Assembly: GCA_048594725.1 (NCBI GenBank)
Contig: JBMDXA010000018.1
Coordinates: 10,055 to 74,054, forward strand
From: Candidatus Kapaibacteriota bacterium
GTDB taxonomy: Bacteria > Bacteroidota > Ignavibacteria > OLB7
Length of the DNA: 64,000 nucleotides
Direction: 5' to 3'
Position numbers and translations under genes: made by a program. The notes under the pieces were generated by a model. That model did not search any database and was not told where the DNA came from. It was given only the letters and a program-made list of their open reading frames with translations. This document shows positions 1 to 64,000 of the stretch, piece by piece (within the stretch, counting starts at the first letter, position 1; each line of letters opens with the position of its first letter).

Positions 1-132
1 CGTCTGGACAACAGGACCAGGATCGAGGCTCTCGGCCAGCACTGAGGCCGGCGGACGCCATTGCGGCCATCGCCGTTGCGGACGCCGCCGCTGCCGGATG
101 CCAAACGACTCCCCAACATCATCTCCCGGATT

Positions 133-1833
133 ATGATCGCACGGTCTACCCGTCTGCTCTTCATGCTTCTGTTCCTTGCCGCGGTCCTGCCGGCCACGGC
201 ACAGGTGGACCACGATCACGACCACCATGAGGAGACCGGGCAGGAGCGCCGCGCGCAGTGCGGCACCATGATCTGGATGCAGTACCAGAACGGCGGCGGC
301 AGAGATCCGAAGCTGAACCGCCTGCTCTCCTCCATCCGCTGCAACGGCGCCCGCCCGATCAAGGGGAACAGCATCCTCACCGATCAGCTTCACTTCCGGA
401 TTCACTACGATACCTTCGGCGAGGATTCGGTATCGGTGACCGATCGCAACAACAACTCCATCCCCGATTACATCGACTCGGTGGCCTACTACCTGGAGGA
501 TGCGTGGACCAGAGAGACCGGTGAATACGGCTTTGCCCCCCCCCCTCCCGATAACCGGGGTCCGGGGCCGGAGATCGACGTGTTCGTCTGCAATCTGGCC
601 GGCGAGGTCTATGGGTTCGCACAGCCGGAGACCGATCTGCCCACCGGACCGAACACGGTGAGCGGCTATCTGGTGATCGATAACGATTACCGCGAGCCGT
701 ATTTCACGCAGGGGATCAAGGGGCTGCGCGTAACGCTGGCCCACGAGTTCCATCATATCATCCAGTTCAGCCGCTATCGCTTCGATTTCTCCCAGTCGTC
801 GTTCTATGAGGCCACGGCCGTCTGGTTCGAGCGGGAACTTCACCCCGACGTCAAGGACTACAGCCAGTACACCGACGAGTTTCTGCGGATTCCGCAGGAG
901 TTCGGGCTTTCCACCCATAGAACCTATCAGCAGGGGGATGTCACCGGATATGCCCACATCCTCTATCTCACCTATCTGACAACCCGGCTGAACGACAAGC
1001 AGGTGGTGCGCAAGGCATGGGATCAGTTCCGGACCCAGGAGAACGTCTTCACCGCCATCGATCTGGCGCTGCGGGAATACGGGCTGAACCTGGAGAACAG
1101 CTTCTGCGAGTTCGCCGAATGGTCCTACTATACGGGGGTGCGGGCGCAGGGAAGCAAATATTTTCTCGATGCCTCCAGTCTCCCAACCATGGGCTCGGCC
1201 TCCAGCAAGCCGTTCGATGGGGATGATCTGCTTCTGGTGCAGGGGCGGCTCTACCCGCTCGGCTTCGGGCTGTACCGGTTCTGGGTGACCGGCACCGGAA
1301 GCGGGGCCCGCGATACGGTCGATTTCCTGGTGACCAATGCCCGCACCGATTTCGGCAAGGGGGGCGCCGGCATCGCCAAGGATCTGTTCACCCTGGAACT
1401 GAGCCGCACCGAACGGAGCGGCTTCCGTCCGCTGCGATTGAAGGATACCACCGAGACGATCTTTTTCCGGCTGAACGCTCCAAGCCCGCAATTCTGCGTA
1501 AACCCGATCATCGGAGGGACCGCCGCGGTGCTTCTTGCAACCACCGTGGCGCCGCAGCCCTTTATCAGCGACGGCGCGGCACAGCTTATCTTCGGCGTCA
1601 ATCTGGCGAAGGAACAGGTGCGGAACGCGCGGCTGGTGATCTACAGCACCTCCATGGCCGCCGTTACCGAGATCAACCTCACGGAGCTGGAATCGCTCAA
1701 CAACATCCTCGGCGTGATCTGGAACGGCACCGACTTCCGTGGCGATCTGGTGCCGAGCGGCGTCTATCTCTACGAGTTCACGATCAACGATGGAACGCCG
1801 AGCTTCGGTAAAATCGCCGTGATCCGGAAATGA
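133..1833 (+). CDS. Secreted putative zinc metallopeptidase (HExxH) with Por/T9SS-type C-terminal sorting domain
   Basis: Frame of ORF 61..1833; likely start at Met 133, giving signal peptide MIARSTRLLFMLLFLAAVLPATAQ. HExxH motif in VTLAHEFHHIIQF. C-terminus ...VYLYEFTINDGTPSFGKIAVIRK resembles the CTDs of the other secreted proteins in this window. GC3-rich codon usage. Confidence 0.6.
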   Translation: MIARSTRLLFMLLFLAAVLPATAQVDHDHDHHEETGQERRAQCGTMIWMQYQNGGGRDPKLNRLLSSIRCNGARPIKGNSILTDQLHFRIHYDTFGEDSVSVTDRNNNSIPDYIDSVAYYLEDAWTRETGEYGFAPPPPDNRGPGPEIDVFVCNLAGEVYGFAQPETDLPTGPNTVSGYLVIDNDYREPYFTQGIKGLRVTLAHEFHHIIQFSRYRFDFSQSSFYEATAVWFERELHPDVKDYSQYTDEFLRIPQEFGLSTHRTYQQGDVTGYAHILYLTYLTTRLNDKQVVRKAWDQFRTQENVFTAIDLALREYGLNLENSFCEFAEWSYYTGVRAQGSKYFLDASSLPTMGSASSKPFDGDDLLLVQGRLYPLGFGLYRFWVTGTGSGARDTVDFLVTNARTDFGKGGAGIAKDLFTLELSRTERSGFRPLRLKDTTETIFFRLNAPSPQFCVNPIIGGTAAVLLATTVAPQPFISDGAAQLIFGVNLAKEQVRNARLVIYSTSMAAVTEINLTELESLNNILGVIWNGTDFRGDLVPSGVYLYEFTINDGTPSFGKIAVIRK

Positions 1834-2576
1834 TGGACGCAGCAGCGGACCGCAGCGGCCGGACCGATGGACTCCGGGAGAACCGGCCGGATGAGGGCCT
1901 CCCGGCTCTTCCCCCGTTCCCCCCGGCACTCCGGGAGCGGAACGTGGAACTGCGTGCCGAGCGTCTTACCAGGCGATTCGGCCTTCGCACCATCTTCTCC
2001 GATCTCTCCTTCACCCTGGGCTCCGGGGATATCCTCGCCATCACCGGGCGCAACGGCTCCGGCAAATCCACCCTTCTGAAGATCCTGGCAAACGCTGCGG
2101 AACACTCCTCCGGCTCGGTACGCTGGAGCCTGGAGGGGAACGCGCTGGACGCCGAACGCCTCCCCGCGCAACTCGGCTATGTGGCCCCCTACCTCCAGCT
2201 CTACGGCGAATTCGCCGCCTGGGAACATGTGGAGCTATTGCAGGAGATGCGCGGCCTCTCGTTCGATCCCGAACGGGCCTCCCTCCTGTTCGAATTGTTC
2301 GGCCTGGGCTCGCGCCGCAACGAACCGATCGAGACCTACAGCTCCGGGATGATGCAGCGGGTGAAGTTCATCTGCGCGCTGATCCATCATCCCTCCCTTC
2401 TTTTTCTGGATGAGCCGATGAGCAATCTGGACGTGCAGGGAATAGCCACCATGCGCGCCCTGATCGGACACGAAAGCGCCGGCCGGATCACGATCATCGC
2501 CACCAACGAGGAGGAGGATGTGGAATTGTGCACGAAGATGCTGTCGGTGGAGAGAAAAGGGCGGATGACTTCGTAA
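1830..2576 (+). CDS. ABC transporter ATP-binding protein, CcmA-like
   Basis: Walker A GRNGSGKST. Degenerate signature YSSGMMQRV. Walker B LLFLDEPMSNLD. Overall resemblance to the CcmA-type ATPase layout (TFTLGSGDILAITG...). The ATG at 1830 overlaps the upstream TGA (ATGA coupling). The true start may be an internal codon about 38 aa downstream. Confidence 0.7.
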   Translation: MMDAAADRSGRTDGLRENRPDEGLPALPPFPPALRERNVELRAERLTRRFGLRTIFSDLSFTLGSGDILAITGRNGSGKSTLLKILANAAEHSSGSVRWSLEGNALDAERLPAQLGYVAPYLQLYGEFAAWEHVELLQEMRGLSFDPERASLLFELFGLGSRRNEPIETYSSGMMQRVKFICALIHHPSLLFLDEPMSNLDVQGIATMRALIGHESAGRITIIATNEEEDVELCTKMLSVERKGRMTS

Positions 2577-2653
2577 TACGAGCGTTCGTGGCCGTACGGC
2601 AATTACCCGATTACCGTACCATTCCCGCAGAACGGCGCCGTACCACGAACTCT

Positions 2654-2685
2654 CCCCCCAATCGAAAATCGAAAATCGAAAATCC
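2654..2685. repeat. Copy of dispersed C-run + (AATCGAAAATC / CGAAAAT heptamer) intergenic repeat
   Basis: ccccccAATCGAAAATCGAAAATCGAAAATcc, lying between the convergent ABC ATPase and MlaD genes. It directly abuts the MlaD stop codon (rc tca at 2687-2689). Confidence 0.6.
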
Positions 2686-2686
2686 A

Positions 2687-3640
2687 TCAATCTCCAAACC
2701 CGATATTGATGCGGGTTCGGATGCCGGAGCGTTCTATGTCCCTGATGAGGAGCTGCACGGCATTGAGGGTGCTGTCGAGCTGGGAGGCGAACTGCTTGTC
2801 GTAGAGAAGTTTCGAGATGGCCCCGCCGCCGCTTCGTACATCGGTGGCGATGGAATCGAGCCCGGCCAGAAGATTATCGACGCGGTAGAGGGTGCTATCC
2901 ACGTGAAGGATGGCCTGGCGCGCATCGGTTGCGGCCCCTTCGGCGGTCACCAGCATGCGGTCCACACTCGGGCGGGTGCGATTGACCAGTTCGCGCAGAT
3001 CGGCTGTTGCGCGGTCGATGTTGGTTACGGTGCGCTCTATCGCCTCGCGGTTCCCCACGGCGATCTCGCGGGCGGTCTGGCTGGTGGCCTCCAGATTGGA
3101 GAGAGTGTTTTTCAGGCCGCTCTGAAACTGCGGCGATCCCAGCATCCCATTGACGCTCTGCATGGTGGAATCGAGCCTCTGGAGCAGCACCTTCGCACGT
3201 CCGCCGATATCCCCGACATCGGCCAGAAGGGCGGAGATATCCCCCTGGACGGTTCCGGGAATCACCGCCCCGGCCGCAAGCGGCTCCGGCGAGGCACCGG
3301 AGGAGATCTCTATCTTCTTGCCGCCGGTCACCTCCAGCATCTGAAGGGTGGCGGCCGCATCGCGTTGCAGCGGCACCCCCGACTCCACCGTGGCCGTGAT
3401 CCGCACCTCATCGGAACGCACATCGAGGCCGGTGACCGCCCCCTTGCGCACCCCCTTGACGGTGATGGGCGTGCCCACATCGACGCCGGAGGCATCATTG
3501 AAACTCATCTGAATGCTCCGCTCCGCCAGGCCGATGCCGAATCCCCCTCCCTTCCCCCAGACGATGCCACCGATCAGGATGACCAGTGCCAGCACTGCCA
3601 CCACACCAACACGTATCTCTTGCGACCTGGATATTGCCAT
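2687..3640 (-). CDS. MlaD/Mce-family protein (MCE domain, N-terminal TM anchor)
   Basis: N-terminal TM helix VGVVAVLALVILIGGIVW, then MCE-like region VKGVRKGAVTGLDVRSDEVRITATVESGVPLQRDAAATLQMLEVTGGKKIEI. No MlaE/MlaF partner is adjacent. Confidence 0.75.
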   Translation of the reverse strand: MAISRSQEIRVGVVAVLALVILIGGIVWGKGGGFGIGLAERSIQMSFNDASGVDVGTPITVKGVRKGAVTGLDVRSDEVRITATVESGVPLQRDAAATLQMLEVTGGKKIEISSGASPEPLAAGAVIPGTVQGDISALLADVGDIGGRAKVLLQRLDSTMQSVNGMLGSPQFQSGLKNTLSNLEATSQTAREIAVGNREAIERTVTNIDRATADLRELVNRTRPSVDRMLVTAEGAATDARQAILHVDSTLYRVDNLLAGLDSIATDVRSGGGAISKLLYDKQFASQLDSTLNAVQLLIRDIERSGIRTRINIGFGD

Positions 3641-3647
3641 TGAGAGA

Positions 3648-3684
3648 GGGAATTTTCGATGTACGATTTCGGATGTTCTATTGG
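3648..3684. repeat. Degenerate copy of the CGAAAAT-heptamer repeat family (reverse orientation)
   Basis: gggAATTTTCGATgtaCGATTTCGGATgttctattgg, immediately upstream of the MlaD start codon (3640). Confidence 0.35.
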
Positions 3685-3962
3685 CCGGGAGAGGGCTCAG
3701 GGGCCGGAAGAGAGGCCGGGGGTCGAAATTAGCGTGGGAAGGGTCCCTGCGCTACATTCTTTTTGCTACTATCGATCAACCGCTCGCAGCCGGCCACCGC
3801 CCGCAAGCATCTCCCGGCTCTGCTATTCCGGCAACTTCGTGCCAACACCTGCGGCCCCGTACTTCCGACGGCGGCCGGCGGCGGATGCAACGGCGCGTGG
3901 CACTCATCATCATCCTCGCAGAGCGGAGTACGGTTGACTTAACCTCTCCCCCATAACACAAG

Positions 3963-3990
3963 TAGCTCCGGAGGAATCCCCGGAGCTACT
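3963..3990 (-). terminator. Hairpin downstream of ssb (possible terminator)
   Basis: Perfect 10-bp inverted repeat GTAGCTCCGG-aggaatcc-CCGGAGCTAC, about 30 nt downstream of the ssb stop. Only a weak U-tract on the minus strand. Confidence 0.4.
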
Positions 3991-4020
3991 TCAAGTATCA
4001 GATGACGGAGCGATTCTCTC

Positions 4021-4506
4021 TTAGAACGGGAGATCGTCGTCCTTGATATCATCCACGCCGACACCGGCGGGCGAGGACTGGGCGTAGGAGTTTGCGGGGG
4101 CCGATCCGGCGGAGCGGGACATCTGTCCTCCCCCCATCTGACCTCCCATCTGGTCCCCTTCGCCGCCACGGCCGCCATCCAGGAATGCGAAATCGCTGCC
4201 GTTGATCTCGGTGATATAGCGGGTCTGCCCCTCCTTATCCTCGTACTTGCGGCTCTGGATACGCCCTTCCACATAGATCTGGCGGCCCTTCTTCATGTAC
4301 TGGCTGATGATCTCGCCGGCCTTCCCCCAGAAGACAATATTATGCCACTCCGAACGCTCTACTTGGTTACCGTCCCGGTCCTTGTAGCTTTCATCGGTCA
4401 CCAACTTGAACGTGCAGACGGGCTGCCCGTTCTGGGTGTAGCGAAGTTCCGGGTCATTCGGCTGGATATGGCCGATCAACATGACTTTATTGAGGCCTCG
4501 TGCCAT
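4021..4506 (-). CDS. ssb: Single-stranded DNA-binding protein
   Basis: MARGLNKVMLIGHIQPNDPELRYTQNGQPVCTFKLVTDESYKDRDGNQVERSEWHNIVFWGKAGEIISQYMKKGRQIYVEGRIQSRKYEDKEGQ... is an OB-fold SSB. Gly/Gln-rich linker and acidic tail DDDLPF at the C-terminus. Start at the cat at 4504-4506. Confidence 0.9.
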   Translation of the reverse strand: MARGLNKVMLIGHIQPNDPELRYTQNGQPVCTFKLVTDESYKDRDGNQVERSEWHNIVFWGKAGEIISQYMKKGRQIYVEGRIQSRKYEDKEGQTRYITEINGSDFAFLDGGRGGEGDQMGGQMGGGQMSRSAGSAPANSYAQSSPAGVGVDDIKDDDLPF

Positions 4507-4693
4507 GGGTCTACTCCCTCGTAGTAAAGAACTGAACTTGTGGCGTTTCAACCGAAGTTACAACGCCCGCGAATATAGCGTATAAGGCTCCGCTCGCCAA
4601 TAGCAAAACCGGTTACAGTTTCGGTCCCGTAGAGACGTATGAGTGCCAGGGATATGGGGGAGGGTTTCAGGGAAAAACGAAAAAATTTGTTGT

Positions 4694-4712
4694 CTGCGAC
4701 ACAGTGTCGCAG
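4694..4712. promoter_or_regulatory. Perfect 9-bp-arm palindrome in the ssb / divergent gene promoter region
   Basis: CTGCGACAC-A-GTGTCGCAG flanked by A/T-rich sequence (aaaaatttgttgt...tatttttcacc). It lies about 190 bp upstream of the ssb start and about 250 bp upstream of the divergent ORF at 4964. Confidence 0.25.
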
Positions 4713-4963
4713 TATTTTTCACCTTGATTCGGGGAGCATACCGGTCAGGGATCACCCTTCCACCCTCCGAGTTCAGATTCGGACCATCTCCTAACCAGAA
4801 CCAGAGAGTTCTCGTTAGAGTATCTCAACCCTTCTCTACATCGAATTCCAATCCGTTTTCAATAACGCTCACTGATTCCGGGCGCTGCGTTCCGTATCAT
4901 CCCGGGAGTCATTCCCGAACGCAGTGAAGAGGAATCTATCTCTCAATTGAAGGATCATTCCCT

Positions 4964-6136
4964 ATGAGCAACAATGGCGAGAAGTATAAAGGCAATCTCA
5001 TGCAGGGGTTGCTCTTTTTACTTATCCTGGTAGCGGCCACCTATAGCTTTCAGACCTTTGTCATCAAGCCGGCATTCAAGTCCGCGATGATCGGTCTGTT
5101 CGCTCCCCCGAGCGCTCGTGCTCACAGTCACCAAGAAACCATCCAGGAAGAGGAATTCATCCTCGACATGAGCAACAAGGTGCAGACGGCCAATGCCGAC
5201 GAGGGGTATGAGAAGGGCGCCGGCGAGTGGATCGTTGCCGCAGAGGGTCTTGGCGAGGCACCTATCCATATCCAGCCGTGGGTTACCTTCGGCATTTTCT
5301 CGGTGTTCTTCGGGTTCATTGTGGCTACGTTGGTTACCGCCATACTTCCCCGCCCGATCGGCTACATTGCCAACAAGATCGAACGCGAGATCGACTCGAC
5401 GATCAACCGTATCGATGAGCAGACCGGTGACAAGATCTCGCGCGAGGAGATCGAGCGTATCACCGCCGCCAATTCCAAGGATGACCTGACGCCGATCGAA
5501 AAGCAGTTCGGCCCGGTGATCGTCAGCGAAATCGAGGACGTGCGCAACGCCCGCCGCTGGAAGCGCAACCGCCTTCTGGTGTTCAAGGGGCTGCGCCTGT
5601 ACATGACCCGCCACTTCTCCGAGAAGTATGCGAACAACGTGCAGGGCTTCGCCTACGGTGGCGCCGCTATCCTTATCGTGATCATCGGTATCCGCGGTCT
5701 GAAGTTCATTCCGCCGACCCAGCCGTCGATCCTTCTGGCAGCTATCACGCTCGAGTTCTCGCTGCTTGTGCTCCTGGCCGTCACCCTCTTCTACACCGAA
5801 GAGGAACAGCGTATGGACAAGCTGATGCGCAACCTCGAGGAGAGCTCCGAAGGGCAGAAGTATGAACTCATCAACCTGGTTCGTACCTCCCAGCAGCAGC
5901 AGCGCGACCTGGCCTCGATGGTCGATTACATCCAGCGCCAGACCGATAACCTCCAGCGCATGGCCGACGCCCTTACCGGCGCCAACCGCGAGTACATCAT
6001 CCAGGTGGCCCAGCGCGCCGTGGCTGAGTACGTGACCGCGGAGACCAGCAAGGAGATCACCGAGAAGGTGATCCGCGAGAAGATCGACGCAGCTCTCGGC
6101 CAGATGTTCGGCAGCAACCGCCAGATCGAAGGCTAA
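4964..6136 (+). CDS. Hypothetical membrane protein with cytoplasmic coiled-coil region
   Basis: 390-aa ORF with GC3-rich codons. Predicted TM segments (LLFLLILVAATYSF; WVTFGIFSVFFGFIVATLVTAIL; AAILIVIIGIRGL; ILLAAITLEFSLLVLLAVTLFY). Charged coiled-coil stretches. No recognisable family motif. Confidence 0.55.
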   Translation: MSNNGEKYKGNLMQGLLFLLILVAATYSFQTFVIKPAFKSAMIGLFAPPSARAHSHQETIQEEEFILDMSNKVQTANADEGYEKGAGEWIVAAEGLGEAPIHIQPWVTFGIFSVFFGFIVATLVTAILPRPIGYIANKIEREIDSTINRIDEQTGDKISREEIERITAANSKDDLTPIEKQFGPVIVSEIEDVRNARRWKRNRLLVFKGLRLYMTRHFSEKYANNVQGFAYGGAAILIVIIGIRGLKFIPPTQPSILLAAITLEFSLLVLLAVTLFYTEEEQRMDKLMRNLEESSEGQKYELINLVRTSQQQQRDLASMVDYIQRQTDNLQRMADALTGANREYIIQVAQRAVAEYVTAETSKEITEKVIREKIDAALGQMFGSNRQIEG

Positions 6137-6350
6137 GAGCCCCGAAGACGAAACAACGAAGAGCATCCCCATGCAGGTGGGGATGCTCTTTCTTTTTTAT
6201 GGAAGGATCGTTCTTAACAGAAAGGTCGGTGGTCGGTGCGCCGGCTTCGAGCGCCTCCGGCAGTTCGTGGTCGCCGGAGAATGAAATCGCCGGTGCCGCC
6301 GGGGCTTCCGGCGCAAGGACGACGGACTACCGGCGAGGGAATTCCCCCCA

Positions 6351-7271
6351 TCACTTTACAATCGGAACTCCCCCCCACTCCCGTAGATCCCCGATCGTGC
6401 ATCGCACATCGTTCTCCAGGCGGCGGAGCCAGGTCATCTGGCGCTTTGCGTAGCGGCGGGTGGATTGCTGGATAAGATCGATCATGCGGGACTCGCTGAT
6501 TTCCCCGGCAAGCCAGGCAAGCACCTCCGCGTAGCCGACCGTTCGCATCCCCGGAGCATTCCGCTCGTAACCGGCGGCCAGCAGCCCCCTGGTCTCCTCC
6601 ACCAGCCCGGCCTCCAGCATCGACAGAACGCGCCGGTTGATCCGGTCATAGAGCGTGGCCCGCTCCGGCGCGAGAATGTGATAGACGGGTTTGAACGGAG
6701 CCGCCTGGATCGATTCTCCGCCGCTCATAAAAGTGCTGTAGGGAATCCCGGTCTGGTGGTAGCAGCAGAGCGCCCGCAGGGTTTTCACGTGGTTGTTGGG
6801 GGAATGCGCGCGCGCCGCCTCCGGATCGATCCGCATCAGCTCATCGTGGAGACGATCGAACCCCTCCTCCTCCCCCCGCTTCTGAAGCTCCGCAAGGATC
6901 TCCGGGTCCACCGTGGGAGCCCCCAGCCCCTCGAAGAGCGCCTTTACGTAGAATCCCGATCCTCCCACCACCAGCGGCGTCCCCCCGCGTTCCAGTACCC
7001 CGGCGATGGCGTTCCTGGCCGCTTCGGCATACTCACCGGCGGAGTAGAGTACGTCCGGCGCGACGATATCGATAAGATGGTGCCGGACGCGCGCCAGTTC
7101 CTCCGGCGAGGGTTTGGCGGTGCCGATATCCATGCCGGCGTAGATCTGCCGGGAATCGGCCGAGATGATCTCGATGCCGGGATGGCGCTCCGCCAGCTCC
7201 AGCGACAGAGCGGTCTTGCCGGATGCGGTAGGACCGATGATAACCGGAATGGCTCCCCTCTGCACGGTCAT
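6351..7271 (-). CDS. miaA: tRNA dimethylallyltransferase
   Basis: P-loop VIIGPTASGKTALSLELA; IISADSRQIYAGMDIGTAKPSPEE; HHLIDIV motif region. Typical MiaA length. Confidence 0.9.
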   Translation of the reverse strand: MTVQRGAIPVIIGPTASGKTALSLELAERHPGIEIISADSRQIYAGMDIGTAKPSPEELARVRHHLIDIVAPDVLYSAGEYAEAARNAIAGVLERGGTPLVVGGSGFYVKALFEGLGAPTVDPEILAELQKRGEEEGFDRLHDELMRIDPEAARAHSPNNHVKTLRALCCYHQTGIPYSTFMSGGESIQAAPFKPVYHILAPERATLYDRINRRVLSMLEAGLVEETRGLLAAGYERNAPGMRTVGYAEVLAWLAGEISESRMIDLIQQSTRRYAKRQMTWLRRLENDVRCTIGDLREWGGVPIVK

Positions 7272-7960
7272 CGCGACTCGTTCCCCGTATCATCCCTGTC
7301 CCAGGCATTGCGGCCGATCAGCGGCACGAACTTGAACTCGCCGTACTCGAACAGATCGTACTCCCCGCTATCCCCCACCTTCACCGCCATCTGCATCCGC
7401 TGCACCTGCCGGTCGCCGGTGGGGATCACCAGACGGCCATCCGGGGCGAGCTGCCGCAGAAGCGACGAGGGGATCACCGGCGCACCGGCGGTGACGATGA
7501 TACGGTCGTAGGGGGCATAGCTGGTCCAGCCGAGCGTCCCGTCGCCGAGATAGGTGGCGACATTGCAGCCGATCTTCTCCAGCGCCCTGCGCGCGCCGGC
7601 CATCAGCTCGGCGTGGCGCTCCACGGTAAACACCTTCATTCCCATCACCGAGAGCACGGCGGCCTGATAGCCGCTTCCGGTGCCGATCTCCAGCACCTTC
7701 ATGCCGGGGCGCGCTTCAAGGATCTGGCTCATCGTCGCCACGGTAAAGGGCTGCGAGATGGTCTGCCCGCACCCTATCGGGAGCGCATCGTCATCGTAGG
7801 CGCGATGGCGGAACGCCGGAGGAACGAACTCCTCGCGGGGGATGGAGCCGATGGCATGAAGCACGGCCTCGTCGTGGATGCCCCGGTCGCGCAGCAGCGC
7901 AACCAGCTCGCGGCGGGCGATGGAATTGGGGGATGAGAAGCGTCTCTGATGATCGATCAT
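7268..7960 (-). CDS. pcm: Protein-L-isoaspartate O-methyltransferase
   Basis: SAM-binding motif VLEIGTGSGYQAAVLS. ...DRIIVTAGAPVIPSSLLRQLAPDGRLVIPTG is typical of PIMT. The 4-nt overlap with the miaA start suggests coupling. Start taken at the cat at 7958-7960. Confidence 0.85.
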   Translation of the reverse strand: MIDHQRRFSSPNSIARRELVALLRDRGIHDEAVLHAIGSIPREEFVPPAFRHRAYDDDALPIGCGQTISQPFTVATMSQILEARPGMKVLEIGTGSGYQAAVLSVMGMKVFTVERHAELMAGARRALEKIGCNVATYLGDGTLGWTSYAPYDRIIVTAGAPVIPSSLLRQLAPDGRLVIPTGDRQVQRMQMAVKVGDSGEYDLFEYGEFKFVPLIGRNAWDRDDTGNESR

Positions 7961-7967
7961 TATCCTG

Positions 7968-8867
7968 TTACTGCCCATGATTTCCGGAAGAGCGTTTTGC
8001 CTTCCGTGTGCGTCGTCTCCGCAGCATCGTTCCCTGCCGCTGCGCCAGTGAATCCATGATCGCCCGCATCACCCGGCGGTCGCGCCGGTTCAGCGTCACC
8101 TCCAGCGCCTGCAGGAGCGTCAGGCGGAGCGTGTCGATCGACTGGTTGTAATACAGCTTCCCTTCCTGCGCAAAACTGATCCTGCCGGTCTCCTCGCTTA
8201 CGATGATAACGAAGACGTCGGCCTGCTCGCTGATGCCGAGTCCGGCACGATGGCGGGTTCCGAGGAGCACATCGGCGATACGGGTGGCGGCGCTGAGCGG
8301 GAGCACCACCCGCGCCGAGCGGATCTGTTCGCCGCTCACCACCACCGCGCCATCATGCAGGGGGGATTTCGGGTTGAAGATCGAGACCAGCATCTCCTTG
8401 GTCAGCTTGGAATCGATCGGCACCCCGGTATCGAACGTCAGGGAGATATCGGTGGTGCGCGTCACCACGATCAGCGCGCCGTAGCGCCGCAGCGCCAGAT
8501 CCTCCGAGGCGCTCACCAGTTCGTCCACCGCCTGGCTGATATCATATCGCTCGAACGACGTAAACAGGCCGTTGCGCCCTATCAGCAGGAGGATTCTTCG
8601 GAGTTCCGGCTGGAACAGGATGATAAGCGCTATCACCCAGATATCGCTCACCGTCCGGAGCATCCAGCTCAGAAGCTTCATATCGAGCGTCTGGCTTACG
8701 AAGCTGACGGCGATGATCAGGAGCAGACCGAGGAAGATCTGCGCCGCGATCGTTCCGCGCATCACCGAGTACAGGCGATACAGCACAAACGCCACGATCG
8801 CGATATCGATCAGGTCGATAACCGTGATCCGGAGAAAGCCGATCTGAAAAAGAAGTGGGTTGGGCAT
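7968..8867 (-). CDS. cdaA: Diadenylate cyclase (c-di-AMP synthase), CdaA-type
   Basis: Three N-terminal TM helices then a DAC domain: LHDGAVVVSGEQIRSARVVLPLS...LGTRHRAGLGISEQADVFVIIVSEETGRISFAQEG. Start chosen at MPNPLLFQ (cat at 8865-8867). The longer ORF to 9134 lacks coding character upstream. Confidence 0.85.
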   Translation of the reverse strand: MPNPLLFQIGFLRITVIDLIDIAIVAFVLYRLYSVMRGTIAAQIFLGLLLIIAVSFVSQTLDMKLLSWMLRTVSDIWVIALIILFQPELRRILLLIGRNGLFTSFERYDISQAVDELVSASEDLALRRYGALIVVTRTTDISLTFDTGVPIDSKLTKEMLVSIFNPKSPLHDGAVVVSGEQIRSARVVLPLSAATRIADVLLGTRHRAGLGISEQADVFVIIVSEETGRISFAQEGKLYYNQSIDTLRLTLLQALEVTLNRRDRRVMRAIMDSLAQRQGTMLRRRRTRKAKRSSGNHGQ

Positions 8868-9178
8868 CAGGAGCTTGTTGCCGCGTTGATGCAAGCCGGA
8901 TGGAAGACCATATCCCCCCTGTTGTTCCGCGTTATTGCTGCGCGCCGGGCCGGGACGGAAGAGCGCGCTGTTGATCCGCCGGCCAGGGGGCGCTGAAAGA
9001 GAGTAAAATAGCACATCCTCCCCAATCGCGCGCAGTGACCGTTCCAGGCAAGCGGCAACTGCGGGCCATGCCGGAAGCGATGATGCGAACAGAAGGAATG
9101 ATGGTGGGCCGGAATCCGGCAAGCGGCGCGGCAAAGATCTGCTGTCATCTTCCGCCTGCAGGATTGATTATCGGGAGA

Positions 9179-9370
9179 TCACTTCTTGCGGCTCAAGGCC
9201 AGGAACAGGGTTCCGAGCGTTATCAGCATGGTTCCGGAGACAAGGATCACCAGAGAGGGCCCCAATTCCCCCTCCATTCCGATCCGTACCATCGCGAAGA
9301 TCTCGATCAGGATGCCCAGAACGAGCATGACGATGGAGATGATTTTAAGCTGCGGTGCGGCCTCGTTCAT
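9179..9370 (-). CDS. Small (63 aa) two-TM membrane protein, hypothetical
   Basis: MNEAAPQLKIISIVMLVLGILIEIFAMVRIG...LVILVSGTMLITLGTLFLALSRKK. Strongly GC3-biased codons. Same strand as cdaA, about 310 bp upstream. Confidence 0.4.
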   Translation of the reverse strand: MNEAAPQLKIISIVMLVLGILIEIFAMVRIGMEGELGPSLVILVSGTMLITLGTLFLALSRKK

Positions 9371-9470
9371 AGACTACTCTCCCGATACTGGATGATGCTC
9401 CCGTGCGGCGCCCTGCACCGGCGGGAGCGGATATGCCACGAACAGTTCCCATGGTTTAGTTACCACGGTT

Positions 9471-9965
9471 TCAAGGGAACCGTAGATCCTTCAGATAGAC
9501 CCCGTACGGAACACCGAGGAGCGAAGGGGCGTCATGGCTGAATTCAAAGCCCATCCGCTGGTACATCCCCAGAGCCACATTCATCATCGGCGTGGTGTGC
9601 AGGGCGATGGCCCCCACGCCGTCGCGCCGGGCACGGCGGATGCATTCCTCTACCAGCGCGCGCCCGATGCCGTGCCCGCGAAAAGCGGGGTCCACCGCCA
9701 GCATGCGCACCACCGACCATTCCGGCTGGAAGAAGCTGCTCCGTGGCCTGCCGGGCCCCACATATACCACCGCTCCGGCAAGGCGGTCTCCGGCATCCGC
9801 CACGATCAGCTCACCGGTTTCCGTAAGAGAGGACATCTTCGCGATATTGCCCGCAAGCGCCGGCCAGTCGGAATAGGCCTCGCGGTACTGTTCATAGGCC
9901 GCCAGGGCAATCCGGTTGACCGCGGCATCATCGTCCGGACGAAATTCTCTGAGCTGGTACTGCAT
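9471..9965 (-). CDS. GNAT family N-acetyltransferase
   Basis: Acetyl-CoA-binding motif region VVRMLAVDPAFRGHGIGRALVEECIRRARRDGVGAIALHT. Confidence 0.8.
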   Translation of the reverse strand: MQYQLREFRPDDDAAVNRIALAAYEQYREAYSDWPALAGNIAKMSSLTETGELIVADAGDRLAGAVVYVGPGRPRSSFFQPEWSVVRMLAVDPAFRGHGIGRALVEECIRRARRDGVGAIALHTTPMMNVALGMYQRMGFEFSHDAPSLLGVPYGVYLKDLRFP

Positions 9966-10142
9966 GGGGTCGGGGCAACAATTGGGCGGAACGATAAAAC
10001 CTTCCAGGCGTCGGGGCAGTGGCCTGAAAGGTTCATCATGAAGCGCGCGGATATCACCGCCGGAGCTACCCGGCCGTGCACGGCATATTCTATCACGGAG
10101 GCGGCATACCGGGCCGCCCGGCGCAGCGGTTGCCGGAGGAGC

Positions 10143-11117
10143 CTAGAGCCCTCCGGTGACCCCGCTCTCCTCGTAGGCGCGGATGATCTCCTTGACCAGG
10201 CGATGGCGCACCACGTCGGCCTTCTCGAAGTAGGTGAAGCCGATGCCATCGATCCCCTGAAGGATGCTCTCGGCCTGCACCAGACCGCTCTCCACGTTCC
10301 TGGGCAGATCGATCTGGGTAAGATCTCCCGTGATGATCGCGCGGCTGTTGGCGCCGAGACGGGTCAGGAACATCTTCATCTGCATGGTCGTGGCGTTCTG
10401 CGCCTCGTCGAGAATCACAAACGCGTTATTGAGCGTGCGGCCGCGCATATACGCCAGCGGCACCACCTCGATCCCCCGCTTCTCCATCATCGACTTCAGC
10501 TTCTCCGAGGGGATCATATCGTCCAGCGCATCATAGAGCGGGCGGAGATACGGATCGATCTTCTCCTTGAGATCTCCCGGAAGAAACCCGAGGCTCTCCC
10601 CGGCTTCCACCGCCGGGCGTGCCAGCACCAGCTTGTTCACTTCGCGGTTGCGGAACGCGGCCACCGCCATCGCCACGGCGAGGTAGGTTTTGCCGGTACC
10701 GGCCGGGCCGATGGCGAAGACGATATCGTTCTCGCGCACCTTGCGATAATAATCCTTCTGGCGATCGCCACGGGCCTTCACCACGTTCTCCTTGCCGAAG
10801 AGGATCACCTCATCGAGGTTCTGCCCCTGAAGCTGCTGCTGCTGCTCGGCCTTGCCCCCGGCCACCAGATCGATAATCATCTCGACATCCTTCGGCAGAA
10901 GCGACCCATTGCGCTGCACCATGTAGATCATCTCGTTGATGATCTTCTCGATGGAAGCGGTTTCGGCCGGCTCGCCACGCAGGACCACCGTATCGCCACG
11001 CACCGTCACGGTGGTATCGAAGCGGCTTTCGAGCACGTTCAGATTGGCATCATTGAATCCCAGAAATGCAAGCTGGTCGATGCCGCCCAGTTTGATCTTT
11101 TTCTCGACTATCTCCAT
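10143..11117 (-). CDS. phoH: PhoH-like ATPase
   Basis: Walker A FAIGPAGTGKTYLAVAMAV. LARPAVEAGESLGFLPGDLKEKIDPYLRPLYDAL...VILDEAQNATTMQMKMFLTRLG is the PhoH/YbeZ signature. Confidence 0.9.
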   Translation of the reverse strand: MEIVEKKIKLGGIDQLAFLGFNDANLNVLESRFDTTVTVRGDTVVLRGEPAETASIEKIINEMIYMVQRNGSLLPKDVEMIIDLVAGGKAEQQQQLQGQNLDEVILFGKENVVKARGDRQKDYYRKVRENDIVFAIGPAGTGKTYLAVAMAVAAFRNREVNKLVLARPAVEAGESLGFLPGDLKEKIDPYLRPLYDALDDMIPSEKLKSMMEKRGIEVVPLAYMRGRTLNNAFVILDEAQNATTMQMKMFLTRLGANSRAIITGDLTQIDLPRNVESGLVQAESILQGIDGIGFTYFEKADVVRHRLVKEIIRAYEESGVTGGL

Positions 11118-11239
11118 GTATCAAAGATATATAATGAGAATGACTCCTCCTTCAGATACGCCGGAGCCGATACGGAAAAGCTCCCCGGGAGAGTTCTCCC
11201 GGAGAGCTTTCACTCCACTATCGATGACGCGGCAGCCGA

Positions 11240-12052
11240 TTAGCGATTGCCACTTCCGGCGTCCTGCTGGTCCACCTGCTGCTGGCGTTCGGTAGCCACG
11301 CGGCGGGTTGCCATCCGCTTCTTGCGGTAATAGAGGCGCTCGGCGCGAAGTTCCTCATCGGACTTCGGACCGGCCGGCGGGATCGTCAGAACCTGTCCCG
11401 GATAGATGATGTCCGGGTTGCGGATCTGGTCCATGTTCGCCACGTAGATCTTCGACCACATCAGCGGATCGTTGTAGATCTGCTCCTTGCCGGCGATGTT
11501 CCAGAGGCAGTCACGGTCCTGCGCCCAGGTGCCGACGGTGTAGGTGTTGCTACGGGCACGGCCACGGATGCTGTTGATCTCGCGGGCGACCTCGATGATC
11601 TTGTTATAGAACTCCGGCAGCACTGCCAGGCGCTCGCGGCGCATGGCGTTGAGCTGCGACTCCAGCGTGGCAAGCTCCGGGAGCATGCTGCCGATCTGGT
11701 CGTCGCTCATGCGGCCGATCTCACGTACGCGCGATTCGATACGCCCGAGCCTCTCGCGGAAGTTGCGAACATCGGCCTCGGTGGCGCCCACAAGAGCGTA
11801 CAGCTCCTCGTTGCAGCGGCGCGTATCGTTCATCATCTGCGTCATCTGCGAGTTGAGCGTGGAGGTCTCGGTCTCAAGACCGGCAAGCTCGCTCTGCAGC
11901 GTGTTGACGCGATTGGTGAACTCGGTGATGCGGGCTTCCGCTTCGGTCTTGGTGAGATCCTCGTCGCGCTTGTTCGGGTCAACCACCGGCGGCTGCGCAA
12001 AGAGCGGAGCCGTAATCAGTACGGCCGCCATCGAGAGGATGAATTTCTTCAT
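11240..12052 (-). CDS. Secreted coiled-coil protein with C-terminal LysM-like domain
   Basis: Signal peptide MKKFILSMAAVLITAPLFAQ (start at the cat at 12050-12052). Long coiled-coil region. C-terminal ...IYNDPLMWSKIYVANMDQIRNPDIIYPGQVLTIP is LysM-like. Confidence 0.65.
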   Translation of the reverse strand: MKKFILSMAAVLITAPLFAQPPVVDPNKRDEDLTKTEAEARITEFTNRVNTLQSELAGLETETSTLNSQMTQMMNDTRRCNEELYALVGATEADVRNFRERLGRIESRVREIGRMSDDQIGSMLPELATLESQLNAMRRERLAVLPEFYNKIIEVAREINSIRGRARSNTYTVGTWAQDRDCLWNIAGKEQIYNDPLMWSKIYVANMDQIRNPDIIYPGQVLTIPPAGPKSDEELRAERLYYRKKRMATRRVATERQQQVDQQDAGSGNR

Positions 12053-12096
12053 ATTAAGATATCTCCAGTTTGTTTCAGCTAATGAGTGGATGTGGA

Positions 12097-12423
12097 TTAA
12101 CGACGGGGAGCCGACTGAGTCCCCGAAGCGACCGTATCCTTCCAGTCCGGCCATACATCAGGCCACTGGGAGAGCTTCCCCTGGACAAACGCCTTGTCCT
12201 GGTTGCAACGGTCGAGTTCAGCCCGACGATTGTTAATCTCACCCTGGAGACGGGTTCTTTCATCCCTCTTGGCACGCACCTGCTGGGTCAGCGTCTGCTC
12301 CTGCTGCCGCAGCTCGCGAAGCCGTGCGAGCTGCTCCTCCGTGATCTTGTTCGAGCAGCTTGCGAGCGTCGCGGCACTCGCGACCGCCACCACGAGTGCT
12401 CCATACCGCAGTGCTTGTTTCAT
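12097..12423 (-). CDS. Hypothetical lipoprotein (coiled-coil)
   Basis: Signal peptide plus lipobox MKQALRYGALVVAVASAATLASC, followed by a charged coiled-coil sequence. Confidence 0.5.
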   Translation of the reverse strand: MKQALRYGALVVAVASAATLASCSNKITEEQLARLRELRQQEQTLTQQVRAKRDERTRLQGEINNRRAELDRCNQDKAFVQGKLSQWPDVWPDWKDTVASGTQSAPRR

Positions 12424-12891
12424 TAAGATTCCTCCTCAGTATTTGGATCGGTTATGTGAGAGTCGGTTCAAAAGTACATGTCGAGCGATTCACCGACAAA
12501 CACCACGCCAACTCATCAGTACGCTATCCGCTAGACACCATTCCATGGGAATGTAACGTTGGGGCTTGTGGTCAACATCGTCTGAGACGACAGACCCATT
12601 ACGCACGTTGGCTATATCGGAGATCGCGAATTTGTCTTAACAACGAAACCCCATTCGCGGAAGTTAGCGCCCGCATTTTGCGCGATAATACGAAATCCGA
12701 TCTTAACGGGAATTATGCGCATTTTTTATTACAGTTCCAGAGGAGTTTCGCCAACCCGCCGATACAGGGATCATCGCTTTTCCCGCCCCGCTGCGGGCCC
12801 ATCCCCAGTGCTCCGGCGCCATCGGTGGCGGCAGAGCGGTGGAATCTCCTGAAGCATGTTCGGCTCCGCAGAGAGAGGTAGAAAAAAAGGA

Positions 12892-12922
12892 GGGAGCGAT
12901 CTGATGTTCGCCGATCGCTCCC
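12892..12922 (-). terminator. Rho-independent terminator ending the ABC efflux operon (bidirectional hairpin)
   Basis: GGGAGCGATC-tgatgttcgcc-GATCGCTCCC, a perfect 10-bp stem. On the minus strand it is followed by TCCTTTTTTTC, on the plus strand by TTTT. It lies 55 nt downstream of the permease stop at 12979. Confidence 0.5.
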
Positions 12923-12978
12923 TTTTCATCATTCCAATTCCGGACTCCCCGGCCCCGTGTCTCCCTCCCCTCTTCCCC

Positions 12979-14208
12979 CTACTCGTATCGCAGCGCCTCG
13001 ATAGGATCGAGCCGCGACGCGCGCCACGCCGGATAGATGCCGAACAGCAGGCCGATGGCCGTGCAGCTGCCGATGGAGATCCCCACCCAGTCCCACGGCA
13101 CCGGAGGTGTTACTTGAAGCAGCGCCCCCATCGCCAGCCCGCCGAACAGCCCTATCCCGATGCCGATCAGCGCGCCAAGCTGGCAGAGCGTCACCGCCTC
13201 GATGATGAACTGCCCGAGGATATCGCCGCTTGTGGCTCCAACGGCCTTGCGTACACCGATCTCCCTCGTCCGTTCCTTCACCGACACCAGCATGATATTC
13301 ATGATCCCCACACCGGCGGCCACCAGCGCGATGCCGCCGCAGACCAGGCCGAAGATGGAGATATACTGGGTGAAGCCGCCGAACGTCTCGCTGATCGATT
13401 CGTTGGTGAGCACTTCGAAATCGTTTTCCTCTCCGATCTCCACCCCTCGTATCGCGCGGAGAATCCCTATCCCCTGCCCCATCGTCTCGTCGAGATCGGC
13501 CACCGACCGGGCCCTGACATTGATGCTGGTGGAGGTAGTCCATTCATCGAAGAAATACTTCGCGGCGCTGGTGATCGGCACCAGCACAACCTCGTCCTGG
13601 CTCTGGCCGAACACCGCCCCCTTGGCCGCCAGCACGCCGATGACGGTGTAGCGGTGGCTGTTCACCGAAAACGCCTTCCCCAGCGGGGAGCGGTTACCGA
13701 AGAGCTTTCCGGCGATCTCCGCGCCGATCACCGCCACGTCGCTCCGCAACTGCACATCCTGCGCGGTAAGGTTGCGCCCCTGCGCCATGGCGTAGTCCGC
13801 GTTGACGATGAACGCCTCGTCCCCGCCGTAGATATCCACGCTGGGATCGGTGGCGATACCTTCATACTTGGCGATGCCGCCGATGATCTGGTTTATAAGG
13901 CCGATGTTCTCGGCCGAGGTAAGCCTGCGCTTGAACTCCAGCGCCTGGCGGAGCGTGATATCCTTGCGTTCGCGGTAGCGGCGCCTGGAGTTGCCGAACT
14001 CCACCCCGGGATCTTTCTGGATGATAAAGGAGTTGCGGCCGAACGCCGAGAGCTGGTCGTCCACCTTCGCCTCCAGCGCTCCCACCGCAGCGGCCACCCC
14101 CACGATGGCGAACACGCCGATAGCTATCGAGAGCAGCGTCAGACCGGCGCGCAGCTTGTTGCCGCCGATCGACTGCACCGCCATTCTTACCGATTCGGTT
14201 ACGTTCAT
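12979..14208 (-). CDS. ABC transporter permease, FtsX/MacB-like
   Basis: N-terminal TM (LRAGLTLLSIAIGVFAIVGVAAAV), large periplasmic domain, three C-terminal TMs. ...GVGIMNIMLVSVKERTREIGVRKAVGATSGDIL is the FtsX-family motif. Confidence 0.85.
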   Translation of the reverse strand: MNVTESVRMAVQSIGGNKLRAGLTLLSIAIGVFAIVGVAAAVGALEAKVDDQLSAFGRNSFIIQKDPGVEFGNSRRRYRERKDITLRQALEFKRRLTSAENIGLINQIIGGIAKYEGIATDPSVDIYGGDEAFIVNADYAMAQGRNLTAQDVQLRSDVAVIGAEIAGKLFGNRSPLGKAFSVNSHRYTVIGVLAAKGAVFGQSQDEVVLVPITSAAKYFFDEWTTSTSINVRARSVADLDETMGQGIGILRAIRGVEIGEENDFEVLTNESISETFGGFTQYISIFGLVCGGIALVAAGVGIMNIMLVSVKERTREIGVRKAVGATSGDILGQFIIEAVTLCQLGALIGIGIGLFGGLAMGALLQVTPPVPWDWVGISIGSCTAIGLLFGIYPAWRASRLDPIEALRYE

Positions 14209-14232
14209 CCTTGCACTCCAACGTTATCTGCG

Positions 14233-15447
14233 TTACTCCGCGCGAAGAGCGTCCACCGGGTCCATTCGCGCGCCGCGATATGCCGGAATGATACCCGCCA
14301 GCACCCCCACGAACGCCGAGACCATCACGGCGATCGCCACCTGGGCGGGGGGAATGATCGGGCTGAGAAAATCGAGATCGTACGCATCCTTCAACCAGGT
14401 GGCGCCGAAGTAGGCGGCCACCGAGGTGATCGCCAGCGCTATCAGCGAGCCGAGAAGACAGAGCACCACCGCCTCCACCAGAAACTGCAGCAGGATGCGC
14501 CTGCGCGTGGCCCCCAGCGCCTTGCGGATGCCGATCTCCTTGGTGCGCTCGGTCACCGAGACGAACATGATGTTCATGATGCCGATGGAGCCCACCAGAA
14601 ACGAAAGCCCGGTCAGCGCAAGGCCCACGCCGAAGACGATAAAGCGGAGCTGCGCGGTCTGGTCGCGAAACGCCTGCTGCGTGTTCACCGCGAAGTCGTC
14701 CTTCTGCCCCGGCGCCAGCGATCGCACCTGGCGCATCACACCGATGGTCTCGTACTTCACCTCCTCCACCTTGTCCACTCCACCCGCCTTCACGTTGATG
14801 GTGATGCGGGTGTTGGTGCCATACATCGAGAAGAATTTCTTGATCGGGATCAGGATCTGGTTGTCCACGAAATCCATCCCGAGCGCGCCGCGCTTCGGCA
14901 TCACGCCGATCACCGTAAACGGCGTCCCGTCGATACGGATCGTCTTGCCGATGGGGTCCACAGCGGAGAAAAGATGATCGGCGGTCACCGGTCCGAGCAC
15001 GGCCACACCGGCGGCGCCTTCATCCTCCATCGGCGTGAAGAACCGTCCTCCCCCCATGTTCCCTCCCAGCATATCGTTGTACTGGCTGGTAACGCCCAGG
15101 GTGGCGGTGCCGCTCAACTGGATGGTGCCGTAATCCACCTTGTACGCCCCCCGCCGTGTGGTGGGGAGCACATACTCCGGCGATTCCAGCCGCTGCGCCA
15201 CCTTCAGGAACTGGTTGTAGTTGATGTTCTTCCGGTTGCGGGCCTCCATCCAGTTTCCCTGCCCGGTCCAGTCGTACTTGTCCACGTAGAGGATATCATC
15301 GCCGAAGATATCGAGCGTATCCTCGAGAGCGGTATCCAGCCCCGTCAGCAGCCACCCCATGATAAGCACGGTGGTAATGCCGATCACGACGCCGAGCGTT
15401 GTCAGCACCGCCCGCATCTTGTTCGCGGTCAGCGCCGCGAATGCCAT
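14233..15447 (-). CDS. ABC transporter permease, FtsX/MacB-like (second copy)
   Basis: Same architecture. SIGIMNIMFVSVTERTKEIGIRKALGATRRRIL. Confidence 0.85.
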   Translation of the reverse strand: MAFAALTANKMRAVLTTLGVVIGITTVLIMGWLLTGLDTALEDTLDIFGDDILYVDKYDWTGQGNWMEARNRKNINYNQFLKVAQRLESPEYVLPTTRRGAYKVDYGTIQLSGTATLGVTSQYNDMLGGNMGGGRFFTPMEDEGAAGVAVLGPVTADHLFSAVDPIGKTIRIDGTPFTVIGVMPKRGALGMDFVDNQILIPIKKFFSMYGTNTRITINVKAGGVDKVEEVKYETIGVMRQVRSLAPGQKDDFAVNTQQAFRDQTAQLRFIVFGVGLALTGLSFLVGSIGIMNIMFVSVTERTKEIGIRKALGATRRRILLQFLVEAVVLCLLGSLIALAITSVAAYFGATWLKDAYDLDFLSPIIPPAQVAIAVMVSAFVGVLAGIIPAYRGARMDPVDALRAE

Positions 15448-15474
15448 CTTTATGCTTTCTATAAGGGAGTTCAG

Positions 15475-15505
15475 GGGAATTTTCGATTTTCGATTGACGA
15501 TTTCA
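15475..15505. repeat. Copy of the CGAAAAT-heptamer repeat family inside the efflux operon
   Basis: ggggAATTTTCGATTTTCGATTgaCGATTTC, in the 111-bp gap between the ATPase stop and the permease start. Confidence 0.5.
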
Positions 15506-15558
15506 GATCGGGCAGAAACATCCGTGATCCACGGACTACCGACAGCCGGCGAAGCCTG

Positions 15559-16320
<762 letters not shown>

Positions 16321-16322
16321 CG

Positions 16323-17702
16323 CTACTCTTTCCCGGAGTTTTTATCCCGCTCCAGTTTCGTCACCTGCTCGCCATTCTTCAGATCCTTCGTGATGGCCTT
16401 GTAAGGCCCGCTCACCACGATATCTCCGGCTTTCAGGCCGCTCTTGATCTCGATATACTGATCGTCGCGGATGCCGGTCTCCACCTGGCGGGCATGCACC
16501 ACGGTTCCCTCCTGCACAAAGACGATCGGCTTCGGGCGCTCATCGCGTTGCGCGCGCACCAGCGCCGTGTTGGTGACCCCCTCCGGCTGCTCGGCCTCGT
16601 CGTCGGCAGCGGTGGAATCCTCCTCGCGCGTGGTAACCGACTGGATGGGCACGGCCACCACATTCGGCCTGGAATCGGTGCGAACGGTTGAAACCACGGT
16701 CATGCCGGGACGGAAGCGCTCATCGGGGGAGATGAAGCGGAGGCGCACCTCGAAGTTGGTGAGCTGCTCCTGTGTTCCCACCCCGCTCTGCTTCGGGGAG
16801 TTGGCGATACGGCTTACCACCGCCAGGAACTTCTGGTTCGGCAGTGCATCCACCTCCACCTCGGCGGTATCTCCCATCGAGACCTGCACCACATCGGTTT
16901 CCGAGACATCCACCACCGACTCGATCACGGAGAGATCGGCCACGGTCATGATCTCGGTGCCGGTCATCTGAATGGCTCCCACCACCTTTTCGCCGAGCTT
17001 GGAGTTGAGCTTCGTCACCACGCCGGAGATCGGGGAGGTGATGGTGGTTTTGCCGAGCGATTCGCGGATCTGGCGGTAGCTGGCCTGCGCCTCATCCACC
17101 TGGAACTTTGCGGCATCCACCTCGGCCTGGCTGATATTGACCTGTGCCTGCGCGGCCTCCAGATCCTGATCGGTGGCGAGCTTCTTCTCATGCAGCTGGC
17201 TCAGGCGGGCCAGATCCTGCTGGTTGCGCAAGAGCGATGCGCGCGACTGCGCCTGGCGGGCCTTCGAGGCGGCGATACCTGCCTCGGCCTGCTGCACCTG
17301 CGCCGCGAACGACTCCGGATTGATCCTGACCAGCACCTGTCCCTTCTTCACGCTCTCCCCCTCCTTTGCCCCCAGAAAGATGATCTCGCCGCTGACTTCC
17401 GGGGAGATCTTCACCTGGGTTTCCGGGTCCACCACGCCGGTGGCGGTCACCGTCTGCACGATCGTGCGGGCCATGACCTTTTCGGTCTCCACCGGAGTTC
17501 CCTCCGTCTTCTTCCCTCCCATCACCACCATCACCACGATCAGGGCCAGCACGAGCAGACCGATGATGGCGATGACGGGCCCCTTGCGGGATTTCTTCTT
17601 CCGCCTGACGGTGGCCCCGGCGGCATCATGCCCGCCGGCCGGTTCCCCGGCTGCCGCATTCCGTTTCCGCCTGAGCTCTTCTGATATGCGTGAATCTGCC
17701 AT
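16323..17702 (-). CDS. Efflux transporter periplasmic adaptor subunit (HlyD/MacA family)
   Basis: N-terminal [20 protein letters not shown], then ...[45 protein letters not shown] (biotin-lipoyl-like) and coiled-coil hairpin. Start chosen at MADSRISEE (cat at 17700-17702). The ORF-track extension to 17963 translates the heptamer repeat (FRFSILDFRLGRG...) and is rejected. Confidence 0.85.
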
Positions 17703-17826
17703 GCTGATATAGGACTGAATGCTTGGTGCTAGGTTCTTGTATGTAGTACTTGCTGCCTGAAAAAACCGCCGGGGATGAGCGCGGGGAAAGGGCCGGTTGT
17801 CCGTTCGAGGGCCTGACCACAATCTT

Positions 17827-17959
17827 CCCCAATCGAAAATCTCTCCCCAATCGTCCCCCTCTTCCCAATCGAAAATCCAAAATCGAAAATCGAAAATTCC
17901 CCCTCTTCCAATCCTCCCTCTTCCCAATCGAAAATCCAAAATCGAAAATCGAAAATCCC
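17827..17959. repeat. Largest block of the CGAAAAT-heptamer repeat family (about 50-bp unit duplicated)
   Basis: ccccAATCGAAAATCtctccccaatcgtccccctcttcccAATCGAAAATCCAAAATCGAAAATCGAAAATtccccctcttccaatcctccctcttcccAATCGAAAATCCAAAATCGAAAATCGAAAATccc. It fills most of the tolC-macA intergenic region and abuts the tolC stop (rc tca at 17960-17962). Confidence 0.8.
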
Positions 17960-19312
17960 TCACTCTCCCACCTGGTAGCGGATCTCGAAGATCGCCATGC
18001 GGTAATTGAACACCGCGTTCACCTGGTTGATCTGGGCGGTAAGGTACTGGTTGTTTGCCAGAAGGTAATCCGAATAACTTCCCGCTCCCAGCCTGAAGCG
18101 CTCGTCGGAGGCGTAGCGGCTCTGGCGGGTGGCGGCCACCGCCTTCTCGGCCGCGCGCAACTGCCGCTCGGCCCCTTCCAGGCGTGCGATCGACTGCTGA
18201 AGCTGCGAGCGCGCATCAAGCTCCAATCGTCTCAACTCTATCTCCGCCGACTGGCGTTGCGCCTCGGCAAGCTCCACCTGTTCGCTGGTACGGAACCCGT
18301 CGAACGGGGTGAACTGGAAATTGAGACCGAACTGGGTGTTGGCGCTTCCATCGGTTGCACCGGCCTTCTGCCAGTACCAGCCGAGCGATGTGGAGATGGT
18401 GGGATAATACCCGGAGCGCGCCACGGTGACGGAGCTTTTGGCCGCCTCCACCCGCAGCCGCGCGGCCTGCAGATCGGCACGGGTACGCCGCTGCGATTCC
18501 AGCATCATCTCCAGCGTTCCGAACTGCCCCCTGGTACGGGTCATCTCGGCCGAATCGATGCTGTTGGCAAGCCCCTCGGAGGAGAGCTGCACCTGCGTAG
18601 CCGGATCATAATTCAACAGAAGCTGAAGGTTGTTGCGCGCTATCAGCGCATCGGTGCGGGACTGCTCCAGCGAAAGCTCCGCATTGGCGACCTCCGCCTC
18701 CTGCGAGTAGACCACGCCGATCTGCGCCGCCCCCGCATCGACCAGCGCGCGGTTCTGCGCAAGCCGCTCGCCGGCCAGCTCCAGATCGGCCTCCCGTATC
18801 TCGATAAGCTGCTCGGCGCGCAGCGCGTTCAGAAAGGCGCTCCGTGCCTGCCAGCTTACATCCTGGCGGGTGCGCGCAAGGCTCTGCAGCGAGGCATCGA
18901 ACGATGCACGGGCGTTGCTGTAGCTGGCGGTGCGATTGAACCCGTCGAAGAGCACCAGGCTGGCGCCGGCCGAAGCATCGTAGCTGTAATCGGGACGGCC
19001 GGTCTGAAGGGGGATTCCCTGCACGATCACCGTGGGATCATCGCTGAGCTGCTTGGCGTAACCGCTGTTGATGCTGATCTGCGGAAGGAACGCGCCGAAG
19101 GCACCGGTCACCCGCGCCGAGGAGGTCTCCACCTGCGACTGCGAGAGCGCAACCGAGAGATTCCGTTCCAGCGCAAGCTCCACGGCCTGATCGATCGTGA
19201 GGGTTCTGGGAGGCCCGCCACCCGGCACCTGCGAGAATGCCCCGGCGGAACCTGCTACTATACCTATCGCAAGAAGAAAAGCCTGTGCGGCTCGTGTTGG
19301 TCGGTCCATCAT
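17960..19312 (-). CDS. TolC-family outer membrane efflux protein
   Basis: Signal peptide MMDRPTRAAQAFLLAIGIVAGSAGAFSQ. ...LTIDQAVELALERNLSVALSQSQVE... and internally duplicated coiled-coil/beta-barrel repeats typical of TolC/OprM. Confidence 0.85.
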   Translation of the reverse strand: MMDRPTRAAQAFLLAIGIVAGSAGAFSQVPGGGPPRTLTIDQAVELALERNLSVALSQSQVETSSARVTGAFGAFLPQISINSGYAKQLSDDPTVIVQGIPLQTGRPDYSYDASAGASLVLFDGFNRTASYSNARASFDASLQSLARTRQDVSWQARSAFLNALRAEQLIEIREADLELAGERLAQNRALVDAGAAQIGVVYSQEAEVANAELSLEQSRTDALIARNNLQLLLNYDPATQVQLSSEGLANSIDSAEMTRTRGQFGTLEMMLESQRRTRADLQAARLRVEAAKSSVTVARSGYYPTISTSLGWYWQKAGATDGSANTQFGLNFQFTPFDGFRTSEQVELAEAQRQSAEIELRRLELDARSQLQQSIARLEGAERQLRAAEKAVAATRQSRYASDERFRLGAGSYSDYLLANNQYLTAQINQVNAVFNYRMAIFEIRYQVGE

Positions 19313-20177
19313 GGTGTGGCCTTACGGGATGGTTCGCAAAGTGTTACGCCCATCATGCCGGGAGGTACGATTCGTTCGTATGATTTTATGCGGTGGATAC
19401 AGCAGCCCCCCGCTCGCCGGGGAACGAGGTGGCATCTGCGCTCCGTGCCCGCCGGGGCCGGATGGGTGATATGCGGGCGGGTACGCGCCGATAGCCCGGC
19501 ATCAGGAAACGAAGGCTCCCGGCCAGGCTATATGAATGGCTGTAGATCTAGCTCCCCTACCCCGTGCAAAACTACGAGATTTCAGCGGACTGCATGGCGG
19601 GCAGGCCGGCTATCCGTTATCTGCACTATAGACAGAGGACTACTCACAACGGAGCGATCTTCCGAGCGGCGGGTACGTGCACACCATGACAGAACACCAG
19701 GATGCATCGGGAGCGGCCGGTATAAGTAGACCGGTCCCCTGCATGCGGCTTCCGTCCGTCATGGATATGACGATTCCCTGCTCCTGGCTGCATGGGGCCA
19801 TGGCGGCACGGGAACGTGCTGGCAATCCGGCATGATCGCATCAATCCGGTAGCGGGCGCCGTACTGACAGGGATCGGCAAGGTCCGATAACGGGTCTCCT
19901 GTGACACAGGTTCCTGGTAACGATGATCTGCGTACGATCATTGTTATCAGCGGAACCGGGCGGGGTCACCGGCTGACGTTCGATCGATGAAGGATGTTCA
20001 CGATCCGGCCGTGCATCAACCACATGGGGAGCACTGCTCGTTGGATTGTAAAGAGCTGATTGAGTTCGAGAGGGAGTTACTGCATCGGGAGTGTGTACCG
20101 GTTGGCGGCGTATCCGGTCACGTTTTCGCCGTAGATATCATGGACCGAGCCGAGACATCGAGACAAGACCCGATGAC

Positions 20178-20372
20178 TCATGCAACGTTCCAGCGACGGC
20201 GCGAGCTGTTGCGGCTCATGGAGCGATATCCGCAGAACGTGTTCTTGCAGCGGTGTCCGTCCTTCTTGGCGGCTTCCATCATAAGGCTGTGCTCGCCGCA
20301 CTTCGGGCAGACGTCATAAACGTTCATGTGGAGCTTGGAATGCTTCTCGGTGTTGAAATTGTTCTGCTGCAT
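20178..20372 (-). CDS. Small zinc-ribbon protein (CxxC...CxxxxC), hypothetical
   Basis: MQQNNFNTEKHSKLHMNVYDVCPKCGEHSLMMEAAKKDGHRCKNTFCGYRS... Strongly GC3-biased codons, unlike the surrounding low-GC DNA. AGGAGT sits 8 nt upstream of the ATG. The mirror ORF 19987..20319(+) has poor codon usage and is rejected. Confidence 0.4.
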   Translation of the reverse strand: MQQNNFNTEKHSKLHMNVYDVCPKCGEHSLMMEAAKKDGHRCKNTFCGYRSMSRNSSRRRWNVA

Positions 20373-20679
20373 CGTTGGTTGACTCCTGAATCTGATTCGT
20401 AGTATCTGTTCTGATAACTCTGATTTGCTTGTTGGAAACAGCATGAATTGCTGCTCTACAGATAAATAGAACCAAAAGCCGGGCCAAAACTTTTGAAAGG
20501 GGGAGACAGATGATGAAAGCAGACCGGGTTGTAAAGGCGGAATATGCCGGAAAGCGCCTCTGACGGGCCGGAAAGGGGCCTGAAGACCGGTTTTTCCCTC
20601 CGCGTGTGCGGATTTCGGAGGATGAGCCCGGCGCAGCGGGATTCAAGAGCTTTTTTGGATGGAATGGGCCAAAAACGAA

Positions 20680-20707
20680 GAATCCCCCCCGGAACCGGAG
20701 GGGATTC
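20680..20707 (-). terminator. Rho-independent terminator of the E1 alpha/beta dehydrogenase gene
   Basis: GAATCCCC-cccggaaccgga-GGGGATTC. On the minus strand it is followed by TTCGTTTTTGG. It lies 24 nt downstream of the stop at 20731. Confidence 0.5.
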
Positions 20708-20730
20708 GTATGTTTTGCCTGCGATTTCGT

Positions 20731-22875
20731 TTAGAACGCAATCAGCTCTTTCGACTTGGAATAGATGTCATCCGCGTTCAGCAGGATAGCCCGTTCCAGA
20801 ACCGGGGAGAAGCCGACCGGCGTTTCCCTGCTTCCGAGACGGAACACCGGGGCATCCAGCTCGCGGAAACAGTTGGCCGAGATGATCCCCGCCACCTCCC
20901 CGCCGATGCCCCCCAGCACACGATCCTCGTGCGCGATCAGCACCCGGCTGGTCTTGCGAACCGTTGCCACGATCGCCTCCTCATCCAGCGGCTTCAGCGA
21001 GCGAAGATCGAGGACCTCGACTTCGATCCCCTCGGCGGCCAGCTTCTCGGCGGCCTGCAGGGCAAGATGCACCGCATTGCCGTAGGCGATGATGGACATA
21101 TGGCGTCCCTCGCGGCGCACCCGCGCCGAGCCGAACGGCACTTCGAATCCCTCCGGGATCGGGGCCTTGGCCCAGCCGTGATTGTACAGGAACTTCGGCT
21201 CCAGGAACACCGACATCCCGCGCGAACGAAGGCAGGTGCGGAGCAGGCCGGCGGCATCATCGGCGAACGCCGGATAGACGATCCTCATCCCCGGAAGAGG
21301 GAGCAGCGACGCCTCGATGTTCTGCGAATGATAGAGGCCGCCGGTGATATACCCGCCGGAGGCGATACGAACCGTGACGTTGGGGGAGAACTGCCCACGC
21401 GTGCGCCAGTATTCATGCCCCATCTCCACGCACTGCTCCATGGCCGGCCAGAAGTAATCGGCGAACTCCGCCCCTTCCACCAGCACCCGGATGTTGTCGT
21501 TGAAGCGGCTGAAGCCGTTGGCCGTGCCGACGATATAATCCTCGGCGATCGGGGCGTTGTGCACCCGCGCGCGGCCGAACTCCTGCTGCATCCCCTTGGA
21601 GACGTTGAAGATGCCCCCCTTGTCGCGGGTGGCGACATCCTGTCCCCACATGAACGTATCGGGGTTGTGGCGGAACTCCTCCTTCATGGTGGCGTTCAGC
21701 GACTGCAACAGGGTCATCTCCTCCCCGCTCCCGGTGCGGTTCTCCCTGGCCGGGTACGGATCAGCGATCAGGAAGTCCTTGTAGCTCTCCATCGTCGGGT
21801 CGGGCATGGCCTCCCCCTGATCGGCCGCGGCGAACATCTCGGCCTTGTTCTCCTTCTCGATGGCGGCCAGCTGCTCTTCGGTGGCGATGCCATCGTTCAG
21901 AAGAAGCGCGCGGAGCTTGCGGACCGGGTCCTGCTCGCGGGCCTTCCCCAGCTCATCCTCGGAGCGGTAGAGCTCGTGGCGGTCGGAGTTGGAATGCGAG
22001 CCGATACGGACGCACTGCGCGTGCACCATCGCCGGCCCCTCGCCGCTCCGGATATAGGCTATCGCCTCCTGCATACCGCGCCAGGAGTCCAGCACATCGG
22101 TGCCGTCCACCTGGATGATCTTCAGGTTGGGGAAGCCGCGGAAGTTATCGGAGATGACCGGTGTGGGGAACGACTCCTCGATCGGCACGGAGATGCCGTA
22201 GCCGTTGTTCTGGATCACGAAGACCACCGGGTACCTGTTGGTGCAGGCGCCGTTGACGGCCTCGTAGAAATAGCCCTCGGCACAGGCCGACTCGCCGCTG
22301 GAGTAGAAGCTGATGGCGTCCGACTTGTAGTACTGGATGGCCTTGGCGGTTCCCACGGCCTGCGGCGCATGGTTGCCGGTGGCGCTGGAAACGTTCTGGA
22401 TGCCGATCTCCGGCTTGGCGAAGTGGTTCGACATATGACGGCCACCGCCGGCTACATCCCCATCCTTCGACAATCCGTTCAGGATGATCTCAAGCGGCGT
22501 CAGCCCTGCGGCCAGGCAGGTCATCAGGTCGCGATAGTAGGGGAAGAGGAAATCCTTCTTCTGGCGGAACGACGCCCCGAGCGCGAGCTGAATACCTTCA
22601 TGCCCTGCGCATGGCGCGTGGTAACTCCACCCTTTTGCCTGCTTCAGATAGTTGGCGGCCTTCTCGTCGAGGATACGGCCGAGGTGCATCAGACGATACC
22701 ACCCGATCAGGGTGGTGTTGTCCGGGCGGGAATCGGCAGATGCAGGGGCTCCATTACCGCCGTTGACGGCAGCGGCCTTGCGCTGCGCCGCCCGTACCGG
22801 CTTGGCTTCCCCCCCGTTCTTCTGCTCTATCTCGCTCTTGGGCTTGCTTTTGGCTTTCGGTTGACTGGCACTCAT
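20731..22875 (-). CDS. Fused 2-oxoacid dehydrogenase E1 component, alpha and beta subunits (TPP-dependent)
   Basis: N-terminal half is E1-alpha-like (YRLMHLGRILDEKAANYLKQ...; TPP-binding region GNGAP../...NNGYGISVP). C-terminal half is E1-beta/transketolase-like (...IAYGNAVHLALQAAEKLAAEGIEVEVLDLRSLKPLD). Single 714-aa ORF. Confidence 0.85.
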   Translation of the reverse strand: MSASQPKAKSKPKSEIEQKNGGEAKPVRAAQRKAAAVNGGNGAPASADSRPDNTTLIGWYRLMHLGRILDEKAANYLKQAKGWSYHAPCAGHEGIQLALGASFRQKKDFLFPYYRDLMTCLAAGLTPLEIILNGLSKDGDVAGGGRHMSNHFAKPEIGIQNVSSATGNHAPQAVGTAKAIQYYKSDAISFYSSGESACAEGYFYEAVNGACTNRYPVVFVIQNNGYGISVPIEESFPTPVISDNFRGFPNLKIIQVDGTDVLDSWRGMQEAIAYIRSGEGPAMVHAQCVRIGSHSNSDRHELYRSEDELGKAREQDPVRKLRALLLNDGIATEEQLAAIEKENKAEMFAAADQGEAMPDPTMESYKDFLIADPYPARENRTGSGEEMTLLQSLNATMKEEFRHNPDTFMWGQDVATRDKGGIFNVSKGMQQEFGRARVHNAPIAEDYIVGTANGFSRFNDNIRVLVEGAEFADYFWPAMEQCVEMGHEYWRTRGQFSPNVTVRIASGGYITGGLYHSQNIEASLLPLPGMRIVYPAFADDAAGLLRTCLRSRGMSVFLEPKFLYNHGWAKAPIPEGFEVPFGSARVRREGRHMSIIAYGNAVHLALQAAEKLAAEGIEVEVLDLRSLKPLDEEAIVATVRKTSRVLIAHEDRVLGGIGGEVAGIISANCFRELDAPVFRLGSRETPVGFSPVLERAILLNADDIYSKSKELIAF

Positions 22876-23164
22876 AGTTTATATTCCGCCCTTCGAGGCG
22901 CCTAGTTCTCGATTGACACGTGAAGATCTTAATATACGGTTCCCTCTCTGGACGGCCATATGAAGGGCTTAATTTGTTACATGAGCGAACAAAACGAGCG
23001 GCGGCGGGGCGAACAGAGTAAAAAAAGAGGGCACCGGCGCTCAACACCGGGACATCTTCATCGTCATTTCCAGACCACACGCCCGGCCGTTACGCCGGGT
23101 ATACCGGGCCCGCGGCGGTTTCCGTGGAGATTTTCTTTCAACCTTCAGCATTCCCTGCATCCGT

Positions 23165-25288
23165 ATGAGGCATTTCAGACTACTGTGCTCCGCGCTCCTG
23201 ATTGCTCTGTGCTCCTCTCTGGCGCTGATGGCGCAGGATTCGCTCCGCTACTACCGCCTCTACCTGAAGGATAAAGGGACCCCTGAAAGAACTCTCTCCC
23301 CTGCCGATCCCTTCTACAAGCAGGCAACCGCCCATCTTACCGGCCGGGCCCTCGCCCGCCGCGCCAGGGTGCTGCCGGCCGGGAGCCTCGTCTCCACGAG
23401 CGATCTTCCCTTGTACCCCCCCTATCTAGAGGCCATCGCCGCGGCCGGAGCCGAGGTGCGGCAGACCTCCCGCTGGCTGAACACCGCCATGGTCCTGGCC
23501 GACTCGGCAACCTACGAGCGGCTCCGCTCCCTCCCCTTTCTCGATTCGGCGCGGATGATGAAGGCGCGCCGGCGCACTACCGATATCCCGTTCGGCAAGG
23601 GAAGCTCCCTCGTGCGGATACAGACTTCTCCCCCCCCTGCCGATCCCCGTTCCTTCTGCATCACCGATCACTACGGGCGCGCCGACTATCAGAACCGGAT
23701 GACCGGCATCGACAAGGGACATATGCTCGGTATCGCCGGCGAGGGGGTGCTGGTGGGAGTGCTGGACGCCGGGTTCGACTGGCGCGGGCATGCCGCGCTC
23801 CGGCATCTGAATGTGATCGCCGAACATGACTTCGTCTTCAACGACAGCAATGTGGCCGACGAGCCGGGGGAGTTCGGAGCCGAGTCGCACGGCACCACCG
23901 TGATGGGGATGATCGGGGGATATTACCAGAACGTTCTGATAGGAGGTGCCCCGCACGCCAGCTTCATCCTTGCCAAGACCGAGGATATCCGGAGCGAACG
24001 GCAGGTGGAGGAGGATAATTTCGTGGCCGGCCTGGAGTGGATAGAATCGATGGGGGCGGATGTGACCAACACCTCGCTCGGCTATACCACGTTCGATGCC
24101 CCGGAACGCTCCCACGACTATAGCGAACTGGACGGGCGCACCGCCCATGCCTCGCGCGGGCTGAACCACGCCGTATCGCTCGGGGTGGTCTGCGTGGTGG
24201 CCGCCGGCAACGAGGCCGGCAGATACAACTACGTCAGCGTCCCGGCCGAGGCCGATTCGGCGATCGCCGTGGCGGCGGTGGACTCCAGCGGCAGAGTGGC
24301 CTATTTCAGCAGCAGGGGATTCGGCGAGATGACCGTGCCGGGACGGGTCCGGCTGAAGCCGGATGTTGCCGCGTTCGGCGTGGGCAACTGGGGCGCCGAT
24401 CATAGCGATACCTTCAGAATCCTGACCGGCCAGGGAACATCCTATGCCTCGCCGATGGTGGCCGGGGCGGTGGCGATGATCCTTTCGGCACGGCCCGGAC
24501 TTACCCCCTACCAGGTGCGGGAACTTCTGTACAAGACCTCCAGCCGCGCCACCGATCCGGATACCGCCGTGGGACACGGGGTGGTGAATGTGGGAAGAGC
24601 CCTTCAGGAATTGAGCCGGAGCGCGCCGGTGGTGGGACTGCCGAAGGTGATGATGTTCGGCGATCATCTCTCCATCATCGCCGGAACCCTGTTCGAGGGG
24701 GGCATGCCGATGGGGCAGTTCCGGAACGATCTCCCCCTCTCCTCCTATCTGGCCTTGACGGTGGGGGTTCCCGGCGGGCCCGATACCACCATACTGCAAC
24801 CGCAGCCCCTGGCCGGGGTGGCACGATGGTACGTTCCGGCAACCGTGCGCGGAATCAGCCTTACCCCGGAAGACAGCGTGGACCTGATGATCCGCTATGC
24901 CTCCACCGGCGAGATCGTCCGGCAGGGACGCTTCGGCCTGGGAGCATCGCAGGGCACCTTCCAGGTGGCGCAGGGGGTTCCGGATCTGGTCACAAGCACG
25001 CTCTGCGAGATACCGGCCATGCCGGGCACATCGGTAGCGGTGGCGGTGCCGAACCCGTTCCGCCAGTTCACCATGATCGGCTTCGAGACCGGCGATAGAG
25101 CCACCGTCTCGCTGACGGTCTACAACGCGCTCGGCCAGGAGGTGGCCCGGCTTATCGACCAGCGGGAGATGGACCCCGGATTCCATACCAGCTACTTCCA
25201 GCCCGCCGGGCTGCCGGCCGGCTCCTACTACTACATGCTCCAGGTGGGAGAGGATGTGCGAAGCCAGCAGGTGATTTATACGAAGTAA
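23165..25288 (+). CDS. Subtilisin-like serine peptidase (S8) with Por/T9SS-type C-terminal domain
   Basis: Signal peptide MRHFRLLCSALLIALCSSLALMAQ. Catalytic-triad regions: VGVLDAGFD (Asp), ESHGTTVMGMIGG (His), GTSYASPMVAGAVAMI (Ser). C-terminal ...SYYYMLQVGEDVRSQQVIYTK. Confidence 0.85.
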   Translation: MRHFRLLCSALLIALCSSLALMAQDSLRYYRLYLKDKGTPERTLSPADPFYKQATAHLTGRALARRARVLPAGSLVSTSDLPLYPPYLEAIAAAGAEVRQTSRWLNTAMVLADSATYERLRSLPFLDSARMMKARRRTTDIPFGKGSSLVRIQTSPPPADPRSFCITDHYGRADYQNRMTGIDKGHMLGIAGEGVLVGVLDAGFDWRGHAALRHLNVIAEHDFVFNDSNVADEPGEFGAESHGTTVMGMIGGYYQNVLIGGAPHASFILAKTEDIRSERQVEEDNFVAGLEWIESMGADVTNTSLGYTTFDAPERSHDYSELDGRTAHASRGLNHAVSLGVVCVVAAGNEAGRYNYVSVPAEADSAIAVAAVDSSGRVAYFSSRGFGEMTVPGRVRLKPDVAAFGVGNWGADHSDTFRILTGQGTSYASPMVAGAVAMILSARPGLTPYQVRELLYKTSSRATDPDTAVGHGVVNVGRALQELSRSAPVVGLPKVMMFGDHLSIIAGTLFEGGMPMGQFRNDLPLSSYLALTVGVPGGPDTTILQPQPLAGVARWYVPATVRGISLTPEDSVDLMIRYASTGEIVRQGRFGLGASQGTFQVAQGVPDLVTSTLCEIPAMPGTSVAVAVPNPFRQFTMIGFETGDRATVSLTVYNALGQEVARLIDQREMDPGFHTSYFQPAGLPAGSYYYMLQVGEDVRSQQVIYTK

Positions 25289-25424
25289 AAGGGTCAGTGG
25301 TCAGTGCGCGGGCTGCGCCCGCTGTCCGTGGTCCGTGGCTGGTGGAGCAGGGGCTTGCGGCAACTGGGGAGAAGATCTTCTCTCCAACTCCGGACCCCGA
25401 ACTCGGGGGCTCCAGAACTATTCT

Positions 25425-25456
25425 CCCCGATCGAAAATCCAAAATCGAAAATCTCC
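25425..25456. repeat. Copy of the CGAAAAT-heptamer repeat family
   Basis: ccccgATCGAAAATCCAAAATCGAAAATctcc, between the S8 peptidase and the ABC exporter genes. Confidence 0.5.
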
Positions 25457-25672
25457 AGGAACGATTTGTATCCCTCCCCCGTTCCTGCTTCCCGTAGATT
25501 CCCGCAAGAGCGGGCTAGTCCCTGCCGGGGGCCGGCTCCGGAGCCATAGAGTTCCTCTCCGGCCGGGTGCCGGCATGGCGCCCCTGCTACTGAACGCGGC
25601 GGATACACCTTCATTCAATCCCCCGGCGCCGCGCCGCGATGGCCGCGGCCGTGGGGATATCATACAGGCACG

Positions 25673-27517
25673 ATGTCCGATTCCTCAAAGACACCCGAGA
25701 CGGGGAGCGAAGAGAAAAAAGGGTTCGATTTCAAAAAACTGAAAATCACCCGGGGCTCCATCGATGGCGCCCGGTTCCTGTTCCGCTACCTTCGCCCCTA
25801 CCGCTGGAAGTTCATTCTCGCCCTGGTCGCGCTTCTGTTCTCGTCGCTCGCCGGACTTGTCTTTCCGGGTCTCACCGGAAGGCTCGTGGATGCTACCACC
25901 GGGAGCGATCCGGACCGCCTTTCGCTGAACCAGATCACCCTCATCCTGATAGCGGCGCTCTTTGCGCAGTCGGCATTCAGCTACATCCGGAGCTACTTCA
26001 TCACCGAGGTGGCCGAGCGTACCCTCTCGGATCTCCGCCACGATCTGTACGGCCGCATCCTCCGCCTTCCGATGGAGTTCTTCCACAAGAACAGGGTCGG
26101 GGAGCTTACCAGCCGCATCACCACTGATGTGGGGCAGATCCAGTACACCATCACCACCGCCCTGTCGGAGCTGATCCGCCAGGTGGTGATCCTGATAGGC
26201 GGCATCGCGCTGGTGGCCTATACATCGCCGCAGCTGACGCTGGTGATGCTGGTGGCAGTGCCGCTGCTGGTGCTGATGGCACTGGTCTTCGGACGGCTGA
26301 TCCGCAAGGCGAGCAAGCAGCTGCACGATCTCCACGCAAAGCTGAACACCGTGGCGGAGGAGACCTTCCAGGGGATCAGCGCGGTAAAGGCGTTTACCGC
26401 GGAGAGCCGGGAAACCGCCCGCTACAGCCGGACGCTCGGGGAGCTTGTGGGCGTTGCGCTCCGGGTGGGACGCGCACGCGGTGCGTTTATCGCGCTCATC
26501 ATCTTCATCCTGTTCGGCGGCATCGTCGGGGTGATCTGGTACGGCGGCCATATGGTGATGGATGGAACGCTGACGATAGGCTCGCTTACCTCGTTCGTCC
26601 TGTACGCCCTGTTCGTGGGAGGGGCGATGGGGAGCTTCGCCGATCTGTACGGATCGGTGCAGAGCGCCATGGGCGCCAGCGAGCGGGTGCGGGATCTGCT
26701 CCAGAGTTCCGCCGAGGATATCGACCGCTCGCTGGGTGCGATCCCGGCGCGCGGGCATATCCAGTTCCGCGATATCTCCTTTGCCTACCCCTCCCGCCCC
26801 GATCTTCCGGTGCTTCAGGGGATCACGCTCGATGTCCCGGCCGGAACCAGCCTGGCGCTGGTGGGCCCCTCGGGAGCGGGCAAGTCCACCGTGGCCGGCA
26901 TCCTGATGCGGTTCTACGAGCCCACCTCCGGCGAGCTGGTGGTGGACGGCCGCGCGGCCGTGGATTATACGCTGCTGGACTTCCGCTCATCGGTGGCGAT
27001 CGTGCCGCAGGATGTGATACTCTTCGGCGGCACCATCGCCGAGAACATCGCCTACGGCAACCCCGATGTGGGAGAGGAACGGATCAGAGAGGCCGCCCGC
27101 CTGGCGAACGCCGCCGATTTCATCGAGTCGTTCCCGGAGGGATACCAGACGGTGGTGGGTGAACGGGGAGTGCAGCTTTCCGGCGGCCAGCGCCAGCGCA
27201 TAGCCATAGCCAGGGCGATCGTGAAAGACCCCGCGATCCTGATCCTGGACGAGGCCACCAGTTCGCTCGACTCGGAATCCGAGCGCCTGGTGCAGGATGC
27301 GCTGGACAAGGTGATGAAGAACCGCACCACGCTGGTGATAGCCCACCGCCTCAGCACCATCCGCAATGCCGACCGCGTGGCGGTGCTGCGCCAGGGAACC
27401 ATCATCGAGAACGGCAGCTACGATGAGCTGATCGCCGCCGGAGGAGTATTCGCCCGCCTGGTGTCATTGCAGAGCCGGGGCGAGATCGACGACTTCCGGC
27501 TGACCATCGACGAGTGA
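25673..27517 (+). CDS. ABC exporter, fused permease/ATP-binding protein (MsbA-like)
   Basis: Six-TM domain, then NBD with Walker [26 protein letters not shown], Walker B ILILDEATSSLD and H-loop LVIAHRLSTI. Confidence 0.9.
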   Translation: MSDSSKTPETGSEEKKGFDFKKLKITRGSIDGARFLFRYLRPYRWKFILALVALLFSSLAGLVFPGLTGRLVDATTGSDPDRLSLNQITLILIAALFAQSAFSYIRSYFITEVAERTLSDLRHDLYGRILRLPMEFFHKNRVGELTSRITTDVGQIQYTITTALSELIRQVVILIGGIALVAYTSPQLTLVMLVAVPLLVLMALVFGRLIRKASKQLHDLHAKLNTVAEETFQGISAVKAFTAESRETARYSRTLGELVGVALRVGRARGAFIALIIFILFGGIVGVIWYGGHMVMDGTLTIGSLTSFVLYALFVGGAMGSFADLYGSVQSAMGASERVRDLLQSSAEDIDRSLGAIPARGHIQFRDISFAYPSRPDLPVLQGITLDVPAGTSLALVGPSGAGKSTVAGILMRFYEPTSGELVVDGRAAVDYTLLDFRSSVAIVPQDVILFGGTIAENIAYGNPDVGEERIREAARLANAADFIESFPEGYQTVVGERGVQLSGGQRQRIAIARAIVKDPAILILDEATSSLDSESERLVQDALDKVMKNRTTLVIAHRLSTIRNADRVAVLRQGTIIENGSYDELIAAGGVFARLVSLQSRGEIDDFRLTIDE

Positions 27518-27520
27518 GGC

Positions 27521-27559
27521 GATTTACGATTTCGGATTTTCGATTGGCGATTTTCGATT
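27521..27559. repeat. Copy of the CGAAAAT-heptamer repeat family abutting the ABC exporter stop
   Basis: GATTTaCGATTTCGGATTTTCGATTggCGATTTTCGATT begins 4 nt after the TGA at 27515-27517. Confidence 0.5.
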
Positions 27560-27714
27560 ATAGACCTGATAGAGCCAACCACGCCAGATGCATCACGCGA
27601 AGGCGCAAAGAAGATGTATTCCTTTGCGCCTTCGCGCCTTCCCGTGGGATTCTTCAAAGATTGGCGATTGTGAGGAGAGTCCGTGGCGGTTCCAACTGAA
27701 CGGCTGGTTCCATC

Positions 27715-28266
27715 TCACTCATGCTCCGGGCAGCGGCCGCTCAGGTTTCTGGTGGTCTCGCGGCAGTACTCTCCTGCGGAACTGCGGTAGGAGCAGCGCA
27801 CCGCCCGCGCCCGATCCCGTCCCCACGCCCCCCGCTCCATCACGCGGGCTTCGGCAGCCGCTACGAAGAACTGTTCGCGCGACCCATGGGCCGAGATTGT
27901 GGTGGGAGCGGCATAGCCATCTCGCAGCATCTGCACGTTCACCATCATGCCGTCGGCAAAGACGAAGCGTTCCTCCTGCGGGTGATCCAGCGTCGTATCC
28001 CGCACCAGGAACACCTGCCGGCCGCCGATAAGCTCGCCCAGATGTTTCTTTGCGTCGGCCTCGGTGATGGCGAGCGTGCGCGGAGGAAACCGGAGGCCCA
28101 GCAGCACGATCCTCCGCCCGCCCGCGGTGATGAAGGTGGTGCCGTTGACCACCTCGGCCACGGTGGCGGTATCCCTGACGGGCTCCTGTGCATGCAGCCG
28201 GCCGGCCTGGGCCAGCCACATCATTCCCATGAACATCGCGGTGATGGTGGCGTTTCGAAAGTTCAT
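27715..28266 (-). CDS. Secreted thermonuclease (SNase-like) family protein
   Basis: Signal-like N-terminus MNFRNATITAMFMGMMWLAQA. VVNGTTFITAGGRRIVLLGLRFPP...AKKHLGELIGGRQVFLVRDTTLDHPQEERFVFADGMMVNVQMLRDGYAAP resembles staphylococcal nuclease. Confidence 0.7.
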   Translation of the reverse strand: MNFRNATITAMFMGMMWLAQAGRLHAQEPVRDTATVAEVVNGTTFITAGGRRIVLLGLRFPPRTLAITEADAKKHLGELIGGRQVFLVRDTTLDHPQEERFVFADGMMVNVQMLRDGYAAPTTISAHGSREQFFVAAAEARVMERGAWGRDRARAVRCSYRSSAGEYCRETTRNLSGRCPEHE

Positions 28267-28619
28267 CCGGGGATCTCCTGTGCAATGGTGTTTTCTGCCT
28301 CCGGCAACCGCTCCGCAGATCGGGCGGAAGCGGCGCCGACAAGGATTCGGCGCCGCACAAGATAGAGCCGGAGAAGCTGCCTGTCAACAGATCGTCCCCA
28401 CTCCCGGTGATGCCGCCGGCGGGCCCGGCCGGCCCGCGCCCGGAATGAATTTCCCGGCCGGGGGATCCCCCTGGGTTACACTATTGCATAACATCGGGAT
28501 GATGGCTATCTTCGTCCCTATTGTGAAGGCCGATCATCACCCCAGATGACGATCCGCCGGCTCACGTTACAAGAGGTTCACTTGTAGGTCATCCACAATT
28601 TAATCGCAGGTCCAGCACA

Positions 28620-28841
28620 ATGAGCACATTGTATGCCCCTGGAGGCACATCCCCATCCTGGCAGAATCGTGATGCAAGCACGCTGAATGATACATGGGGG
28701 GCAGATATCCAGAACGCTCCCACGTTTATCCCCGTATCGGATTACGAAGCAGGCCGTCGCGACGGTGTGATGATCGGTCTTATCCTCGGCGCCCTCTCCG
28801 GTGCAATCATCTCGATGCTCTTCGGATTCATCATCTGGTGA
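28620..28841 (+). CDS. Small hypothetical protein with C-terminal TM helix
   Basis: 73 aa. C-terminal GVMIGLILGALSGAIISMLFGFIIW. Codon bias only moderate. Confidence 0.3.
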   Translation: MSTLYAPGGTSPSWQNRDASTLNDTWGADIQNAPTFIPVSDYEAGRRDGVMIGLILGALSGAIISMLFGFIIW

Positions 28842-28969
28842 GGCCGGAATACCAGAAGAATTGCTGTTAGAAACGAAGGCCCGGCCGGGAATACTGCTCC
28901 CAGCCGGGCTTTTGCATAACAGGCCGGTTTTGCCAGTGCCAGCAGCGCCCTCCGGGCTCCCGGCACGGA

Positions 28970-30448
28970 CTACCCGGCCATGGCTATCTCCCCGGCGCGT
29001 GCGTCGCACACATCGCAGTTGCCGCAGGGGGGCTCGTCGTGGAAGCCGAAATACTCGGCGATGAAGACGCGGCGGCAGCTCTCGCTCCGGAAATAATGCA
29101 CCATCGCCAGCAGCTTCCGGTTGGCGGCGGTCAGCTTTTCCTGCAGGGCGTCCTCGTCCAGCAGCTCGTCCGGCAGCGCATCCACCACCCGGAGATTCCG
29201 CTCCTCGATCGATCCCTCCGTGACGCCATAACGATCCAGCATGCCCAGCGCGGTCTCCAGACGGAAATCGCGGCGGTTCCTGAAGTTGAGCTGCTCGCGG
29301 AGATGGTCCATGCCGAGCGCATTCGCCATCTCCCCCTCCCCTTCCAGCAGGCCGTACAGGCGCCCGTAGAAGCCCGCGTTCGGGTTGGACCATTTGATGA
29401 AATCCATCTGGATCTGAAGATCATCCTGGTCGTACAGCAGCAGGCAGAGCGCATCCCTGCCATCGCGCCCGGCGCGGCCGATCTCCTGGTAATACGATTC
29501 CACCGACGATGGAACCTCCGCATGGATGATATAGCGGATATCCGGCTTGTCGATCCCCATGCCGAACGCGTTGGTGGCGAGTATCAGCATATTCTCCCCT
29601 TCGATGAACCGCCGCCCGGTGCTCTTGCGAGCGTTCGCCGGCAGCTTGCCGTGGTAGACGCTGTGGCGCACCCCCTTGCTCCGCAGGGTCTCGGAGAACC
29701 GCTCCAGCGTCCCGATCAGAGAGAAGTAGATGATGCCGGAACCGCCGTAGCGCCGGGCCACATCGATCATCGATTCGATCTTCTCCCGCTCCGAGAAGAT
29801 CTCCCGCCCCTGAAGCCTGAGGTTCGGGCGGCGTATCCCCTCGTGGATGATCTCCACATCCTCCAGCCCCAGCCGCGCCACGATATCCTTCTGCACCTCC
29901 TGCGTGGCCGTGGCGGTAAGGGCCACGGTAACCGGATTGCCGATAAGCTCGCGGAACTCGCCGAGCCGCGAATAATCGGGACGGAAATCGTGCCCCCACT
30001 CGGAGATGCAGTGCGCCTCGTCAACCGCCAGCAGCGATATCCGCGCCTCTCGTATGCGCTGCACGAACTCCGGCTTGCGGAAGCGTTCCGGGGTGACATA
30101 CAGCAGCTTGTAGCGCCCGGCGAGGAAATCCTCCAGACGCTTCTCGCGATCGGCCTTCGAGACCGTGGAGTTGATGAACGCCGCCGGGATGCCCCGCCGG
30201 CGCAGGGCATCCACCTGATCCTGCATCAGCGCTATCAGGGGGCTTATCACCAGGGTTCCCCCCTCAAGCGCCAGGGCCGGCACCTGGTAGCAGAGCGATT
30301 TTCCTCCGCCGGTGGGCATCAGCACCAGACAGTGCCCCCGCTCCCCGCCGATGCCGAGCAGGCGGTTGATGATATGTTCCTGCTCTCCGCGAAAGCTCTC
30401 GAAACCGAACGATGAACGGAGGATATCGATTGGGGGGTGAAGAAGCAT
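28970..30448 (-). CDS. recQ: ATP-dependent DNA helicase RecQ
   Basis: [18 protein letters not shown]; Walker [18 protein letters not shown]; DEAH box [21 protein letters not shown]; helicase C motifs; zinc-binding/RQC region. Start chosen at MLLHPP (cat at 30446-30448). The upstream part of the ORF has no coding character and is full of repeats. Confidence 0.9.
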
Positions 30449-30469
30449 GGAAAAGATAGGAGTGCTTGG

Positions 30470-30665
30470 ATTGTAGAACGTAGTTCGTAGTCTGCCGCCT
30501 GCGGCGGCTGTAGATAGTAGTCTGCAGGGAGAAGGTCCGTGCTCGGTAGTCCGCCGTCGGCCGGACGGCACTGCACACCATACTGGTAGATTCAGGAATA
30601 ACGGCGACGGACTACTGATAGCGTACCGACAGCGGGCGAAGCCCGCGAACGGACTACGCACATCT
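30470..30665. repeat. Cluster of GTAGTC / ACGGACTAC REP-like motifs upstream of recQ
   Basis: gtagtctgccgcctgcggcggc...gtagtctgcag...ggtagtccgccgtcggccggacgg...acggactactgatagcgtaccgacaGCGGGCgaaGCCCGCgaACGGACTACgcac. Multiple copies of GTAGTC and its complement, including a hairpin+ACGGACTAC unit that recurs elsewhere in the window. Confidence 0.5.
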
Positions 30666-30872
30666 CTGCCAGTCGTCAATCGAAAATCTTCAAGGCCGGC
30701 CAAAATCGTCATTCCCGCCGAATAGGGAAAATGTTCGTAGCATTGCCGGACGTTCCAGATGTGTTATCTTTGGGCATTCCCAAACGGCCGGGCGCTGCTG
30801 CATCATGGCGACACGATAGAGAGTTTCGGAACGTCGGTACAAGGCAGCGCTCAGCAGTCGCACGGTATATCC

Positions 30873-30954
30873 GGAGGGCTCGCATAATGGTATTGCAGCG
30901 GTCTTGAAAACCGCCGGGCGCAAGCCTGTGGGGGTTCGAGTCCCTCGCCCTCCG
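30873..30954 (+). tRNA. tRNA-Ser (anticodon UGA)
   Basis: Acceptor stem GGAGGGC/GCCCTCC (7 bp perfect). D-arm GCA-TAATGGTAT-TGC. Anticodon arm GCGGT-CTTGAAA-ACCGC, so U33 and anticodon TGA. Long variable arm with GGGC-GCAA-GCCT. T-arm GGGGG-TTCGAGT-CCCTC. Discriminator G. CCA not encoded. Confidence 0.8.
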
Positions 30955-30965
30955 CTTCCTCATAC

Positions 30966-30983
30966 GTCCCAGGGGTCTGGGAC
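30966..30983 (+). terminator. Hairpin immediately after the tRNA-Ser (terminator-like)
   Basis: GTCCCAG-gggt-CTGGGAC followed by CTTCTTG. Confidence 0.45.
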
Positions 30984-31140
30984 CTTCTTGTAATCAGGAT
31001 GGATGGTGGTGCTCTGCCGTTTGTAGCGATTGGTCCTCCTCGCGGCGACCTGTAGGGGCATCGTCCATCAACATTCTCCGCGATCGCATCCCATACGCTG
31101 CCAAACTTCCTCTCCTGCGTAGATCCGATATGTATTCGAT

Positions 31141-31713
31141 ATGATCAATCCCATAAAGAGTCGTGTTCTTACTGCTATATTGCTGCTTCTGTGCGCCCTC
31201 GGCACCGGCGGCTGCCTTACTGCCGAGCGGAAGGAAATCGTTCTGAAGGTGAAACCCGATGGCTCCGGCTCCGGTACCATCACCTTCTACAACATCGGCT
31301 CGATAGAGGAAAACGGCAGCGATATCAGCATCCGCGATTATACCGATCTGATGAGCAATTATCTGAAAGGGAAGAAGTTCGAGGAGACCTATCCCGAATA
31401 TATCAACCTGAAGAAACGGCTCTACGAGAACGATGGACAGCTCAACGGCGAGGTCACCTTCGACTTCATCCATTACGAGGACGCCGGCCTGTATCGCTAT
31501 CAGGAGAAGGGCCCGTGGATGTATCACGTGGGGCAGCGCTCCGATTTCGCCGTCGAAACCTTCGATGCCAGCAGCGGCACCGTGCCGAACACCCTGATGC
31601 CGGTGGCATTCTGGCCTGCGGAAACCACCGAGTTCCGCATCACCTCGAAATTCGATGGCTCCGAAGCGACCCGTTCCCTCCTCCCCCTGTTCAGGCGTAT
31701 CGGAACCGACTAA
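31141..31713 (+). CDS. Hypothetical lipoprotein
   Basis: Signal peptide plus lipobox MINPIKSRVLTAILLLLCALGTGGC. Lower GC than neighbours. Confidence 0.6.
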   Translation: MINPIKSRVLTAILLLLCALGTGGCLTAERKEIVLKVKPDGSGSGTITFYNIGSIEENGSDISIRDYTDLMSNYLKGKKFEETYPEYINLKKRLYENDGQLNGEVTFDFIHYEDAGLYRYQEKGPWMYHVGQRSDFAVETFDASSGTVPNTLMPVAFWPAETTEFRITSKFDGSEATRSLLPLFRRIGTD

Positions 31714-31719
31714 CAGCCC

Positions 31720-32529
31720 ATGCGAACAGAGGAATTTCTAGCCCGCTTTGCACGGGAATTGCCGCTGGAACTGGCGATGGCCGATGATCCGGTGGGAATC
31801 CAGGTGATGGCGGAGGACCGCGAACTGCACACCGTTGCAGTTGCCTACGAAGTGAACGAACAGATGGTGGCGCGCGCCGCCGAGGCGGGAGCCGAACTTA
31901 TCGTCGCCTTCCACCCGCTGATCTATCCCTCGCTGAAACGGATCACCAGAGGCAGCCGTGTGGAACGCACGGTGGTGGAGCTTATCAGCCGCCGTATCGC
32001 GCTCTATATCGTGCACACGGCGTTCGATGCCCACCCCGATGGTACCAGCGCCCTTCTGGGACGCCGGCTAGGTCTGGCCGCTCTGCGTCCCCTGGTCCCG
32101 GACTCACGCCATGAAGGGGCCGGCATGGGGGCGATAGGTATTCTGCCGGAACCGATGGAACTGCACCAGCTTGCACGCCTGCTGAAAGATGCCTGCGGAG
32201 CCCAGGGGGTACGGATATCGGTTTCCCCGGATCGCCCGCAGAGCCCGGTGGTGCAGAGGGTGGCGATCCTCGGCGGAAGCGGGATGAGTTTTTACGACCG
32301 CGCGGTAGAGGCCGGGGCCGATGCATTTATTACCGCCGATGTGCGCTATCATGCGTTTCATGCGGCCAACGATCACATCCCCCTGCTCGATCCCGGCCAT
32401 GCCGAATCCGAGGCGCTGGTAACCGGCGGGATGGCGGCGCTTCTGGCACGGGCGGCCCAGGGGCTGGAACCGGCGGTTGGCGTGGTGGCGCTGGAGGATT
32501 CTACCAATCCCGTGCGCCTGATCGTATAA
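31720..32529 (+). CDS. Nif3-family dinuclear metal centre protein (YqfO/YbgI-like)
   Basis: ...IQVMAEDRELHTVAVAYEVNEQMVARAAEAGAELIVAFHPLIYPSLKRI... and C-terminal ...ITADVRYHAFHAANDHIPLLDPGHAESE are typical of the Nif3/NGG1p-interacting factor 3 family. Confidence 0.85.
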   Translation: MRTEEFLARFARELPLELAMADDPVGIQVMAEDRELHTVAVAYEVNEQMVARAAEAGAELIVAFHPLIYPSLKRITRGSRVERTVVELISRRIALYIVHTAFDAHPDGTSALLGRRLGLAALRPLVPDSRHEGAGMGAIGILPEPMELHQLARLLKDACGAQGVRISVSPDRPQSPVVQRVAILGGSGMSFYDRAVEAGADAFITADVRYHAFHAANDHIPLLDPGHAESEALVTGGMAALLARAAQGLEPAVGVVALEDSTNPVRLIV

Positions 32530-32583
32530 CAAGAATTTGAAATTTACATTCAACGGCTGAGATCATAACGGAGGCAATCAATC

Positions 32584-33306
32584 GTGGAAGAAGTACTTCG
32601 AGCACTCTACAGACTACAACAGATCGATCTGGAGCTCGATGAGCTGAATGACGGAGGGGGCGATCTGCCGGCCGAGGTCGATCAGCTTCAGAAGAAAATC
32701 GATGAGCTCTCGGCCGCCATGGCGGTTGAAGAGGGGAAGCTCCGCGATCTCCGTGAGTCGCGCACCGGCGCCAACAACGCCATCAACGATATGCGCGAGC
32801 GGGTGAAGATGCTGAACGAACGGCTTCGTACGGTGCGCAACAACAAGGAATACGAGGCCACCACCGCCGATATCGCTTCGGCCGAGGAGGAGCTTCTTGC
32901 CATGGAACGCTCCACCACCACGGTCAATACCCAGGAGGCGATGCTGATCCGCGATATCGAAACGATCAACCGGCAGCGCGAGGAACTGGTCAAGGAGATG
33001 GACGAGAAGAACGATACTCTCACCACCATCCGCGATACGCACGCCGATGAGATCAACTCTCTTCGCACCGCCCGCGAGGAAGTGGCATCCCAGATCAGCC
33101 CCGATCTGCTGAAGCGCTACCGCCATATCCGCACCGCTCACGACGACGCAGTGGTGAAGGTGCGCAAGGGAGCCTGCAACGGCTGCTACCGCGCCATCCC
33201 CCCGCAGACGCTCGTGGAGATGCGCCGCTCCGAACAGCTCTTCAGCTGCGAACACTGCGGCCGTATCATCGTCGATGAGGAAATCGCCGCATCGGTGACG
33301 GTGTAG
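32584..33306 (+). CDS. C4-type zinc-ribbon domain protein (COG1579/DUF164-like), coiled-coil
   Basis: Long coiled-coil (ALYRLQQIDLELDELN...), then C-terminal CNGCYRAIPPQTLVEMRRSEQLFSCEHCGRIIV. This is the classic genomic partner of Nif3. Confidence 0.8.
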   Translation: MEEVLRALYRLQQIDLELDELNDGGGDLPAEVDQLQKKIDELSAAMAVEEGKLRDLRESRTGANNAINDMRERVKMLNERLRTVRNNKEYEATTADIASAEEELLAMERSTTTVNTQEAMLIRDIETINRQREELVKEMDEKNDTLTTIRDTHADEINSLRTAREEVASQISPDLLKRYRHIRTAHDDAVVKVRKGACNGCYRAIPPQTLVEMRRSEQLFSCEHCGRIIVDEEIAASVTV

Positions 33307-33365
33307 TCAGTAGTCAGTAGTCAGTAGTCAGTAGTCAGTAGTCAGTAGTCAGTAGTCAGTAGTCA
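33303..33365. repeat. Heptanucleotide microsatellite (GTAGTCA)x9
   Basis: Nine perfect tandem copies starting inside the TAG stop codon of the zinc-ribbon gene (stop 33304-33306). The complement GACTACT is the core of the ACGGACTAC(T) REP-like motif. Confidence 0.9.
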
Positions 33366-33549
33366 AAATGGCGAAGCTGCTAGCCATGTCAATGCTAATC
33401 AATCACGCTTCGCCGGCTCTACTCCGGATGCCGGGGTTTCAGCCACGAACGACGGACTACTGACGACGGACCAATACCTGATAACCAGAGAAATGCCTCA
33501 GCCAGCCGTATAGCGTTGGCGGCGCTATCTGAATCCCGATCTTTGACAT

Positions 33550-33998
33550 CTCCGGAGTGTGTCGGGCAGTCGCTCGCCGATCATTCGGCGGGAGGAACGT
33601 CCGAACTCCATAGGGCAACGTGCCAGCTAACGGCTGGGCGCCCAATCCCGCGCCGGAAACGGCCGGGAGAGGCGACGGAAAGTGCAACAGAAAGGATACC
33701 GCCCCGTTCCGGCCCGCAGCTGCAATACCAGATGCGGGCCGGGACGGGGTAAGGGTGAAATGGCGAGGTAAGAGCTCACCGCATCCCGGGCAACCGGGAT
33801 GGCAGTGCAAACCCCACGTGGAGCAAGGCCAAATAGGGTGTCGTCATGGAGCTGCCCGCTCCCGATCCTCCCCTCGCGGGAAAAGATCACGGCACCGGGT
33901 AGGCTGCTAGAGGGCGCGGGCGACCGCGCTCCCAGAGAAATGACTGCCTCCACCACCAGGTGTAGACAGAATTCGGCGTACAGACACGCTTCGGAGTA
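33550..33998 (+). ncRNA. rnpB: RNase P RNA, bacterial type A
   Basis: Conserved blocks: GGAGGAACGTCCGAACTCCATAGGGCAA (P4 5' strand), GTGCAACAGAAAGGATACCGCC, GGGGTAAGGGTGAAATGGCGAGGTAAGAGCTCACC, GGAGCAAGGCCAAATAGGG, ACAGAATTCGGCGTACAG (P4 3' strand). P1 pairing CCGGAGTGTGTC (33552-33563) with GACACGCTTCGG (33983-33994). Ends are approximate to within about 10 nt. Confidence 0.85.
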
Positions 33999-34227
33999 TG
34001 TTGTTTTCAGGATTGCGGATGGCGATTGCAGAAGCGATCCGTAACGGCCATGGAAGATCGGACCGATCGATCGTACCGATCTCCCCCCCGTTCGTCGCAG
34101 CGGAAACTTCCGGCCGGTTCCGGTATGATTCATCGATGGGGACCCCGAGGGTCCCTTTTCCTTTTCCCCTTCATTCCTCCTCCCCACGCCCCGGCGCGGG
34201 ACCACGTTCATCAACTTGCACCCGTAG

Positions 34228-34545
34228 ATGACACGCCTGGAACAGATGCTCTCCTTTCTGGAGCAGGACCCGAACGACAGCTTCACCCGCTATGCCGTGG
34301 GGCTGGAATATATGAGCCTCAAGGACTATCCGACCGCAGCACGATATCTGAATGAACTGCGCGAGCGCGATCCCGCCTATGTGGCAACCTACTACCAGCT
34401 CGGCCAGCTCTATACGACCCTGGAGGAATGGGACAAGGCCGAGGAAGCCTATACGGCCGGCACCGCCGTGGCCCGCAATGTCCGCGATCTGCATGCCCTC
34501 AGCGAACTGCAGGCCGCACTCGATGATCTGGAAACGCTGCGATAG
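34228..34545 (+). CDS. Small TPR-repeat protein
   Basis: Two to three TPR-like units: ...DSFTRYAVGLEYMSLKDYPTAARYLNELRERDPAYVATYYQLGQLYTTLEEWDKAEEAY... Confidence 0.5.
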   Translation: MTRLEQMLSFLEQDPNDSFTRYAVGLEYMSLKDYPTAARYLNELRERDPAYVATYYQLGQLYTTLEEWDKAEEAYTAGTAVARNVRDLHALSELQAALDDLETLR

Positions 34546-34701
34546 AAGAGCCGAGTCGGGAGAAAAGCCGGGGAGCCGGAAAGCAGATATACGGTGGAGT
34601 GTGGGATGTCAGGGTGGCGACCTGTTCGCATATCTCGCATGAGAGATTATCAGCAGGCAGCAACCCGCGTTATCGATAGAACTCCATCCCCTGCCACGAA
34701 C

Positions 34702-34728
34702 CGCGGGCAGAGCCCGCGCACGGACTAC
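34702..34728. repeat. REP-like element (GC hairpin + ACGGACTAC)
   Basis: CGCGGGCagaGCCCGCGcACGGACTAC. Near-identical in layout to 30632-30657 (aGCGGGCgaaGCCCGCgaACGGACTAC). It lies between convergent genes. Confidence 0.5.
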
Positions 34729-34756
34729 TGGCCCCGGTACCACCGGCCCCGCCCCA

Positions 34757-35650
34757 TTATTTCCCCTCCGCTTTTTCTCTCCATTCCTCCTCCTCTCTTC
34801 CGGCCAGCCGTGCGGTGGCAACGGCAAGCTCGGTGAACAGAGTGGAATATTCCGGCGCCAGCCGCCGCACCGCCTCCCCCTGCATGGCAACCACATCCCC
34901 ATCACCCCGTGATATGGGCCCGGTAAGGGCGGCGGACGGCCCTACCTCCTCCCCCCGCTCCGCGCTGGCAGCGATGAACTGCGCCACGATCCGCCGCGCC
35001 TGCGCCTCCGGGATTCCGGCACGCCGGTACAGATCCAGCGCGATGGCAAAAAGCGCTACCGAATAATTGGCCGCAACCGAGGCCGCAGCATGGTAGAGCG
35101 GGCGATACTCGTCGGAAAGCGAAACCAGCTGCGGCGCCACATCACCGATCAACCGCCGCACAACCGGCAGAAGATCCTCGTCCGGTTCCGAAATACTCCA
35201 TACAAGCCCCGGCGGAATCGCCTCGGTGCCGGTGAACGAGCCATTCGGATGCAGGGCGAAGATCGTGGCACCGCGATCGGCGAGAGGGGCCAGAACGCCG
35301 GCAGATGTGGCTCCCGACGAGTGGAGCACCGCAATCCCCTTCCAGTCCCCGCGCTGCCGCGCAAGCATGCCCGCCACCTCGCGCAGCGATATATCGGCAG
35401 TCACAATCCAGACGATATCGTACGACTCCGGATCGATGGCTTCAAGTGATGCGATAACCGGAACACCGCGAAGAAGTACTTCAAGTGCCTTCCCTTTCGC
35501 CATGTCGCGCAACAATACGGCGCCTATAGCCTCGGGGATCGTGCGAAGAATCGATTGCGCGAACCGTCCCCCTCCTACAAGGATCACTCCCCTCTTTTTT
35601 CCCCCGGCTCCTCCCTTCTCTCCGGAATTTTCGCTGCTGTGCTGTGCCAT
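34757..35650 (-). CDS. Rossmann-fold NAD(P)-binding protein (DUF2520-like)
   Basis: GxGxxA motif VILVGGGRFAQSI near the N-terminus. C-terminal helical domain resembling ketopantoate reductase/prephenate dehydrogenase folds. Start chosen at MAQHSS (cat at 35648-35650). Confidence 0.65.
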   Translation of the reverse strand: MAQHSSENSGEKGGAGGKKRGVILVGGGRFAQSILRTIPEAIGAVLLRDMAKGKALEVLLRGVPVIASLEAIDPESYDIVWIVTADISLREVAGMLARQRGDWKGIAVLHSSGATSAGVLAPLADRGATIFALHPNGSFTGTEAIPPGLVWSISEPDEDLLPVVRRLIGDVAPQLVSLSDEYRPLYHAAASVAANYSVALFAIALDLYRRAGIPEAQARRIVAQFIAASAERGEEVGPSAALTGPISRGDGDVVAMQGEAVRRLAPEYSTLFTELAVATARLAGREEEEWREKAEGK

Positions 35651-35822
35651 GATCGGTTTGTACGCTTGCTGGCTGGTGTTGAAAAAATGCAAACTGAATT
35701 ACAAATAACTTGCAAATGAAATATCCATTAGTCGTATTTTTGCCGGTCGAAATTCCGAACGGGCATTGTCCGCAAAAAAAGGACAATGCGTCATCCAATT
35801 CCTACTTACTAACTTAACGAAC

Positions 35823-36080
35823 ATGAAGATGCGCGCGTTCTTCTTTACTGCGCTTCTCGCTTCCGGTCTCCTCTTCACCGCATGCGGTGGCAATCACGAA
35901 GAGGGTGCTACTGGTGACACGACGACGATGGCTCCGGCAACCGAGACCTCGACGACGACCACGACCACCACGACGGCTCCGTCGGCCGACACTGCGGTCC
36001 TGGTTCCGAACGGCGATACGGCTGTCGTCAACACCAGCAGCACGACTACGACCACGACCACTGACACCACGAAGAAGTAA
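35823..36080 (+). CDS. Small Thr-rich lipoprotein, hypothetical
   Basis: MKMRAFFFTALLASGLLFTACGG lipobox, followed by Thr/Ser-rich low-complexity sequence. A strong terminator follows. Confidence 0.5.
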   Translation: MKMRAFFFTALLASGLLFTACGGNHEEGATGDTTTMAPATETSTTTTTTTTAPSADTAVLVPNGDTAVVNTSSTTTTTTTDTTKK

Positions 36081-36109
36081 TTTCTTCCGGTATACTGGAA
36101 GTGTTTATA

Positions 36110-36150
36110 AAATCCCCTACCGATGGCAACATGGGTAGGGGATTTCTTAT
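36110..36150 (+). terminator. Rho-independent terminator
   Basis: AAATCCCCTACC-gatggcaacat-GGTAGGGGATTT (12-bp perfect stem) followed by CTTATT. Confidence 0.6.
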
Positions 36151-36312
36151 TGAGAGTGCTGGCTTTTTCGTCCGCCACCTGCGGCGGCTGTGGTTGGCCG
36201 ATTGTAGTGCGTGGTTTTTAGCGCCTGGGTCCTGGGAAGAACGCCGGTATTCAGCCCGCGGGCGCCGCCGTCTTCCGGCCCCGGACTTCGTTCTCCTGGC
36301 CCGGAGTTCCTC

Positions 36313-39300
36313 TCACTTCACGATCCGTACGCTCTCCCGCAGAACCGCCGATGGCGTCTGCAGCAGAAGCCAGTAGCTGCCGCTGGGCAGGGCGGTGGCG
36401 TCGATTGTGGCGGCATAACGGCCGGGCGCCGCATCGGCGTCGGCAAACGGCACCAGGACCTCGTTGCCTTGCGGATCGTACAGCAGAAGCCGCGTGGCCC
36501 CCTGCTCTATCGTCTCGAACTCCACGATGCCCCGCTCGCGAATGGGATTGGGACGGGAGACCGACAGACGGAGAAAGCCCTGCGAGCCGAGCAACCGCAC
36601 GCCCCCTTCGCGGCACAGCCCGAGCGTGCGGAAGATGCCGTCGATGGTGTCATGCAGGCGCACCGGGGAGCTATCGGCGGCGCGGCGAAGATCGGAGCCG
36701 GCAAAGGCAAGCGGCGTGGTCTCGGCCGCGCCGAGAGCCGCGGTCGCATGAAGCTCCGCCAGCACCCCCGAGTCCGGGAATACCCCCTCCACCTCGATGG
36801 TGACGATCCGGCCGCCCCCGCGAACCTCATCGCCGATGATGCGCGCACGCAGGCGGCCATCCCCCGCATCCACGCCGAGAGGAAAGAGCATCGACGCATC
36901 GAACCGCACGGCGGTACGCAGCCGCAACGTATCGGCGGGAACGGGGATGGTGCGCTGCTCCACGCGCAGACGCAGCACGGCATCCTCACCGATCATCCCC
37001 TCGCTCTCCTCCCAGCGAAGCCCCAGCGTCCGCTGCTCGCTCCGCCCCCGCACGGCAAGACGCAGCGAGTCGGGACAGGGAGAAAGCTCCCGCAGCACGG
37101 CCATGCCGTTCAGACTATCACCGGCCACGGAGGGCGTGTAGAGAACTTCCAGTTCCACCATCTCCCCCGGCAGCAGCACCGTATCGCTGCCAGGACGCAC
37201 GATCCGCACGCCATCCAGATCGCCGGCCAGCGATGCGGCCGACAGCGTGCGCGCCACCGTTGAAGCGTTGGTGACGGTGACGATCGCACGCGCTGTAAGC
37301 GGGGTCTGTACGGCCCCGAAATCGATAACGGAGGAGGAGAGTACAAAGCCGCCGCCATCGCGCGCGCCGCGCAGGTAGACCACCCGCTCGCTGCCGCACG
37401 CCCTGGAGCGGAGCACGATGCTGTCGCGGAACGCACCATCGCCCACGGGCCGGAAACGGACCGTCACCGGCACCCGCACCCCCACCGGCGTCTCGATCGG
37501 GGAACCAGGGAGCACCACCTGGAACACTCCCGTGGAAGGGAGATGCACCACATCGAACGTGTCGGGGAGTTCGCCCCTGTTCTCCAGCATCAGGCCGGTC
37601 TCCAAGAGGCTGTCGCAACGGTTCAGCAAACCGAAGTCGATACTGTCGCCGGAGAATACCACTGCCGCGCCGGTGCGGCGGCCACGCGCCGGCACGAAGA
37701 ATTCCTGGCCGCACTCTCCCAGCCGCAGCCGGATACCGCCGTTGAAGGCTCCGGCCGCTGTAAGCCCCACTACGAAATCGAACGTCACGGTATCCCCCGG
37801 CGCCGCCAGATCGCTTGTGGCGGAGCTGATCGCCACGCCGTCCAGTTCCAGCCGCTCGCGGATGCCCGCCACCGTCACGGTTCCCCGGTTGGCGAACCGC
37901 AGGCTCAGCACCGGAGAGGGAGCACAGAAATCGGTGACGCCGAAATCGAGCGATCCCTCTATCGGCACCAGCAGAAGCGAGTCGTTGCGGACATCGAACG
38001 GAATGGCGCTGGTATCGGCGTCGCTGCTTATCAGACGGAGCGCGGCAACACGAACCCCGAGCGGCCCCGGCGTATAGATCACCTGCGAGCTGCCGCTCTC
38101 CCCCGGCTGAAGAACGGTTCCCACCGGAGAGACCGGCAGGGAGAACTCGGCGGCGGCCGGACCGATGATATCCGCCTGAACGATGGTAACCGGAGAGTCG
38201 GTCCGGTTCACGAACGCGGCAACTATGGTATCAGGAGATTTCGGCGCGCAGAGCAGCCGTACAGAATCGAGCGGACCGGAGGATAGCGCCCCCCCTTCCA
38301 GCCGCACTCCGCGAAGAAGCACGGTCTGCGGCTCCGGACAGTTGGACGAGATGAACGTGATGCGCCCATCGAAGGACCCGGCCGCCAGCGGCATGAACCG
38401 CAGCGTTACGGGGATGGATTCTCCCGGAGCTATCACCGCCGGGAACGACGGGGCTACGACGGTGAACTCCGGGGGAGTGATCGCCGGAGAGAGAACCGTC
38501 ATGGGAACCTGCGCCGGATTGCTCAGCGTGATGGTGCGCTCCGCATACGGCACCAGAGCCGGGAGGCTCCCGAAATCGAGCGTGGCCCCGGCTCCCGGCG
38601 TAACAAGGAGGCGATCATCGGTAAAGCGCACCCGTATCACGAAGATCCTCGGATTGCAGCCATCGCCATGCAGGACGATGCGCCCTTCGCGCGGCGCGGC
38701 CCCATCGGCGGCGATCCGCACTCTCAGCCTGATCGTCCCTCTCCCCTGCGCCGGAAGGGGGATGGGATTGTTCCGGATATCATCGAGCGCCGTACCGGTC
38801 ACGCCGCCGAGAAATTCCACCGAGTCGATCTTCACCGGAGGGATGGTATCGGGAAGAATGAAGTTGAGCGTGAGAGTGGTATCGATCGTGGCCGGATCGA
38901 GACAGGTGTTGATAATCACATCCTCCAGCCTCACCGGCCAGGGAACCGTGACGCTCCCCGGCGATGCTGCAAACGCATCGGTAGCGGAATATCCGTACAC
39001 GTACGTGGCGAACGGCTCCCCGGCATCCACCAGATGATCTCCCGGCCCCACCTCCACCGCTCCGGCGATAAACGATCCGGCGGCATGGCGCTCCGCCCAG
39101 ACCGGCGGCAGGCCATCCACCAGCAATCCTGCTTCGGCGCGGGAGGGGATCATCACCTGGATGAAATATCGCCAGTCAACCGGATTGGAGCCGGACATGC
39201 GCGCGGCCATCGCCGGCACATACAGGCGTGCCCCCGCGCCCCACTGCCAGACCGACGGCACCACCACCATCGACGGATCGCCGAAGGGGGTATTCAGATC

Positions 39301-40263
39301 CTGAAGCGAGCGGGCGGTGCTGGTCCCCCACTGCACCATCATCACCGGCTGCGAGGCCGTCACATGGGAGAGCCCGAAATTCTCGAACTCCACCGTCTCC
39401 CCATTCATCAGCACGGCTATCTCCCCGCCATTGACCCTGACCGATGTGCCATCGCAGCGGGCCACCACGCTATACAGACCGCGCTCCTGGCGTACCAGCG
39501 GCCCCACCACAAACTGGTTGCCCCAGGAGTCGATATCGGGAAGCTGCTCGATAAGCGGGTTGCAGGCGCGCTCCGCCCCTATCGAAAAATTACCGCAGAT
39601 GGCACCGCTCAGCACTCCTACCGGACGGCTGGCAACCACCCGGCTTCCGGTAAGATCCACCGGGCCGGAGCCGGAGGTGAGCATCTGATAGACCTCTCCC
39701 CGGTCCAGCGCCACGGTAAACGGCGCATCCGCCGGCAGGCCGCCCCGCGTGGGGACCGCTGGCGTGATAGTGATCTCTGTTTCATCCTCGATCCCGATCA
39801 CCGTCATAAACGAGCCGCTGATGGCGCTTCTCGTGGAGACGGCGATATACTCGAACCCCAGAAGCGAATCGGGAATGGCGGCATACGATTCGCTCTCCGA
39901 CGCCTCCCCCTTATCGAGCAGAAGAGCGGCGGTGATCCCAGCCGAGGCATCGATCTGCACGGTTCTGCGGAACGTCCCCTCCTGCTGCGGGAGGATAAGC
40001 TCGGACGAGTCGATGGCGATCTCCACGGCCCCGCCGGGAGGGAGCGTGAGGGTCTGAACGCGGCCGGTGGCGGTGAACAGCAGACGCACCTCCGCACCAG
40101 GCCCGCTGTTCAGCAGCAGGCGGGCCACGGGGGTTGCCGAGCCGAACAGGGGAAGGGTGCCGGGAAGCGTCAGGACGAACGAACGCCCCGCGCCGGAGAC
40201 CTGTGCGGCCGCGCCGGCGCAAAGCAGAAGGAACAGGAGCAGAGAGGAAAGAATTCGGACCAT
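36313..40263 (-). CDS. Very large (1316 aa) secreted surface protein with repeated Ig-like/beta-sandwich domains and Por/T9SS-type C-terminal domain
   Basis: Signal peptide MVRILSSLLLFLLLCAGAAAQ. Multiple internally similar roughly 100-aa segments (..LDFG...TVTNAS..., ..TFDVVHLPSTGVFQV..). C-terminus ...SGSYWLLLQTPSAVLRESVRIVK. Confidence 0.8.
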   Translation of the reverse strand: MVRILSSLLLFLLLCAGAAAQVSGAGRSFVLTLPGTLPLFGSATPVARLLLNSGPGAEVRLLFTATGRVQTLTLPPGGAVEIAIDSSELILPQQEGTFRRTVQIDASAGITAALLLDKGEASESESYAAIPDSLLGFEYIAVSTRSAISGSFMTVIGIEDETEITITPAVPTRGGLPADAPFTVALDRGEVYQMLTSGSGPVDLTGSRVVASRPVGVLSGAICGNFSIGAERACNPLIEQLPDIDSWGNQFVVGPLVRQERGLYSVVARCDGTSVRVNGGEIAVLMNGETVEFENFGLSHVTASQPVMMVQWGTSTARSLQDLNTPFGDPSMVVVPSVWQWGAGARLYVPAMAARMSGSNPVDWRYFIQVMIPSRAEAGLLVDGLPPVWAERHAAGSFIAGAVEVGPGDHLVDAGEPFATYVYGYSATDAFAASPGSVTVPWPVRLEDVIINTCLDPATIDTTLTLNFILPDTIPPVKIDSVEFLGGVTGTALDDIRNNPIPLPAQGRGTIRLRVRIAADGAAPREGRIVLHGDGCNPRIFVIRVRFTDDRLLVTPGAGATLDFGSLPALVPYAERTITLSNPAQVPMTVLSPAITPPEFTVVAPSFPAVIAPGESIPVTLRFMPLAAGSFDGRITFISSNCPEPQTVLLRGVRLEGGALSSGPLDSVRLLCAPKSPDTIVAAFVNRTDSPVTIVQADIIGPAAAEFSLPVSPVGTVLQPGESGSSQVIYTPGPLGVRVAALRLISSDADTSAIPFDVRNDSLLLVPIEGSLDFGVTDFCAPSPVLSLRFANRGTVTVAGIRERLELDGVAISSATSDLAAPGDTVTFDFVVGLTAAGAFNGGIRLRLGECGQEFFVPARGRRTGAAVVFSGDSIDFGLLNRCDSLLETGLMLENRGELPDTFDVVHLPSTGVFQVVLPGSPIETPVGVRVPVTVRFRPVGDGAFRDSIVLRSRACGSERVVYLRGARDGGGFVLSSSVIDFGAVQTPLTARAIVTVTNASTVARTLSAASLAGDLDGVRIVRPGSDTVLLPGEMVELEVLYTPSVAGDSLNGMAVLRELSPCPDSLRLAVRGRSEQRTLGLRWEESEGMIGEDAVLRLRVEQRTIPVPADTLRLRTAVRFDASMLFPLGVDAGDGRLRARIIGDEVRGGGRIVTIEVEGVFPDSGVLAELHATAALGAAETTPLAFAGSDLRRAADSSPVRLHDTIDGIFRTLGLCREGGVRLLGSQGFLRLSVSRPNPIRERGIVEFETIEQGATRLLLYDPQGNEVLVPFADADAAPGRYAATIDATALPSGSYWLLLQTPSAVLRESVRIVK

Positions 40264-40499
40264 ACCTGCACAAGAATGAAGGGATTCTATCGGAATGGCT
40301 TGCCGGTCTCAATGTATGACGATACAGGGAAGGATCTGAGTAAAAAGACCACGGTGATAATCCCGAAAAAAATAAAGGCGCCCCGTCATGTTCCGAAGAA
40401 CGGAAACGGAGCGCCTTGAACCATGAAGGGTCTGCACGGGAACGATTCCCGCCTGCACATGCTTTTTCGAATCGGACGGCTGATAGCAGCCGGTGTGAA

Positions 40500-41069
40500 T
40501 TACGGGTTCAGAACCACGTCGGTCTTCTCCAGAACGAACCCTACGGTGCCATCCTCGGCAATGAATTCCAGCGGCTTGTCCTGCTGGACGTTCACCCCCT
40601 GAAGCGGCAGGCTGTTGACGTTGCTGGCACGGAGGTTCAGCGGGCCGTTCGAGAGATAACTCTGTCCGCCCAGAGCCGAACCGGTGGCCTGGAGGTTGAT
40701 ATTCAGATCAAGCTCGGCCGGGAAGAGCGTGGGGCTGCCGGCAGCACCGGTAAGGGTGGTGGGCTGCGAGGTCGGGACCAGGTTGGCATCGATCGTGCCG
40801 ATCTCGCCGGCGCCGTTGGAGCTGAACTGGTCCACCTCGAAGATCACCTGGCAGGGATTGTACTGCAGGCCGGTAACATGCACCACAGCCTGGCCGCTGC
40901 TGTTGGTGGGAGCCGGACCGCCCGGCAGCACCACCACCTTGCCGCCATTGACGAAGTAGCAGATATAGGTATCACCGATATTGGGGAGATCCGGGCACTG
41001 GGCATACGCCTTGCCGCCCACCAGAATCCCGGCGATCATAAGAGCGAAGAGATAAAAGAACTTGCGCAT
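40500..41069 (-). CDS. Secreted hypothetical protein (189 aa)
   Basis: Signal peptide MRKFFYLFALMIAGILVGGKAYAQ. Gly/Asn/Ser-rich beta-strand-like sequence. Same strand as the 1316-aa gene and immediately upstream of it. Confidence 0.6.
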   Translation of the reverse strand: MRKFFYLFALMIAGILVGGKAYAQCPDLPNIGDTYICYFVNGGKVVVLPGGPAPTNSSGQAVVHVTGLQYNPCQVIFEVDQFSSNGAGEIGTIDANLVPTSQPTTLTGAAGSPTLFPAELDLNINLQATGSALGGQSYLSNGPLNLRASNVNSLPLQGVNVQQDKPLEFIAEDGTVGFVLEKTDVVLNP

Positions 41070-41526
41070 GATTAATCCCTGTTCGGAGGTTTATACTTGT
41101 TGGTATCGCCGATTATCCTCTCGGAACATCTACGGCGTTCATCGTTTTACATGGTGCAATAATAGGGGTATGGTGGTGGCCCGAACTTCTCCCGGATTGC
41201 TCTCTTTACGCATCGCCCAGCTCTATCAGCCAGAAGGGATCACAGTATATCCGATAGCCTCACCGGATAGATTACGCAAAGCCGCCAAGGCGCAAAGGGA
41301 CGCAAAGAAAGAGAGAAAAAAAATGAGGCATATCACAGGAGAAATTGATTTTTTTCTTCTCAGCGATCTTTGCGGCTTTGCGCGAAATTCTTTGCACGAA
41401 TCCGGCTCTGCCATGTAATGATACTGGGCGCGAACCGCTGAAACGGCCGCGCCCAGTATCGTGCATTTCCCGGATAATTATTCCGCTATCCGCCGCCGGC
41501 TGCGATGCCGCCGTGCCAATAGGGGA

Positions 41527-42516
41527 TTATCCGACTCTCTTCACCGTGTTGATGAGGGTGCCGAGCATATCTATCTCGCACTCCACCACATCGCCATCCT
41601 TCAGCCACCAGTTATCGGTGATCTTGGAGCCGTTCAGTTCCAGGAAGCAGCCGGTTCCCACGGTGCCGGAGCCTATCACATCGCCGGGGTGAAGGGTAAC
41701 GCCGTAGGAGGCGCGCTCGAGGATCTGCGCGAACGTCCAGCTCATATCCTTCAGGTTGCCGCGCGACACCTCCGTGCCGTTGACACGGGTAACCATCGTC
41801 AGATCGTAGCGCTCCCCGTACTGCCCGGCGATCATCTTCGAGGAAAGCTCGTCGCGCGTGGCGAGGTACGGTCCGATCGAGGTGGCGAAATCCTTTCCCT
41901 TGGCCGGTCCCAGGCTCAGCTTCATCTCCTCCATCTGGAGGGCACGGGCCGACCAGTCGTTCATGACCGTATATCCGGCGATATATTCATCGGCCTCCGA
42001 AGCCTTGATATTACGCCCCTTGCGGCCGATCACGATGGCGCACTCCAGCTCGAAATCGAGCCGGTTGAGATGCTCCTCCATCACCTCCACCTCCCCGGGG
42101 CCGGTAACGGCCATATGGTTGGTGAAATAGAAGACCGGGAAGTGATCGAACTCCGGGATCATCTCCACACCGCGATTACGCCGTGCGGCCTCCACATGCT
42201 GGCGGAACGCATAGCCGTCGCGCATGGAGGTGGGACGGGGCACCGGTGCAAGAAGGGTCACATCGGAGATCAGAGGGCTGGAGGAGAGCAGGCTCCCCTC
42301 ATCCTGGGCACGGGCGATAAGCTCCCGCACCGCCGCCATCCCCCCCTCTCCCGCTTCCAGCAGGGAGATCATCGAGGAGAACGCGACGCCCCCGGCCTGA
42401 AGTGTCTCGGCCCCGCGCTGCAGATCGAGCACATGATCGCCGACAAGCGCGCCGAGGCGCCCACCGGAGATATCTCCTCCTGCATGTTCGCCAGATAGAT
42501 ACGTGACAAGTTTCAT
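41527..42516 (-). CDS. Fumarylacetoacetate hydrolase (FAH) family protein
   Basis: ...FELECAIVIGRKGRNIKASEADEYIAGYTVMNDWSARALQ...GSGTVGTGCFLELN... is typical of the FAH fold. Start at MKLVTYL (cat at 42514-42516). Confidence 0.85.
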   Translation of the reverse strand: MKLVTYLSGEHAGGDISGGRLGALVGDHVLDLQRGAETLQAGGVAFSSMISLLEAGEGGMAAVRELIARAQDEGSLLSSSPLISDVTLLAPVPRPTSMRDGYAFRQHVEAARRNRGVEMIPEFDHFPVFYFTNHMAVTGPGEVEVMEEHLNRLDFELECAIVIGRKGRNIKASEADEYIAGYTVMNDWSARALQMEEMKLSLGPAKGKDFATSIGPYLATRDELSSKMIAGQYGERYDLTMVTRVNGTEVSRGNLKDMSWTFAQILERASYGVTLHPGDVIGSGTVGTGCFLELNGSKITDNWWLKDGDVVECEIDMLGTLINTVKRVG

Positions 42517-42636
42517 CGGTATATATGATTCTATTGATTGAGCCGCAGGGGAGATCGGCCTCCCCCGCCCCTGCCATGAATTTCGCGCCGATCGATCCGG
42601 AATATGATGCCGGAACGGATGGCTCATCGGAACGGA

Positions 42637-42945
42637 TTATTCCCCGGCGAGCGTTCCGGGGAATTTATTCTGTTCCTGGAGATATTTTCTCTCGGTATAG
42701 GACCATGTCCAGGCACCCCAGGCGTACCCTATCACCGGGAAGAGCAGAAGATTGATAACGAGCTGGCGTATCAGGAAATAGGGATTGAAGGAGCTCTCTT
42801 CGAAGAGCATGTTCAGGACGCTTATCACCACGGCCATGCAGAGCGCCATCACCAGGCCGAACCCCAGCACCCCCTGCATCCAGATAAATGATTTCCTCCC
42901 GCCCTTGCGCATCCTTCCCCAGCGTTCGAATTCCTTGAGAGTCAT
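42637..42945 (-). CDS. Small two-TM membrane protein, hypothetical
   Basis: 102 aa. TM segments VLGFGLVMALCMAVVISVL and LVINLLLFPVIGYAWGAW. GC3-biased codons. Confidence 0.5.
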   Translation of the reverse strand: MTLKEFERWGRMRKGGRKSFIWMQGVLGFGLVMALCMAVVISVLNMLFEESSFNPYFLIRQLVINLLLFPVIGYAWGAWTWSYTERKYLQEQNKFPGTLAGE

Positions 42946-43021
42946 TACCCTGCCCCGGCATTATTGAACGATATCCGATACCAGCGGCGAGGATACCACG
43001 ATCACACGCCGGATAGTTCTT

Positions 43022-43456
43022 CTACACGAACAGCAGCACCGCCGCATAGCGGAGCACGCGCACGCTGAACGTGACGGCCACGAAAAAGAGGAGATGAATT
43101 CTCATGATCCCCGCGATGATGGTAAGGGGATCGCCCACGAACGGAAGCCACGACGCCAGAAGCGACCATTTGCCATAGCGTTCCGACCACGCCAGCGCCC
43201 GCCGCCCCACACGGCTCTGAGCGGTCTTGCGCCGCACCGCGCCGCTCCCCCATCGCCCCAGACCGTAATTCAGAAGCACGCCCAGGCAGTTGCCCACCGA
43301 GGCATACAGAAGCACCTCCCACGAAGGCATGCCAAGACGAAGCGCCGCATAGACGGCAGCCTCCGAGCTGAGAGGAAGGATCGTGGCCGCGATAAACGAT
43401 ACCAGCAGCAGCCCGAGCCCGCCATGTGTTACCACCAGATGTTGCAGTTCTTCCAT
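43022..43456 (-). CDS. DedA/YqaA-family (SNARE-associated, TVP38-like) membrane protein
   Basis: MEELQHLVVTHGGLGLLLVSFIAATILPLSSEAAVYAAL...LASWLPFVGDPLTIIAGIMRIH. Start at the cat at 43454-43456. Confidence 0.75.
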   Translation of the reverse strand: MEELQHLVVTHGGLGLLLVSFIAATILPLSSEAAVYAALRLGMPSWEVLLYASVGNCLGVLLNYGLGRWGSGAVRRKTAQSRVGRRALAWSERYGKWSLLASWLPFVGDPLTIIAGIMRIHLLFFVAVTFSVRVLRYAAVLLFV

Positions 43457-43770
43457 AGCTGAACCGATAATATACGAGGAGGAGGCGGAAGAATGGGGCA
43501 GGAGATGGCAGTGAGAGGCCGGAAGAAGGCCGGCCGCCGATGGCTGGTAGCGCGAAGTTCTACTGCGCGACCCACAGTTCAGTTGTGGTGCTCCGGCAGC
43601 AACCGAGGAATGGCTCGCTCCTGCCGGAGCTTCCGACGGCAAGAGAATGAAACTCTCCTGCTCCAACCGGGCGCCCCCTCCAGGGGCCATCCACCCGGTA
43701 CATCATCTCGAACTCCTCCCCTGCCGGCTTCCTCTGCCAGACTCCTGCACCCCAGCCCCCATGTGCCTTC

Positions 43771-43810
43771 TCCCCAATCGAAAATCGAAAATCGCCAATC
43801 GAAAATCCCC
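43771..43810. repeat. Copy of the CGAAAAT-heptamer repeat family abutting the ppk stop
   Basis: ccccAATCGAAAATCGAAAATCGccAATCGAAAATccccc, immediately followed by the ppk stop codon (rc cta at 43811-43813). Confidence 0.6.
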
Positions 43811-45982
<2,172 letters not shown>

Positions 45983-46430
45983 AATGCTTGCATACCCGTG
46001 AAGGGGCACAGTTCCGGGGGATGACCCGCTGCGGCATCCGCTCGGGCCCTTCCTGTAGCGTACAGGGGGAGCCGGAGGGCGCCGGCATCGATGCGATGGG
46101 CCCGCCGGGAGGGGGCCATCTGCGGGACCGGGTTTGAAGCGACCGGCCGATGACGCTGACACCGAACCGCCGGGAGCGATGCGAGGTTCCCGGCGGGCGC
46201 GACACGGCCCCATCGCACCGCAGGATATACGGCGGTAACGATGGCGCTTTTAAAGTAGTGTTTCACCGCACCGCTGGCAAGTAATGTTATGGCTATCGGC
46301 CCCCTCCCCTGCAAGGAAGTATTACACGCCGGCTCATCGCTTTAACGTCACCATCGTTGGCCGTAAGTTTACCCGAAACATCGTACCGAACGGAAGTTCA
46401 TAACAACGTACTATAACTGGAGAATCTTCC

Positions 46431-46862
46431 ATGTTCCCCATGTATGATCCCAACCTCGTGCAGCCGATGCGCGATGAGGTCACCCGGCTCGGCGTGCAGG
46501 AGCTTACCACTCCCGAGCAGGTCGACGAGACCCTGAATGCCCCCGGCACCGTGCTGGTGTTCGTCAACTCCGTCTGCGGCTGCGCCGCCGGAGGAGCGCG
46601 TCCGGGACTTCGCCTTGCGCTTCAGCACGGCACCCTCCCGGACAAGATGGTCTCGGTCTTCGCCGGTATGGACCGCGAGGCCGTGGACCGCGCACGCCAG
46701 CATTTCCTGGGCTATCCCCCTTCCTCCCCGCAGATCGCGCTGATGCGCGACGGCAAGGTGGTGCATATGATCCCGCGCCATCATATCGAGGGACGCTCGC
46801 CGGAGATGATCGCCCAGAACCTGAAGGATGCCTTCGACGAGTACTGCTCGGTCAAGGCGTAA
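46431..46862 (+). CDS. Bacilliredoxin (BrxA/BrxB, YphP/YqiW, DUF1094) family thiol-disulfide oxidoreductase
   Basis: Near-collinear match to the B. subtilis YphP pattern: ...ELTTPEQVDETLNAPGTVLVFVNSVCGCAAGGARP...LPDKMVSVFAGMDREAVDRARQHFLGYPPSSPQIALMRDGKVVHMIPRHHIEG...FDEYC, with CGC active site. GGAGAA RBS upstream. Confidence 0.85.
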   Translation: MFPMYDPNLVQPMRDEVTRLGVQELTTPEQVDETLNAPGTVLVFVNSVCGCAAGGARPGLRLALQHGTLPDKMVSVFAGMDREAVDRARQHFLGYPPSSPQIALMRDGKVVHMIPRHHIEGRSPEMIAQNLKDAFDEYCSVKA

Positions 46863-47373
46863 CAGCTCCCTCTGCACAGGATGCTTTCCAGCGAAGGCCC
46901 GCTCCCTCCACGGGGGACGGGCCTTTGCCGTTGCAGGAGAGGAAGCATGCGCACAGCCCACCTGATGGGGAACGGCCGGAACGATACGTCCGGCACGGCC
47001 CGGTTCTCCTCCCCCCGGAAAGCACCTGCCTCCTCCTCGTATACATCGTGAAACCATTTGAAAGAATCGCGGCCCGGAAGGGATGCTCCCTCCCCCGGAA
47101 CCGGCCGTACCGGCTCCGGGAACCCCGGTTTTACGTGCTCCGGCGGCGATCCGGCCCCCTGGTTCCGGTTGAATCGCCGTACGGACCGGGCCTGGCGGAA
47201 ACCGGCCGCGGCGGCTGATACCACTATCGCAGCGGGCATATCGGTGCCAGATGGAAACGTTCGGCTATATTTGCGTTCTTCAGCACCGGGAAGCCGGCAT
47301 CCTCCACGGACGCACCTACGGCTGCCGCTGTTCGGAACAACCTTCATCGAATTACTCTTAGAAAGATCTCAAC

Positions 47374-48489
47374 ATGATTATCGGCGTACCTCGCGAAATC
47401 AAGCCGAACGAGAACAGGGTCGGCGTTGTGCCTTCGGGCGTGGAACTTCTGGTAAAGAACGGCCACACCGTTCTGGTGGAGACCAACGCCGGCGTCGGCT
47501 CCGGATTCCAGGATGATGACTACGTCCGCGCCGGCGCCAGGATGGTGAACACCCCGGCCGATGTCTACGGCGAGGCCGAGATGATCGTCAAGGTGAAGGA
47601 GCCGATCAAGCCGGAATACGACCTGATCCGTCCCGGACAGGTGCTCTTCACCTACTTCCACTTCGCGGCCAGCCGCGAGCTGACCGAGGCGATCATCAAG
47701 AGCAAGTCGGTCGCCATCGCCTACGAGACCGTTCAGCGCGCCGACCGCTCGCTGCCGCTGCTGATCCCGATGTCGGAGGTGGCAGGGCGCATGGCACCGC
47801 AGGAAGGGGCAAAGTACCTTGAGAAGCCGATGGGCGGCCGTGGCGTCCTGCTGGGCGGCATCCCCGGAACCCGTCCGGCCGATGTCATCATCCTCGGCGG
47901 CGGCATCGTGGGAACCAACGCGGCAAAGATCGCCGCCGGATTCGGCGCCCGCGTCACGATCTTCGATCGCGACCTGTATCGCCTCCGCTACCTGGATGAC
48001 GTGATGCCGAAGAACGTGCAGACGATGATGTCCACGCCGCACTCCATCCGCGAAGCGGTGAAGCAGGCCGACCTGGTGATCGGCGCGGTGCTGGTACCGG
48101 GCGCCAAGGCCCCGTATCTCATCACCCGCGATATGCTCCCGACCATGCGCGAGGGCTCGGTGGTGGTTGACGTGTCGGTGGACCAGGGAGGCTGCATCGA
48201 GACCACCCACCCGACCACGCATGCCGACCCCACCTACGTGGTGGACGGGGTGGTGCATTACTGCGTGGCGAACATGCCGGGCGCCGTGCCGTTCACCTCC
48301 ACGATCGGCCTTACCAACGCAACGCTCCCGTACATGCTCCAGCTTGCCGATCTCGGATACCGCGAGGCGCTCCGCCAGAACCCGGAACTCCGCCCCGGCC
48401 TGAACGTGATCGACGGCCTGGTGACCTACGACGGCGTCGCCGAGGCGTTCGGTCTGGAGTACACGCCGGTGGATCAGGCGCTGGCATAA
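47374..48489 (+). CDS. ald: Alanine dehydrogenase
   Basis: [36 protein letters not shown]... NAD-binding site [24 protein letters not shown]. Typical 371-aa length. Confidence 0.9.
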
Positions 48490-48553
48490 CCAGTAGCGAA
48501 CGGGTGTCAGATACTCGTTGGCGCCAGTTCGTATGATTAATTTCCGATTCATG

Positions 48554-48586
48554 GCTGGCAGGAGATGATCCTGCCAGTCTTTTTTC
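48554..48586 (+). terminator. Rho-independent terminator after ald
   Basis: CTGGCAGG-agatgat-CCTGCCAG followed by TCTTTTTTCC. Confidence 0.65.
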
Positions 48587-48599
48587 CGCTCCTATCACT

Positions 48600-49112
48600 A
48601 TGAGCCTTATCCCCTTCAACCAGCTTCCTGACGATGCGCGGCTCTGGGTGTTCAACGCCGAGCGCCCGCTCAGCAGCAGCGAACTGGCACGTCTCGACGA
48701 GGCGCTGGCCGGTTTCGTAGCCTCCTGGGCGGCCCACCGGAAGGATCTTACCGCGGCCTATGAGCTGCGCTACAACCAGTTCATCTTCATCGGCGTGGAC
48801 GAATCGCGGCTCCCCCCGTCCGGCTGCTCCATCGATAGCCTGGTGCGCGCACTGGGATCGTTCGGTGCGGAGCTTGGCATGGAGCTGATCGATGCCCCCG
48901 ATGTGGCCTACCGCGACGGCGATGCCGTGCGCGCGGTGGATCGAAAAGAGTTCACCCGTCTGGCCGGAACCGGCGCGGTAAACGCAGGCACGATCGTGTT
49001 CGACAAGACCGCCGCGCGCGTGGGGGATCTGCGGGGCGGACGCTGGGAACGCCCGGCACGGGAGTCGTGGCACGGCCGCGCGTTCGATCTGAAGGAAAAA
49101 CAAACCGCATAA
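48600..49112 (+). CDS. Hypothetical protein (170 aa)
   Basis: GC3-rich ORF MSLIPFNQLPDDARLWVFNAERPLSSSELARLDEALAGFVASW... No recognisable family. A strong terminator follows. Confidence 0.6.
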   Translation: MSLIPFNQLPDDARLWVFNAERPLSSSELARLDEALAGFVASWAAHRKDLTAAYELRYNQFIFIGVDESRLPPSGCSIDSLVRALGSFGAELGMELIDAPDVAYRDGDAVRAVDRKEFTRLAGTGAVNAGTIVFDKTAARVGDLRGGRWERPARESWHGRAFDLKEKQTA

Positions 49113-49146
49113 GCCAGAGAACAAACGCTCGCGGCGATAACGATCA

Positions 49147-49186
49147 GGGGAGGATGCCTTGCAGGCATCCTCCCCTTGTTTTTTTC
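49147..49186 (+). terminator. Rho-independent terminator
   Basis: GGGGAGGATGCC-ttgca-GGCATCCTCCCC (12-bp stem) followed by TTGTTTTTTTC. Confidence 0.65.
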
Positions 49187-49213
49187 ATGATAATAGTATG
49201 GAGGAATAATTCC

Positions 49214-49372
49214 ATGCGCAGTGAATTAAGATATCAGGGAGAGAACCGTGGGATACTCAGGGGAGTTGCCATTACATGGCATTGCAATAATGTCCCGGCA
49301 GGTGCATATTCTCTCTCAGCGTTCGACCTCGCCGGCGCTCTGATCTCTTCCATAAATGTTATCAAACAATGA
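49214..49372 (+). pseudogene. Possible orphan fragment of a T9SS cargo C-terminal domain
   Basis: 52-aa ORF MRSELRYQGENRGILRGVAITWHCNNVPAGAYSLSAFDLAGALISSINVIKQ. Its tail resembles the CTD ends of neighbouring cargo proteins (e.g. ...PAGVYMLSIYDRDGDRISATRIPKR). AT-rich, no upstream partner. Confidence 0.3.
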
Positions 49373-49469
49373 GATTTCGTATATATACTGCTGATTCTGG
49401 ATGAGCAGAATGCCATACGGGCCAGCCAGAGAATCATCAAGGGATAATGAGAATAATCAATATTGTTTT

Positions 49470-51113
49470 ATGAAACCTTTGTATCGGTTGCACTCCGGGT
49501 ATCCCCTTGTGCTGTTGACGGTGATCGCACTGATGCAGATGATCCTCCTGTGCGACGACGTGGCCGCACAGGTCGACACCATCCGTCCCAGCCCGAAGGC
49601 AGTACGGCTGCGGGAGATCTGGCGCATTGAGGGACCCAACGAGGGCGGTGGGGATCGGGTGGGACTAGGAGTGGGATCGGTAGGAGATATCAACAACGAC
49701 GGCCTTAGCGATTTTGCTGTGAACTGGGGGAAGCTGGAACAATGGAAGGTATATCTGGGGAAATCTCCTGCGCCATCGACGATTCCCTCCTGGATAGTGG
49801 ACACGGCCGGGGGAAGCAAGCCACTGGCCGGCGACTTCTGGGGCACCGGCAGAAAAGCTGTAACATTTGCAACCGCTGAATCGGATACCAGCGGAGGCCG
49901 CACAAAGTTTTTTCGGAAACTGTTGTTCTTCCGGACTGAAGGAGATACGCTTGCGACGGCTCCAGACCTGATCCTGAATTACCGCCACTCAGATCCACCA
50001 GTTAGGTTCTCTTACACGACCATGCTTGCAGCGGATCTGGATAGTGATGGGGATGACGAGCTTATCCTGTTCAATTATCTGGTGGTTCGGGGAGACTCTA
50101 CGTGGCCTGCCGAGATCTGGATCTATCGTGGCGGACCTGATTTCCAGGTCGGTGCTCCAAGCCTCATTATCCGCGATCCGTTCGAGAATACTATACGTGG
50201 CAATTTCTACGCAGGCATCGGCGACTTCGACGGCGACTCCAGACTCGATATGGTCACCTGGATCGACAACACCGACATCGGACGACTCCGCTTCTGGTGG
50301 GGTGCTCCAGGCGCCCCCTGGAACTGGAACCAGCCCGACCGCATCATCCCCACCGAAGCAGATGCTGCCGGTGGCATCTTCTACCTGCTGGATTGCGACG
50401 GCGACCGCATCCAGGATCTGCTCATCAATTCCCCCACCGGGCCACGCCTGTACCGCTCGGCAACCGGCAAGAGCATGCGCACTCGATCACTCCTCATCGA
50501 TGACTCCGATGCCGATTTCCGCAGCCTTACCTACGGCGGGTTCTTCGCGATGGGACCTCTGAATGACAGCAGCCGGCGATACGATATGATCGGTAAAGTC
50601 GGCTCCAGCCTCATCGCCTTCTCCGGCGGACCGAACGGGCCGGATCTTCAGTACGACGCTACTCACAGCGACAACTTCGGTGTCCCATATGGGTATCCAA
50701 CTCCTTTGTCTGATGTCAACGGCGATGGATGGCCGGATGTGCTGTTCGGCAACTACACCTATTTTTTCCAGAGCGGTGTTGCATTGATCCTGAGCGGCGG
50801 CCCCTACATTCCGCGCGATGGCGTTTCCGGCGTGCAGGATCTCTCGATCAACGGCCAGGAGTCCGCCGTGAGCATCTGGCCGATCCCGATGCGCGATGAG
50901 CTGCACATCGCATGGCGAGGCGATTTGAGGCGTCCTCCGGCGCGCTTCGAGGTACACGATATTACCGGAAAACTGGTTGCGATTGGCGATGCCGATCCGG
51001 CCACCGGAGAAGCCCTCTGGACTTGTTCAACAGCTCCGGCCGGCGTATATATGCTGAGTATATATGATCGAGACGGAGATCGGATCTCGGCGACACGCAT
51101 TCCAAAACGCTAG
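49470..51113 (+). CDS. FG-GAP repeat (integrin-alpha-like beta-propeller) protein with Por/T9SS-type C-terminal domain
   Basis: Signal peptide MKPLYRLHSGYPLVLLTVIALMQMILLCDDVAAQ. Repeated Ca-binding-like motifs DINNDGLSDF, DLDSDGDDELILF, DFDGDSRLDMV, DCDGDRIQDLLI, DVNGDGWPDVLFG. C-terminus ...GVYMLSIYDRDGDRISATRIPKR. Confidence 0.8.
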   Translation: MKPLYRLHSGYPLVLLTVIALMQMILLCDDVAAQVDTIRPSPKAVRLREIWRIEGPNEGGGDRVGLGVGSVGDINNDGLSDFAVNWGKLEQWKVYLGKSPAPSTIPSWIVDTAGGSKPLAGDFWGTGRKAVTFATAESDTSGGRTKFFRKLLFFRTEGDTLATAPDLILNYRHSDPPVRFSYTTMLAADLDSDGDDELILFNYLVVRGDSTWPAEIWIYRGGPDFQVGAPSLIIRDPFENTIRGNFYAGIGDFDGDSRLDMVTWIDNTDIGRLRFWWGAPGAPWNWNQPDRIIPTEADAAGGIFYLLDCDGDRIQDLLINSPTGPRLYRSATGKSMRTRSLLIDDSDADFRSLTYGGFFAMGPLNDSSRRYDMIGKVGSSLIAFSGGPNGPDLQYDATHSDNFGVPYGYPTPLSDVNGDGWPDVLFGNYTYFFQSGVALILSGGPYIPRDGVSGVQDLSINGQESAVSIWPIPMRDELHIAWRGDLRRPPARFEVHDITGKLVAIGDADPATGEALWTCSTAPAGVYMLSIYDRDGDRISATRIPKR

Positions 51114-51164
51114 AGCTTCGCCGGGCGATGTTGCTTCACCCCACTGTACCACACTTCCATAGTT

Positions 51165-51192
51165 GTCTTCTATAGCTACCGGGATCATTCCA
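51165..51192. other. Perfect 11-bp-stem hairpin between T9SS cargo genes
   Basis: GCTACCGGGAT-cattcc-ATCCCGGTAGC, followed by AT-rich sequence without a clean U-tract. Confidence 0.35.
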
Positions 51193-51238
51193 TCCCGGTA
51201 GCAACTTCCTATATGTATATATAATTAATGAGGAATCT

Positions 51239-54200
51239 ATGAGAACCTACCGTAGCAGGAGGCACGACAGAATAATCCTGTTGCTCCTGATGCTGCCACT
51301 GGTGCTACCGCTGGTATTTTGCCCTGCGACAGCACAAACATCTCCAGCACCGATCGTACCGATGCACGGCGTTGGAGATGATGAATTCCTTATCAGTTCC
51401 AATGTAGCTACCTATCCGGATTCCGGAGGAATCGGAAAACTCTGGGAGTTCGCCAGAGCGATGGGAATAAGCACGCTGATGCCTGGAGCAAGCGTCAATC
51501 AGATCGATACACTGGTCAATGACACATTGGAGGCATCGAAGAATCGGCTGATTATCCGTGGCATCGATCCGGTGCAGCTTGCGGGAGCCGGGCGCGAGGT
51601 GCAGTTCTATCCGTTCGATTCGGTGCAGGTACCGTTATATAAATGGCTCTTTACGGATAGAAGCGGCGGTACAGATTTATATAATGCATTGAACGACCCG
51701 GAGAGGTCCCCTGTACGTGAACGAGAGTACAATAGCTCCAATACCATCCCGGGCCAGCTGATCCTAAAAGATATCGTGTACGACTGGCGGCCCTGGCAGA
51801 CCAACCGCTTTCCGGCTTTTGCACATGATTCAACGGCACACAATGCCAGTGATTTTATCGAATGGTACCGCTATCGCTGGCAGACTAATAGTAACAAGCC
51901 TACTTTCAATATTGTCGTAACCGGACATATACTTGATAATGGTTCTGCGGATGAGGAGGATAGTCTACTCAAGATCGAGATAATTTATGAGATCCCCGCA
52001 GGAATGCAATATCAGATCCCTGCTGGAGTGCCTCATCTGGCGGAGACTGATACATCATATCTCTATACTACTGCATATGTCAAAAAAGCATCTCTAGCGC
52101 CCCTCTTCAGCTCTACTCCAAACTATAATGAGTACCGCGACACCTCCATCGCCATAGACTTTGCGCAGTGTGCGGGATGCCCTCCCGGGCCGATGTATGG
52201 CCCCAATGAATCCCGCCGTTTCAACCTGCGTGTGTACTGGACAGGCGCCGAGGCAGTTGCCCTGCGAAGCATCGCACTTCGTGATTCGATCGGGGAGCTT
52301 GTGATGGGCAACCGCCAGCCAAGCGTCGATTTCAGGGCAAGCATGCTGAATGCCGCGCGCCGCGTGGTGTATGGAACGACCACACCGGACAGCACCGCCG
52401 AGCCGCGACAGACGATCCTCCGTATCATGAGCGGCATCGAGCAGCATCCCATGGAGTCATCCATGTTCGCGGCCGTCGAAGATCTGCTCCGTAAAAACCT
52501 GCGAACCGGATTTGCGCCGGGCGACAGCATTTCCTGCCACACCGAGGGGGGAACCAGTACGCCTGGCGTCCCGACCTTCCATCATATCACATATTCCGAT
52601 GCGGTATTTCCGGAGATCGGTCTGGCCACCCCTATCGATACCTCCACCTACTATGCCGGAAACGGCCACTCATACTTACAGGCCACCTACAAGCTGGAGA
52701 ATGTAAGGCTCCCATCGATCGCACAGCACAACGGCAACCGGTTTCAGATCCCTCTGCTGAACCTCACCCGCCAGGCGATCGAGTCAGACTATGAGCCCGC
52801 CCTCCAGATCAACAAATTCGGCCATTACGATCCGCGCTATCCATACGATTTTCCCTATCCCTGGAAAGCCGACGTCATGAACCTGGGACAGGGCGCCGAG
52901 ATCATGCGCGACAAAGGGCGCCGCATGATCTCCACGGTGTTTCCTACCTGCGAGCTTCATCTGCGCGTCAAGAAGTCCGGCGATCCCCTGGATACGATGA
53001 TGACTCACACGCCGGAGGCAGCGGAGCTGCGCGCAATGGTCAATCTGAGCCTCTGTTACGGGGCACGCGGCATCCATTATTACTGGCTCGGCAACTACAC
53101 AAACTATATGTACCGCTCGCCGGTCGATAGCAATCTCTGGATAGGCGTCAACGATTCATGGGGCCCGAACGGTCCCCTCACCAATGATACGCTTCTCGAC
53201 TGGTCTCCGGCATTTCATCTCACTGATAATATTCCAACCCCAACCTACCCGAACGGCACTCCCCGGGTGACGCTCAATAATTTCTATGTAGGCTACCGTG
53301 TCCGCACGCGTGAACTCAGGAAGATCAACTCCTGGCTTGCCGAGATCGGACCGGAGATGGCGAAACTGCGCTGGCGCGATGCCTATAGTATGCATGCGGC
53401 GGTCAGGCATCCGAACATGGACTCTCCGAATATGATGACCCGACCGCTTCCCAACGGGGAAATCGTAACAGGGATACAAACCTTTTCGCCGGATGGTACG
53501 CCCGACACCACCTATGCCACATACGTGGAACTTGGTTTGTTCGAAACCCAGCTCGGCCGCGACACCTCCCTGATCGACAGCTCCGTCACATTGAATCCGT
53601 TGAAGGATGTCAATCATATTTTCGTGGTCAACCGCCGCACGTTCGAACGTCCGGAGGATATCTCCGCGGCAAGCGACAGCGGGCGCACGATGGATTCGCT
53701 GGCAGAGACCCGCACGATTCGTATCGGTTTCAACCTCAGGCACCCGGATACTACCCAGTATAATTTTATACGCGTCAGAGAAGTGGTTCCTGATACCCTG
53801 CCCCTCGCTCTTACGGGAACTAGCCGCCGCTGGTCCCTGGACACGGTCGTTCATGACAATGGGGTTGTTGACCTCACCTTGCGCCCGGGAGGCGGTGCTC
53901 TGCTGCGCATCACCTACTGCCCCCCGGATACCAGCATTGTCAACGGCGACCTTCAGACGAACAGCCAGCGCAAGCTCCTGTACTTCAACGATCGCTATCA
54001 TATGGTCTTCTGGCGCAAGTCGCCCGGGCCTCCCGCCAAGGACACGGTTCTGTACCGCCGCTCCCTACGCACCAGCCAGTGCTGCGGAGCAATCCTCTGG
54101 GAACCGAAGGAGTACGTGGTCAGCCCCAGAAACCCCTCCGACTCTACCTTTGCCAACGACTGCTATCCATCGCTGACCGCTCGCAACATCAATGGAGATA

Positions 54201-56125
54201 CCGTTGTCACCGTGGTCTGGACCAACAGGAATACAGCCGTGCCCGACCCGCGGCGTTATATCTGGATGCGCAACATCCTCGTCAACGAGGGAGAGCCGCA
54301 AGTGAGCGGCAAGACGATGGTCGCACGCTATCGCGGAATCGATCCGCAGCAATGGGGAACGCCGGTCGTCTCCTCGGCTCATGGAGGCGATATCATTGCC
54401 TGGAGCGATAGCTCCGTCGGCATCGTGGCAGCAGTCCGGAAACTGGATGCCGGCGTCAACGGCTGGTCGCGTAGCGGGCAGCTCAGCCGATTGGACTCGG
54501 CCAGCTTGTACGATCCCAGCTACGGCGGCGGCTTCGACATGTTCCCGACGATGCCGGCATTCACCCACGTCCGCTCGCTTGATTCCAATGTCGGCATGGC
54601 ATGGCAACGGATCTTCCCGGTCTCCGAGCCTCCCATCAGCGGCATCATGTACATGCGCCTGGAGCATGCCGACAGCACCATTACCGGGCGCGACTCCCTT
54701 ATCAATCACAATTATACCTGGCTCAGCACCACCAGCGAACGTGCATTCCATCCATCGATGGATATGGCCCAGGGCATCTGGAACAACGTCTATGAAGGGG
54801 TAACCTGGGAAAGCCTGGAGCCGGCAACGAGCAGTCCGGGGGGATGGGACACCTGGTTGAACTTCCGCAGCCTCTGGACCCCCACCAACGAACGGGATGG
54901 ATGGGACCGGATAGATCCGACCTGGTTGTGGGGGCTTGCACAGTTACGCGTGGCCGAGGATCAGACCTGGTCGCTGGCGCATCCTTATCTGCTGCCGAAC
55001 ACCTCATCGACAAACTCTGTGTATGATTCGGATGACTCGAATGAGTCACTTATTTTCTCGGTGGCCTACGTCGATCCGGCGGGAGGAATGCGCCAGGCGA
55101 AAATCAAGTTCTCGGAGGTGAACTTCCAGGACGATGCACCGCAGTATTATGCCTTCGGAGGCAAACACCCGAATGGCTCGGCTTCAACTCTCCGTCAGCC
55201 GAAACGCCATGCGGTGATCTACGAGTCACTGGAGCCGGGGGGAAAGCATCTGCGCAGCACCCGGGAATTCTTTCCGAAGATGCGCCCGCAAGATTATATG
55301 GCTAGCGGGCGGCGAGCAGCACTACTGCTGGACACCTCCGCACACACCGGAATTTCAGTCATGCTGCACGATCCCTGGAAAGCAGATCCATCCGGCGCAG
55401 GGGGAATCAAGATGGCGGTTCGCGGCTTCCAGGACTCGGTGCCGGTGCAGAACCTGACACAGATGTCGGAGTTGCTGCGCACCGGATACTTCCATTCATA
55501 CGACAGCACCGTGCTGGGGCTGGAACTGTCCGGGCACTACTTCGGGGACTATAATCGTGCACCCGACGCCACGCTGACGGCTGTTGCGGAACTTGTCGAC
55601 TCGGCAACACACAATGTTATCTGCCAGTTGGACTCGTTTACGATCTCGGCGGCAACACCGACATATGGAGTACGCCTGGAGCCGACGCTCGATCTTCTGA
55701 GCGGCACATACTACGTGCGGCTGCGGATCGACACCAGCGGTATCACCGGAGAGATAGGTCCCGAAGGAGTACGGTATTCGGTGGCAGAGGTGGCAAGCGA
55801 GGTACGAGCGGAGATGGCAGGCAAGCTGCGCCGCGTGGATCGCTCGGCCGATGCCGGAAGGATTTCGGTCTGGCCGAACCCGGCCAGCGGATCGGCGGAA
55901 ATACAATTCTCGGTGCCAACTGCCGCAACGACATCGGTGACGATCTACGATGCCGGCGGCCGCCAGGTATTCCGTCCGGTGGAGTCGGCACCGATGGAGC
56001 CGGGACGGTACTCCATTCTCACGGATCTCTCCTCCCTTCCGGGCGGAACGTATCTTCTGGAATTGAACTACACAACTGGAACAACGGTTCGCCGCGCCGT
56101 GGGCAAGATGGTAATAACCCGGTAG
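51239..56125 (+). CDS. Very large (1628 aa) secreted protein of unknown function with Por/T9SS-type C-terminal domain
   Basis: Signal peptide MRTYRSRRHDRIILLLLMLPLVLPLVFCPATAQ. No recognised catalytic motif. C-terminus ...GGTYLLELNYTTGTTVRRAVGKMVITR. The 5' roughly 1 kb is markedly lower in GC than the rest. Confidence 0.8.
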   Translation: MRTYRSRRHDRIILLLLMLPLVLPLVFCPATAQTSPAPIVPMHGVGDDEFLISSNVATYPDSGGIGKLWEFARAMGISTLMPGASVNQIDTLVNDTLEASKNRLIIRGIDPVQLAGAGREVQFYPFDSVQVPLYKWLFTDRSGGTDLYNALNDPERSPVREREYNSSNTIPGQLILKDIVYDWRPWQTNRFPAFAHDSTAHNASDFIEWYRYRWQTNSNKPTFNIVVTGHILDNGSADEEDSLLKIEIIYEIPAGMQYQIPAGVPHLAETDTSYLYTTAYVKKASLAPLFSSTPNYNEYRDTSIAIDFAQCAGCPPGPMYGPNESRRFNLRVYWTGAEAVALRSIALRDSIGELVMGNRQPSVDFRASMLNAARRVVYGTTTPDSTAEPRQTILRIMSGIEQHPMESSMFAAVEDLLRKNLRTGFAPGDSISCHTEGGTSTPGVPTFHHITYSDAVFPEIGLATPIDTSTYYAGNGHSYLQATYKLENVRLPSIAQHNGNRFQIPLLNLTRQAIESDYEPALQINKFGHYDPRYPYDFPYPWKADVMNLGQGAEIMRDKGRRMISTVFPTCELHLRVKKSGDPLDTMMTHTPEAAELRAMVNLSLCYGARGIHYYWLGNYTNYMYRSPVDSNLWIGVNDSWGPNGPLTNDTLLDWSPAFHLTDNIPTPTYPNGTPRVTLNNFYVGYRVRTRELRKINSWLAEIGPEMAKLRWRDAYSMHAAVRHPNMDSPNMMTRPLPNGEIVTGIQTFSPDGTPDTTYATYVELGLFETQLGRDTSLIDSSVTLNPLKDVNHIFVVNRRTFERPEDISAASDSGRTMDSLAETRTIRIGFNLRHPDTTQYNFIRVREVVPDTLPLALTGTSRRWSLDTVVHDNGVVDLTLRPGGGALLRITYCPPDTSIVNGDLQTNSQRKLLYFNDRYHMVFWRKSPGPPAKDTVLYRRSLRTSQCCGAILWEPKEYVVSPRNPSDSTFANDCYPSLTARNINGDTVVTVVWTNRNTAVPDPRRYIWMRNILVNEGEPQVSGKTMVARYRGIDPQQWGTPVVSSAHGGDIIAWSDSSVGIVAAVRKLDAGVNGWSRSGQLSRLDSASLYDPSYGGGFDMFPTMPAFTHVRSLDSNVGMAWQRIFPVSEPPISGIMYMRLEHADSTITGRDSLINHNYTWLSTTSERAFHPSMDMAQGIWNNVYEGVTWESLEPATSSPGGWDTWLNFRSLWTPTNERDGWDRIDPTWLWGLAQLRVAEDQTWSLAHPYLLPNTSSTNSVYDSDDSNESLIFSVAYVDPAGGMRQAKIKFSEVNFQDDAPQYYAFGGKHPNGSASTLRQPKRHAVIYESLEPGGKHLRSTREFFPKMRPQDYMASGRRAALLLDTSAHTGISVMLHDPWKADPSGAGGIKMAVRGFQDSVPVQNLTQMSELLRTGYFHSYDSTVLGLELSGHYFGDYNRAPDATLTAVAELVDSATHNVICQLDSFTISAATPTYGVRLEPTLDLLSGTYYVRLRIDTSGITGEIGPEGVRYSVAEVASEVRAEMAGKLRRVDRSADAGRISVWPNPASGSAEIQFSVPTAATTSVTIYDAGGRQVFRPVESAPMEPGRYSILTDLSSLPGGTYLLELNYTTGTTVRRAVGKMVITR

Positions 56126-56153
56126 TGAGTTTTCCCTGAAGGTGAATGCGATC

Positions 56154-56193
56154 AGCGCCGGACGACGGGCTATCAGTCCCGTTGTCCGGCGCT
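56154..56193. terminator. Long hairpin between convergent genes (bidirectional terminator candidate)
   Basis: AGCGCCGGACGACGGG-ctatcagt-CCCGTTGTCCGGCGCT (16-bp stem, one G-U pair) between the stop of the 1628-aa gene and the stop of the CHAP gene. Confidence 0.4.
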
Positions 56194-56232
56194 TCTATTG
56201 ATACTGCCGGTGGCCTCCATGGCGGGCACACG

Positions 56233-57108
56233 CTACACGAAAAGGCCGCTGTAATCGATGAAGCCCTTGTTGATGCTGGCGATCTTCCGCTGCTCGCGGC
56301 GGAACACCCCCACCCCTTCGCGCGAGCCGCCGTCGTTGGTGTTTCCTTCGATCGTCACCAGCTTGCCTCCCACGACCTTCTCCACGATGCCGGCATGACC
56401 TCGCCCGCCGCCGTAATCCATGATGAAGATGTGCCCCGGCTTCACCAGATGAGGATCGCCGGAGGCTTTTGCGGTGCTTATTCTGGGCACCTTCTTCGAT
56501 CCGGCACGGTTCCAGAGATCCAGCACGCCGGCGGTTCGTATCATCGGGTTCTGCAGCTCCAGCTCATCGGCCGCCTCCTGGAAGCAGTAGTAGACGAACG
56601 CCACGCACCACGCATAACTGCCGGAGGCGGGATTGAGCCCCACCGATTTTATGAACTTGTCCACCTGCGGACCACGGTTGGAGCCGGCGGGCCGCTCCAT
56701 CACCCCCACATGCGAACCGGCTATCTTCACCACCTTCACCAGCGGGCTTGCCGGGACCGGCTTCTCATCGGCGGGCACCGACTTCAGCCCGAAAAGCACT
56801 CCCCAGGTGATCGATCCTATCTGCCCGTCCACCTTCAGGGGCTGCCCGTCGGTATCGGGGAAACGCGCCTGGAAGAGCCGTACCGCCCCCTCGGTGTTCT
56901 TTCCGAAATCGCCATCCTCGTCGATCGGTCCCACCCCCGACTCGTTCAACCGGCGCTGCACGGCCATGACGATGGCCTTGTCCTTCTCTCCTTTCTTGAT
57001 AAGCCTGCCGGGATATGGCAGCGCGGGGGCACTGCTGCGGGTAACGATTGCGCCTGCAAGTCGTGGCATACCTGCTCCTTGGTGTACTACAATAGATGAT
57101 GGATGCAT
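56233..57108 (-). CDS. Peptidoglycan hydrolase: N-terminal PG-binding domain (PG_binding_1-like) + C-terminal CHAP domain; no signal peptide
   Basis: PG-binding-like GEKDKAIVMAVQRRLNESGVGPIDEDGDFGKNTEGAVRLFQ. CHAP region with catalytic Cys in GSYAWCVAFVYYCF and His in GHIFIMDYGGGRGHAGIV, then ...IEGNTN. The N-terminus MHPSS.../MPRLAGAIVTRSSAP has no hydrophobic signal sequence. Alternative start at the cat at 57067-57069. Confidence 0.8.
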   Translation of the reverse strand: MHPSSIVVHQGAGMPRLAGAIVTRSSAPALPYPGRLIKKGEKDKAIVMAVQRRLNESGVGPIDEDGDFGKNTEGAVRLFQARFPDTDGQPLKVDGQIGSITWGVLFGLKSVPADEKPVPASPLVKVVKIAGSHVGVMERPAGSNRGPQVDKFIKSVGLNPASGSYAWCVAFVYYCFQEAADELELQNPMIRTAGVLDLWNRAGSKKVPRISTAKASGDPHLVKPGHIFIMDYGGGRGHAGIVEKVVGGKLVTIEGNTNDGGSREGVGVFRREQRKIASINKGFIDYSGLFV

Positions 57109-57267
57109 TGTGGGGGGAACAACACGTATCGCCGCAATGATACAGCTATCGCACCGTGCAGGTCAATAGCGCCGGCGCCGGCGAAATCGATTCCCGGTTC
57201 GTACATTTGCCTCCTGTATCATGGCCCGGTTGCACTGGCGCAACCGGTTTCAATTATCGGAGACGAC

Positions 57268-57966
57268 ATGCGCGAAGTGGTTTTGCTTCTGGCTGCGGCC
57301 ACACTGTCATTGCTTCTACCATCCTGCGGCAAGGGGGATGATGCGCCGGAACGGACCCAGGGGGGCGACAGCACAACCGGACGCCCCGCTACCGGCACCG
57401 GAGGCGATCCGGTTCCGTTTGCGCAGATACGTATGCTCCCGTTCGACCTGAAGAACATTCCGCCGCACTATGACTACGACGGCGATGCGATCGGAGGGGC
57501 GCGCTGGAGCGATGCGAACGGAGAAAATGTGGTGATCGTCTCGATGAGTTCCGCACCGGCCGAGGAGGGAACCACACAGAATATATTCGGCTATCAGTAC
57601 GTGGGGACCGGAGCGTCCGTGCGGCGTCTCTGGAAAATTCAGGATGCCGCCGAGAACTGGTGCGACAAGGGGGACGGCCTGGTTTCCGGGATCACCGTAA
57701 AAGATCTGGATGGCAACGGCATCGCCGAAAATGCGTTCGTCTACAACGTGCAGGGCTCCTGCGATGTCTCCCCGCGCCCGTTTAAACTGATGCTCCACAG
57801 CGGCGAGACGAAATATGCACTGCGCGGCACCAACACCGTGCTGGCAAGCCAGGAGCCCGGCACCAAGCCGGATGGAGGAGAAAAGAATTTCGATCCGGCG
57901 TTCGATTCGGCGCCACCGGTTTTCCGGAAGTTCGCCTCGGAGATGTGGGACGAGCATGTGAAATAA
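57268..57966 (+). CDS. Hypothetical lipoprotein (divergent from the CHAP gene)
   Basis: MREVVLLLAAATLSLLLPSCGKGDD lipobox. Gly/Asp-rich mature region. No family recognised. Confidence 0.55.
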   Translation: MREVVLLLAAATLSLLLPSCGKGDDAPERTQGGDSTTGRPATGTGGDPVPFAQIRMLPFDLKNIPPHYDYDGDAIGGARWSDANGENVVIVSMSSAPAEEGTTQNIFGYQYVGTGASVRRLWKIQDAAENWCDKGDGLVSGITVKDLDGNGIAENAFVYNVQGSCDVSPRPFKLMLHSGETKYALRGTNTVLASQEPGTKPDGGEKNFDPAFDSAPPVFRKFASEMWDEHVK

Positions 57967-58065
57967 GCGAGCGATTCCGGTGCTGTGCCGCCGCTTGCGC
58001 CCCAGGATGACAGACACCCCGATGGCAATTCACACTTCGGACAACTACGCTCTGAAATGCCATAT

Positions 58066-60312
58066 CTATTTCGCCACAACCATCGGACGCGACTCCACGG
58101 TGCCTGCGGTGCTCAGGCGGCAATAATAGACTCCGGCGGGAAGCCCTTCCGCATCAAACCGGATCTGATGCTCACCAGCGGAAAAATCACCCTCGGCGGG
58201 GCGTGCAACTTCACGACCCAGAAGATCATGCAGGGTTATCACCACAGGGCCGGCCACCGGAATTTCGAACGGAATGATCGCCGAGGATGAAACCGGATTC
58301 GGATGACTTTCGCCAAGCCTGCTCATCCCCGCATCCCTCCGGCCGGGCCCCGGCACGCCCATCACATAATAGGCGCTTTTGAACAGGCCATATCCGGAAA
58401 TGGATAGATAGAGATTACCATCCCCTCCCAGCACGGCATGGTGGCCGACATTCATATACCCATCCGGCAGCCCATCCTCCAGAGGAGCCCACGTACTGCC
58501 CGAGCCCAACCACCCATACATCCTGCCGTTACGAGCCACCCCGAATATCTGCTGCCTCCATCGCGGCGTAATGGCGGTTACCGGCCCATCGGCCCAGGGA
58601 ATACGCTCCCAGGTTTTCCCATCATCATGCGAACGTATGATCTCCTCGGCGGTTTCGTATTCAAGGACGTCACCGTTGCGGCGCAACTCGCTGGAATGAG
58701 GCGGCATGCTGTCGCCGGCAATGGCCCAGTGCTCCCCCCCGTCACTGGAAGCGTAGAGCTTCGTATCGCCGGATTTACGTCCGTCCACGATAGGCTCTCC
58801 AACCACCAGCGGTACCGAGTTCGGCCCCGCGAGGATCGATGAGGCCAGAACACCATCCATCACCTGCCGCCAGGTTACCCCCGCATCGGTGGTGCGAAAA
58901 ATCCCGCCGCTGGCATGCCCCGCATCATCGGCCGTCCCGGCAGTAGCAAGCGCTTCATTTCCATTGCCCGCCCATACGGCCTGTACCCCCCAGGGGAGCC
59001 TCGCGGTATTCCAGATCGTGCTCCCATAGGGCTTGTACAGAACCGTCCCCGAATCTCCCTTCTTCTCCGGATCGAGCCCCGCTACGAAACGTCTCGCAAA
59101 GCTGCTGACAACGGATTTCCCGATACCGATATGGCTCCAGGTCCGGCCGCCATCGGTGGAATGAACGAGATCATGACGGGTTTCGGCGCTATCAGGAGAG
59201 GATAGTTCCACTCTCTCCCGCTCGGCGAATATATCCGCCGACTCGGCGGCATGAATAATCCGGGCGATGGTGTCGTTCAGAAGCGTGGTCCGGCCGAGAC
59301 CATGAGAATAGAGCTTCCCGTGCGACGCAACATAGACACCCTGCGGGCCGGGAGCGGAATCGATCTGCACGGAATAATTGCTCAGACCGGAATCGATTTC
59401 CGTCCACGTCAGCCCCCCGTCATCGGAACGGGAGAGAGTCCGATGCCCGGAAAGAAAAAGAGTCCCGTTTCTGCCGGGGAAAATTCGCTCCGCTCCGGCA
59501 ACCGCAAGCTTCATCCAGGTAGCACCGTTATCGGTGGAACGATAGAGTCCGTTCCCTGCGATATTGAACGGCCACGGATCGTTGACGACCATCACAAGAT
59601 CGCTCCCCTCAAGTGCGACAATCCGGGTGGCGAACAGGGTGGCAACGCTGCTCCAGGTGGCCCCGCCATCGGCGGAACGATGAACCGCAGTATTGCCCGC
59701 CACCAGCATCGTCCCATTTTCCGTGACGGCCACGGACCTCACATTATTCCAGGAGGCGGGAAAATTCGTCTCCGGGGCCCAGGTAGCGCCGCTATCGGCG
59801 GAAGCGGATATTCCGCTCCGTGTCACCTTATAGACCAGGCCGTTTTTTCCGCGGACAATGTGAGTGATCTTTGGGGTACTGCCGAGTTCCCACGATTTCC
59901 CGCCATCGGTGGAACGGTCCAGAAGATTCCCGCCTGCCTGCAAGAACACTTCCCCTCCGGCATGCGCTATTGCCGTTATCCGCAGATCAGCGCCGACCAG
60001 GGACCAGCCATAGCCCCCATCAGTGACAGAGAAGAGCAGATCCTGTCTGGAATCTCTGGCGATCATGTTTCCTTTTTCGGAGATCACCAGCTCGTCAATG
60101 CTGTGGGAGCTTATCAGATACCAGCTCTTCCCGGCATCGTCGGAGCGGTAGACGCCCATCCCGGATGAGGCGAAAAGAGTCCCGTCAGAAGCGGACGCAA
60201 CGGAGGTGATCGTTCCGTCCCGGAATTCCTGGACCGGCAGCCAGAACCCCTGGGCCTTGAGAACGCCGCCCCACAGGAGCATAGGAAGCAGGAGAAATGC
60301 AATACGTCTCAT
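58066..60312 (-). CDS. BNR/Asp-box repeat beta-propeller protein with Por/T9SS-type C-terminal domain
   Basis: Signal peptide MRRIAFLLLPMLLWGGVLKAQ. At least 10 S/TxDxGxTW Asp-box motifs (SDDAGKSW, STDGGKSW, SADSGATW, SADGGATW, STDNGATW, SDDGGLTW, STDGGRTW, TTDAGVTW, SSDGGEHW, SHDDGKTW). C-terminus ...GVYYCRLSTAGTVESRPMVVAK. Confidence 0.85.
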   Translation of the reverse strand: MRRIAFLLLPMLLWGGVLKAQGFWLPVQEFRDGTITSVASASDGTLFASSGMGVYRSDDAGKSWYLISSHSIDELVISEKGNMIARDSRQDLLFSVTDGGYGWSLVGADLRITAIAHAGGEVFLQAGGNLLDRSTDGGKSWELGSTPKITHIVRGKNGLVYKVTRSGISASADSGATWAPETNFPASWNNVRSVAVTENGTMLVAGNTAVHRSADGGATWSSVATLFATRIVALEGSDLVMVVNDPWPFNIAGNGLYRSTDNGATWMKLAVAGAERIFPGRNGTLFLSGHRTLSRSDDGGLTWTEIDSGLSNYSVQIDSAPGPQGVYVASHGKLYSHGLGRTTLLNDTIARIIHAAESADIFAERERVELSSPDSAETRHDLVHSTDGGRTWSHIGIGKSVVSSFARRFVAGLDPEKKGDSGTVLYKPYGSTIWNTARLPWGVQAVWAGNGNEALATAGTADDAGHASGGIFRTTDAGVTWRQVMDGVLASSILAGPNSVPLVVGEPIVDGRKSGDTKLYASSDGGEHWAIAGDSMPPHSSELRRNGDVLEYETAEEIIRSHDDGKTWERIPWADGPVTAITPRWRQQIFGVARNGRMYGWLGSGSTWAPLEDGLPDGYMNVGHHAVLGGDGNLYLSISGYGLFKSAYYVMGVPGPGRRDAGMSRLGESHPNPVSSSAIIPFEIPVAGPVVITLHDLLGREVARPAEGDFSAGEHQIRFDAEGLPAGVYYCRLSTAGTVESRPMVVAK

Positions 60313-60364
60313 AATGCTCTCGATGAATAATAGTGCATGGGACTACAAATACATGTGCACCCAT

Positions 60365-63100
60365 CTACCTCCGCACCATAAACCGGCCGATGGCGCTGGA
60401 ACCGTTATCCTGCACCAGCGTGAGGAAATACGCTCCCGGAGGAAATCCACTTACATCCAGCGTAAGCATTTTCACTCCCCCCTTCACTTCGGCGATATAT
60501 TCGCTGGACATCACCTGTCCGGCGTCATCACTGACGATAATTCTTCCCTTCCCCTCATACGGGGTTTCCAGCACCACATTTACCTGCCGGTCCGCCGGGA
60601 CCGGATACGCACCGAGCTGGCGCCCCCTGTCATCCGGCTCCGACTGGACCCCGCTTGGGAAATCCCCCGCCGGATAGGCCGCACCGTAGATATCGGGATT
60701 GCCGTTGCGATAATCCTCCCACACGATAAACAGGGAATCATTTCTGAAGACCGCCGCGGCACTCCTCACCTTGCCGGCCGTGGCACTGATCCGTTGCGGC
60801 CGGGATGCGCTCTCCATACCGGCGCTGATAACGCTCAGCCACAGACCGCTATCGCTCGGCCAGAGGACGTACAGGGAGAAATCAGCAGGGCGCTGGATGA
60901 TGGTGGGATCGAAAGAACTCCCCGATGCATCGATCCGCACGGAGCCGGTGCGATTGCCCTGGAGGTCATACTGCTCGAACTGAACCTGAGCGCTCGTCAG
61001 CGCGCCATTCGCATCGAGCGGATCGGCCGGATAATAACGGAAGAACCGGTTGCCGAGCGCTTTCTGGTACCGGGCGTTCCGGGTTGCCCGGGAAGATTCA
61101 AAAGAAAATACCTGGCCCCCCGCCGGATTGAACGCGACATCGTCATGAATATTCAGATAATCACGTTCCCCTGTGACGATCAGGCTGCCAAGCGAGGGAT
61201 GGACATGGGCGGTATCCCAGAGGATAGTTCCGCCGGGACCGAACATAATCATCCGCCGCTGAGGTTTATCATTATGGCCGGGGGTAAAACTTCCGAGCGT
61301 ATTTCCCGTGACGGGATCATACGTATATCGTGCATCGAACAGAGGCTCATTGACGCTGGTGTACTCATAGCCGATCGACTTCCGATTCCAGCCGCTGTCG
61401 GTAGGTATATACGAGCGGAACGTATACACCGCTGCTCCCCCCATATCATGCTTCCACCCATCAACCCCTGTATAATCAACAATCCCTCCTCCGGAGAAGG
61501 AATTTATCTTGGCGCGATTCTCATGGCTGCGCGTACCATGATTATAGGATGCCACCGAATCGGGAATAAAAACGGGGAGCGGTAGTACAGGGTTATCGGA
61601 GCCGGAAAAGAATTTCGCCTGATGGAACCGGGGGCGGCTTTCCGGATGGCGCCATAGCGCGACGATCTCGCCATTGGCAAGTGCCAGCGCAGGAGTGGTC
61701 TGCGGTAGATTCTGTGCCACGGGTGCAAGAGGCATCCCGAGCATTATCCCCTCGGACCCGCCTGAAAGCCTGACGATAGTGGAATCCGGGCTCACCGTTC
61801 GTGTGACGGCTGGGCGAGTTCTGCGATCCCCCGGAAAGCTCTCCCCTTCTGTCAGATCGAGCGGCAATAGATTTCCATCGCCGTCCAGGACTATCTTATA
61901 CTCACTGGTCGTGGTGGATGTATGATCGTTGCCGGCACGCCCCCTCTGGCTGAACAGGCCATTGAACGTGATGCGATGGCCGTTATCATCGCCGCCGCTA
62001 TAGCGGAAAGCCGAATAGAGGGTGGCGAACGTATAGCTCCCGCCGGTATAATCTGCTCCGTTGGCGACCGTCCAGAGCCGGGCCGGCTCGCTGAAGCTGC
62101 CATCGCCGCGAAGCGTGGTAGCGTACAGGTTTATCAGCTTGCTCAACTGGTCCCGCTCCTCCGCCAGAAAATATATCCGATATCCTCCGGATGAATCGGC
62201 AACGATCGCACCGGCCGATCTCACCCTCCCCTCGAAGGGAGGAACAAGGATGCGGCGGAGGGGACTGGCATCGAAAACGTTCGCATAATATTCGAAATAG
62301 CAGGCGCCACTCTCCTCATATCGCAGCATCGCGAGCGATGTATCGCTCCCCAGATAATGCGGTTGTGCGAATCGATCGGCGGGAATCAGGCGCTCGTCGA
62401 GCCGGCCGTCGGCATGATAGAAGCTGATAGGATCATCCACCACGATACGGATGCCGGGGAGGCCGGCATAGGTACGCTCCGCATCGAAATTCAAGGAATG
62501 AAGCTGCTGGCGTGCTCCCGAGAGAGAGCCGGACGGATCGAGATGCTGCCGGAAATAATTCGGCTGGTCTCCGGCAACCGCCTCGCTCCAGATGACATCG
62601 TATCCCGTACTATCGCGCATCAGCCATACCTGCGCATCCGATTGCAGCTTCGTCTGCGCCGGAAACCGCTCCTCCTCCCCAATGCGGGCTCCGTTCAGAT
62701 CGACCCGCTGCATATACACGCCGGCGTTCCCCGGACGCATATCGTTCCAGAGCACCACGAAGCGATCAGCAAGCGGCAGCACGCTCGCCACACCGGTGGG
62801 ATGGGCCATGGTTCCGGTAAGCATTACCGGCTCCCCCTGCCGGGCCGTCCCTTGAACAATCGCTCCCCAGAGCACCGGCCGCACCCCCGTATCGGCAACA
62901 GGAGCGGTCCCTCCCCATGCAACCAGCGTGGCGTTTCCCGACTGGTCTGCCGATTGAATGGCGGCACCTGCCGGAAAGGGATAGGTCACCGGATCGGCCG
63001 GCGATATGCGGATATCCTCCCGTTGCGCCATGGAAGTACCGTATGGCAGCAAGGCCGCGACCATGAAAAGCGAGAGACGAACAGTATATGCTGTAGCCAT
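60365..63100 (-). CDS. Large secreted PD40/TolB-like beta-propeller repeat protein with Por/T9SS-type C-terminal domain
   Basis: Signal peptide MATAYTVRLSLFMVAALLPYGTSMAQ (cat at 63098-63100). Recurrent W..D.R.GN.DIY motifs (VLWNDMRPGNAGVYM, VIWSEAVAGDQPNYF, IVWEDYRNGNPDIYGA) like PD40 blades. C-terminus ...GAYFLTLVQDNGSSAIGRFMVRR. Confidence 0.75.
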   Translation of the reverse strand: MATAYTVRLSLFMVAALLPYGTSMAQREDIRISPADPVTYPFPAGAAIQSADQSGNATLVAWGGTAPVADTGVRPVLWGAIVQGTARQGEPVMLTGTMAHPTGVASVLPLADRFVVLWNDMRPGNAGVYMQRVDLNGARIGEEERFPAQTKLQSDAQVWLMRDSTGYDVIWSEAVAGDQPNYFRQHLDPSGSLSGARQQLHSLNFDAERTYAGLPGIRIVVDDPISFYHADGRLDERLIPADRFAQPHYLGSDTSLAMLRYEESGACYFEYYANVFDASPLRRILVPPFEGRVRSAGAIVADSSGGYRIYFLAEERDQLSKLINLYATTLRGDGSFSEPARLWTVANGADYTGGSYTFATLYSAFRYSGGDDNGHRITFNGLFSQRGRAGNDHTSTTTSEYKIVLDGDGNLLPLDLTEGESFPGDRRTRPAVTRTVSPDSTIVRLSGGSEGIMLGMPLAPVAQNLPQTTPALALANGEIVALWRHPESRPRFHQAKFFSGSDNPVLPLPVFIPDSVASYNHGTRSHENRAKINSFSGGGIVDYTGVDGWKHDMGGAAVYTFRSYIPTDSGWNRKSIGYEYTSVNEPLFDARYTYDPVTGNTLGSFTPGHNDKPQRRMIMFGPGGTILWDTAHVHPSLGSLIVTGERDYLNIHDDVAFNPAGGQVFSFESSRATRNARYQKALGNRFFRYYPADPLDANGALTSAQVQFEQYDLQGNRTGSVRIDASGSSFDPTIIQRPADFSLYVLWPSDSGLWLSVISAGMESASRPQRISATAGKVRSAAAVFRNDSLFIVWEDYRNGNPDIYGAAYPAGDFPSGVQSEPDDRGRQLGAYPVPADRQVNVVLETPYEGKGRIIVSDDAGQVMSSEYIAEVKGGVKMLTLDVSGFPPGAYFLTLVQDNGSSAIGRFMVRR

Positions 63101-63245
63101 GGTTTTCCGCAGAAGAGAAAAAAATGAGAATGCGAGCCTGCCCCGGCCAGGGAAAATAGAGGCAAAAAATGCCACTGAAAATCGATCACCACCATATCAT
63201 GTAACGCCTCTGCATATCATGTAACGCATCTGCCATGAAAAATTC

Positions 63246-64000
63246 TCACTGCCGTACGATCAGGGGGAATGTTGCGCTGAGACCTCCCGGAACGCTCAGC
63301 ACAAGCAGATAGGGTCCTGCGGCGAGACTCCCCAGATCAATATCGATAGCGTTGTGGCCGGCAACGGCATCCTGCCGGATAGCCGGGAGAGCAGAGGCTC
63401 CCAGCATATCGAAGAGCGCAAGATGCACCCCGGCAGCTTCAGGGATGGAATATTCCACATGCGCCCGCCTGCCGGCAGCACCGTACCGTACGCCGTGCAC
63501 GAGAATACGCGCTCCCCCTGCCGCACGATTCCGGTCACCATTGATGAAAGCCCCCGACGTATTCTCCTTCCATTCCGGCATAGGGAACGGAGTCCCATAA
63601 ATCTCCGGTTCGCCGGTACGATGATCCTCCCAGACCACCATGAGCGTATCATGGCGGAACCGGGCGGCTGGAGAACGCACCACTCCCTTTGTAGCACTGA
63701 TCGCGGTATCGGCCAGCAGGGTGCGGAGCGAGCGCGGTTCGAGGAATATTCCCCGCACCCCTGAATCGCCACCGTAGACTACGGCAATCGTTGAATCCTC
63801 GCGGCTCTGCGCCATCGCCATGCCGGCCGGCTTCCGCCTGAACAGGAGAGGACTACTCCTCAACATCTCGCCACCGGGGGAATACCGTGCAATCTCATAG
63901 CGTAATCCGCTGGTATCGGCGGCGCGGATACGAAAGAATGTTCCATCGCGCAAGGGATGATACAGCGACCAGCTCTTCGGATTATCGAGCTCGAATCGTC
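63246..64000 (-). CDS. Paralogue of the preceding PD40-like T9SS cargo protein (3' part only; gene runs off the window)
   Basis: ...RFRHDTLMVVWEDHRTGEPEIYGTPFP parallels FRNDSLFIVWEDYRNGNPDIYGAAYP of the neighbour. C-terminus ...GPYLLVLSVPGGLSATFPLIVRQ. The reading frame stays open to the window edge. Confidence 0.6.
   Translation of the reverse strand, partial: RFELDNPKSWSLYHPLRDGTFFRIRAADTSGLRYEIARYSPGGEMLRSSPLLFRRKPAGMAMAQSREDSTIAVVYGGDSGVRGIFLEPRSLRTLLADTAISATKGVVRSPAARFRHDTLMVVWEDHRTGEPEIYGTPFPMPEWKENTSGAFINGDRNRAAGGARILVHGVRYGAAGRRAHVEYSIPEAAGVHLALFDMLGASALPAIRQDAVAGHNAIDIDLGSLAAGPYLLVLSVPGGLSATFPLIVRQ

What the first reader, a model, noticed from the sequence alone, without database searches (positions are those of the whole stretch)
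17827..17959. Dispersed intergenic repeat family built from CGAAAAT heptamers framed by C-runs (8 loci in 64 kb)
Seen directly: copies at 2654-2685, 3648-3684 (degenerate), 15475-15505, 17827-17959 (about 50-bp unit duplicated, six or more heptamers), 25425-25456, 27521-27559, 30677-30688 (single unit) and 43771-43810. The core is ccccAATCGAAAATC(GAAAATC)n ccc, in both orientations. All copies are intergenic and none contains a hairpin. I do not recognise this as a described REP/BIME/MITE family; that rests on my recall only. The unit has no terminal inverted repeats, so it is not a MITE. A heptamer tandem of this kind could be a protein-binding array (nucleoid or terminator-associated factor), an RNA 3'-end element, or a hotspot for slipped-strand variation.
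Basis: seen in the sequence. Interest (0 to 1): 0.6.

Follow-up and report, generated by a model that had tools for sequence, protein, structure and literature searches.

The report
Heptamer repeat arrays marking gene ends
The window really does contain a dispersed family of short arrays of a 7-base unit (AATCGAA), which belongs to an already described but functionally unexplained class of bacterial heptamer repeats that sit, in a fixed orientation, right against the starts and ends of genes.

Summary
Observation confirmed. CGAAAATCGAAAAT (up to 2 mismatches) occurs 21 times against 0.26 expected, at 8-9 loci, all intergenic.

The source is an uncultured Kapabacteria-like (Bacteroidota group) genome that shows no Shine-Dalgarno signal.

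The kind is not new. It matches the heptameric simple-sequence-repeat class described for GGGAATC in Xanthomonas and GGGGAYT in Nostoc (Rehm 2015), TAACTGA (MacGregor 2015) and cyanobacterial STRRs. The shared features:
- heterogeneous units around a conserved core (here AATC);
- arrays of 4-5 units;
- polarity relative to genes;
- fast turnover between relatives;
- no known function.

Polarity in the window: all four arrays whose GAUUUUC strand is sense start 0-3 nt after a stop codon, and two AAUCGAA-sense arrays end 7 and 27 nt before a start codon. In 240 loci from other organisms:
- 36% of GAUU-sense arrays abut a stop codon against 3% of AAUC-sense arrays (p = 1e-6);
- inverted pairs are ordered GAUU arm first 73:3;
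- genes tend to be bracketed by an AAUC array at the 5' end and a GAUU array at the 3' end.

A 97%-identical strain keeps arrays at the same sites, with every GATT core intact while about half the variable positions differ. Relatives at 76-87% identity have none.

Best reading: slippage-born arrays, transcribed within UTRs, with a selected single-strand core motif. Function remains unproven.

The parts
2654..2685 (+). Array CCCCCC-(AATCGAA)3-AATCC. On the minus (mlaD) strand it reads TGA-T-GGATTTTCGATTTTCGATTTTCGATTGGGGGG, a GAUU-type trailer starting 1 nt after the mlaD stop codon (2687-2689).
   Evidence: mlaD identity from Pfam MlaD. The same sequence is in the independent contig L505, which breaks inside the array.
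3648..3684 (-). Degenerate array. On the minus strand it reads CCAATAGAACATCCGAAATCGTACATCGAAAATTCCC and ends 7 nt before the mlaD ATG (3640), so it is an AAUC-type leader. Together with 2654-2685 it brackets mlaD.
   Evidence: Duplex with 2654-2685: -21.7 kcal/mol against -15.5 +/- 6.2 for controls.
15475..15505 (-). Array. On the minus strand it reads TGAAATCGTCAATCGAAAATCGAAAATTCCCC, an AAUC-type leader 27 nt before the ATG (15447) of a MacB/FtsX-type permease and 53 nt after the stop of the ABC ATPase gene.
17827..17959 (+). Main composite locus: short AATC-plus-C/T-rich pieces, then two 59-bp modules (17857-17900 and 17916-17959, 98% identical), each carrying a 5-unit array. On the minus strand it starts directly after the TGA (17960-17962) of the TolC-like gene and lies 124 nt before the HlyD-like gene ATG (17702).
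   Evidence: Structure-poor on both strands. The 97% strain has an array at the same junction (L506). The 76-80% relatives have none.
25425..25456 (+). Array CCCCGATCGAAAATCCAAAATCGAAAATCTCC, AAUC-sense, 136 nt after the subtilase stop and 216 nt before the ATG of the 614-aa ABC exporter. It is the only copy that abuts neither codon. Together with 27521-27559 it brackets the ABC gene.
   Evidence: Duplex -32.5 against -16.3 +/- 6.3 kcal/mol.
27521..27559 (-). Six-unit array. On the plus (gene) strand it reads TGA-GGC-GATTTACGATTTCGGATTTTCGATTGGCGATTTTCGATT, a GAUU-type trailer starting 3 nt after the ABC exporter stop (27515-27517).
30677..30688 (+). Single AATCGAAAATC unit (weak second unit CCAAAATCGTC at 30700-30710), about 185 nt upstream of a tRNA gene (30873-30954, plus strand). 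Doubtful member.
34004..34033 (-). Degenerate GATT-type tract (GGATTGCGGATGGCGATTGCAG on the plus strand), 7 nt after the 3' end of the RNase P RNA gene (33554-33996, plus strand).
   Evidence: (family D2, 63% identity).
43771..43810 (+). Five-unit array TCCCC-AATCGAAAATCGAAAATCGCCAATCGAAAATC-CCC. On the minus strand it starts directly after the TAG (43811-43813) of polyphosphate kinase.
   Evidence: Orthologous junctions in the 97%, 87% and 80% relatives.

Best explanation
The copies are arrays of a heptameric simple-sequence repeat, normally 4-5 units of (AATC + 3 variable bases). They belong to the known class of bacterial intergenic heptamer repeats.

Shown:
- They are strictly intergenic.
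- The AATC/GATT core is conserved while the other three positions drift.
- Arrays stop at about five units. The main locus grew by duplicating a whole 59-bp module, not by lengthening an array.
- They are polar with respect to neighbouring genes. The GAUUUUC strand is the sense strand when the array starts within a few nt after a stop codon, or after the 3' end of a tRNA or RNase P gene. The AAUCGAA strand is the sense strand when the array ends just before a start codon.
- Close inverted pairs are almost always ordered GAUU arm first and fill the spacer from stop to start.
- They are gained and lost quickly between relatives.

Inferred:
- The arrays arise and turn over by replication slippage and module duplication.
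- They are transcribed as the first nucleotides of 3' UTRs and the last nucleotides of 5' UTRs.
- They are kept in this polarity because they act on RNA. The A/C-rich, G-poor AAUC array is a structure-free single-stranded leader, suited to start-codon selection in a genome that lacks Shine-Dalgarno sequences, and probably a multi-site landing pad for a single-strand RNA-binding factor such as ribosomal protein S1.
- The complementary GAUU array is tolerated, or used, immediately after the stop codon. There it can pair with an AAUC leader nearby (as a hairpin) or at the other end of the gene, so that a terminating ribosome would open the pairing.

In this window the arrays are single and unstructured, so the leader/trailer role is the one that applies, not the hairpin role. 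The function itself is not demonstrated.
For: Reality and location.

Grammar:
- Units flanking the search seed carry 0.3-0.65 bits at the AATC positions and about 0.07-0.1 bits at the G and first A positions; the A adjoining the next core also carries 0.37-0.43 bits.
- Between the window and a strain with 97% protein identity, 0 of 36 core positions differ against 13 of 26 variable positions (Fisher 1.3e-6).

Size:
- Exact-core runs number 84/85/67/12/4 for 3/4/5/6/7 units among seeded arrays, and 34/51/32/2 for 3/4/5/6 units among arrays without the seed.
- The peak is at 5 units when degenerate end units are allowed, 144 of 254.

Polarity:
- Window: 4 of 4 GAUU-sense arrays start 0-3 nt after a stop; 2 of 3 AAUC-sense arrays end 7 and 27 nt before an ATG.
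- 240 loci from other organisms, window excluded: stop-abutting 20/56 GAUU-sense against 2/72 AAUC-sense (p = 1.3e-6). Start-abutting 19/67 AAUC-sense against 4/51 GAUU-sense (p = 0.005).
- The stop rule replicates in the metagenome set alone, 8/23 against 0/29 (p = 6.5e-4).
- Inverted pairs are GAUU-first 73:3.
- In 38 such pairs between co-directional genes, the GAUU arm starts within 11 nt of the stop in 30, and the AAUC arm ends within 29 nt of the start in 28.
- At gene-length distances the order reverses, AU 17 to UA 5.
- Three of three arrays within 24 nt downstream of a tRNA are GAUU-sense.

Other support:
- No Shine-Dalgarno enrichment in the window, 6/39 against 5/39 in a control window.
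- The arrays are unstructured.
- They occur before ribosomal-protein and translation genes: L27, S19 and L18 above Pfam's cut-off, with weaker RRF and MetAP matches on 45-aa fragments.
- Class precedent: PMC4692102, PMC4679880.
Against: - No expression data, so transcription of the arrays is assumed.
- In inverted pairs the sense and antisense folds are equally stable (20 against 19). There is therefore no G-U signature of selection on one RNA strand.
- 'AAUC array right before start' is significant only in the genome set and not in the metagenome set alone (4/26 against 2/20).
- In-window duplex energies between the bracketing arrays are only 1-2.6 sd better than random intergenic pairs.
- One window copy (25425) abuts neither codon.
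- The arrays are absent from all five orthologous sites in the 76-87% relatives, and from 91 kb of their DNA. Whatever they do is therefore dispensable and gene-unspecific.
- In the viral collection, tandems of this heptamer are no more frequent than same-composition controls.
- My gene calls in foreign loci come from a rough home-made caller.
- The tRNA sample is tiny.
Confidence: 0.4

Rival explanations
1. Functionless slippage product. The arrays are selfish or neutral heptamer microsatellites. The 7-nt unit is favoured by polymerase slippage, as Mrazek proposed (cited in PMC4679880 and PMC4692102). The polarity is only a filter: insertions survive where they do not harm start-codon access or other signals.
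For: - Rapid gain and loss: none in 91 kb of the 76-87% relatives against 10 expected.
- Different heptamers occupy the same junctions in relatives: ACTGAC-type in L504 and TTCAACA in L508.
- Heptamer tandems of many sequences are about equally common.
- Flanking genes belong to many functional classes, as also reported in PMC4692102.
Against: - Pure slippage plus uniform mutation does not explain 0/36 core changes against 13/26 variable changes in a strain pair.
- It does not explain the cliff in array length after five units.
- It does not explain the 73:3 arm order.
- Arrays start 0-3 nt after stop codons far more often in one orientation, although both orientations lack stop and start codons in every frame.
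Confidence: 0.3
2. DNA-level operator arrays. A small DNA-binding protein binds one heptad per dimer and coats 4-5 contiguous heptads cooperatively, as the ribbon-helix-helix omega/ParB protein of pSM19035 does on WATCACW heptads. The arrays would then be nucleoid-organising or regulatory sites.
For: - A conserved 4-bp core at a 7-bp period, with a typical array of 4-5 units.
- The omega system needs at least 4 contiguous heptads, and its heptad AATCACA shares the AATC core (PMC9499535).
- No strand asymmetry in hairpin stability.
Against: - The polarity follows the transcription direction of the neighbouring gene, including tRNA and RNase P genes. That is unusual for a duplex-binding factor.
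- Arrays abut stop codons, not promoters.
- No RHH or ParB-like gene among the 20 window proteins scanned.
- No candidate protein is known across the many phyla that carry such arrays.
Confidence: 0.12
3. Rho entry sites. The A/C-rich, G-poor strand, with a UC dinucleotide every 7 nt and C-run frames, is a rut-like sequence. Because that strand is always read by polymerases moving towards the gene, the arrays would stop untranslated antisense or read-through transcription entering genes.
For: - The A/C-rich strand is G-poor and unstructured.
- The polarity is symmetric: the A/C-rich strand points into the gene at both ends.
- No intrinsic terminators were found next to the arrays.
Against: - The same class and polarity occur in cyanobacteria (many Microcoleus loci; Nostoc in PMC4692102), which to my knowledge lack Rho.
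- A rut site in a sense 5' leader would be counter-productive.
- Nothing here tests termination.
Confidence: 0.08
4. G-quadruplex elements. This is the explanation favoured for the GGGAATC and GGGGAYT members of the class.
For: - The window arrays are framed by G-runs on the GAUU strand (GGGG...GATTGGGG). The main locus has many GGG/GGGGG runs on that strand.
- Rehm et al. showed G4 formation in vitro for their repeats.
Against: - The repeating unit has a single G and cannot supply four G-tracts.
- Most arrays in other organisms have no G-run frame, yet they show the same size mode and polarity.
- This argues that G4 formation is not what the class has in common.
Confidence: 0.04

Closest known systems
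Heptameric G-rich SSRs GGGAATC (Xanthomonas) and GGGGA(C/T)T (Nostoc PCC 7120), Rehm et al. 2015, PMC4692102
   Same: - A 7-nt unit with heterogeneous units around conserved positions.
- 89-93% intergenic.
- A mode of four units.
- One strand lies within 0-50 bp of, or overlapping, the stop codon when on the coding strand, and close to the start when on the non-coding strand.
- Many inverted pairs of fixed relative orientation.
- Under-represented between divergent genes.
- Extensive length and sequence variation between close species.
- Gene functions unrelated; function unknown.
- The Nostoc unit GGGGATT is GATTGGG in another phase. That is the terminal unit of the window arrays, in the same orientation after stops.
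   Different: - The unit here is AT-rich (GATTTTC / AATCGAA), with one G, so it has no G-quadruplex potential in the repeat itself.
- The host is a Bacteroidota-group organism without Shine-Dalgarno usage.
- In Xanthomonas the AATC core points the other way relative to genes, so polarity follows G/T-richness and not the AATC tetramer.
TAACTGA direct repeats of marine Beggiatoaceae, some Cyanobacteria and Bacteroidetes, MacGregor 2015, PMC4679880
   Same: - Heptamer direct repeats of 2-6 copies per set.
- Mostly intergenic, in 'forward' orientation within a few nt upstream of start codons, replacing a ribosome-binding site.
- Found before ribosomal-protein genes among others.
- Patchy distribution across phyla.
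- Proposed binding by S1, Csp or CsrA-type proteins.
   Different: - A different unit.
- That paper reports only one indirect (inverted) repeat set, against 169 direct sets.
- Its emphasis is on repeats just upstream of start codons. I did not read its full results for any stop-codon association.
Cyanobacterial STRR sequences (short tandemly repeated repetitive heptamers; three tandemly repetitive heptanucleotides were reported for Calothrix PCC 7601, cited in PMC4692102; the unit sequences CCCCAGT, TTGGTCA, CAACAGT are from my memory)
   Same: Dispersed tandem heptamers in intergenic DNA with no assigned function. The window also contains (GTAGTCA)9 and GGTCAGT tracts that resemble the STRR units.
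   Different: STRRs are defined in heterocystous cyanobacteria with other unit sequences. Membership is by lineage and sequence, and neither applies here.
REP/BIME elements of enterobacteria and pseudomonads
   Same: Dispersed, intergenic, often just downstream of stop codons or between genes of an operon. From memory, REPs within about 15 nt of a stop codon have been reported to affect translation (Liang, Rudd, Deutscher 2015). The inverted-pair form of the heptamer arrays in other organisms has the same placement.
   Different: REPs are imperfect palindromes of about 35-40 bp without internal 7-nt periodicity, and they are linked to RAYT transposases. The window copies are not palindromic, and no RAYT was seen among the window genes scanned.
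Omega (ParB) heptad arrays of plasmid pSM19035, PMC9499535
   Same: 7-bp non-palindromic heptads (WATCACW, e.g. AATCACA) sharing the AATC core. Arrays of contiguous heptads in direct and inverted arrangements. At least 4 contiguous heptads are needed for full activity. One protein dimer binds per heptad, with cooperative binding.
   Different: These are plasmid promoter/centromere sites of 7-10 heptads with a cognate RHH protein encoded next to them. The arrays here are chromosomal, dispersed, polar with respect to transcripts, and have no cognate protein identified.

Membership tests
Intergenic heptameric SSR arrays (class of Rehm 2015 / Mrazek 2007) | Tandem unit of 7 nt, with heterogeneous units around conserved positions | tested here: met
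   TRF period 7 at seven loci. Conserved AATC core with three variable positions.
Intergenic heptameric SSR arrays (class of Rehm 2015 / Mrazek 2007) | Strong bias to non-coding DNA (about 90%) | tested here: met
   Window 9 of 9 loci intergenic. 84% of 169 clusters in genome loci (window included) lie outside ORFs.
Intergenic heptameric SSR arrays (class of Rehm 2015 / Mrazek 2007) | Preferred array size of about four units | tested here: met
   Exact-core runs peak at 4 with a cliff after 5. The peak is at 5 when degenerate end units are allowed. Window arrays have 3-6 units.
Intergenic heptameric SSR arrays (class of Rehm 2015 / Mrazek 2007) | Orientation-dependent closeness to the stop codon (one strand) and the start codon (the other strand) | tested here: met
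   Window 4 of 4 and 2 of 3. Other organisms p = 1.3e-6 and p = 0.005.
Intergenic heptameric SSR arrays (class of Rehm 2015 / Mrazek 2007) | Frequent inverted pairs of one fixed relative orientation | tested here: met
   73:3 across three collections. No close inverted pair in the window itself, only gene-bracketing pairs at 1 and 2 kb.
Intergenic heptameric SSR arrays (class of Rehm 2015 / Mrazek 2007) | Extensive variation between closely related genomes | tested here: met
   The 97% strain has the same sites with different variable bases. The 76-87% relatives have no arrays at five orthologous sites.
G-quadruplex-forming subclass (GGGNATC) | A G-tract of at least 3 in every unit, so that four units can form a G4 | tested here: not met
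   The unit GATTTTC has a single G. Only the frames carry G-runs.
Cyanobacterial STRR | Unit sequence CCCCAGT, TTGGTCA or CAACAGT in a heterocystous cyanobacterium | tested here: not met
   The unit is AATCGAA. The host is Kapabacteria-like by the PPK and TolC homologue names. Only 5 HIP1 sites in 64 kb.
TAACTGA repeats (MacGregor 2015) | Unit TAACTGA in forward orientation directly upstream of start codons | tested here: not met
   The unit differs. The placement before starts is shared by the AAUC-sense copies.
REP/BIME | Imperfect palindrome of about 35-40 bp able to form a stem-loop | tested here: not met
   Window copies are direct arrays. Both strands fold worse than shuffles.
REP/BIME | Associated RAYT (IS200/IS605-like) transposase in the genome | not testable with these tools
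   Only 64 kb of the genome is available. No such domain among the 20 window proteins scanned.
MITE | Terminal inverted repeats and target-site duplication | tested here: not met
   The copies have no terminal inverted repeats. Their flanks share only C/T-rich frames of variable sequence.
RHH (omega-type) heptad operator | At least 4 contiguous 7-bp heptads with a conserved core | tested here: met
   Compare PMC9499535.
RHH (omega-type) heptad operator | A cognate heptad-binding protein, with the arrays placed in its own or its target promoters | not testable with these tools
   No binding data. No RHH protein among the window proteins scanned. The arrays abut stop and start codons instead.
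Rfam RNA families | Match to a curated covariance model | tested here: not met
   At gathering score only RNase P and a tRNA are found in the window. At E <= 1, hairpin-type loci give only spurious miRNA-precursor hits.

The most novel reading that the evidence does not exclude
Period-7 arrays with a 4-nt core (AAUC before a gene, its complement GAUU after a gene) are a selected 'transcript-boundary' signal. An as yet unidentified single-strand nucleic-acid-binding factor, or the 30S subunit with protein S1, reads 4-5 heptads at a time. The same reading frame of 7 and the same array size apply to all members of the heptamer-repeat class (GGGAATC, GGGGAYT, TAACTGA, AATCGAA) across many phyla. 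If so, the G-quadruplex explanation of the class is wrong, and a general mechanism linking stop codons, intercistronic spacers and start codons remains to be discovered.
Probability: 0.2. Interest if true: 0.8.

Novelty: new member of a known kind. Interest (0 to 1): 0.45.

Why it matters
Dispersed heptamer repeats have been known in cyanobacteria for decades (cited in PMC4692102; Mazel 1990 from memory) and in Xanthomonas since the 2007 survey, without any assigned function. The most detailed study tied them to G-quadruplexes.

This AT-rich member cannot form quadruplexes in its repeat. It still shows the same array size, the same polarity at stop and start codons, and a core kept intact while neighbouring bases drift. 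That points away from G4 structure and towards a sequence-specific reader of single-stranded nucleic acid. If confirmed, it would give a concrete probe, (GAUUUUC)5 and (GAAAAUC)5, for finding the factor.

There is also a practical point. These arrays break short-read assemblies of this lineage: four independent contigs end inside them.

Tried and rejected
- **Cyanobacterial origin / HIP1.** Only 5 GCGATCGC sites in 64 kb. Rejected.
- **Insertion sequence with the inverted copies around mlaD as terminal repeats.** The enclosed gene is an ordinary MlaD protein and the neighbours are housekeeping genes. Rejected.
- **Known RNA family.** Rfam at gathering score finds nothing on the arrays. At a permissive threshold it gives only miRNA-hairpin noise.
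- **Literature search by sequence string.** No relevant hit for the 12-14-mers or the heptamer words.
- **Cross-phylum count as evidence that this heptamer is special.** More than 120 genome stretches and more than 120 metagenome stretches carry it. However, five same-composition heptamer tandems give 18-85 stretches against 44 in the viral collection. Withdrawn.
- **Intrinsic terminators or sigma-70 promoters next to the arrays.** None found. Bacteroidota-type promoters are not covered by that scan.
- **RNA-strand-specific selection in inverted pairs (G-U against C-A test).** No asymmetry, 20 against 19.
- **Strain-level copy-number variation from other assemblies.** The contigs found are 100% identical to the window and simply break in the arrays.
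- **Source assembly.** The look-up of the 100% PPK protein P0001 returned nothing, so the source assembly could not be named.
- **5'-3' pairing as a strong signal.** Duplex energies are only modestly better than controls.
- **Masking artefact.** My first count of 'abutting' arrays was contaminated by artificial ORF ends created by masking. It was redone with true codon boundaries only.
Full report
**1. The observation**

The sequence at 17827-17959 and the seven other listed loci are as described.
- CGAAAATCGAAAAT with up to two mismatches occurs 21 times against 0.26 expected.
- Tandem Repeats Finder reports period 7 at seven loci.
- Runs of at least three AATC cores at period 7 occur seven times against 0.02 in shuffles.
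- The family is the largest direct-repeat family in the window.
- The main locus holds two 59-bp modules that are 98% identical, each with a five-unit array, preceded by shorter AATC-plus-C/T-rich pieces.
- A further degenerate copy lies at 34004-34033.
- 30677-30688 is a single unit and is doubtful.

**2. Gene context in the window**

GC3 and a coding-score gene caller give a clear map. Every copy is intergenic (P of about 8e-7). The neighbours are ordinary genes: MlaD, SSB, a TolC/HlyD/ABC/FtsX efflux operon, a subtilase, an ABC exporter, polyphosphate kinase, RecQ and others. The 20 window proteins scanned include no transposase.

Read relative to the neighbouring gene, the copies fall into two classes.
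- **GATTTTC-sense.** When GATTTTC is the sense strand, the array starts 0-3 nt after the stop codon. This holds for mlaD at 2685/2687, the TolC-like gene at 17959/17960, the ABC exporter at 27517/27521 and ppk at 43810/43811.
- **AATCGAA-sense.** When AATCGAA is the sense strand, the array lies upstream of a start codon: 7 nt for mlaD, 27 nt for the FtsX permease and 216 nt for the ABC exporter.

Two genes (mlaD and the ABC exporter) carry an AAUC array at the 5' side and a GAUU array at the 3' side. The degenerate GATT tract at 34004 follows the RNase P RNA gene by 7 nt. No copy forms a hairpin: both strands of the main locus fold less stably than shuffles. No sigma-70 promoter or intrinsic terminator pattern is adjacent.

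**3. The organism**

The exact proteins are found otherwise only on short Logan contigs from SRR32316208. These contigs are 100% identical to the window and end inside arrays. The nearest named homologues of PPK and TolC are Candidatus Kapaibacterium / Kapabacteria, Ignavibacteriae, Chlorobi and Bacteroidota MAGs. A weak CHU_C type IX secretion match on the subtilase (below Pfam's cut-off) points the same way. The window has no Shine-Dalgarno enrichment upstream of starts (6/39 against 5/39). Its leaders are A/T-rich and G-poor, and the regions after stops are G-rich.

**4. Elsewhere**

The hits span Bacteroidota, Acidobacteriota, Planctomycetota, Verrucomicrobiota, Cyanobacteria (many Microcoleus), Chloroflexota, Nitrospirota and others. 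It also hits more than 120 metagenome stretches and 44 viral-collection stretches.

That count is not in itself special. The five other heptamers with the same composition and the same A4 run give 53, 85, 18, 37 and 21 stretches in the viral collection. Heptamer tandems are a common class, as Mrazek 2007 reported (cited in PMC4679880).

What the hits do show is a grammar.
- Units are AATC plus three variable bases.
- In an ascertainment-free profile of the units flanking the seed, the AATC positions carry 0.3-0.65 bits and the G and first A positions about 0.07-0.1 bits. The signal fades after one or two units.
- Array length is peaked. Seeded arrays have 84/85/67/12/4 cases with 3/4/5/6/7 exact cores. 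Non-seeded arrays have 34/51/32/2 with 3/4/5/6. The peak is at five units (144 of 254) when degenerate end units are allowed.
- The window's main locus grew by duplicating a module, not by lengthening an array. A Microcoleus locus (L069) does the same with modules of about 45 bp.

**5. Polarity in other organisms**

I used a rough gene caller validated on the window, counted only true codon boundaries (-3 to +12 nt), and excluded the window.
- GAUU-sense arrays abut a stop codon in 20 of 56 cases against 2 of 72 for AAUC-sense arrays (p = 1.3e-6).
- AAUC-sense arrays abut a start codon in 19 of 67 cases against 4 of 51 for GAUU-sense arrays (p = 0.005).
- The stop rule replicates in the metagenome set alone (8/23 against 0/29, p = 6.5e-4). 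The start rule does not (4/26 against 2/20).
- Neither orientation contains stop or start codons in any frame, so the comparison is fair.

Arrays within 120 nt of each other in opposite orientation are ordered GAUU arm first in 38:3, 29:0 and 6:0 cases in the three collections (pooled 73:3, p of about 2e-18). This order satisfies 'GAUU after stop, AAUC before start' for any arrangement of the flanking genes.
- For 38 such pairs between co-directional genes, the GAUU arm starts within 11 nt of the stop in 30 (seven overlap the TGA), and the AAUC arm ends within 29 nt of the start in 28. The pair therefore fills the intercistronic spacer.
- At distances of 301-3000 nt the order reverses (AU 17 to UA 5, p = 0.017). 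Genes tend to be bracketed as in the window.
- Genes directly after AAUC arms are housekeeping genes. They include L27, S19, L18 and AlaRS above Pfam's cut-off, weaker RRF and MetAP matches on the 45-aa fragments, and L2, L3 and L4 by their N-termini (my own recognition).
- Three of three single arrays within 24 nt downstream of tRNA genes are GAUU-sense. One GAUU/AAUC pair sits between two tRNA genes. The polarity therefore seems to follow transcript ends and not only ORFs, but the sample is small.
- In the pairs, sense and antisense folds are equally stable (20 against 19). There is no G-U evidence for selection on one RNA strand.

**6. Evolution at orthologous sites**

PPK and TolC homologues gave syntenic loci from a 97% strain (L502, L506), from 87%/80% relatives (L500/L501/L507 from GCA_964455525.1, and L503), and from 80% and 76% relatives (L504, L508).
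- **97% strain.** It has arrays exactly at the two junctions that can be seen. After ppk it reads TAG|GACGATTTCCGATTTTGGATTGACGATTTTCGATTGGG, against TAG|GGGGATTTTCGATTGGCGATTTTCGATTTTCGATTGGGG in the window. After the TolC gene it reads TGA|GGGGATTGACGATTGTCGATTTACGATTGA..., where the contig ends. All 36 comparable core positions are identical, while 13 of 26 variable positions differ (Fisher 1.3e-6).
- **76-87% relatives.** They have no AATC array at any of the five orthologous sites, nor anywhere in 91 kb (10 expected at the window's density, P = 5e-5).
- **Other heptamers at the same junctions.** Some relatives carry other heptamers in the same places. L504 has a 354-nt spacer after ppk built of GTCAGT/ACTGAC-type arrays as inverted pairs, G/T-rich arm first. 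L508 has (TTCAACA)2-3 directly after the ABC ATPase stop.

So the junctions are hot for heptamer arrays, the arrays are young and dispensable, and yet the core appears constrained while an array exists.

**7. Comparison with what is known**

- **Rehm et al. 2015 (PMC4692102).** For GGGAATC in Xanthomonas and GGGGA(C/T)T in Nostoc they describe heterogeneous units with conserved positions, 2-26 units with a clear mode at four, 89-93% intergenic location, and a mean of 28 nt to the 5' neighbouring ORF against 160 nt to the downstream one. The G-rich strand lies within 50 bp of, or overlapping, the stop codon when on the coding strand, and within 50 bp upstream of an ORF when on the non-coding strand. 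They also report 70-75 inverted pairs of one relative orientation, under-representation between divergent genes, strong variation between Xcc and Xac, transcription of most repeats, and no function found. They favoured G-quadruplexes because four units supply four G-tracts.
- **MacGregor 2015 (PMC4679880).** TAACTGA repeats lie directly upstream of start codons in Beggiatoaceae, Cyanobacteria and Bacteroidetes, with S1, Csp and CsrA suggested as binders.

The window family meets every defining feature of this class that I could test, except G-richness (see the membership table). It is therefore a new member (new unit, new lineage) of a known, unexplained kind. The Nostoc unit GGGGATT is GATTGGG in another phase, which is the unit that closes the window arrays, in the same orientation after stops.

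As a mechanistic precedent for reading heptads, the omega/ParB protein of pSM19035 binds WATCACW heptads one dimer per heptad and needs at least four contiguous heptads (PMC9499535). This is a resemblance, not membership.

**8. Interpretation**

The classification is secure, at about 0.9. For mechanism I favour, at about 0.3-0.4, a transcript-level role.
- The AAUC array would be a structure-free, G-poor leader for start-codon selection in a genome without Shine-Dalgarno sequences, and a multi-site platform for a single-strand binder.
- The GAUU array would be its complement, placed immediately after the stop. There it can pair with a leader, and a terminating ribosome would open that pairing.

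The polarity, the codon abutment, the arm order, the bracketing, the tRNA cases, the core conservation and the size limit all fit this. The lack of G-U asymmetry, the modest duplex energies, the dispensability in relatives and the absence of any expression data count against it.

The main rival, at about 0.3, is a functionless slippage product whose orientation is merely filtered by selection. It does not explain the core conservation or the five-unit ceiling. DNA-level operator arrays, Rho entry sites and G-quadruplexes are less likely, for the reasons given under each rival.

One point goes beyond the published work. An AT-rich member that cannot form quadruplexes in its repeat shows the same array size and polarity. 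This weakens the G-quadruplex explanation for the class as a whole.

**9. Limits**

- Gene calls in foreign loci are from a simple home-made caller.
- Loci from related genomes (several Microcoleus) are not independent.
- The viral controls mix phage, giant-virus and probably host DNA.
- Only 64 kb of the source genome was available.
- The strain comparison rests on two junctions.
- Nothing here measures RNA or protein binding.

Noticed in passing
window 33303-33365 (and 33445-33470): A perfect (GTAGTCA)9 tandem whose first unit contains the TAG stop of gene 32584-33306. About 80 nt further on lies a short complementary tract, CGACGGA CTACTGA CGACGGA, again with the G/T-rich arm 5'. Both lie upstream of the RNase P RNA gene (33554-33996). 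The unit resembles the cyanobacterial STRR and TAACTGA-type heptamers.
   Followed up: partly
window 15531-15559, 30607-30646, 25292-25338 (minus strand): A second small dispersed intergenic element: a GC hairpin GCGGGC-GAA-GCCCGC within CCGACAGCSGGCGAAGCCYGC (3 matches against 0 expected), flanked by ACGGACTACYGA-type heptamers (21 matches with up to 2 mismatches against 6.3 expected). Two copies lie next to AATC arrays.
   Followed up: partly
window 25289-25340: Directly after the subtilase stop (TAA at 25286-25288) come GGTCAGT x2 and GTCCGTG x2 around the GC hairpin. The 97% strain (L506) has TAGT-type heptamers at the same junction instead.
   Followed up: partly
whole window: GATC occurs 581 times against 227 expected from base composition (2.6-fold). 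TCGA is 1.55-fold enriched and CTAG is almost absent (16 against 227). This may reflect a Dam-like methylation or mismatch-repair system.
   Followed up: no
whole window (39 gene starts): No Shine-Dalgarno enrichment upstream of start codons (6/39 against 5/39 in a control window). Leaders are A/T-rich and G-poor at -24 to -13, and the first 60 nt after stop codons are G-rich (31-36% G).
   Followed up: partly
L001, L505, L506, L502 (Logan short-read contigs): Four independent short-read contigs of this species or its 97% strain end inside, or up to about 50 nt beyond, an AATC array. The arrays fragment short-read assemblies of this lineage.
   Followed up: yes
L504 12164-12517: In an 80% relative the ppk-to-VTT-gene spacer is 354 nt. 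It is built almost entirely of GTCAGT/ACTGAC-type heptamer arrays arranged as repeated inverted pairs.
   Followed up: partly
Viral-contig loci L339-L423 (e.g. L367, L405): The control heptamer AACTGAA (one base from MacGregor's TAACTGA) is the commonest of the six tested (85 stretches). It occurs 5-6 times on single viral contigs and shows the same polarity: 40/102 A-sense arrays abut a start against 0/36, and 13/24 U-sense arrays abut a stop.
   Followed up: partly
window 43811-46213: The longest ppk ORF is 800 aa, but the database protein with 100% identity and all homologues are about 723 aa. The true start is probably an internal ATG about 77 codons downstream.
   Followed up: no
window 30873-30954 and 33554-33996: A tRNA gene and a bacterial class A RNase P RNA gene (278.8 bits) lie in the window. 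Both have heptamer tracts in their flanks.
   Followed up: partly

What the first reader, a model, noticed from the sequence alone, without database searches (positions are those of the whole stretch)
27512..27559. Four heptamer-repeat copies start within 0-5 nt of a stop codon, all in the same orientation relative to the gene
For mlaD (stop 2687), tolC (stop 17960), the MsbA-like exporter (stop 27517) and ppk (stop 43811), the repeat begins within 0-5 nt of the stop. On the coding strand it reads GG-GATTTTCGATTTTCGATT downstream of the stop in every case. The GAUUUUC units would give a U-rich 3' UTR without a stem-loop. This placement suggests a role in transcription termination or attenuation, or in 3'-end stability. 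Alternatively it reflects insertion-site preference immediately after stop codons. The remaining four copies do not follow this rule, so the pattern is suggestive rather than proven.
Basis: partly seen in the sequence, partly recalled or inferred. Interest (0 to 1): 0.55.

Follow-up and report, generated by a model that had tools for sequence, protein, structure and literature searches.

The report
Polar GATT heptamer arrays abutting stop codons
Short runs of a 7-base repeat (GATTTTC and variants) sit directly after the stop codons of four genes here, always in the same direction, and the same rule holds in many bacterial phyla, so this is a real but functionally unsolved kind of gene-boundary punctuation and not a transcription terminator.

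Summary
Four Pfam-confirmed genes (MlaD, TolC-like, ABC exporter, PPK1) are each followed, 2-3 nt after the stop, by 4-6 units of GATT-N3 that read GAUU on the mRNA. The chance of this is about 1e-5.

The rule generalises. In 120 genome loci from many phyla, 30 Pfam-confirmed genes end 15 nt or less before such an array in this orientation, against 1 in the opposite orientation. An independent metagenome sample gave 17:0.

Before start codons the arrays mostly read AAUC. Paired copies form hairpins with one polarity (48:4) that span stop to start inside operons, including ribosomal-protein operons.

The arrays are unstructured, match no Rfam family, and do not look like intrinsic terminators or rut sites. 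They were gained in this lineage and are absent in relatives at 76-87% protein identity. A second assembly at 97% protein identity keeps them, with GATT cores unchanged (0/36) and N3 positions scrambled (13/23).

They are a new sequence variant of the known, unexplained class of intergenic heptamer repeats (Xanthomonas GGGAATC, Nostoc GGGGATT, cyanobacterial STRR, Beggiatoa TAACTGA).

My best guess (0.35) is an mRNA-level, ribosome-footprint-sized trailer or linker at translation boundaries.

The parts
27520..27559 (+). Six-unit degenerate GATT-N3 array. It begins 2 nt after the TGA stop (27515-27517) of the ABC exporter gene 25673-27517(+).
27596..27636 (+). Strong stem-loop (GCGAAGGCGCAAAGG...CCTTTGCGCCTTCGC) about 36 nt downstream of the exporter array, with no U-tract after it.
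   Evidence: fold; not reported by the terminator scan
2660..2685 (-). Four-unit array (GGATTTTCGATTTTCGATTTTCGATT) that starts 1 nt after the TGA (2687-2689) of mlaD 2687-3640(-). It is followed by the tail GGGGGGAGAG (2650-2659).
2559..2659 (-). Long, very stable stem-loop immediately after the mlaD array and tail. It lies between the convergent mlaD gene and the ABC ATPase gene 1830-2576(+).
   Evidence: MFE -58.8 kcal/mol, z = -4.4
17926..17958 (-). Five-unit array that starts 1 nt after the TGA (17960-17962) of the TolC-like gene 17960-19312(-). It is followed by the purine tail GGGAAGAGGGAGGA... (17900-17925).
17821..17899 (-). Second, near-identical array plus tail (a roughly 59-nt tandem duplicate of array and tail), followed by degenerate GATTGGGG units. 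It lies in the roughly 257-nt spacer between tolC and macA (macA ATG at 17702-17700).
43776..43808 (-). Five-unit array (GGATTTTC GATTGGC GATTTTC GATTTTC GATT) that starts 2 nt after the TAG (43811-43813) of ppk 43811-46213(-). The tail GGGGAGAAGG follows. The array sits at the head of a roughly 354-nt spacer before the VTT-domain gene (ATG at 43456-43454).
15477..15503 (+). Inverted-orientation array, read as AAAUCGUCAAUCGAAAAUCGAAAAUUC on the minus-strand operon mRNA. It lies 29 nt upstream of the macB-permease ATG (15447) and 56 nt after the ATPase stop (15559-15561).
25429..25454 (-). Inverted-orientation array, read as GAUCGAAAAUCCAAAAUCGAAAAUCU on the plus-strand mRNA. It lies in the 384-nt spacer between the S8 peptidase stop (25288) and the ABC exporter start (25673), and is preceded by UUCUCCCC, the complement of the tail.
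30678..30689 (-). A 1.7-unit fragment (AGATTTTCGATT) between tRNA 30873-30954(+) and recQ(-). It does not follow the stop rule.

Best explanation
The arrays belong to a lineage-specific expansion of a widespread family of polar heptanucleotide repeats. The unit is a GATT core plus 3 variable bases, usually in 4-5 units (about 25-35 nt). The source organism is a Kapabacteria-like member of the Bacteroidota.

I propose that they act on the mRNA at translation boundaries, not on transcription.

Read as GAUU-N3, the array is laid down directly after the stop codon. There it forms a U-rich trailer about one ribosome footprint long. The main unit and the window's variants carry no stop codon and no ATG or GTG (some variants have TTG), and the array has no structure of its own.

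This trailer separates the terminating ribosome from whatever follows. That may be a strong hairpin (mlaD, exporter), the Shine-Dalgarno sequence of the next cistron (the GGGRRGR tail in related loci), or a long spacer.

Read in the opposite sense (AAUC-N3), the same element lies just upstream of start codons as an A-rich leader.

When both orientations occupy one spacer they pair into a hairpin whose base touches the upstream stop and the downstream start. A terminating ribosome would then melt the hairpin and expose the next start, which is translational coupling.

Shown here: position, polarity, length, lack of stop codons and of ATG/GTG, lack of self-structure, positions inside operons, the stop-to-start hairpin geometry in other phyla, the lineage-specific gain, and retention with conserved GATT cores in a second assembly at 97% protein identity.

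Inferred: that the arrays are transcribed, that the ribosome interacts with them, and that they have any effect on expression.
For: Window: four of four stop-adjacent copies read GAUU on the mRNA, with chance about 1e-5.

Polarity after stops in other genomes:
- In 120 genome loci from many phyla, 37 ORFs end 15 nt or less before an array that reads GAUU, and 30 of them have Pfam domains. Ten ORFs end before an array that reads AAUC, and only 1 has a Pfam domain.
- A replicate on 120 metagenome loci gave 17:0, and 9 of 10 tested ORFs were Pfam-confirmed.
- The 30 nt after 437 other stop codons in the same loci show no T-over-A bias (A 26.4%, T 24.2%). General base composition therefore does not explain the polarity.

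Polarity before starts: arrays within 30 nt upstream of a start read AAUC 51 times and GAUU 19 times.

Paired arrays:
- GATT arm-loop-AATC arm outnumbers the reverse order 48 to 4.
- They lie mostly between co-directional genes, with the stop 11 nt or less before the 5' arm and the start 4-28 nt after the 3' arm. Thirteen are complete stop/start cases, one is convergent and one divergent.
- An example is rpsJ|rplC|rplD in Chloracidobacterium, where the 3' arm runs right up to the rplC ATG.

Tandem ABC_sub_bind paralogues: the TGA overlaps the first GATT, 4-5 units follow, then the SD, then the ATG.

Array properties:
- The dominant unit GATTTTC has no stop codon, ATG or GTG in any of the six frames (read directly from the sequence).
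- Length peaks at 4-5 units and drops sharply above that.
- RNA folds of the window arrays have z-scores near 0.

Evolution: both orthologous arrays (after ppk and after tolC) are kept in a second assembly at 97% protein identity. There are 0 changes in 36 GATT-core positions and 13 changes in 23 N3 positions, against 14-15% divergence at synonymous sites. P(0 of 36) is about 0.003.
Against: - There are no expression data, so transcription, ribosome contact and any phenotype are all inferred.
- A pure spacer would not need a conserved GATT core.
- The window arrays have no nearby inverted partner, so the coupling-hairpin part of the model does not apply here directly. The candidate partners in the same transcription units are 2.1-2.4 kb away.
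- Hairpin arms are no more complementary at the N3 positions than shuffled partners (0.683 against 0.644 +/- 0.025).
- Hairpins are no more stable on the sense strand than on the antisense strand (10 against 7, p = 0.45). RNA-level selection on the hairpin is therefore unproven.
- Relatives at 76-87% protein identity do without the arrays altogether.
- Composition-matched heptamer repeats are about as common in viral contigs, many also abut stops, and they show the same 4-5 unit peak.
Confidence: 0.35

Rival explanations
1. The arrays are function-less simple-sequence repeats. Heptamer units arise and turn over by polymerase slippage and unit exchange. Copies survive only where, and in the orientation in which, they do no harm, so the pattern reflects tolerance and not a role.
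For: - Relatives at 76-87% protein identity have no arrays in 77 kb of partly syntenic DNA.
- N3 positions change about 3-4 times faster than synonymous sites, which fits unit turnover.
- Other heptamer repeats of unrelated sequence also sit on or next to stops. Examples are GTAGTCA x9 and GGTCAGT x2 in the window and TTCAACA x4.7 in L385.
- Six composition-matched heptamer repeats are similarly frequent in viral contigs (18-85 loci each) and have similar length distributions.
- Rehm et al. 2015 (PMC4692102) cite an earlier proposal that links heptamer excess to polymerase slippage.
Against: - Tolerance alone does not predict a start within 0-5 nt of the stop.
- It does not predict a 30:1 and a 17:0 polarity when sequence after other stops has no A/T skew.
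- It does not predict retention of both orthologous arrays with unchanged GATT cores at about 15% synonymous divergence.
- It does not predict enrichment after ribosomal-protein and EF-G genes: 5 of 30 confirmed genes.
Confidence: 0.3
2. The array is a tandem binding or cleavage platform on single-stranded RNA. It would be bound by a sequence-specific factor that recognises GAUU every 7 nt (for example a cold-shock-domain, RRM, S1 or Sm-like protein), or cut by RNase E/G. This would set mRNA decay or intercistronic processing right after the stop.
For: - The 4-nt core is conserved while the 3-nt spacer varies, both between the two assemblies and across phyla.
- The arrays are unstructured.
- Polarity is tied to the transcript.
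- From my own knowledge, not tested here: GA|UUU fits the RNase E consensus RN|WUU, cold-shock domains bind roughly 7-nt T/U-rich sites, and HutP reads triplets at 7-nt spacing.
- MacGregor 2015 (PMC4679880) proposed S1, Csp or CsrA as binders of TAACTGA repeats.
- Rehm et al. report that transcripts start or end at the G4-forming repeats more often than at control repeats in Xanthomonas RNA-seq.
Against: - No candidate protein was identified.
- The family is spread over phyla with different RNA-binding repertoires.
- Hairpin forms would hide single-stranded sites.
- The same arrays are used in the opposite sense before start codons.
Confidence: 0.15
3. The array plus its flanks (GG-(GATTNNN)n-GATT-GGGGAGA) is a small non-autonomous mobile or copy-paste element. 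Its insertion machinery prefers the first bases after a stop codon.
For: - Five of the eight window copies, and L123, share the GGGRRGA tail, and most are preceded by GG.
- Array plus tail is duplicated as one unit after tolC.
- Presence or absence differs between close relatives. The arrays lie at the stop-proximal edge of enlarged spacers: about 354 nt against about 60 nt after ppk, and about 257 nt against 136 nt after tolC.
- The ppk stop codon keeps its ancestral position.
Against: - There are no terminal inverted repeats, no clear target-site duplication, and no linked transposase.
- Copies differ in unit number and in N3 sequence.
- In related loci the tail is simply the next gene's Shine-Dalgarno sequence.
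- Orientation follows the gene, on both DNA strands, which points to selection on the transcript and not to a DNA-level preference.
- The same arrays occur without the tail in many phyla.
Confidence: 0.12
4. The U-rich array terminates or attenuates transcription, or stabilises the 3' end of the mRNA.
For: - The arrays are U-rich and lie immediately after stops.
- Strong hairpins follow two of the four arrays.
- Rehm et al. saw transcript ends at G4-forming repeats more often than at control repeats in Xanthomonas.
Against: - The array precedes the hairpin instead of following it, and no hairpin-plus-U-tract is detected.
- Two of the four window copies, and most copies in other phyla, lie inside operons, including the S10, spc and str ribosomal operons.
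- Only 1 of 48 hairpins lies between convergent genes.
- Hairpin polarity is U-rich arm first (48:4).
- The composition is not rut-like. C is 1 in 7, G is at least 1 in 7, and a G-rich tail follows.
- An unstructured 3' tail would not block exonucleases.
Confidence: 0.08

Closest known systems
Heptameric GGGAATC repeats of Xanthomonas and GGGGA(C/T)T repeats of Nostoc (Rehm et al. 2015, PLoS One, PMC4692102)
   Same: - Tandem 7-nt units in the intergenic regions, with roughly four units preferred.
- A strong bias to lie next to or overlapping the stop codon on one strand, and on the opposite strand upstream of ORFs.
- Inverted pairs occur.
- They are most common between co-directional ORFs.
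- Length and sequence vary between close relatives.
- The function is unresolved.
- In register, both are also GATT+N3 units (GATTCCC and GATTGGG).
   Different: - The GATTTTC family has no G-tracts, so it cannot form G-quadruplexes, which was the property proposed to explain the earlier families. It nevertheless shows the same length preference and the same stop proximity.
- Here the mRNA after the stop reads GAUU, whereas in Xanthomonas it reads AAUC (GGGAAUC).
- The distribution here spans many phyla.
TAACTGA direct repeats of marine Beggiatoaceae, Cyanobacteria and Bacteroidetes (MacGregor 2015, PMC4679880)
   Same: - Intergenic heptamer direct repeats of 2-6 copies, placed within a few nucleotides of a translation boundary.
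- Present in ribosomal-protein operons.
- A patchy distribution across phyla.
- A post-transcriptional role has been proposed.
   Different: - TAACTGA carries stop codons and sits mainly just upstream of start codons.
- GATTTTC has no stop in any frame and, in its GAUU reading, sits just after stop codons.
Cyanobacterial STRR (short tandemly repeated repetitive) heptamers
   Same: Families of tandem heptanucleotides scattered in non-coding DNA. They are cited in Rehm et al.. My memory of the unit sequences was not tested.
   Different: The unit sequences differ. As far as I know, no stop-codon polarity rule has been described for them.
REP / BIME / REPIN elements of proteobacteria (from established knowledge)
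   Same: - Short interspersed extragenic repeats found after stop codons and inside operons.
- They occur as singlets and as inverted doublets that form hairpins.
- Their expansions are lineage-specific.
   Different: - Each REP unit is itself an imperfect palindrome with a GTAG head and is mobilised by a RAYT transposase.
- The units here are not palindromic. They are tandem 7-mers, and no RAYT link was found.
Intrinsic (Rho-independent) terminators
   Same: They lie downstream of stop codons and contain U-rich RNA.
   Different: The array has no stem. The U-rich part comes before any hairpin, not after it. The arrays are common inside operons.
Translational-coupling hairpins in polycistronic mRNAs (from established knowledge)
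   Same: In other phyla the paired arrays form a stem whose base lies within ribosome reach of the upstream stop. Its 3' arm abuts or covers the downstream start.
   Different: The hairpins are built from a generic repeat instead of gene-specific sequence. In this window the copies are unpaired.

Membership tests
Intergenic heptanucleotide simple-sequence repeats (Xanthomonas GGGAATC / Nostoc GGGGAYT / STRR class) | Head-to-tail tandem copies of a 7-nt unit | tested here: met
   TRF reports period 7 with 3.4-5.7 copies at seven window sites. Register analysis agrees.
Intergenic heptanucleotide simple-sequence repeats (Xanthomonas GGGAATC / Nostoc GGGGAYT / STRR class) | Located in non-coding DNA, many copies per genome, few units per copy (about 4 preferred) | tested here: met
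   All eight window copies are intergenic. Unit number peaks at 4-5. A whole-genome count was not possible.
Intergenic heptanucleotide simple-sequence repeats (Xanthomonas GGGAATC / Nostoc GGGGAYT / STRR class) | Strand-specific proximity to stop codons, with the opposite strand upstream of ORFs | tested here: met
   Four of four in the window. In other loci, 30:1 and 17:0 after stops, and 51:19 in the opposite sense before starts.
Intergenic heptanucleotide simple-sequence repeats (Xanthomonas GGGAATC / Nostoc GGGGAYT / STRR class) | G-quadruplex-forming G-tracts in each unit. This is specific to the Rehm et al. families and does not define the class. | tested here: not met
   The units GATTTTC, GATTTTG and GATTGAC have no G-tract. 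Only the purine tail is G-rich.
Intrinsic terminator | GC-rich stem-loop followed directly by a U-tract | tested here: not met
   The scan found none at the arrays. Array folds have z near 0, and where hairpins exist they follow the U-rich array.
Intrinsic terminator | Position at the end of a transcription unit | tested here: not met
   The tolC-macA and ppk-VTT copies lie between co-directional genes. Other phyla have copies in the rpsJ-rplC-rplD, rplF and fusA-tuf spacers. Only 1 of 48 hairpins lies between convergent genes.
Rho utilisation (rut) site | An unstructured stretch of 60-80 nt or more that is C-rich and G-poor | tested here: not met
   The units have one C and at least one G per 7 nt. 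The arrays are 25-40 nt long and are followed by a G-rich tail.
REP / REPIN elements | Each unit is an imperfect palindrome with a conserved GTAG head | tested here: not met
   The units are non-palindromic tandem heptamers.
REP / REPIN elements | An associated RAYT (Y1 transposase) gene in the genome | not testable with these tools
   Only 64 kb of the genome is available. No census of the whole genome was possible.
MITE (miniature inverted-repeat transposable element) | Terminal inverted repeats and a target-site duplication | tested here: not met
   The flanks are GG...GGGGAGA, not inverted repeats, and no consistent duplication is seen.
Translational-coupling hairpin | A stem base within ribosome reach of the upstream stop, with a 3' arm at or over the downstream start | tested here: inconclusive
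   This is met in other phyla, with 13 complete stop/start cases such as L018. It is not met in the window, where the copies are unpaired. Selection on the hairpin is unproven.
Any curated RNA family (Rfam 15) | A covariance-model match | tested here: not met
   No match on the arrays at the gathering threshold across the whole window, or at E up to 1 in 15000-28000.

The most novel reading that the evidence does not exclude
Heptamer arrays of the GATT-N3 type may be a general form of translation-boundary punctuation that evolved repeatedly. They would be ribosome-footprint-sized cis-elements read on the mRNA, either by the ribosome itself or by a widely conserved factor. The GAUU reading would mark 'just terminated' and the AAUC reading 'about to start', with paired copies coupling neighbouring cistrons. 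That would give one functional explanation for the long-unexplained excess of heptameric repeats in prokaryotic intergenic DNA, and it would replace the G-quadruplex explanation.
Probability: 0.15. Interest if true: 0.85.

Novelty: new variant of a known kind. Interest (0 to 1): 0.55.

Why it matters
Earlier work cited by Rehm et al. 2015 noted an excess of heptameric repeats in prokaryotic intergenic DNA. A handful of families have since been described, and none has an established function.

This family adds three things:
- It shows the same stop-codon proximity and the same 4-5 unit preference as the Xanthomonas and Nostoc repeats, yet it has no G-quadruplex potential. G4 formation is therefore unlikely to be the common denominator.
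- Its polarity rule is very clean (30:1 and 17:0 after stops, 48:4 for hairpin polarity) and holds across many phyla. That makes the question testable with simple invert, delete and recode experiments.
- Paired copies span exactly from stop to start inside essential, highly expressed operons. This points to translation or mRNA processing and away from transcription termination.

If the arrays are functional, they would be a cheap modular device for tuning operon expression. They would also be worth annotating, because their lack of stop codons makes ORF callers over-extend neighbouring genes. The macA and VTT ORFs in this window are examples.

Tried and rejected
- Full-text searches for the repeat sequence in several registers found nothing relevant.
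- Rfam at the gathering threshold and at E up to 1 gave no family on the arrays. The only weak hit was psaA inside the exporter gene, probably by chance.
- The sigma-70 promoter and terminator pattern scan found nothing at the arrays.
- An exact-protein look-up of the window PPK failed because my ORF start was too far upstream. This was solved through homologues.
- I tested whether GATTTTC is an exceptional repeat. It is not. Five composition-matched T4 heptamer repeats are about as frequent in viral contigs.
- I tested covariation of the N3 positions between hairpin arms and found no significant signal.
- I tested for a sense-over-antisense folding advantage, the G-U signature of RNA-level selection, and found none.
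- General T-richness after stop codons is rejected as the cause of the polarity.
- A simple greedy ORF caller was only about 70-75% right against called genes. I replaced it with Pfam checks and a dominant-ORF filter.
- Several ideas were considered from memory and dropped because the variant units or the organism range do not fit, or because they were untestable here. These were tRNA T-loop mimicry (TTCGATT), the H-NS nucleation motif, NusG TTNTTT pause sites, the CsrA GGA motif, Hfq ARN or AU5G sites, integron attC, a C-terminal degron produced by readthrough (every frame encodes DFRFSIF), and phase variation.
- Long-range pairing between GAUU and AAUC arrays of the same transcription unit (tolC operon; exporter 5' and 3' ends) is possible but cannot be distinguished from chance with eight copies.
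Full report
WHAT IS THERE

The window (about 61% G+C) contains eight copies of a tandem heptamer whose commonest unit is GATTTTC:
- 2660-2685(-)
- 15477-15503(+)
- 17821-17899(-)
- 17926-17958(-)
- 25429-25454(-)
- 27520-27559(+)
- 30678-30689(-), a fragment
- 43776-43808(-)

A 14-mer of two units with up to one mismatch occurs 12 times against 0.01 expected.

- MlaD, 2687-3640(-)
- an OEP/TolC protein, 17960-19312(-)
- an ABC_membrane+ABC_tran exporter, 25673-27517(+)
- polyphosphate kinase 1, 43811-46213(-)

On each coding strand the first GATT starts 2-3 nt after the stop codon. A random intergenic position and strand does this with p of about 0.02, so four or more of eight has a probability of about 1e-5. 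The one inaccuracy is that only two of the four copies read exactly GG-GATTTTCGATTTTCGATT. The ppk and exporter copies contain variant units.

ANATOMY

The conserved part of each unit is GATT, and the last three bases vary (TTC, TTG, GGC, GAC, TAC, TCG).

Five of the eight window copies continue into a purine tail of the form GGGRRGA after the last GATT or GATC, and most are preceded by GG.

After tolC, the array plus tail is duplicated in tandem as a unit of about 59 nt.

The dominant unit has no stop codon and no ATG or GTG in any of the six frames. This is read directly from the sequence.

Folded as RNA, the arrays have no structure beyond that of shuffled sequence (z between -1.7 and +1.1 for the array-containing 3' regions). 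The mlaD region is the exception, where a very stable hairpin follows the array (z = -4.4). A second strong hairpin lies about 36 nt after the exporter array.

No hairpin-plus-U-tract is found at any array, and no Rfam family matches.

THE SAME THING ELSEWHERE

The organisms include Bacteroidota, Acidobacteriota, Verrucomicrobiota, Planctomycetota, Cyanobacteria, Chloroflexota, Nitrospirota and others.

Units next to the exact seed keep G-A-T-T better (0.44-0.69 match) than positions 5-7 (0.25-0.45), so the family is GATT-N3 and not strictly GATTTTC.

I tabulated long ORFs that end 15 nt or less before an array:
- With the array reading GAUU on the ORF's strand, there are 37 ORFs, and 30 have Pfam domains.
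- With the array reading AAUC, there are 10 ORFs, and only 1 has a Pfam domain. Several of the other nine overlap a confirmed gene, and all nine are probably spurious.

The confirmed genes are functionally diverse. They include ribosomal proteins S10, L3, L21 and L6, and EF-G.

An independent sample of 120 metagenome loci, seeded with GATTTTCGATTGGGRRGR, gave 17 against 0 with a dominant-ORF filter. Nine of ten tested ORFs were Pfam-confirmed. Viral contigs lean the same way but weakly, 8 against 4.

The 30 nt after 437 other stop codons in the same loci have no T-over-A skew. The polarity is therefore a property of the arrays and not of the sequence that usually follows stops.

THE MIRROR RULE AND THE HAIRPINS

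Within 30 nt upstream of start codons the arrays mostly read AAUC on the mRNA, 51 against 19. The window's copy at 15477-15503, which lies 29 nt before the macB-permease ATG, fits this.

Where two arrays of opposite sense lie within 120 nt, the order GATT arm-loop-AATC arm outnumbers the reverse order 48 to 4, and 17 to 3 in the replicate.

These hairpins are very stable (median z = -5.2). They lie overwhelmingly between co-directional genes, with the stop 11 nt or less before the 5' arm and the start 4-28 nt after the 3' arm. Only one case is convergent and one divergent.

In a Chloracidobacterium contig they fill the rpsJ-rplC and rplC-rplD spacers. In the first spacer the 3' arm runs right up to the rplC ATG.

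In tandem ABC_sub_bind paralogues the TGA stop overlaps the first GATT. Four or five units follow, then a Shine-Dalgarno sequence, and then the ATG. In those loci the GGGRRGR tail is therefore the next gene's ribosome-binding site.

These positions inside operons are hard to reconcile with an obligate terminator, and the hairpin polarity is the reverse of what a terminator needs.

EVOLUTION IN THIS LINEAGE

PPK and TolC homologues place the window in a Kapabacteria-like member of the Bacteroidota.

A second assembly at 97% protein identity keeps arrays at the same places after ppk and tolC (L123, L383). All 36 visible GATT-core positions are identical, yet 13 of 23 N3 positions differ. Synonymous-site divergence in ppk is 14-15%, so P(0 of 36 changed) is about 0.003. 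The N3 positions change faster than neutral point substitution would allow.

Relatives at 76-87% protein identity have no GATT arrays in about 77 kb. Their spacers are also shorter: about 60 nt against about 354 nt after ppk, and 136 nt against about 257 nt after tolC.

In those relatives the same position may hold nothing, a palindromic hairpin that overlaps the stop (L124), or a different heptamer repeat that overlaps a stop (TTCAACA x4.7 in L385).

The arrays are therefore recent gains. They are retained once present, and their units turn over quickly.

WHAT IS KNOWN

Rehm et al. 2015 (PMC4692102) described heptameric GGGAATC repeats in Xanthomonas and GGGGA(C/T)T repeats in Nostoc. Their repeats are intergenic, prefer four units, and are strongly biased to lie next to or over the stop codon on one strand and upstream of ORFs on the other. 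Inverted pairs occur, and the repeats vary between close relatives. The authors attributed the four-unit preference to G-quadruplex formation and left the function open.

MacGregor 2015 (PMC4679880) described TAACTGA repeats just upstream of start codons, including in ribosomal-protein operons, and proposed a post-transcriptional regulator.

The present family is a new sequence variant of this class. I found no paper that contains its sequence. It cannot form G-quadruplexes, yet it shows the same length peak and the same stop proximity. Composition-matched control heptamers show the same length peak too. G4 formation is therefore unlikely to be the shared explanation.

A caution applies. GATTTTC repeats are no more frequent in viral contigs than five composition-matched heptamer repeats (44 loci against 18-85). 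Many of those controls also abut ORF ends. Part of the stop-proximity signal therefore belongs to heptamer repeats in general.

MECHANISM

I commit, at a confidence of 0.35, to an mRNA-level role at translation boundaries. In this model the array is a U-rich, structure-free trailer about one ribosome footprint long, free of stop codons and of ATG or GTG, placed directly after the stop. The same element in the opposite sense serves as an A-rich leader. Paired copies form stop-to-start hairpins that a terminating ribosome would open, which is translational coupling.

The geometry, polarity, length and operon context are shown. Transcription, ribosome contact and any effect on expression are inferred.

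The main weaknesses are these:
- A spacer needs no conserved GATT core.
- The window copies are unpaired.
- Two tests for RNA-level selection on the hairpins were negative.

The rivals are:
- tolerated slippage-born repeats with no function (0.30)
- a protein-binding or RNase-cleavage platform that recognises GAUU at 7-nt spacing (0.15)
- a small copy-paste element that prefers the site after a stop (0.12)

VERDICT

The finding is real and generalises. It belongs to a known but unexplained class, of which it is a new and unusually clean variant. Interest is 0.55.

Noticed in passing
window 33303-33365 (+): There is a perfect (GTAGTCA)x9 tandem repeat. Its first TAG is the stop codon (33304-33306) of the 240-aa ORF 32584-33306(+). 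That ORF is probably the Zn_ribbon_9 gene, judged by size and by synteny with L121, which also has the neighbouring NIF3-like gene. The unit puts a stop codon in all three frames on both strands. The repeat lies about 190 nt upstream of the RNase P RNA gene.
   Followed up: partly
window 25292-25306 and 25324-25338 (+): (GGTCAGT)x2 begins 4 nt after the TAA of the S8 peptidase gene (stop at 25288), and (GTCCGTG)x2 follows 18 nt later. In the second assembly at 97% protein identity (L383), the same position holds a different sequence that looks 7-nt periodic by eye. This suggests that heptamer repeats of several kinds gather right after stops in this lineage.
   Followed up: partly
window 33554-33996 (+) and 30873-30954 (+): Rfam finds a bacterial class A RNase P RNA (278.8 bits) and a tRNA gene.
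   Followed up: no
window 43457-43810 (-): The ppk-VTT spacer is about 354 nt, against about 60 nt in relatives at 87% protein identity. The extra DNA is G-rich and low in complexity, with several possible hairpins and recurring GGGGTCC/GGAGTC-like motifs. Because the array has no stop codons, the mechanical VTT ORF (43022-43690) is about 78 codons too long. The macA ORF (16323-17963) is over-extended in the same way.
   Followed up: partly
L124 3300-3345: In a relative at 87% PPK identity, the ppk TAG stop is overlapped by a palindromic hairpin (ATAGTGTAGTACGGCCCGGTTCGCACTACACTAT) in place of a heptamer array. Its GTAG-containing arms are reminiscent of REP elements.
   Followed up: no
L385 13608-13640: In a relative at 76% TolC identity, a (TTCAACA)x4.7 repeat overlaps the stop of the macB ATPase gene. 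This is the spacer that holds the inverted GATT array in the window.
   Followed up: partly
L414 1701-1790 (metagenome contig Ga0209701_10009603): In one ABC_sub_bind paralogue the A-rich (AATC) array lies inside the ORF. It is translated as ...SDNRKSKIENLK..., a charged N-terminal extension ahead of the signal-peptide core. In a sister copy the equivalent stretch ends in a stop and the gene restarts downstream. The arrays can therefore be recruited into coding sequence.
   Followed up: partly
L065 405-563 and 965-1165: Two of the four reverse-polarity (AATC...GATT) pairs found in the genome loci flank a 66-nt segment. That segment encodes the N-terminus MSDLKIALRQLLKNPGF... on the opposite strand, which is typical of MacB-like ADOP permeases. 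One of the arrays reaches 15 units.
   Followed up: no
window 27120-27281 (-): There is a weak Rfam hit to psaA RNA (24 bits against a gathering score of 50, E = 0.034) inside the exporter gene on the antisense strand. It is most likely a chance match.
   Followed up: no
window 3657-3668 (+): CGATGTACGATT, a two-mismatch 1.7-unit match, lies 17-28 nt upstream of the mlaD start. On the mlaD mRNA it reads AAUC-like, so mlaD may be flanked by opposite-sense repeat fragments. This is too weak to tell apart from chance.
   Followed up: no

Follow-up and report, generated by a model that had tools for sequence, protein, structure and literature searches.

Motif identity, unit construction and location together demonstrate that the 9-mer ACGGACTAC, which recurs in the 64-kb window (the whole stretch of 64,000 nucleotides analysed here), belongs to a real REP-like family of non-coding repeats built on heptamers. 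Read on the other strand as GTAGTCCGT, the 9-mer is 1.3 units of the degenerate heptanucleotide repeat GT-N-GT-C-N (GTAGTCA/GTAGTCC). The overall reading that we favour, with a probability of roughly 0.6, is that of a heptamer-built, lineage-expanded intergenic repeat that is changed by slippage at the ends of genes and would be co-transcribed with them as 3'-end stem-loops, the functional part of this reading being drawn from position. The REP/BIME-type architecture proposed in the initial annotation holds, in that the units present an unpaired head beside a short GC stem-loop, form inverted pairs and occupy gene ends. The part that had been taken for the body of a REP is instead the junction between two heptamer units.

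A heptamer repeat behind the recurring 9-mer

Seven exact copies of ACGGACTAC lie on the plus strand of the window, at 6322, 15531, 28965, 30607, 30649, 33452 and 34720, against 0.15 expected from dinucleotide-preserving shuffles, none of 100 of which reached seven. The recurrence at seven sites reported in the initial annotation is therefore borne out; four of its coordinates were right, while 6313, 15532 and 28967 were wrong by 1-9 nt. An exact reverse complement had also been placed at 30546, but the plus strand there reads GTAGTCCGC, which matches at 8 of 9 bases. The variant AGGACTAC reported at 19637 was found (19636/19637). Gene calls based on ORFs, GC3 and Pfam agree with the earlier observation that all sites are intergenic (7/7), the copy at 28965 overlapping the minus-strand recQ stop codon. 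No exact copy falls within the roughly 85% of the window that is coding, and with about 15% of the window non-coding the chance of finding all seven between genes is about 2e-6. Counted per 64 kb, the density is seven exact 9-mers and about 13 intergenic heads.

The 9-mer consists of one heptamer, GTAGTCC, plus the GT that opens the next unit, i.e. the unit junction GTAGTCC-GT. This is apparent from three kinds of sequence: a perfect (GTAGTCA)x9 array at 33303-33365 (100% identity), short runs of two to three heptamers at 6224, 25292 and 30473, and mixed arrays in metagenome contigs (L066, L041 and L103), where GTAGTCA and GTAGTCC alternate and GTAGTCCGT stands at every junction. The short tandem runs include GGTCAGT, GGTCGGT, GTCCGTG and GTAGNNN units, and runs in the window span 1.3 to 9 heptamers altogether. 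When one mismatch is allowed, the periodic pattern GTNGTCNGTNGTC occurs 21 times in the window against 2.9 expected. Every one of the six reading frames of a heptamer array meets a stop codon, TAG on the GT-rich strand or TGA on the opposite one, and start codons are lacking altogether.

Units at gene ends and the block upstream of recQ

The units outside the block upstream of recQ, and the genes needed to place them, are as follows.

6224-6330, minus strand: 107-nt palindromic unit, 21 nt past the miaA stop, made of GTAGTCCGTCGTCC (6330 to 6317), the hairpin CGCCGG-ggctt-CCGGCG (6297-6313) and (GGTCGGT)x2 (6224-6237)
15521-15559, minus strand: 9-mer copy with its TCCGTG in the stem TCCGTG-gat-CACGGA, 20 nt past the stop of an ABC ATPase gene
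25292-25338, plus strand: (GGTCAGT)x2, then GCGGGC-tgc-GCCCGC, then TGTCCGT GGTCCGT GG, 3 nt past a subtilase stop
28952-28973, minus strand: 9-mer copy supplying the recQ stop through its TAG (28970-28972), followed by the stem-loop CCGGG-ag-CCCGG
28970-30448, minus strand: recQ (gene call)
30873-30955: tRNA-Ser
33303-33365, plus strand: perfect (GTAGTCA)x9, the first TAG being the stop of a Zn-ribbon (CT398-like) gene
33449-33472, minus strand: inverted heptamer arm GGTCCGTC GTCAGTA GTCCGTC GT, with the 9-mer at 33452-33460 inside
33554-33996: RNase P RNA (rnpB)
34702-34728, minus strand: 9-mer copy and hairpin CGCGGGC-aga-GCCCGCG, 29 nt past a DUF2520 stop

The position of these units relative to genes is regular. 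In the window, GT-rich heads start 0, 3, 20, 21 and 29 nt past same-strand stop codons, their GT-rich strand coinciding with the sense strand of the gene whose end lies directly upstream. Two genes, recQ and the Zn-ribbon gene, take their stop codon from the TAG of GTAG. The unit behind the subtilase gene belongs to the same family and does so without an exact 9-mer. This arrangement also bears on the uniform orientation of the exact copies. GC skew is negative throughout the plus strand of the window, so the exact 9-mers are G/T-rich on the putative leading strand, but a replication-strand bias was rejected as a defining property, as the 7/7 orientation vanishes once all GT-heptamer units are counted together (both strands, about 4:6). 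The fact that units follow the sense strand of the upstream-ending gene accounts for the orientation of the 9-mers better than replication does.

Small GC hairpins accompany the heads far more often than chance would provide. A GC hairpin lies within 20 nt of 8 of the 13 intergenic heads, where random placement gives a mean of 1.8 and none of 5000 permutations reached eight, and a perfect hairpin with a stem of at least 6 bp follows within 14 nt after 5 of 24 GTAGTC hexamers, as compared to 0-1 for control hexamers. At 6297, 25308, 30494, 30553, 30632 and 34702 the stems measure 6-7 bp and the loops 3-5 nt. Near-identical hairpins had been described ahead of two copies of the 9-mer, and both are present, GCGGGC-gaa-GCCCGC at 30632-30646 and CGCGGGC-aga-GCCCGCG at 34702-34718, each directly preceding the motif. 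The related sequence reported after the copy at 15531 is CGACAGCCGGCGAAGCC, matching 30625-30641 at 16 of 17 bases, and in the same unit a degenerate copy of the CGACAGCGGGCGAAGCCCGC hairpin precedes the 9-mer. Stem sequence is otherwise variable within this set of copies, which is too small to define subfamilies: GCGGGC/GCCCGC occurs three times, and GCCGCC, GCCGTC, CGCCGG and TCCGTG make up the rest. Between the GTAGTC hexamer and the stem lie anywhere from about 1 to 11 nt.

Units also pair with each other. Three inverted pairs with heads facing outward (~6225-6327, 30534-30627 and 33306-33471) are 73-83% complementary and give palindromic units of about 70-170 nt. In the miaA unit the arms 6225-6244 and 6308-6327 are 80% complementary, and the arm at 33449-33472 is 83% complementary to the x9 array, the two bounding a palindrome of ~170 nt. 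Folding z-scores relative to shuffles are modest, with -3.5 for 30620-30660, -2.9 for 33298-33478, -2.1 and -2.0 for two others, and values weaker than -1.8 for the remainder. A permissive Rfam scan of 28800-34800 recovered tRNA-Ser and RNase P RNA alone, with no match on the repeats.

The block at 30470-30665 is an atypical member of the family, in that it lies where recQ and tRNA-Ser diverge and holds four heads, arranged as two inverted pairs of which one is nested inside the other. The stacking of GTAGTC and GACTAC units upstream of recQ that first drew attention to it is confirmed, with GTAGTC at 30487, 30517 and 30546 and GACTAC at 30610 and 30652. Its parts are:

30473-30493, plus strand: three tandem degenerate heptamers, GTAGAAC GTAGTTC GTAGTCT
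30494-30508: GC hairpin GCCGCC-tgc-GGCGGC, with GTAG heptamers on either side
30510-30523, plus strand: two heptamers, GTAGATA GTAGTCT
30535-30552, plus strand: head GTCCGTG-ctcg-GTAGTCC, left arm of the inner inverted pair
30553-30569: GC hairpin GCCGTC-ggccg-GACGGC, immediately 3' of the GTAGTCC head
30603-30615, minus strand: GTAGTCCGTCGCC, containing the 9-mer at 30607-30615, right arm of the inner inverted pair
30632-30646: GC hairpin GCGGGC-gaa-GCCCGC, within the 41-nt unit 30620-30660 that folds at z = -3.5
30649-30657, minus strand: 9-mer copy GTAGTCCGT, forming the outer inverted pair with 30479-30492

The arms of the inner pair (30534-30559 and 30602-30627) are 73% complementary. Viewed on the recQ sense strand, the heptamers at 30473-30493 become AC-rich units that precede the ATG by about 25-45 nt.

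Relatives and environmental contigs

Type IX secretion is suggested by CHU_C and Por_Secre_tail domains encoded in the window, and RecQ is 73% identical to proteins labelled "Candidatus Kapabacteria bacterium" or "Bacteroidota bacterium"; on these grounds the window is assigned to an uncultured lineage of Bacteroidota. One relative, L003 (GCA_964455525.1), is syntenic with the window and has a RecQ of 81% identity. It contains zero copies of ACGGACTAC and zero period-7 arrays, and retains one degenerate copy, GCGCCCGCTGTTGGTAGTCCCGTCGCG. The spacer from the Zn-ribbon gene to rnpB, which is 231 nt long and preceded by a TAG stop in our window, measures 26 nt in L003 and is preceded by a TAA stop; the ~170-nt palindrome is missing there. 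Comparison of the filled and empty sites revealed no recognisable target-site duplication. These differences demonstrate that heptamer units were gained in the lineage of the window. Other relatives carry scattered copies. In L004 (RecQ 78%) the recQ gene ends ...AGT AGT CAG TAG TAAG, which is GTAGTCA GTAGTAA in the same place, and in L005 (RecQ 73%) the ppk-VTT spacer holds a 73-bp unit, repeated 2.4 times, with the inverted heptamer arms ACTGACAACTGACTACTAACGACGGAC and GTCAGTGGTAGGTAGTCAGTAG. L006-L009 (RecQ 70-74%) have next to no heptamer repeats. Copies scattered in this manner among the relatives indicate that the family predates this species, is patchy in its distribution and was strongly expanded here.

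The heptamer array is also found far outside this lineage. A scan of JGI metagenomes for GTAGTCAGTAGTCAGTAG returned at least 120 contigs. Among the matches listed, (GTAGTCA)n contigs range from 36 to 71% in GC content, and five of them show the HIP1 density of cyanobacteria while most do not. The position of arrays at gene ends was assessed for 92 arrays flanked by 400 nt or more, using same-strand ORFs of at least 100 codons and a window of -25 to +40 nt around the stop; 67 of these 92 listed arrays (73%) start at a same-strand ORF stop, as compared to 11% of random positions. An inverted partner lies downstream in 36 of the 92 and upstream in one, again among the matches listed, an excess that arises largely because convergent genes each bear their own sense-strand GT array. 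The 150 ORFs closest to the listed arrays comprise 191 Pfam families, none of them recurrent. Among exact heptamer duplicates co-occurring in the listed matches, 21% have a CAGT/ACTG core, where 5.5% would be expected. Two contigs, L103 and L109, carry 86-nt palindromes with GTAGTCC/GGACTAC ends. Short hairpins next to GTAGTC accompany 2.3% of the metagenome arrays in the listed matches, the same as controls, and their presence was accordingly rejected as a general rule for such arrays.

Origin, function and kinship with known repeats

In the reading that we favour, units would arise or insert at gene ends, and their arrays would lengthen and shorten via replication slippage in steps of 7 nt. 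Arrays may be tolerated against ORFs because they offer six-frame stops and no starts. Units would then be co-transcribed with the upstream gene and form RNA stem-loops in 3' UTRs or intercistronic spacers, where they might buffer 3' ends, a role known for REPs, as opposed to acting through U-tract termination. The binding of gyrase, IHF or RNase to the units, which the initial annotation had brought in from other bacteria, is conceivable purely by analogy. Simple slippage and decay would predict less conservation than seven exact copies of the 9-mer amid variable flanks, a hint that the head either spread recently or is itself under selection. Dispersal could be due to a RAYT-type Y1 enzyme, or to de novo seeding and recombination.

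The first of these routes leads to a possible but doubtful alternative, namely that the units are a GTAG-tagged REP/REPIN family spread by a genome-encoded Y1 HUH transposase (RAYT/TnpA-REP) that recognises GTAG and a hairpin on single-stranded DNA. The structure of the units agrees with this proposal, as the GTAG head is accompanied by a 6-7-bp stem with a 3-nt loop and outward HH dimers are spaced 40-120 nt apart. Likewise, the 3'-end position and the TAG stop supplied by the head are both features of GTAG REPs (PMC3733652), and TnpA-REP requires GTAG together with a hairpin (Corneloup et al.; PMC8266576). The single orientation of all seven exact 9-mers on the strand of positive GC skew fits a single-strand mechanism, and the GTAGTCC/GGACTAC-ended palindromes of L103 and L109 also have the expected form. 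Y1 TnpA subclasses 2.4 and 2.6 are present in Bacteroidetes, where they have "atypical" flanking structures (Quentin et al.; PMC6006769), and a partner enzyme is therefore plausible. On the other hand, a Y1 transposase was not found in the window or related loci. Pfam detected no Y1_Tnp domain in the ~55 ORFs of the window, and no transposase family was recurrent or top-listed in the 150 ORFs nearest the metagenome arrays among the matches listed. Further, phmmer with RayT and IS200 queries and an HUH...Y regular expression returned no RAYT among 6264 ORFs; the searches took in the window and 129 loci, with about 800 kb of related sequence. These negatives carry little weight, given that a genome has one or few such genes. 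The properties of the repeat also speak against a RAYT: stem sequence and head-stem spacing vary here, unlike in REP families, where the stem is conserved; both strands bear related GT-heptamer units (about 4:6); and the heptamer occurs in contigs of 36-71% GC, whereas REPs co-evolve with their RAYT and are lineage-specific.

HutP reads UAG triplets with 4-nt spacing, a precedent that favours a different, unlikely account, in which the arrays are recognised by a protein that binds nucleic acids in a 7-nt register, e.g. a post-transcriptional regulator acting on UAG-N4 RNA repeats. An exact 9-mer head at seven sites with variable flanks, sense-oriented units beside stops and the presence of the heptamer in many taxa are all consistent with such a protein, as are the AC-rich units 25-45 nt before the recQ ATG, which can be compared with the BOGUAY TAACTGA repeats (PMC4679880). 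However, GGTCAGT, GGTCCGT and GGTCGGT members, which have no UAG, take equivalent positions, the genes flanking the arrays share no common function (191 Pfam families in 150 ORFs), and a candidate binding protein is absent from the window. A transcription-factor operator was rejected in view of the 3'-end position and the 40-120 nt between arms.

We regard as a long shot the proposal that heptamer arrays and GTAG hairpins are one system, in which GTAGTCM would be a minimal REP head (a guide tetranucleotide plus a CA/TC cleavage dinucleotide) cut and rejoined by a Y1 HUH enzyme of subclass 2.4 or 2.6, staggered rejoining giving rise to 7-nt arrays and transposition to dispersed 9-mers. If true, it would tie STRR/TAACTGA-type heptamer repeats mechanistically to REPs and account for their common CAGT/GTAG-type core as well as their distribution in Cyanobacteria and Bacteroidota.

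An oriented genome-wide signal, such as a DNA uptake sequence or a Chi/KOPS-like replication-oriented motif, is very improbable. The exact 9-mer core is indeed strongly over-represented and has one orientation relative to GC skew, but such motifs are mostly intragenic, and the restriction of 7/7 copies to the ~15% of non-coding DNA largely refutes this idea; moreover, the motif resolves into a heptamer family on both strands and is missing from L003, the relative with 81% identity. Least probable, at next to nothing, is a part in a promoter or intrinsic-terminator consensus, which the initial annotation had itself raised and which gene-adjacent spacers and hairpins would suit: the motif is not kept at syntenic L003 sites, the motif-linked hairpins have no T-run behind them (canonical U-tract terminators lie at 6151-6198, 48555 and 49146), and tRNA-Ser and rnpB have TTG/TAnnTTTG-like promoters that lie apart from the motif. 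A contig scan with GCGGGCNNNGCCCGCGNACGGACTAC, which joins hairpin and motif, gave one match, in a Solidesulfovibrio MAG, where CTA forms the stop codon of an ABC gene in convergent orientation and no second copy exists; this match was attributed to chance.

Little is understood of short intergenic repeats such as REPs and STRRs, which are abundant, and nearly all studies known to us concern Proteobacteria and Cyanobacteria. In the present case the repeat has a GTAG head and a hairpin association, its conserved module is a slippage-prone heptamer, and its host is an uncultured Kapabacteria-like member of the Bacteroidota; arrays of this heptamer also stand at the 3' ends of genes across many environmental genomes that are unrelated to each other. 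A link between heptamer arrays and REP heads, if real, would offer a concrete handle on the origin of such repeats. Candidate substrates for a Y1 nuclease are at hand, and length polymorphisms of 7 nt can be traced in populations. In practical terms, heptamer units displace stop codons, enlarge spacers and break assemblies, and they should be masked before promoters, terminators or small RNAs are predicted in these genomes.

Among known systems, the GTAG REPs described by Di Nocera et al. (2013) have as their defining feature a GTAG left unpaired beside a stem of 6-13 bp, the loop of which is short and in most families measures 2-4 nt (PMC3733652). Such a family typically numbers more than 100 copies across its genome, keeps the stem-loop sequence constant except for compensatory changes, and usually flanks the gene of its cognate RAYT. 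They form dimers 20-100 bp apart, lie <20 bp from ORF 3' ends and often donate the TAG stop, and the superfamily takes in the REP/BIME elements of E. coli, the REP/REPIN elements of Pseudomonas and the SMAG elements of Stenotrophomonas (PMC3733652). The earlier statement that the sequence is unrelated to enterobacterial REPs is thus inexact, as the terminal CTAC/GTAG of the motif is the very tag that defines this superfamily, E. coli REPs included (PMC3733652). Surveyed GTAG REPs come from Proteobacteria, Cyanobacteria, Chloroflexi and the PVC group, while Bacteroidetes/Chlorobi yielded the CGTC type only (PMC3733652). Our family resembles them in the unpaired GTAG that ends a GC stem-loop (6-7-bp stem and a short loop, 3-5 nt here), in being strictly extragenic with inverted dimers whose GTAG faces outward and a species-specific expansion, and in lying within ~20-30 nt of ORF 3' ends, where GTAG can supply the TAG stop. 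It differs in that the head GTAGTCCGT is the conserved part while the stems vary, in the 7-nt periodicity by which the head expands into tandem arrays, and in that a cognate RAYT was not found in the window or related loci.

MITEs and REPINs, such as the Correia elements and the REPINs of P. fluorescens (PMC3116915), share with our units a length of 70-170 nt, an intergenic location and imperfect inverted arms, and the contrast of a filled site here with an empty syntenic site in L003 is also typical of them. Unlike those elements, the arms here are made of heptamer repeats as opposed to unique terminal inverted repeats, and neither a target-site duplication, looked for at the filled and empty sites, nor a partner transposase, sought in the window and related loci, was identified in our case.

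Heptamer repeats make up the remaining group of known systems: the cyanobacterial STRR, the TAACTGA direct repeats and the long simple sequence repeats that Mrazek reported in 2007. TAACTGA repeats are found in Beggiatoaceae, Cyanobacteria and five Bacteroidetes (MacGregor, 2015; PMC4679880). They are intergenic, provide stops in every frame and are missing from close relatives, and no function is known for them (PMC4679880). A post-transcriptional regulator that reads the repeat RNA has been proposed for TAACTGA repeats. Like all of these heptamer repeats, our family forms short direct 7-nt arrays with single-base variants that sit in intergenic DNA against start or stop codons, carry stops in all frames and are absent in relatives with the same gene order, and its other-strand unit, CTACTGA or CAACTGA, agrees with TAACTGA at 5-6 of 7 bases. 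The unit itself, GTAGTCA/GTAGTCC, is different from the described TAACTGA, CCCCAGT, TTGGTCA and CAACAGT, with which it has the ACTGA/CAGT core alone in common, and a literature search for GTAGTCA/TGACTAC as a repeat returned nothing relevant. In addition, the arrays here lie chiefly on the sense strand just past stops, in contrast to a position just ahead of starts; they have a regular inverted-array partner and, in this genome, small GC hairpins; and solitary heads of 1.3 units are dispersed as an exact 9-mer. Taken as a whole, the repeat family combines features of two known kinds, REPs and heptamer repeats, in a unit whose sequence differs from those described.

The 3' end of recQ

28970-30448, minus strand, recQ

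The RecQ protein encoded in the window is a short form of 492 aa with DEAD, Helicase_C and RecQ_Zn_bind domains, from which the RQC and HRDC domains are absent. The final ~10 codons of the gene are entirely different from relative to relative, and they terminate within the GTAGTC-type repeat.

An AAAATCG-based element and other loci of the window

Another dispersed, heptamer-based element is also observed in the window. This is a 44-nt unit, CCCTCTTCCCAATCGAAAATCCAAAATCGAAAATCGAAAATYCC, built from AAAATCG repeats, with copies that are 73-98% identical.

2650-2693, 17857-17900, 17916-17959, 25419-25462 and 43766-43809, plus strand, 44-nt unit
3652, 15479 and 27536, opposite orientation, 44-nt unit

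Stop codons often lie directly 5' of this unit, and in two cases GTAGTC-type units adjoin it. It is probably the element that the initial annotation had counted as the first REP-like element.

35903-41543, 5.6-kb block holding a giant-protein gene (36313-40263)

The gene in this block encodes a 1316-aa IgGFc_binding/Ig-like protein. The block is missing at the syntenic locus of the relative with 81% RecQ identity (L003) and is found in the 73% relative (L005), adjoining the FAA_hydrolase gene. Separately, a 20-nt direct repeat, CATATCATGTAACGCATCTG, occurs twice at 63193-63233 (copies 95% identical), in the spacer 3' of the gene for a 936-aa Por_Secre_tail protein.

Terminators and promoter-like boxes

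6151-6198, 48555-48586 and 49146-49185, canonical intrinsic terminators (hairpin and U-tract)
30767-30774, TATCTTTG box upstream of tRNA-Ser
33536-33543, GATCTTTG box upstream of RNase P RNA

The presence of canonical U-tract terminators indicates that the organism uses ordinary terminators besides the repeat-linked hairpins. Each box has a TTG ~19 nt to its 5' side, an arrangement similar to the Bacteroidota -33/-7 promoter type, and the rnpB box is kept in L003.

Related composites in other contigs

Among the genome contigs searched, the sole match for hairpin plus motif was at 2775-2800 of a Solidesulfovibrio magneticus MAG contig. This looks like chance. The hairpin stands alone, flanked by two convergent genes, and its CTA serves as the stop codon of an ABC ATPase gene. 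L018, a metagenome contig rich in HIP1 (cyanobacterial), contains a 52-nt unit repeated in tandem in at least four copies (3935-4150); comprising GTAGTCA, TTGGTCA and the hairpin GCGAGCG-tccc-CGCTCGC, it is a further composite of heptamer plus hairpin. Two metagenome contigs that carry GTAGTCC/GTAGTCA arrays also contain almost identical 86-nt palindromes, TTCGTAGTCCGGCCTTCAGGCGGAAGTT...AACTTCCGCCTGAAGGCCGGACTACGAA (L103 1601-1686 and L109 14557-14632), which resemble a classical GTAG-headed REP or MITE.
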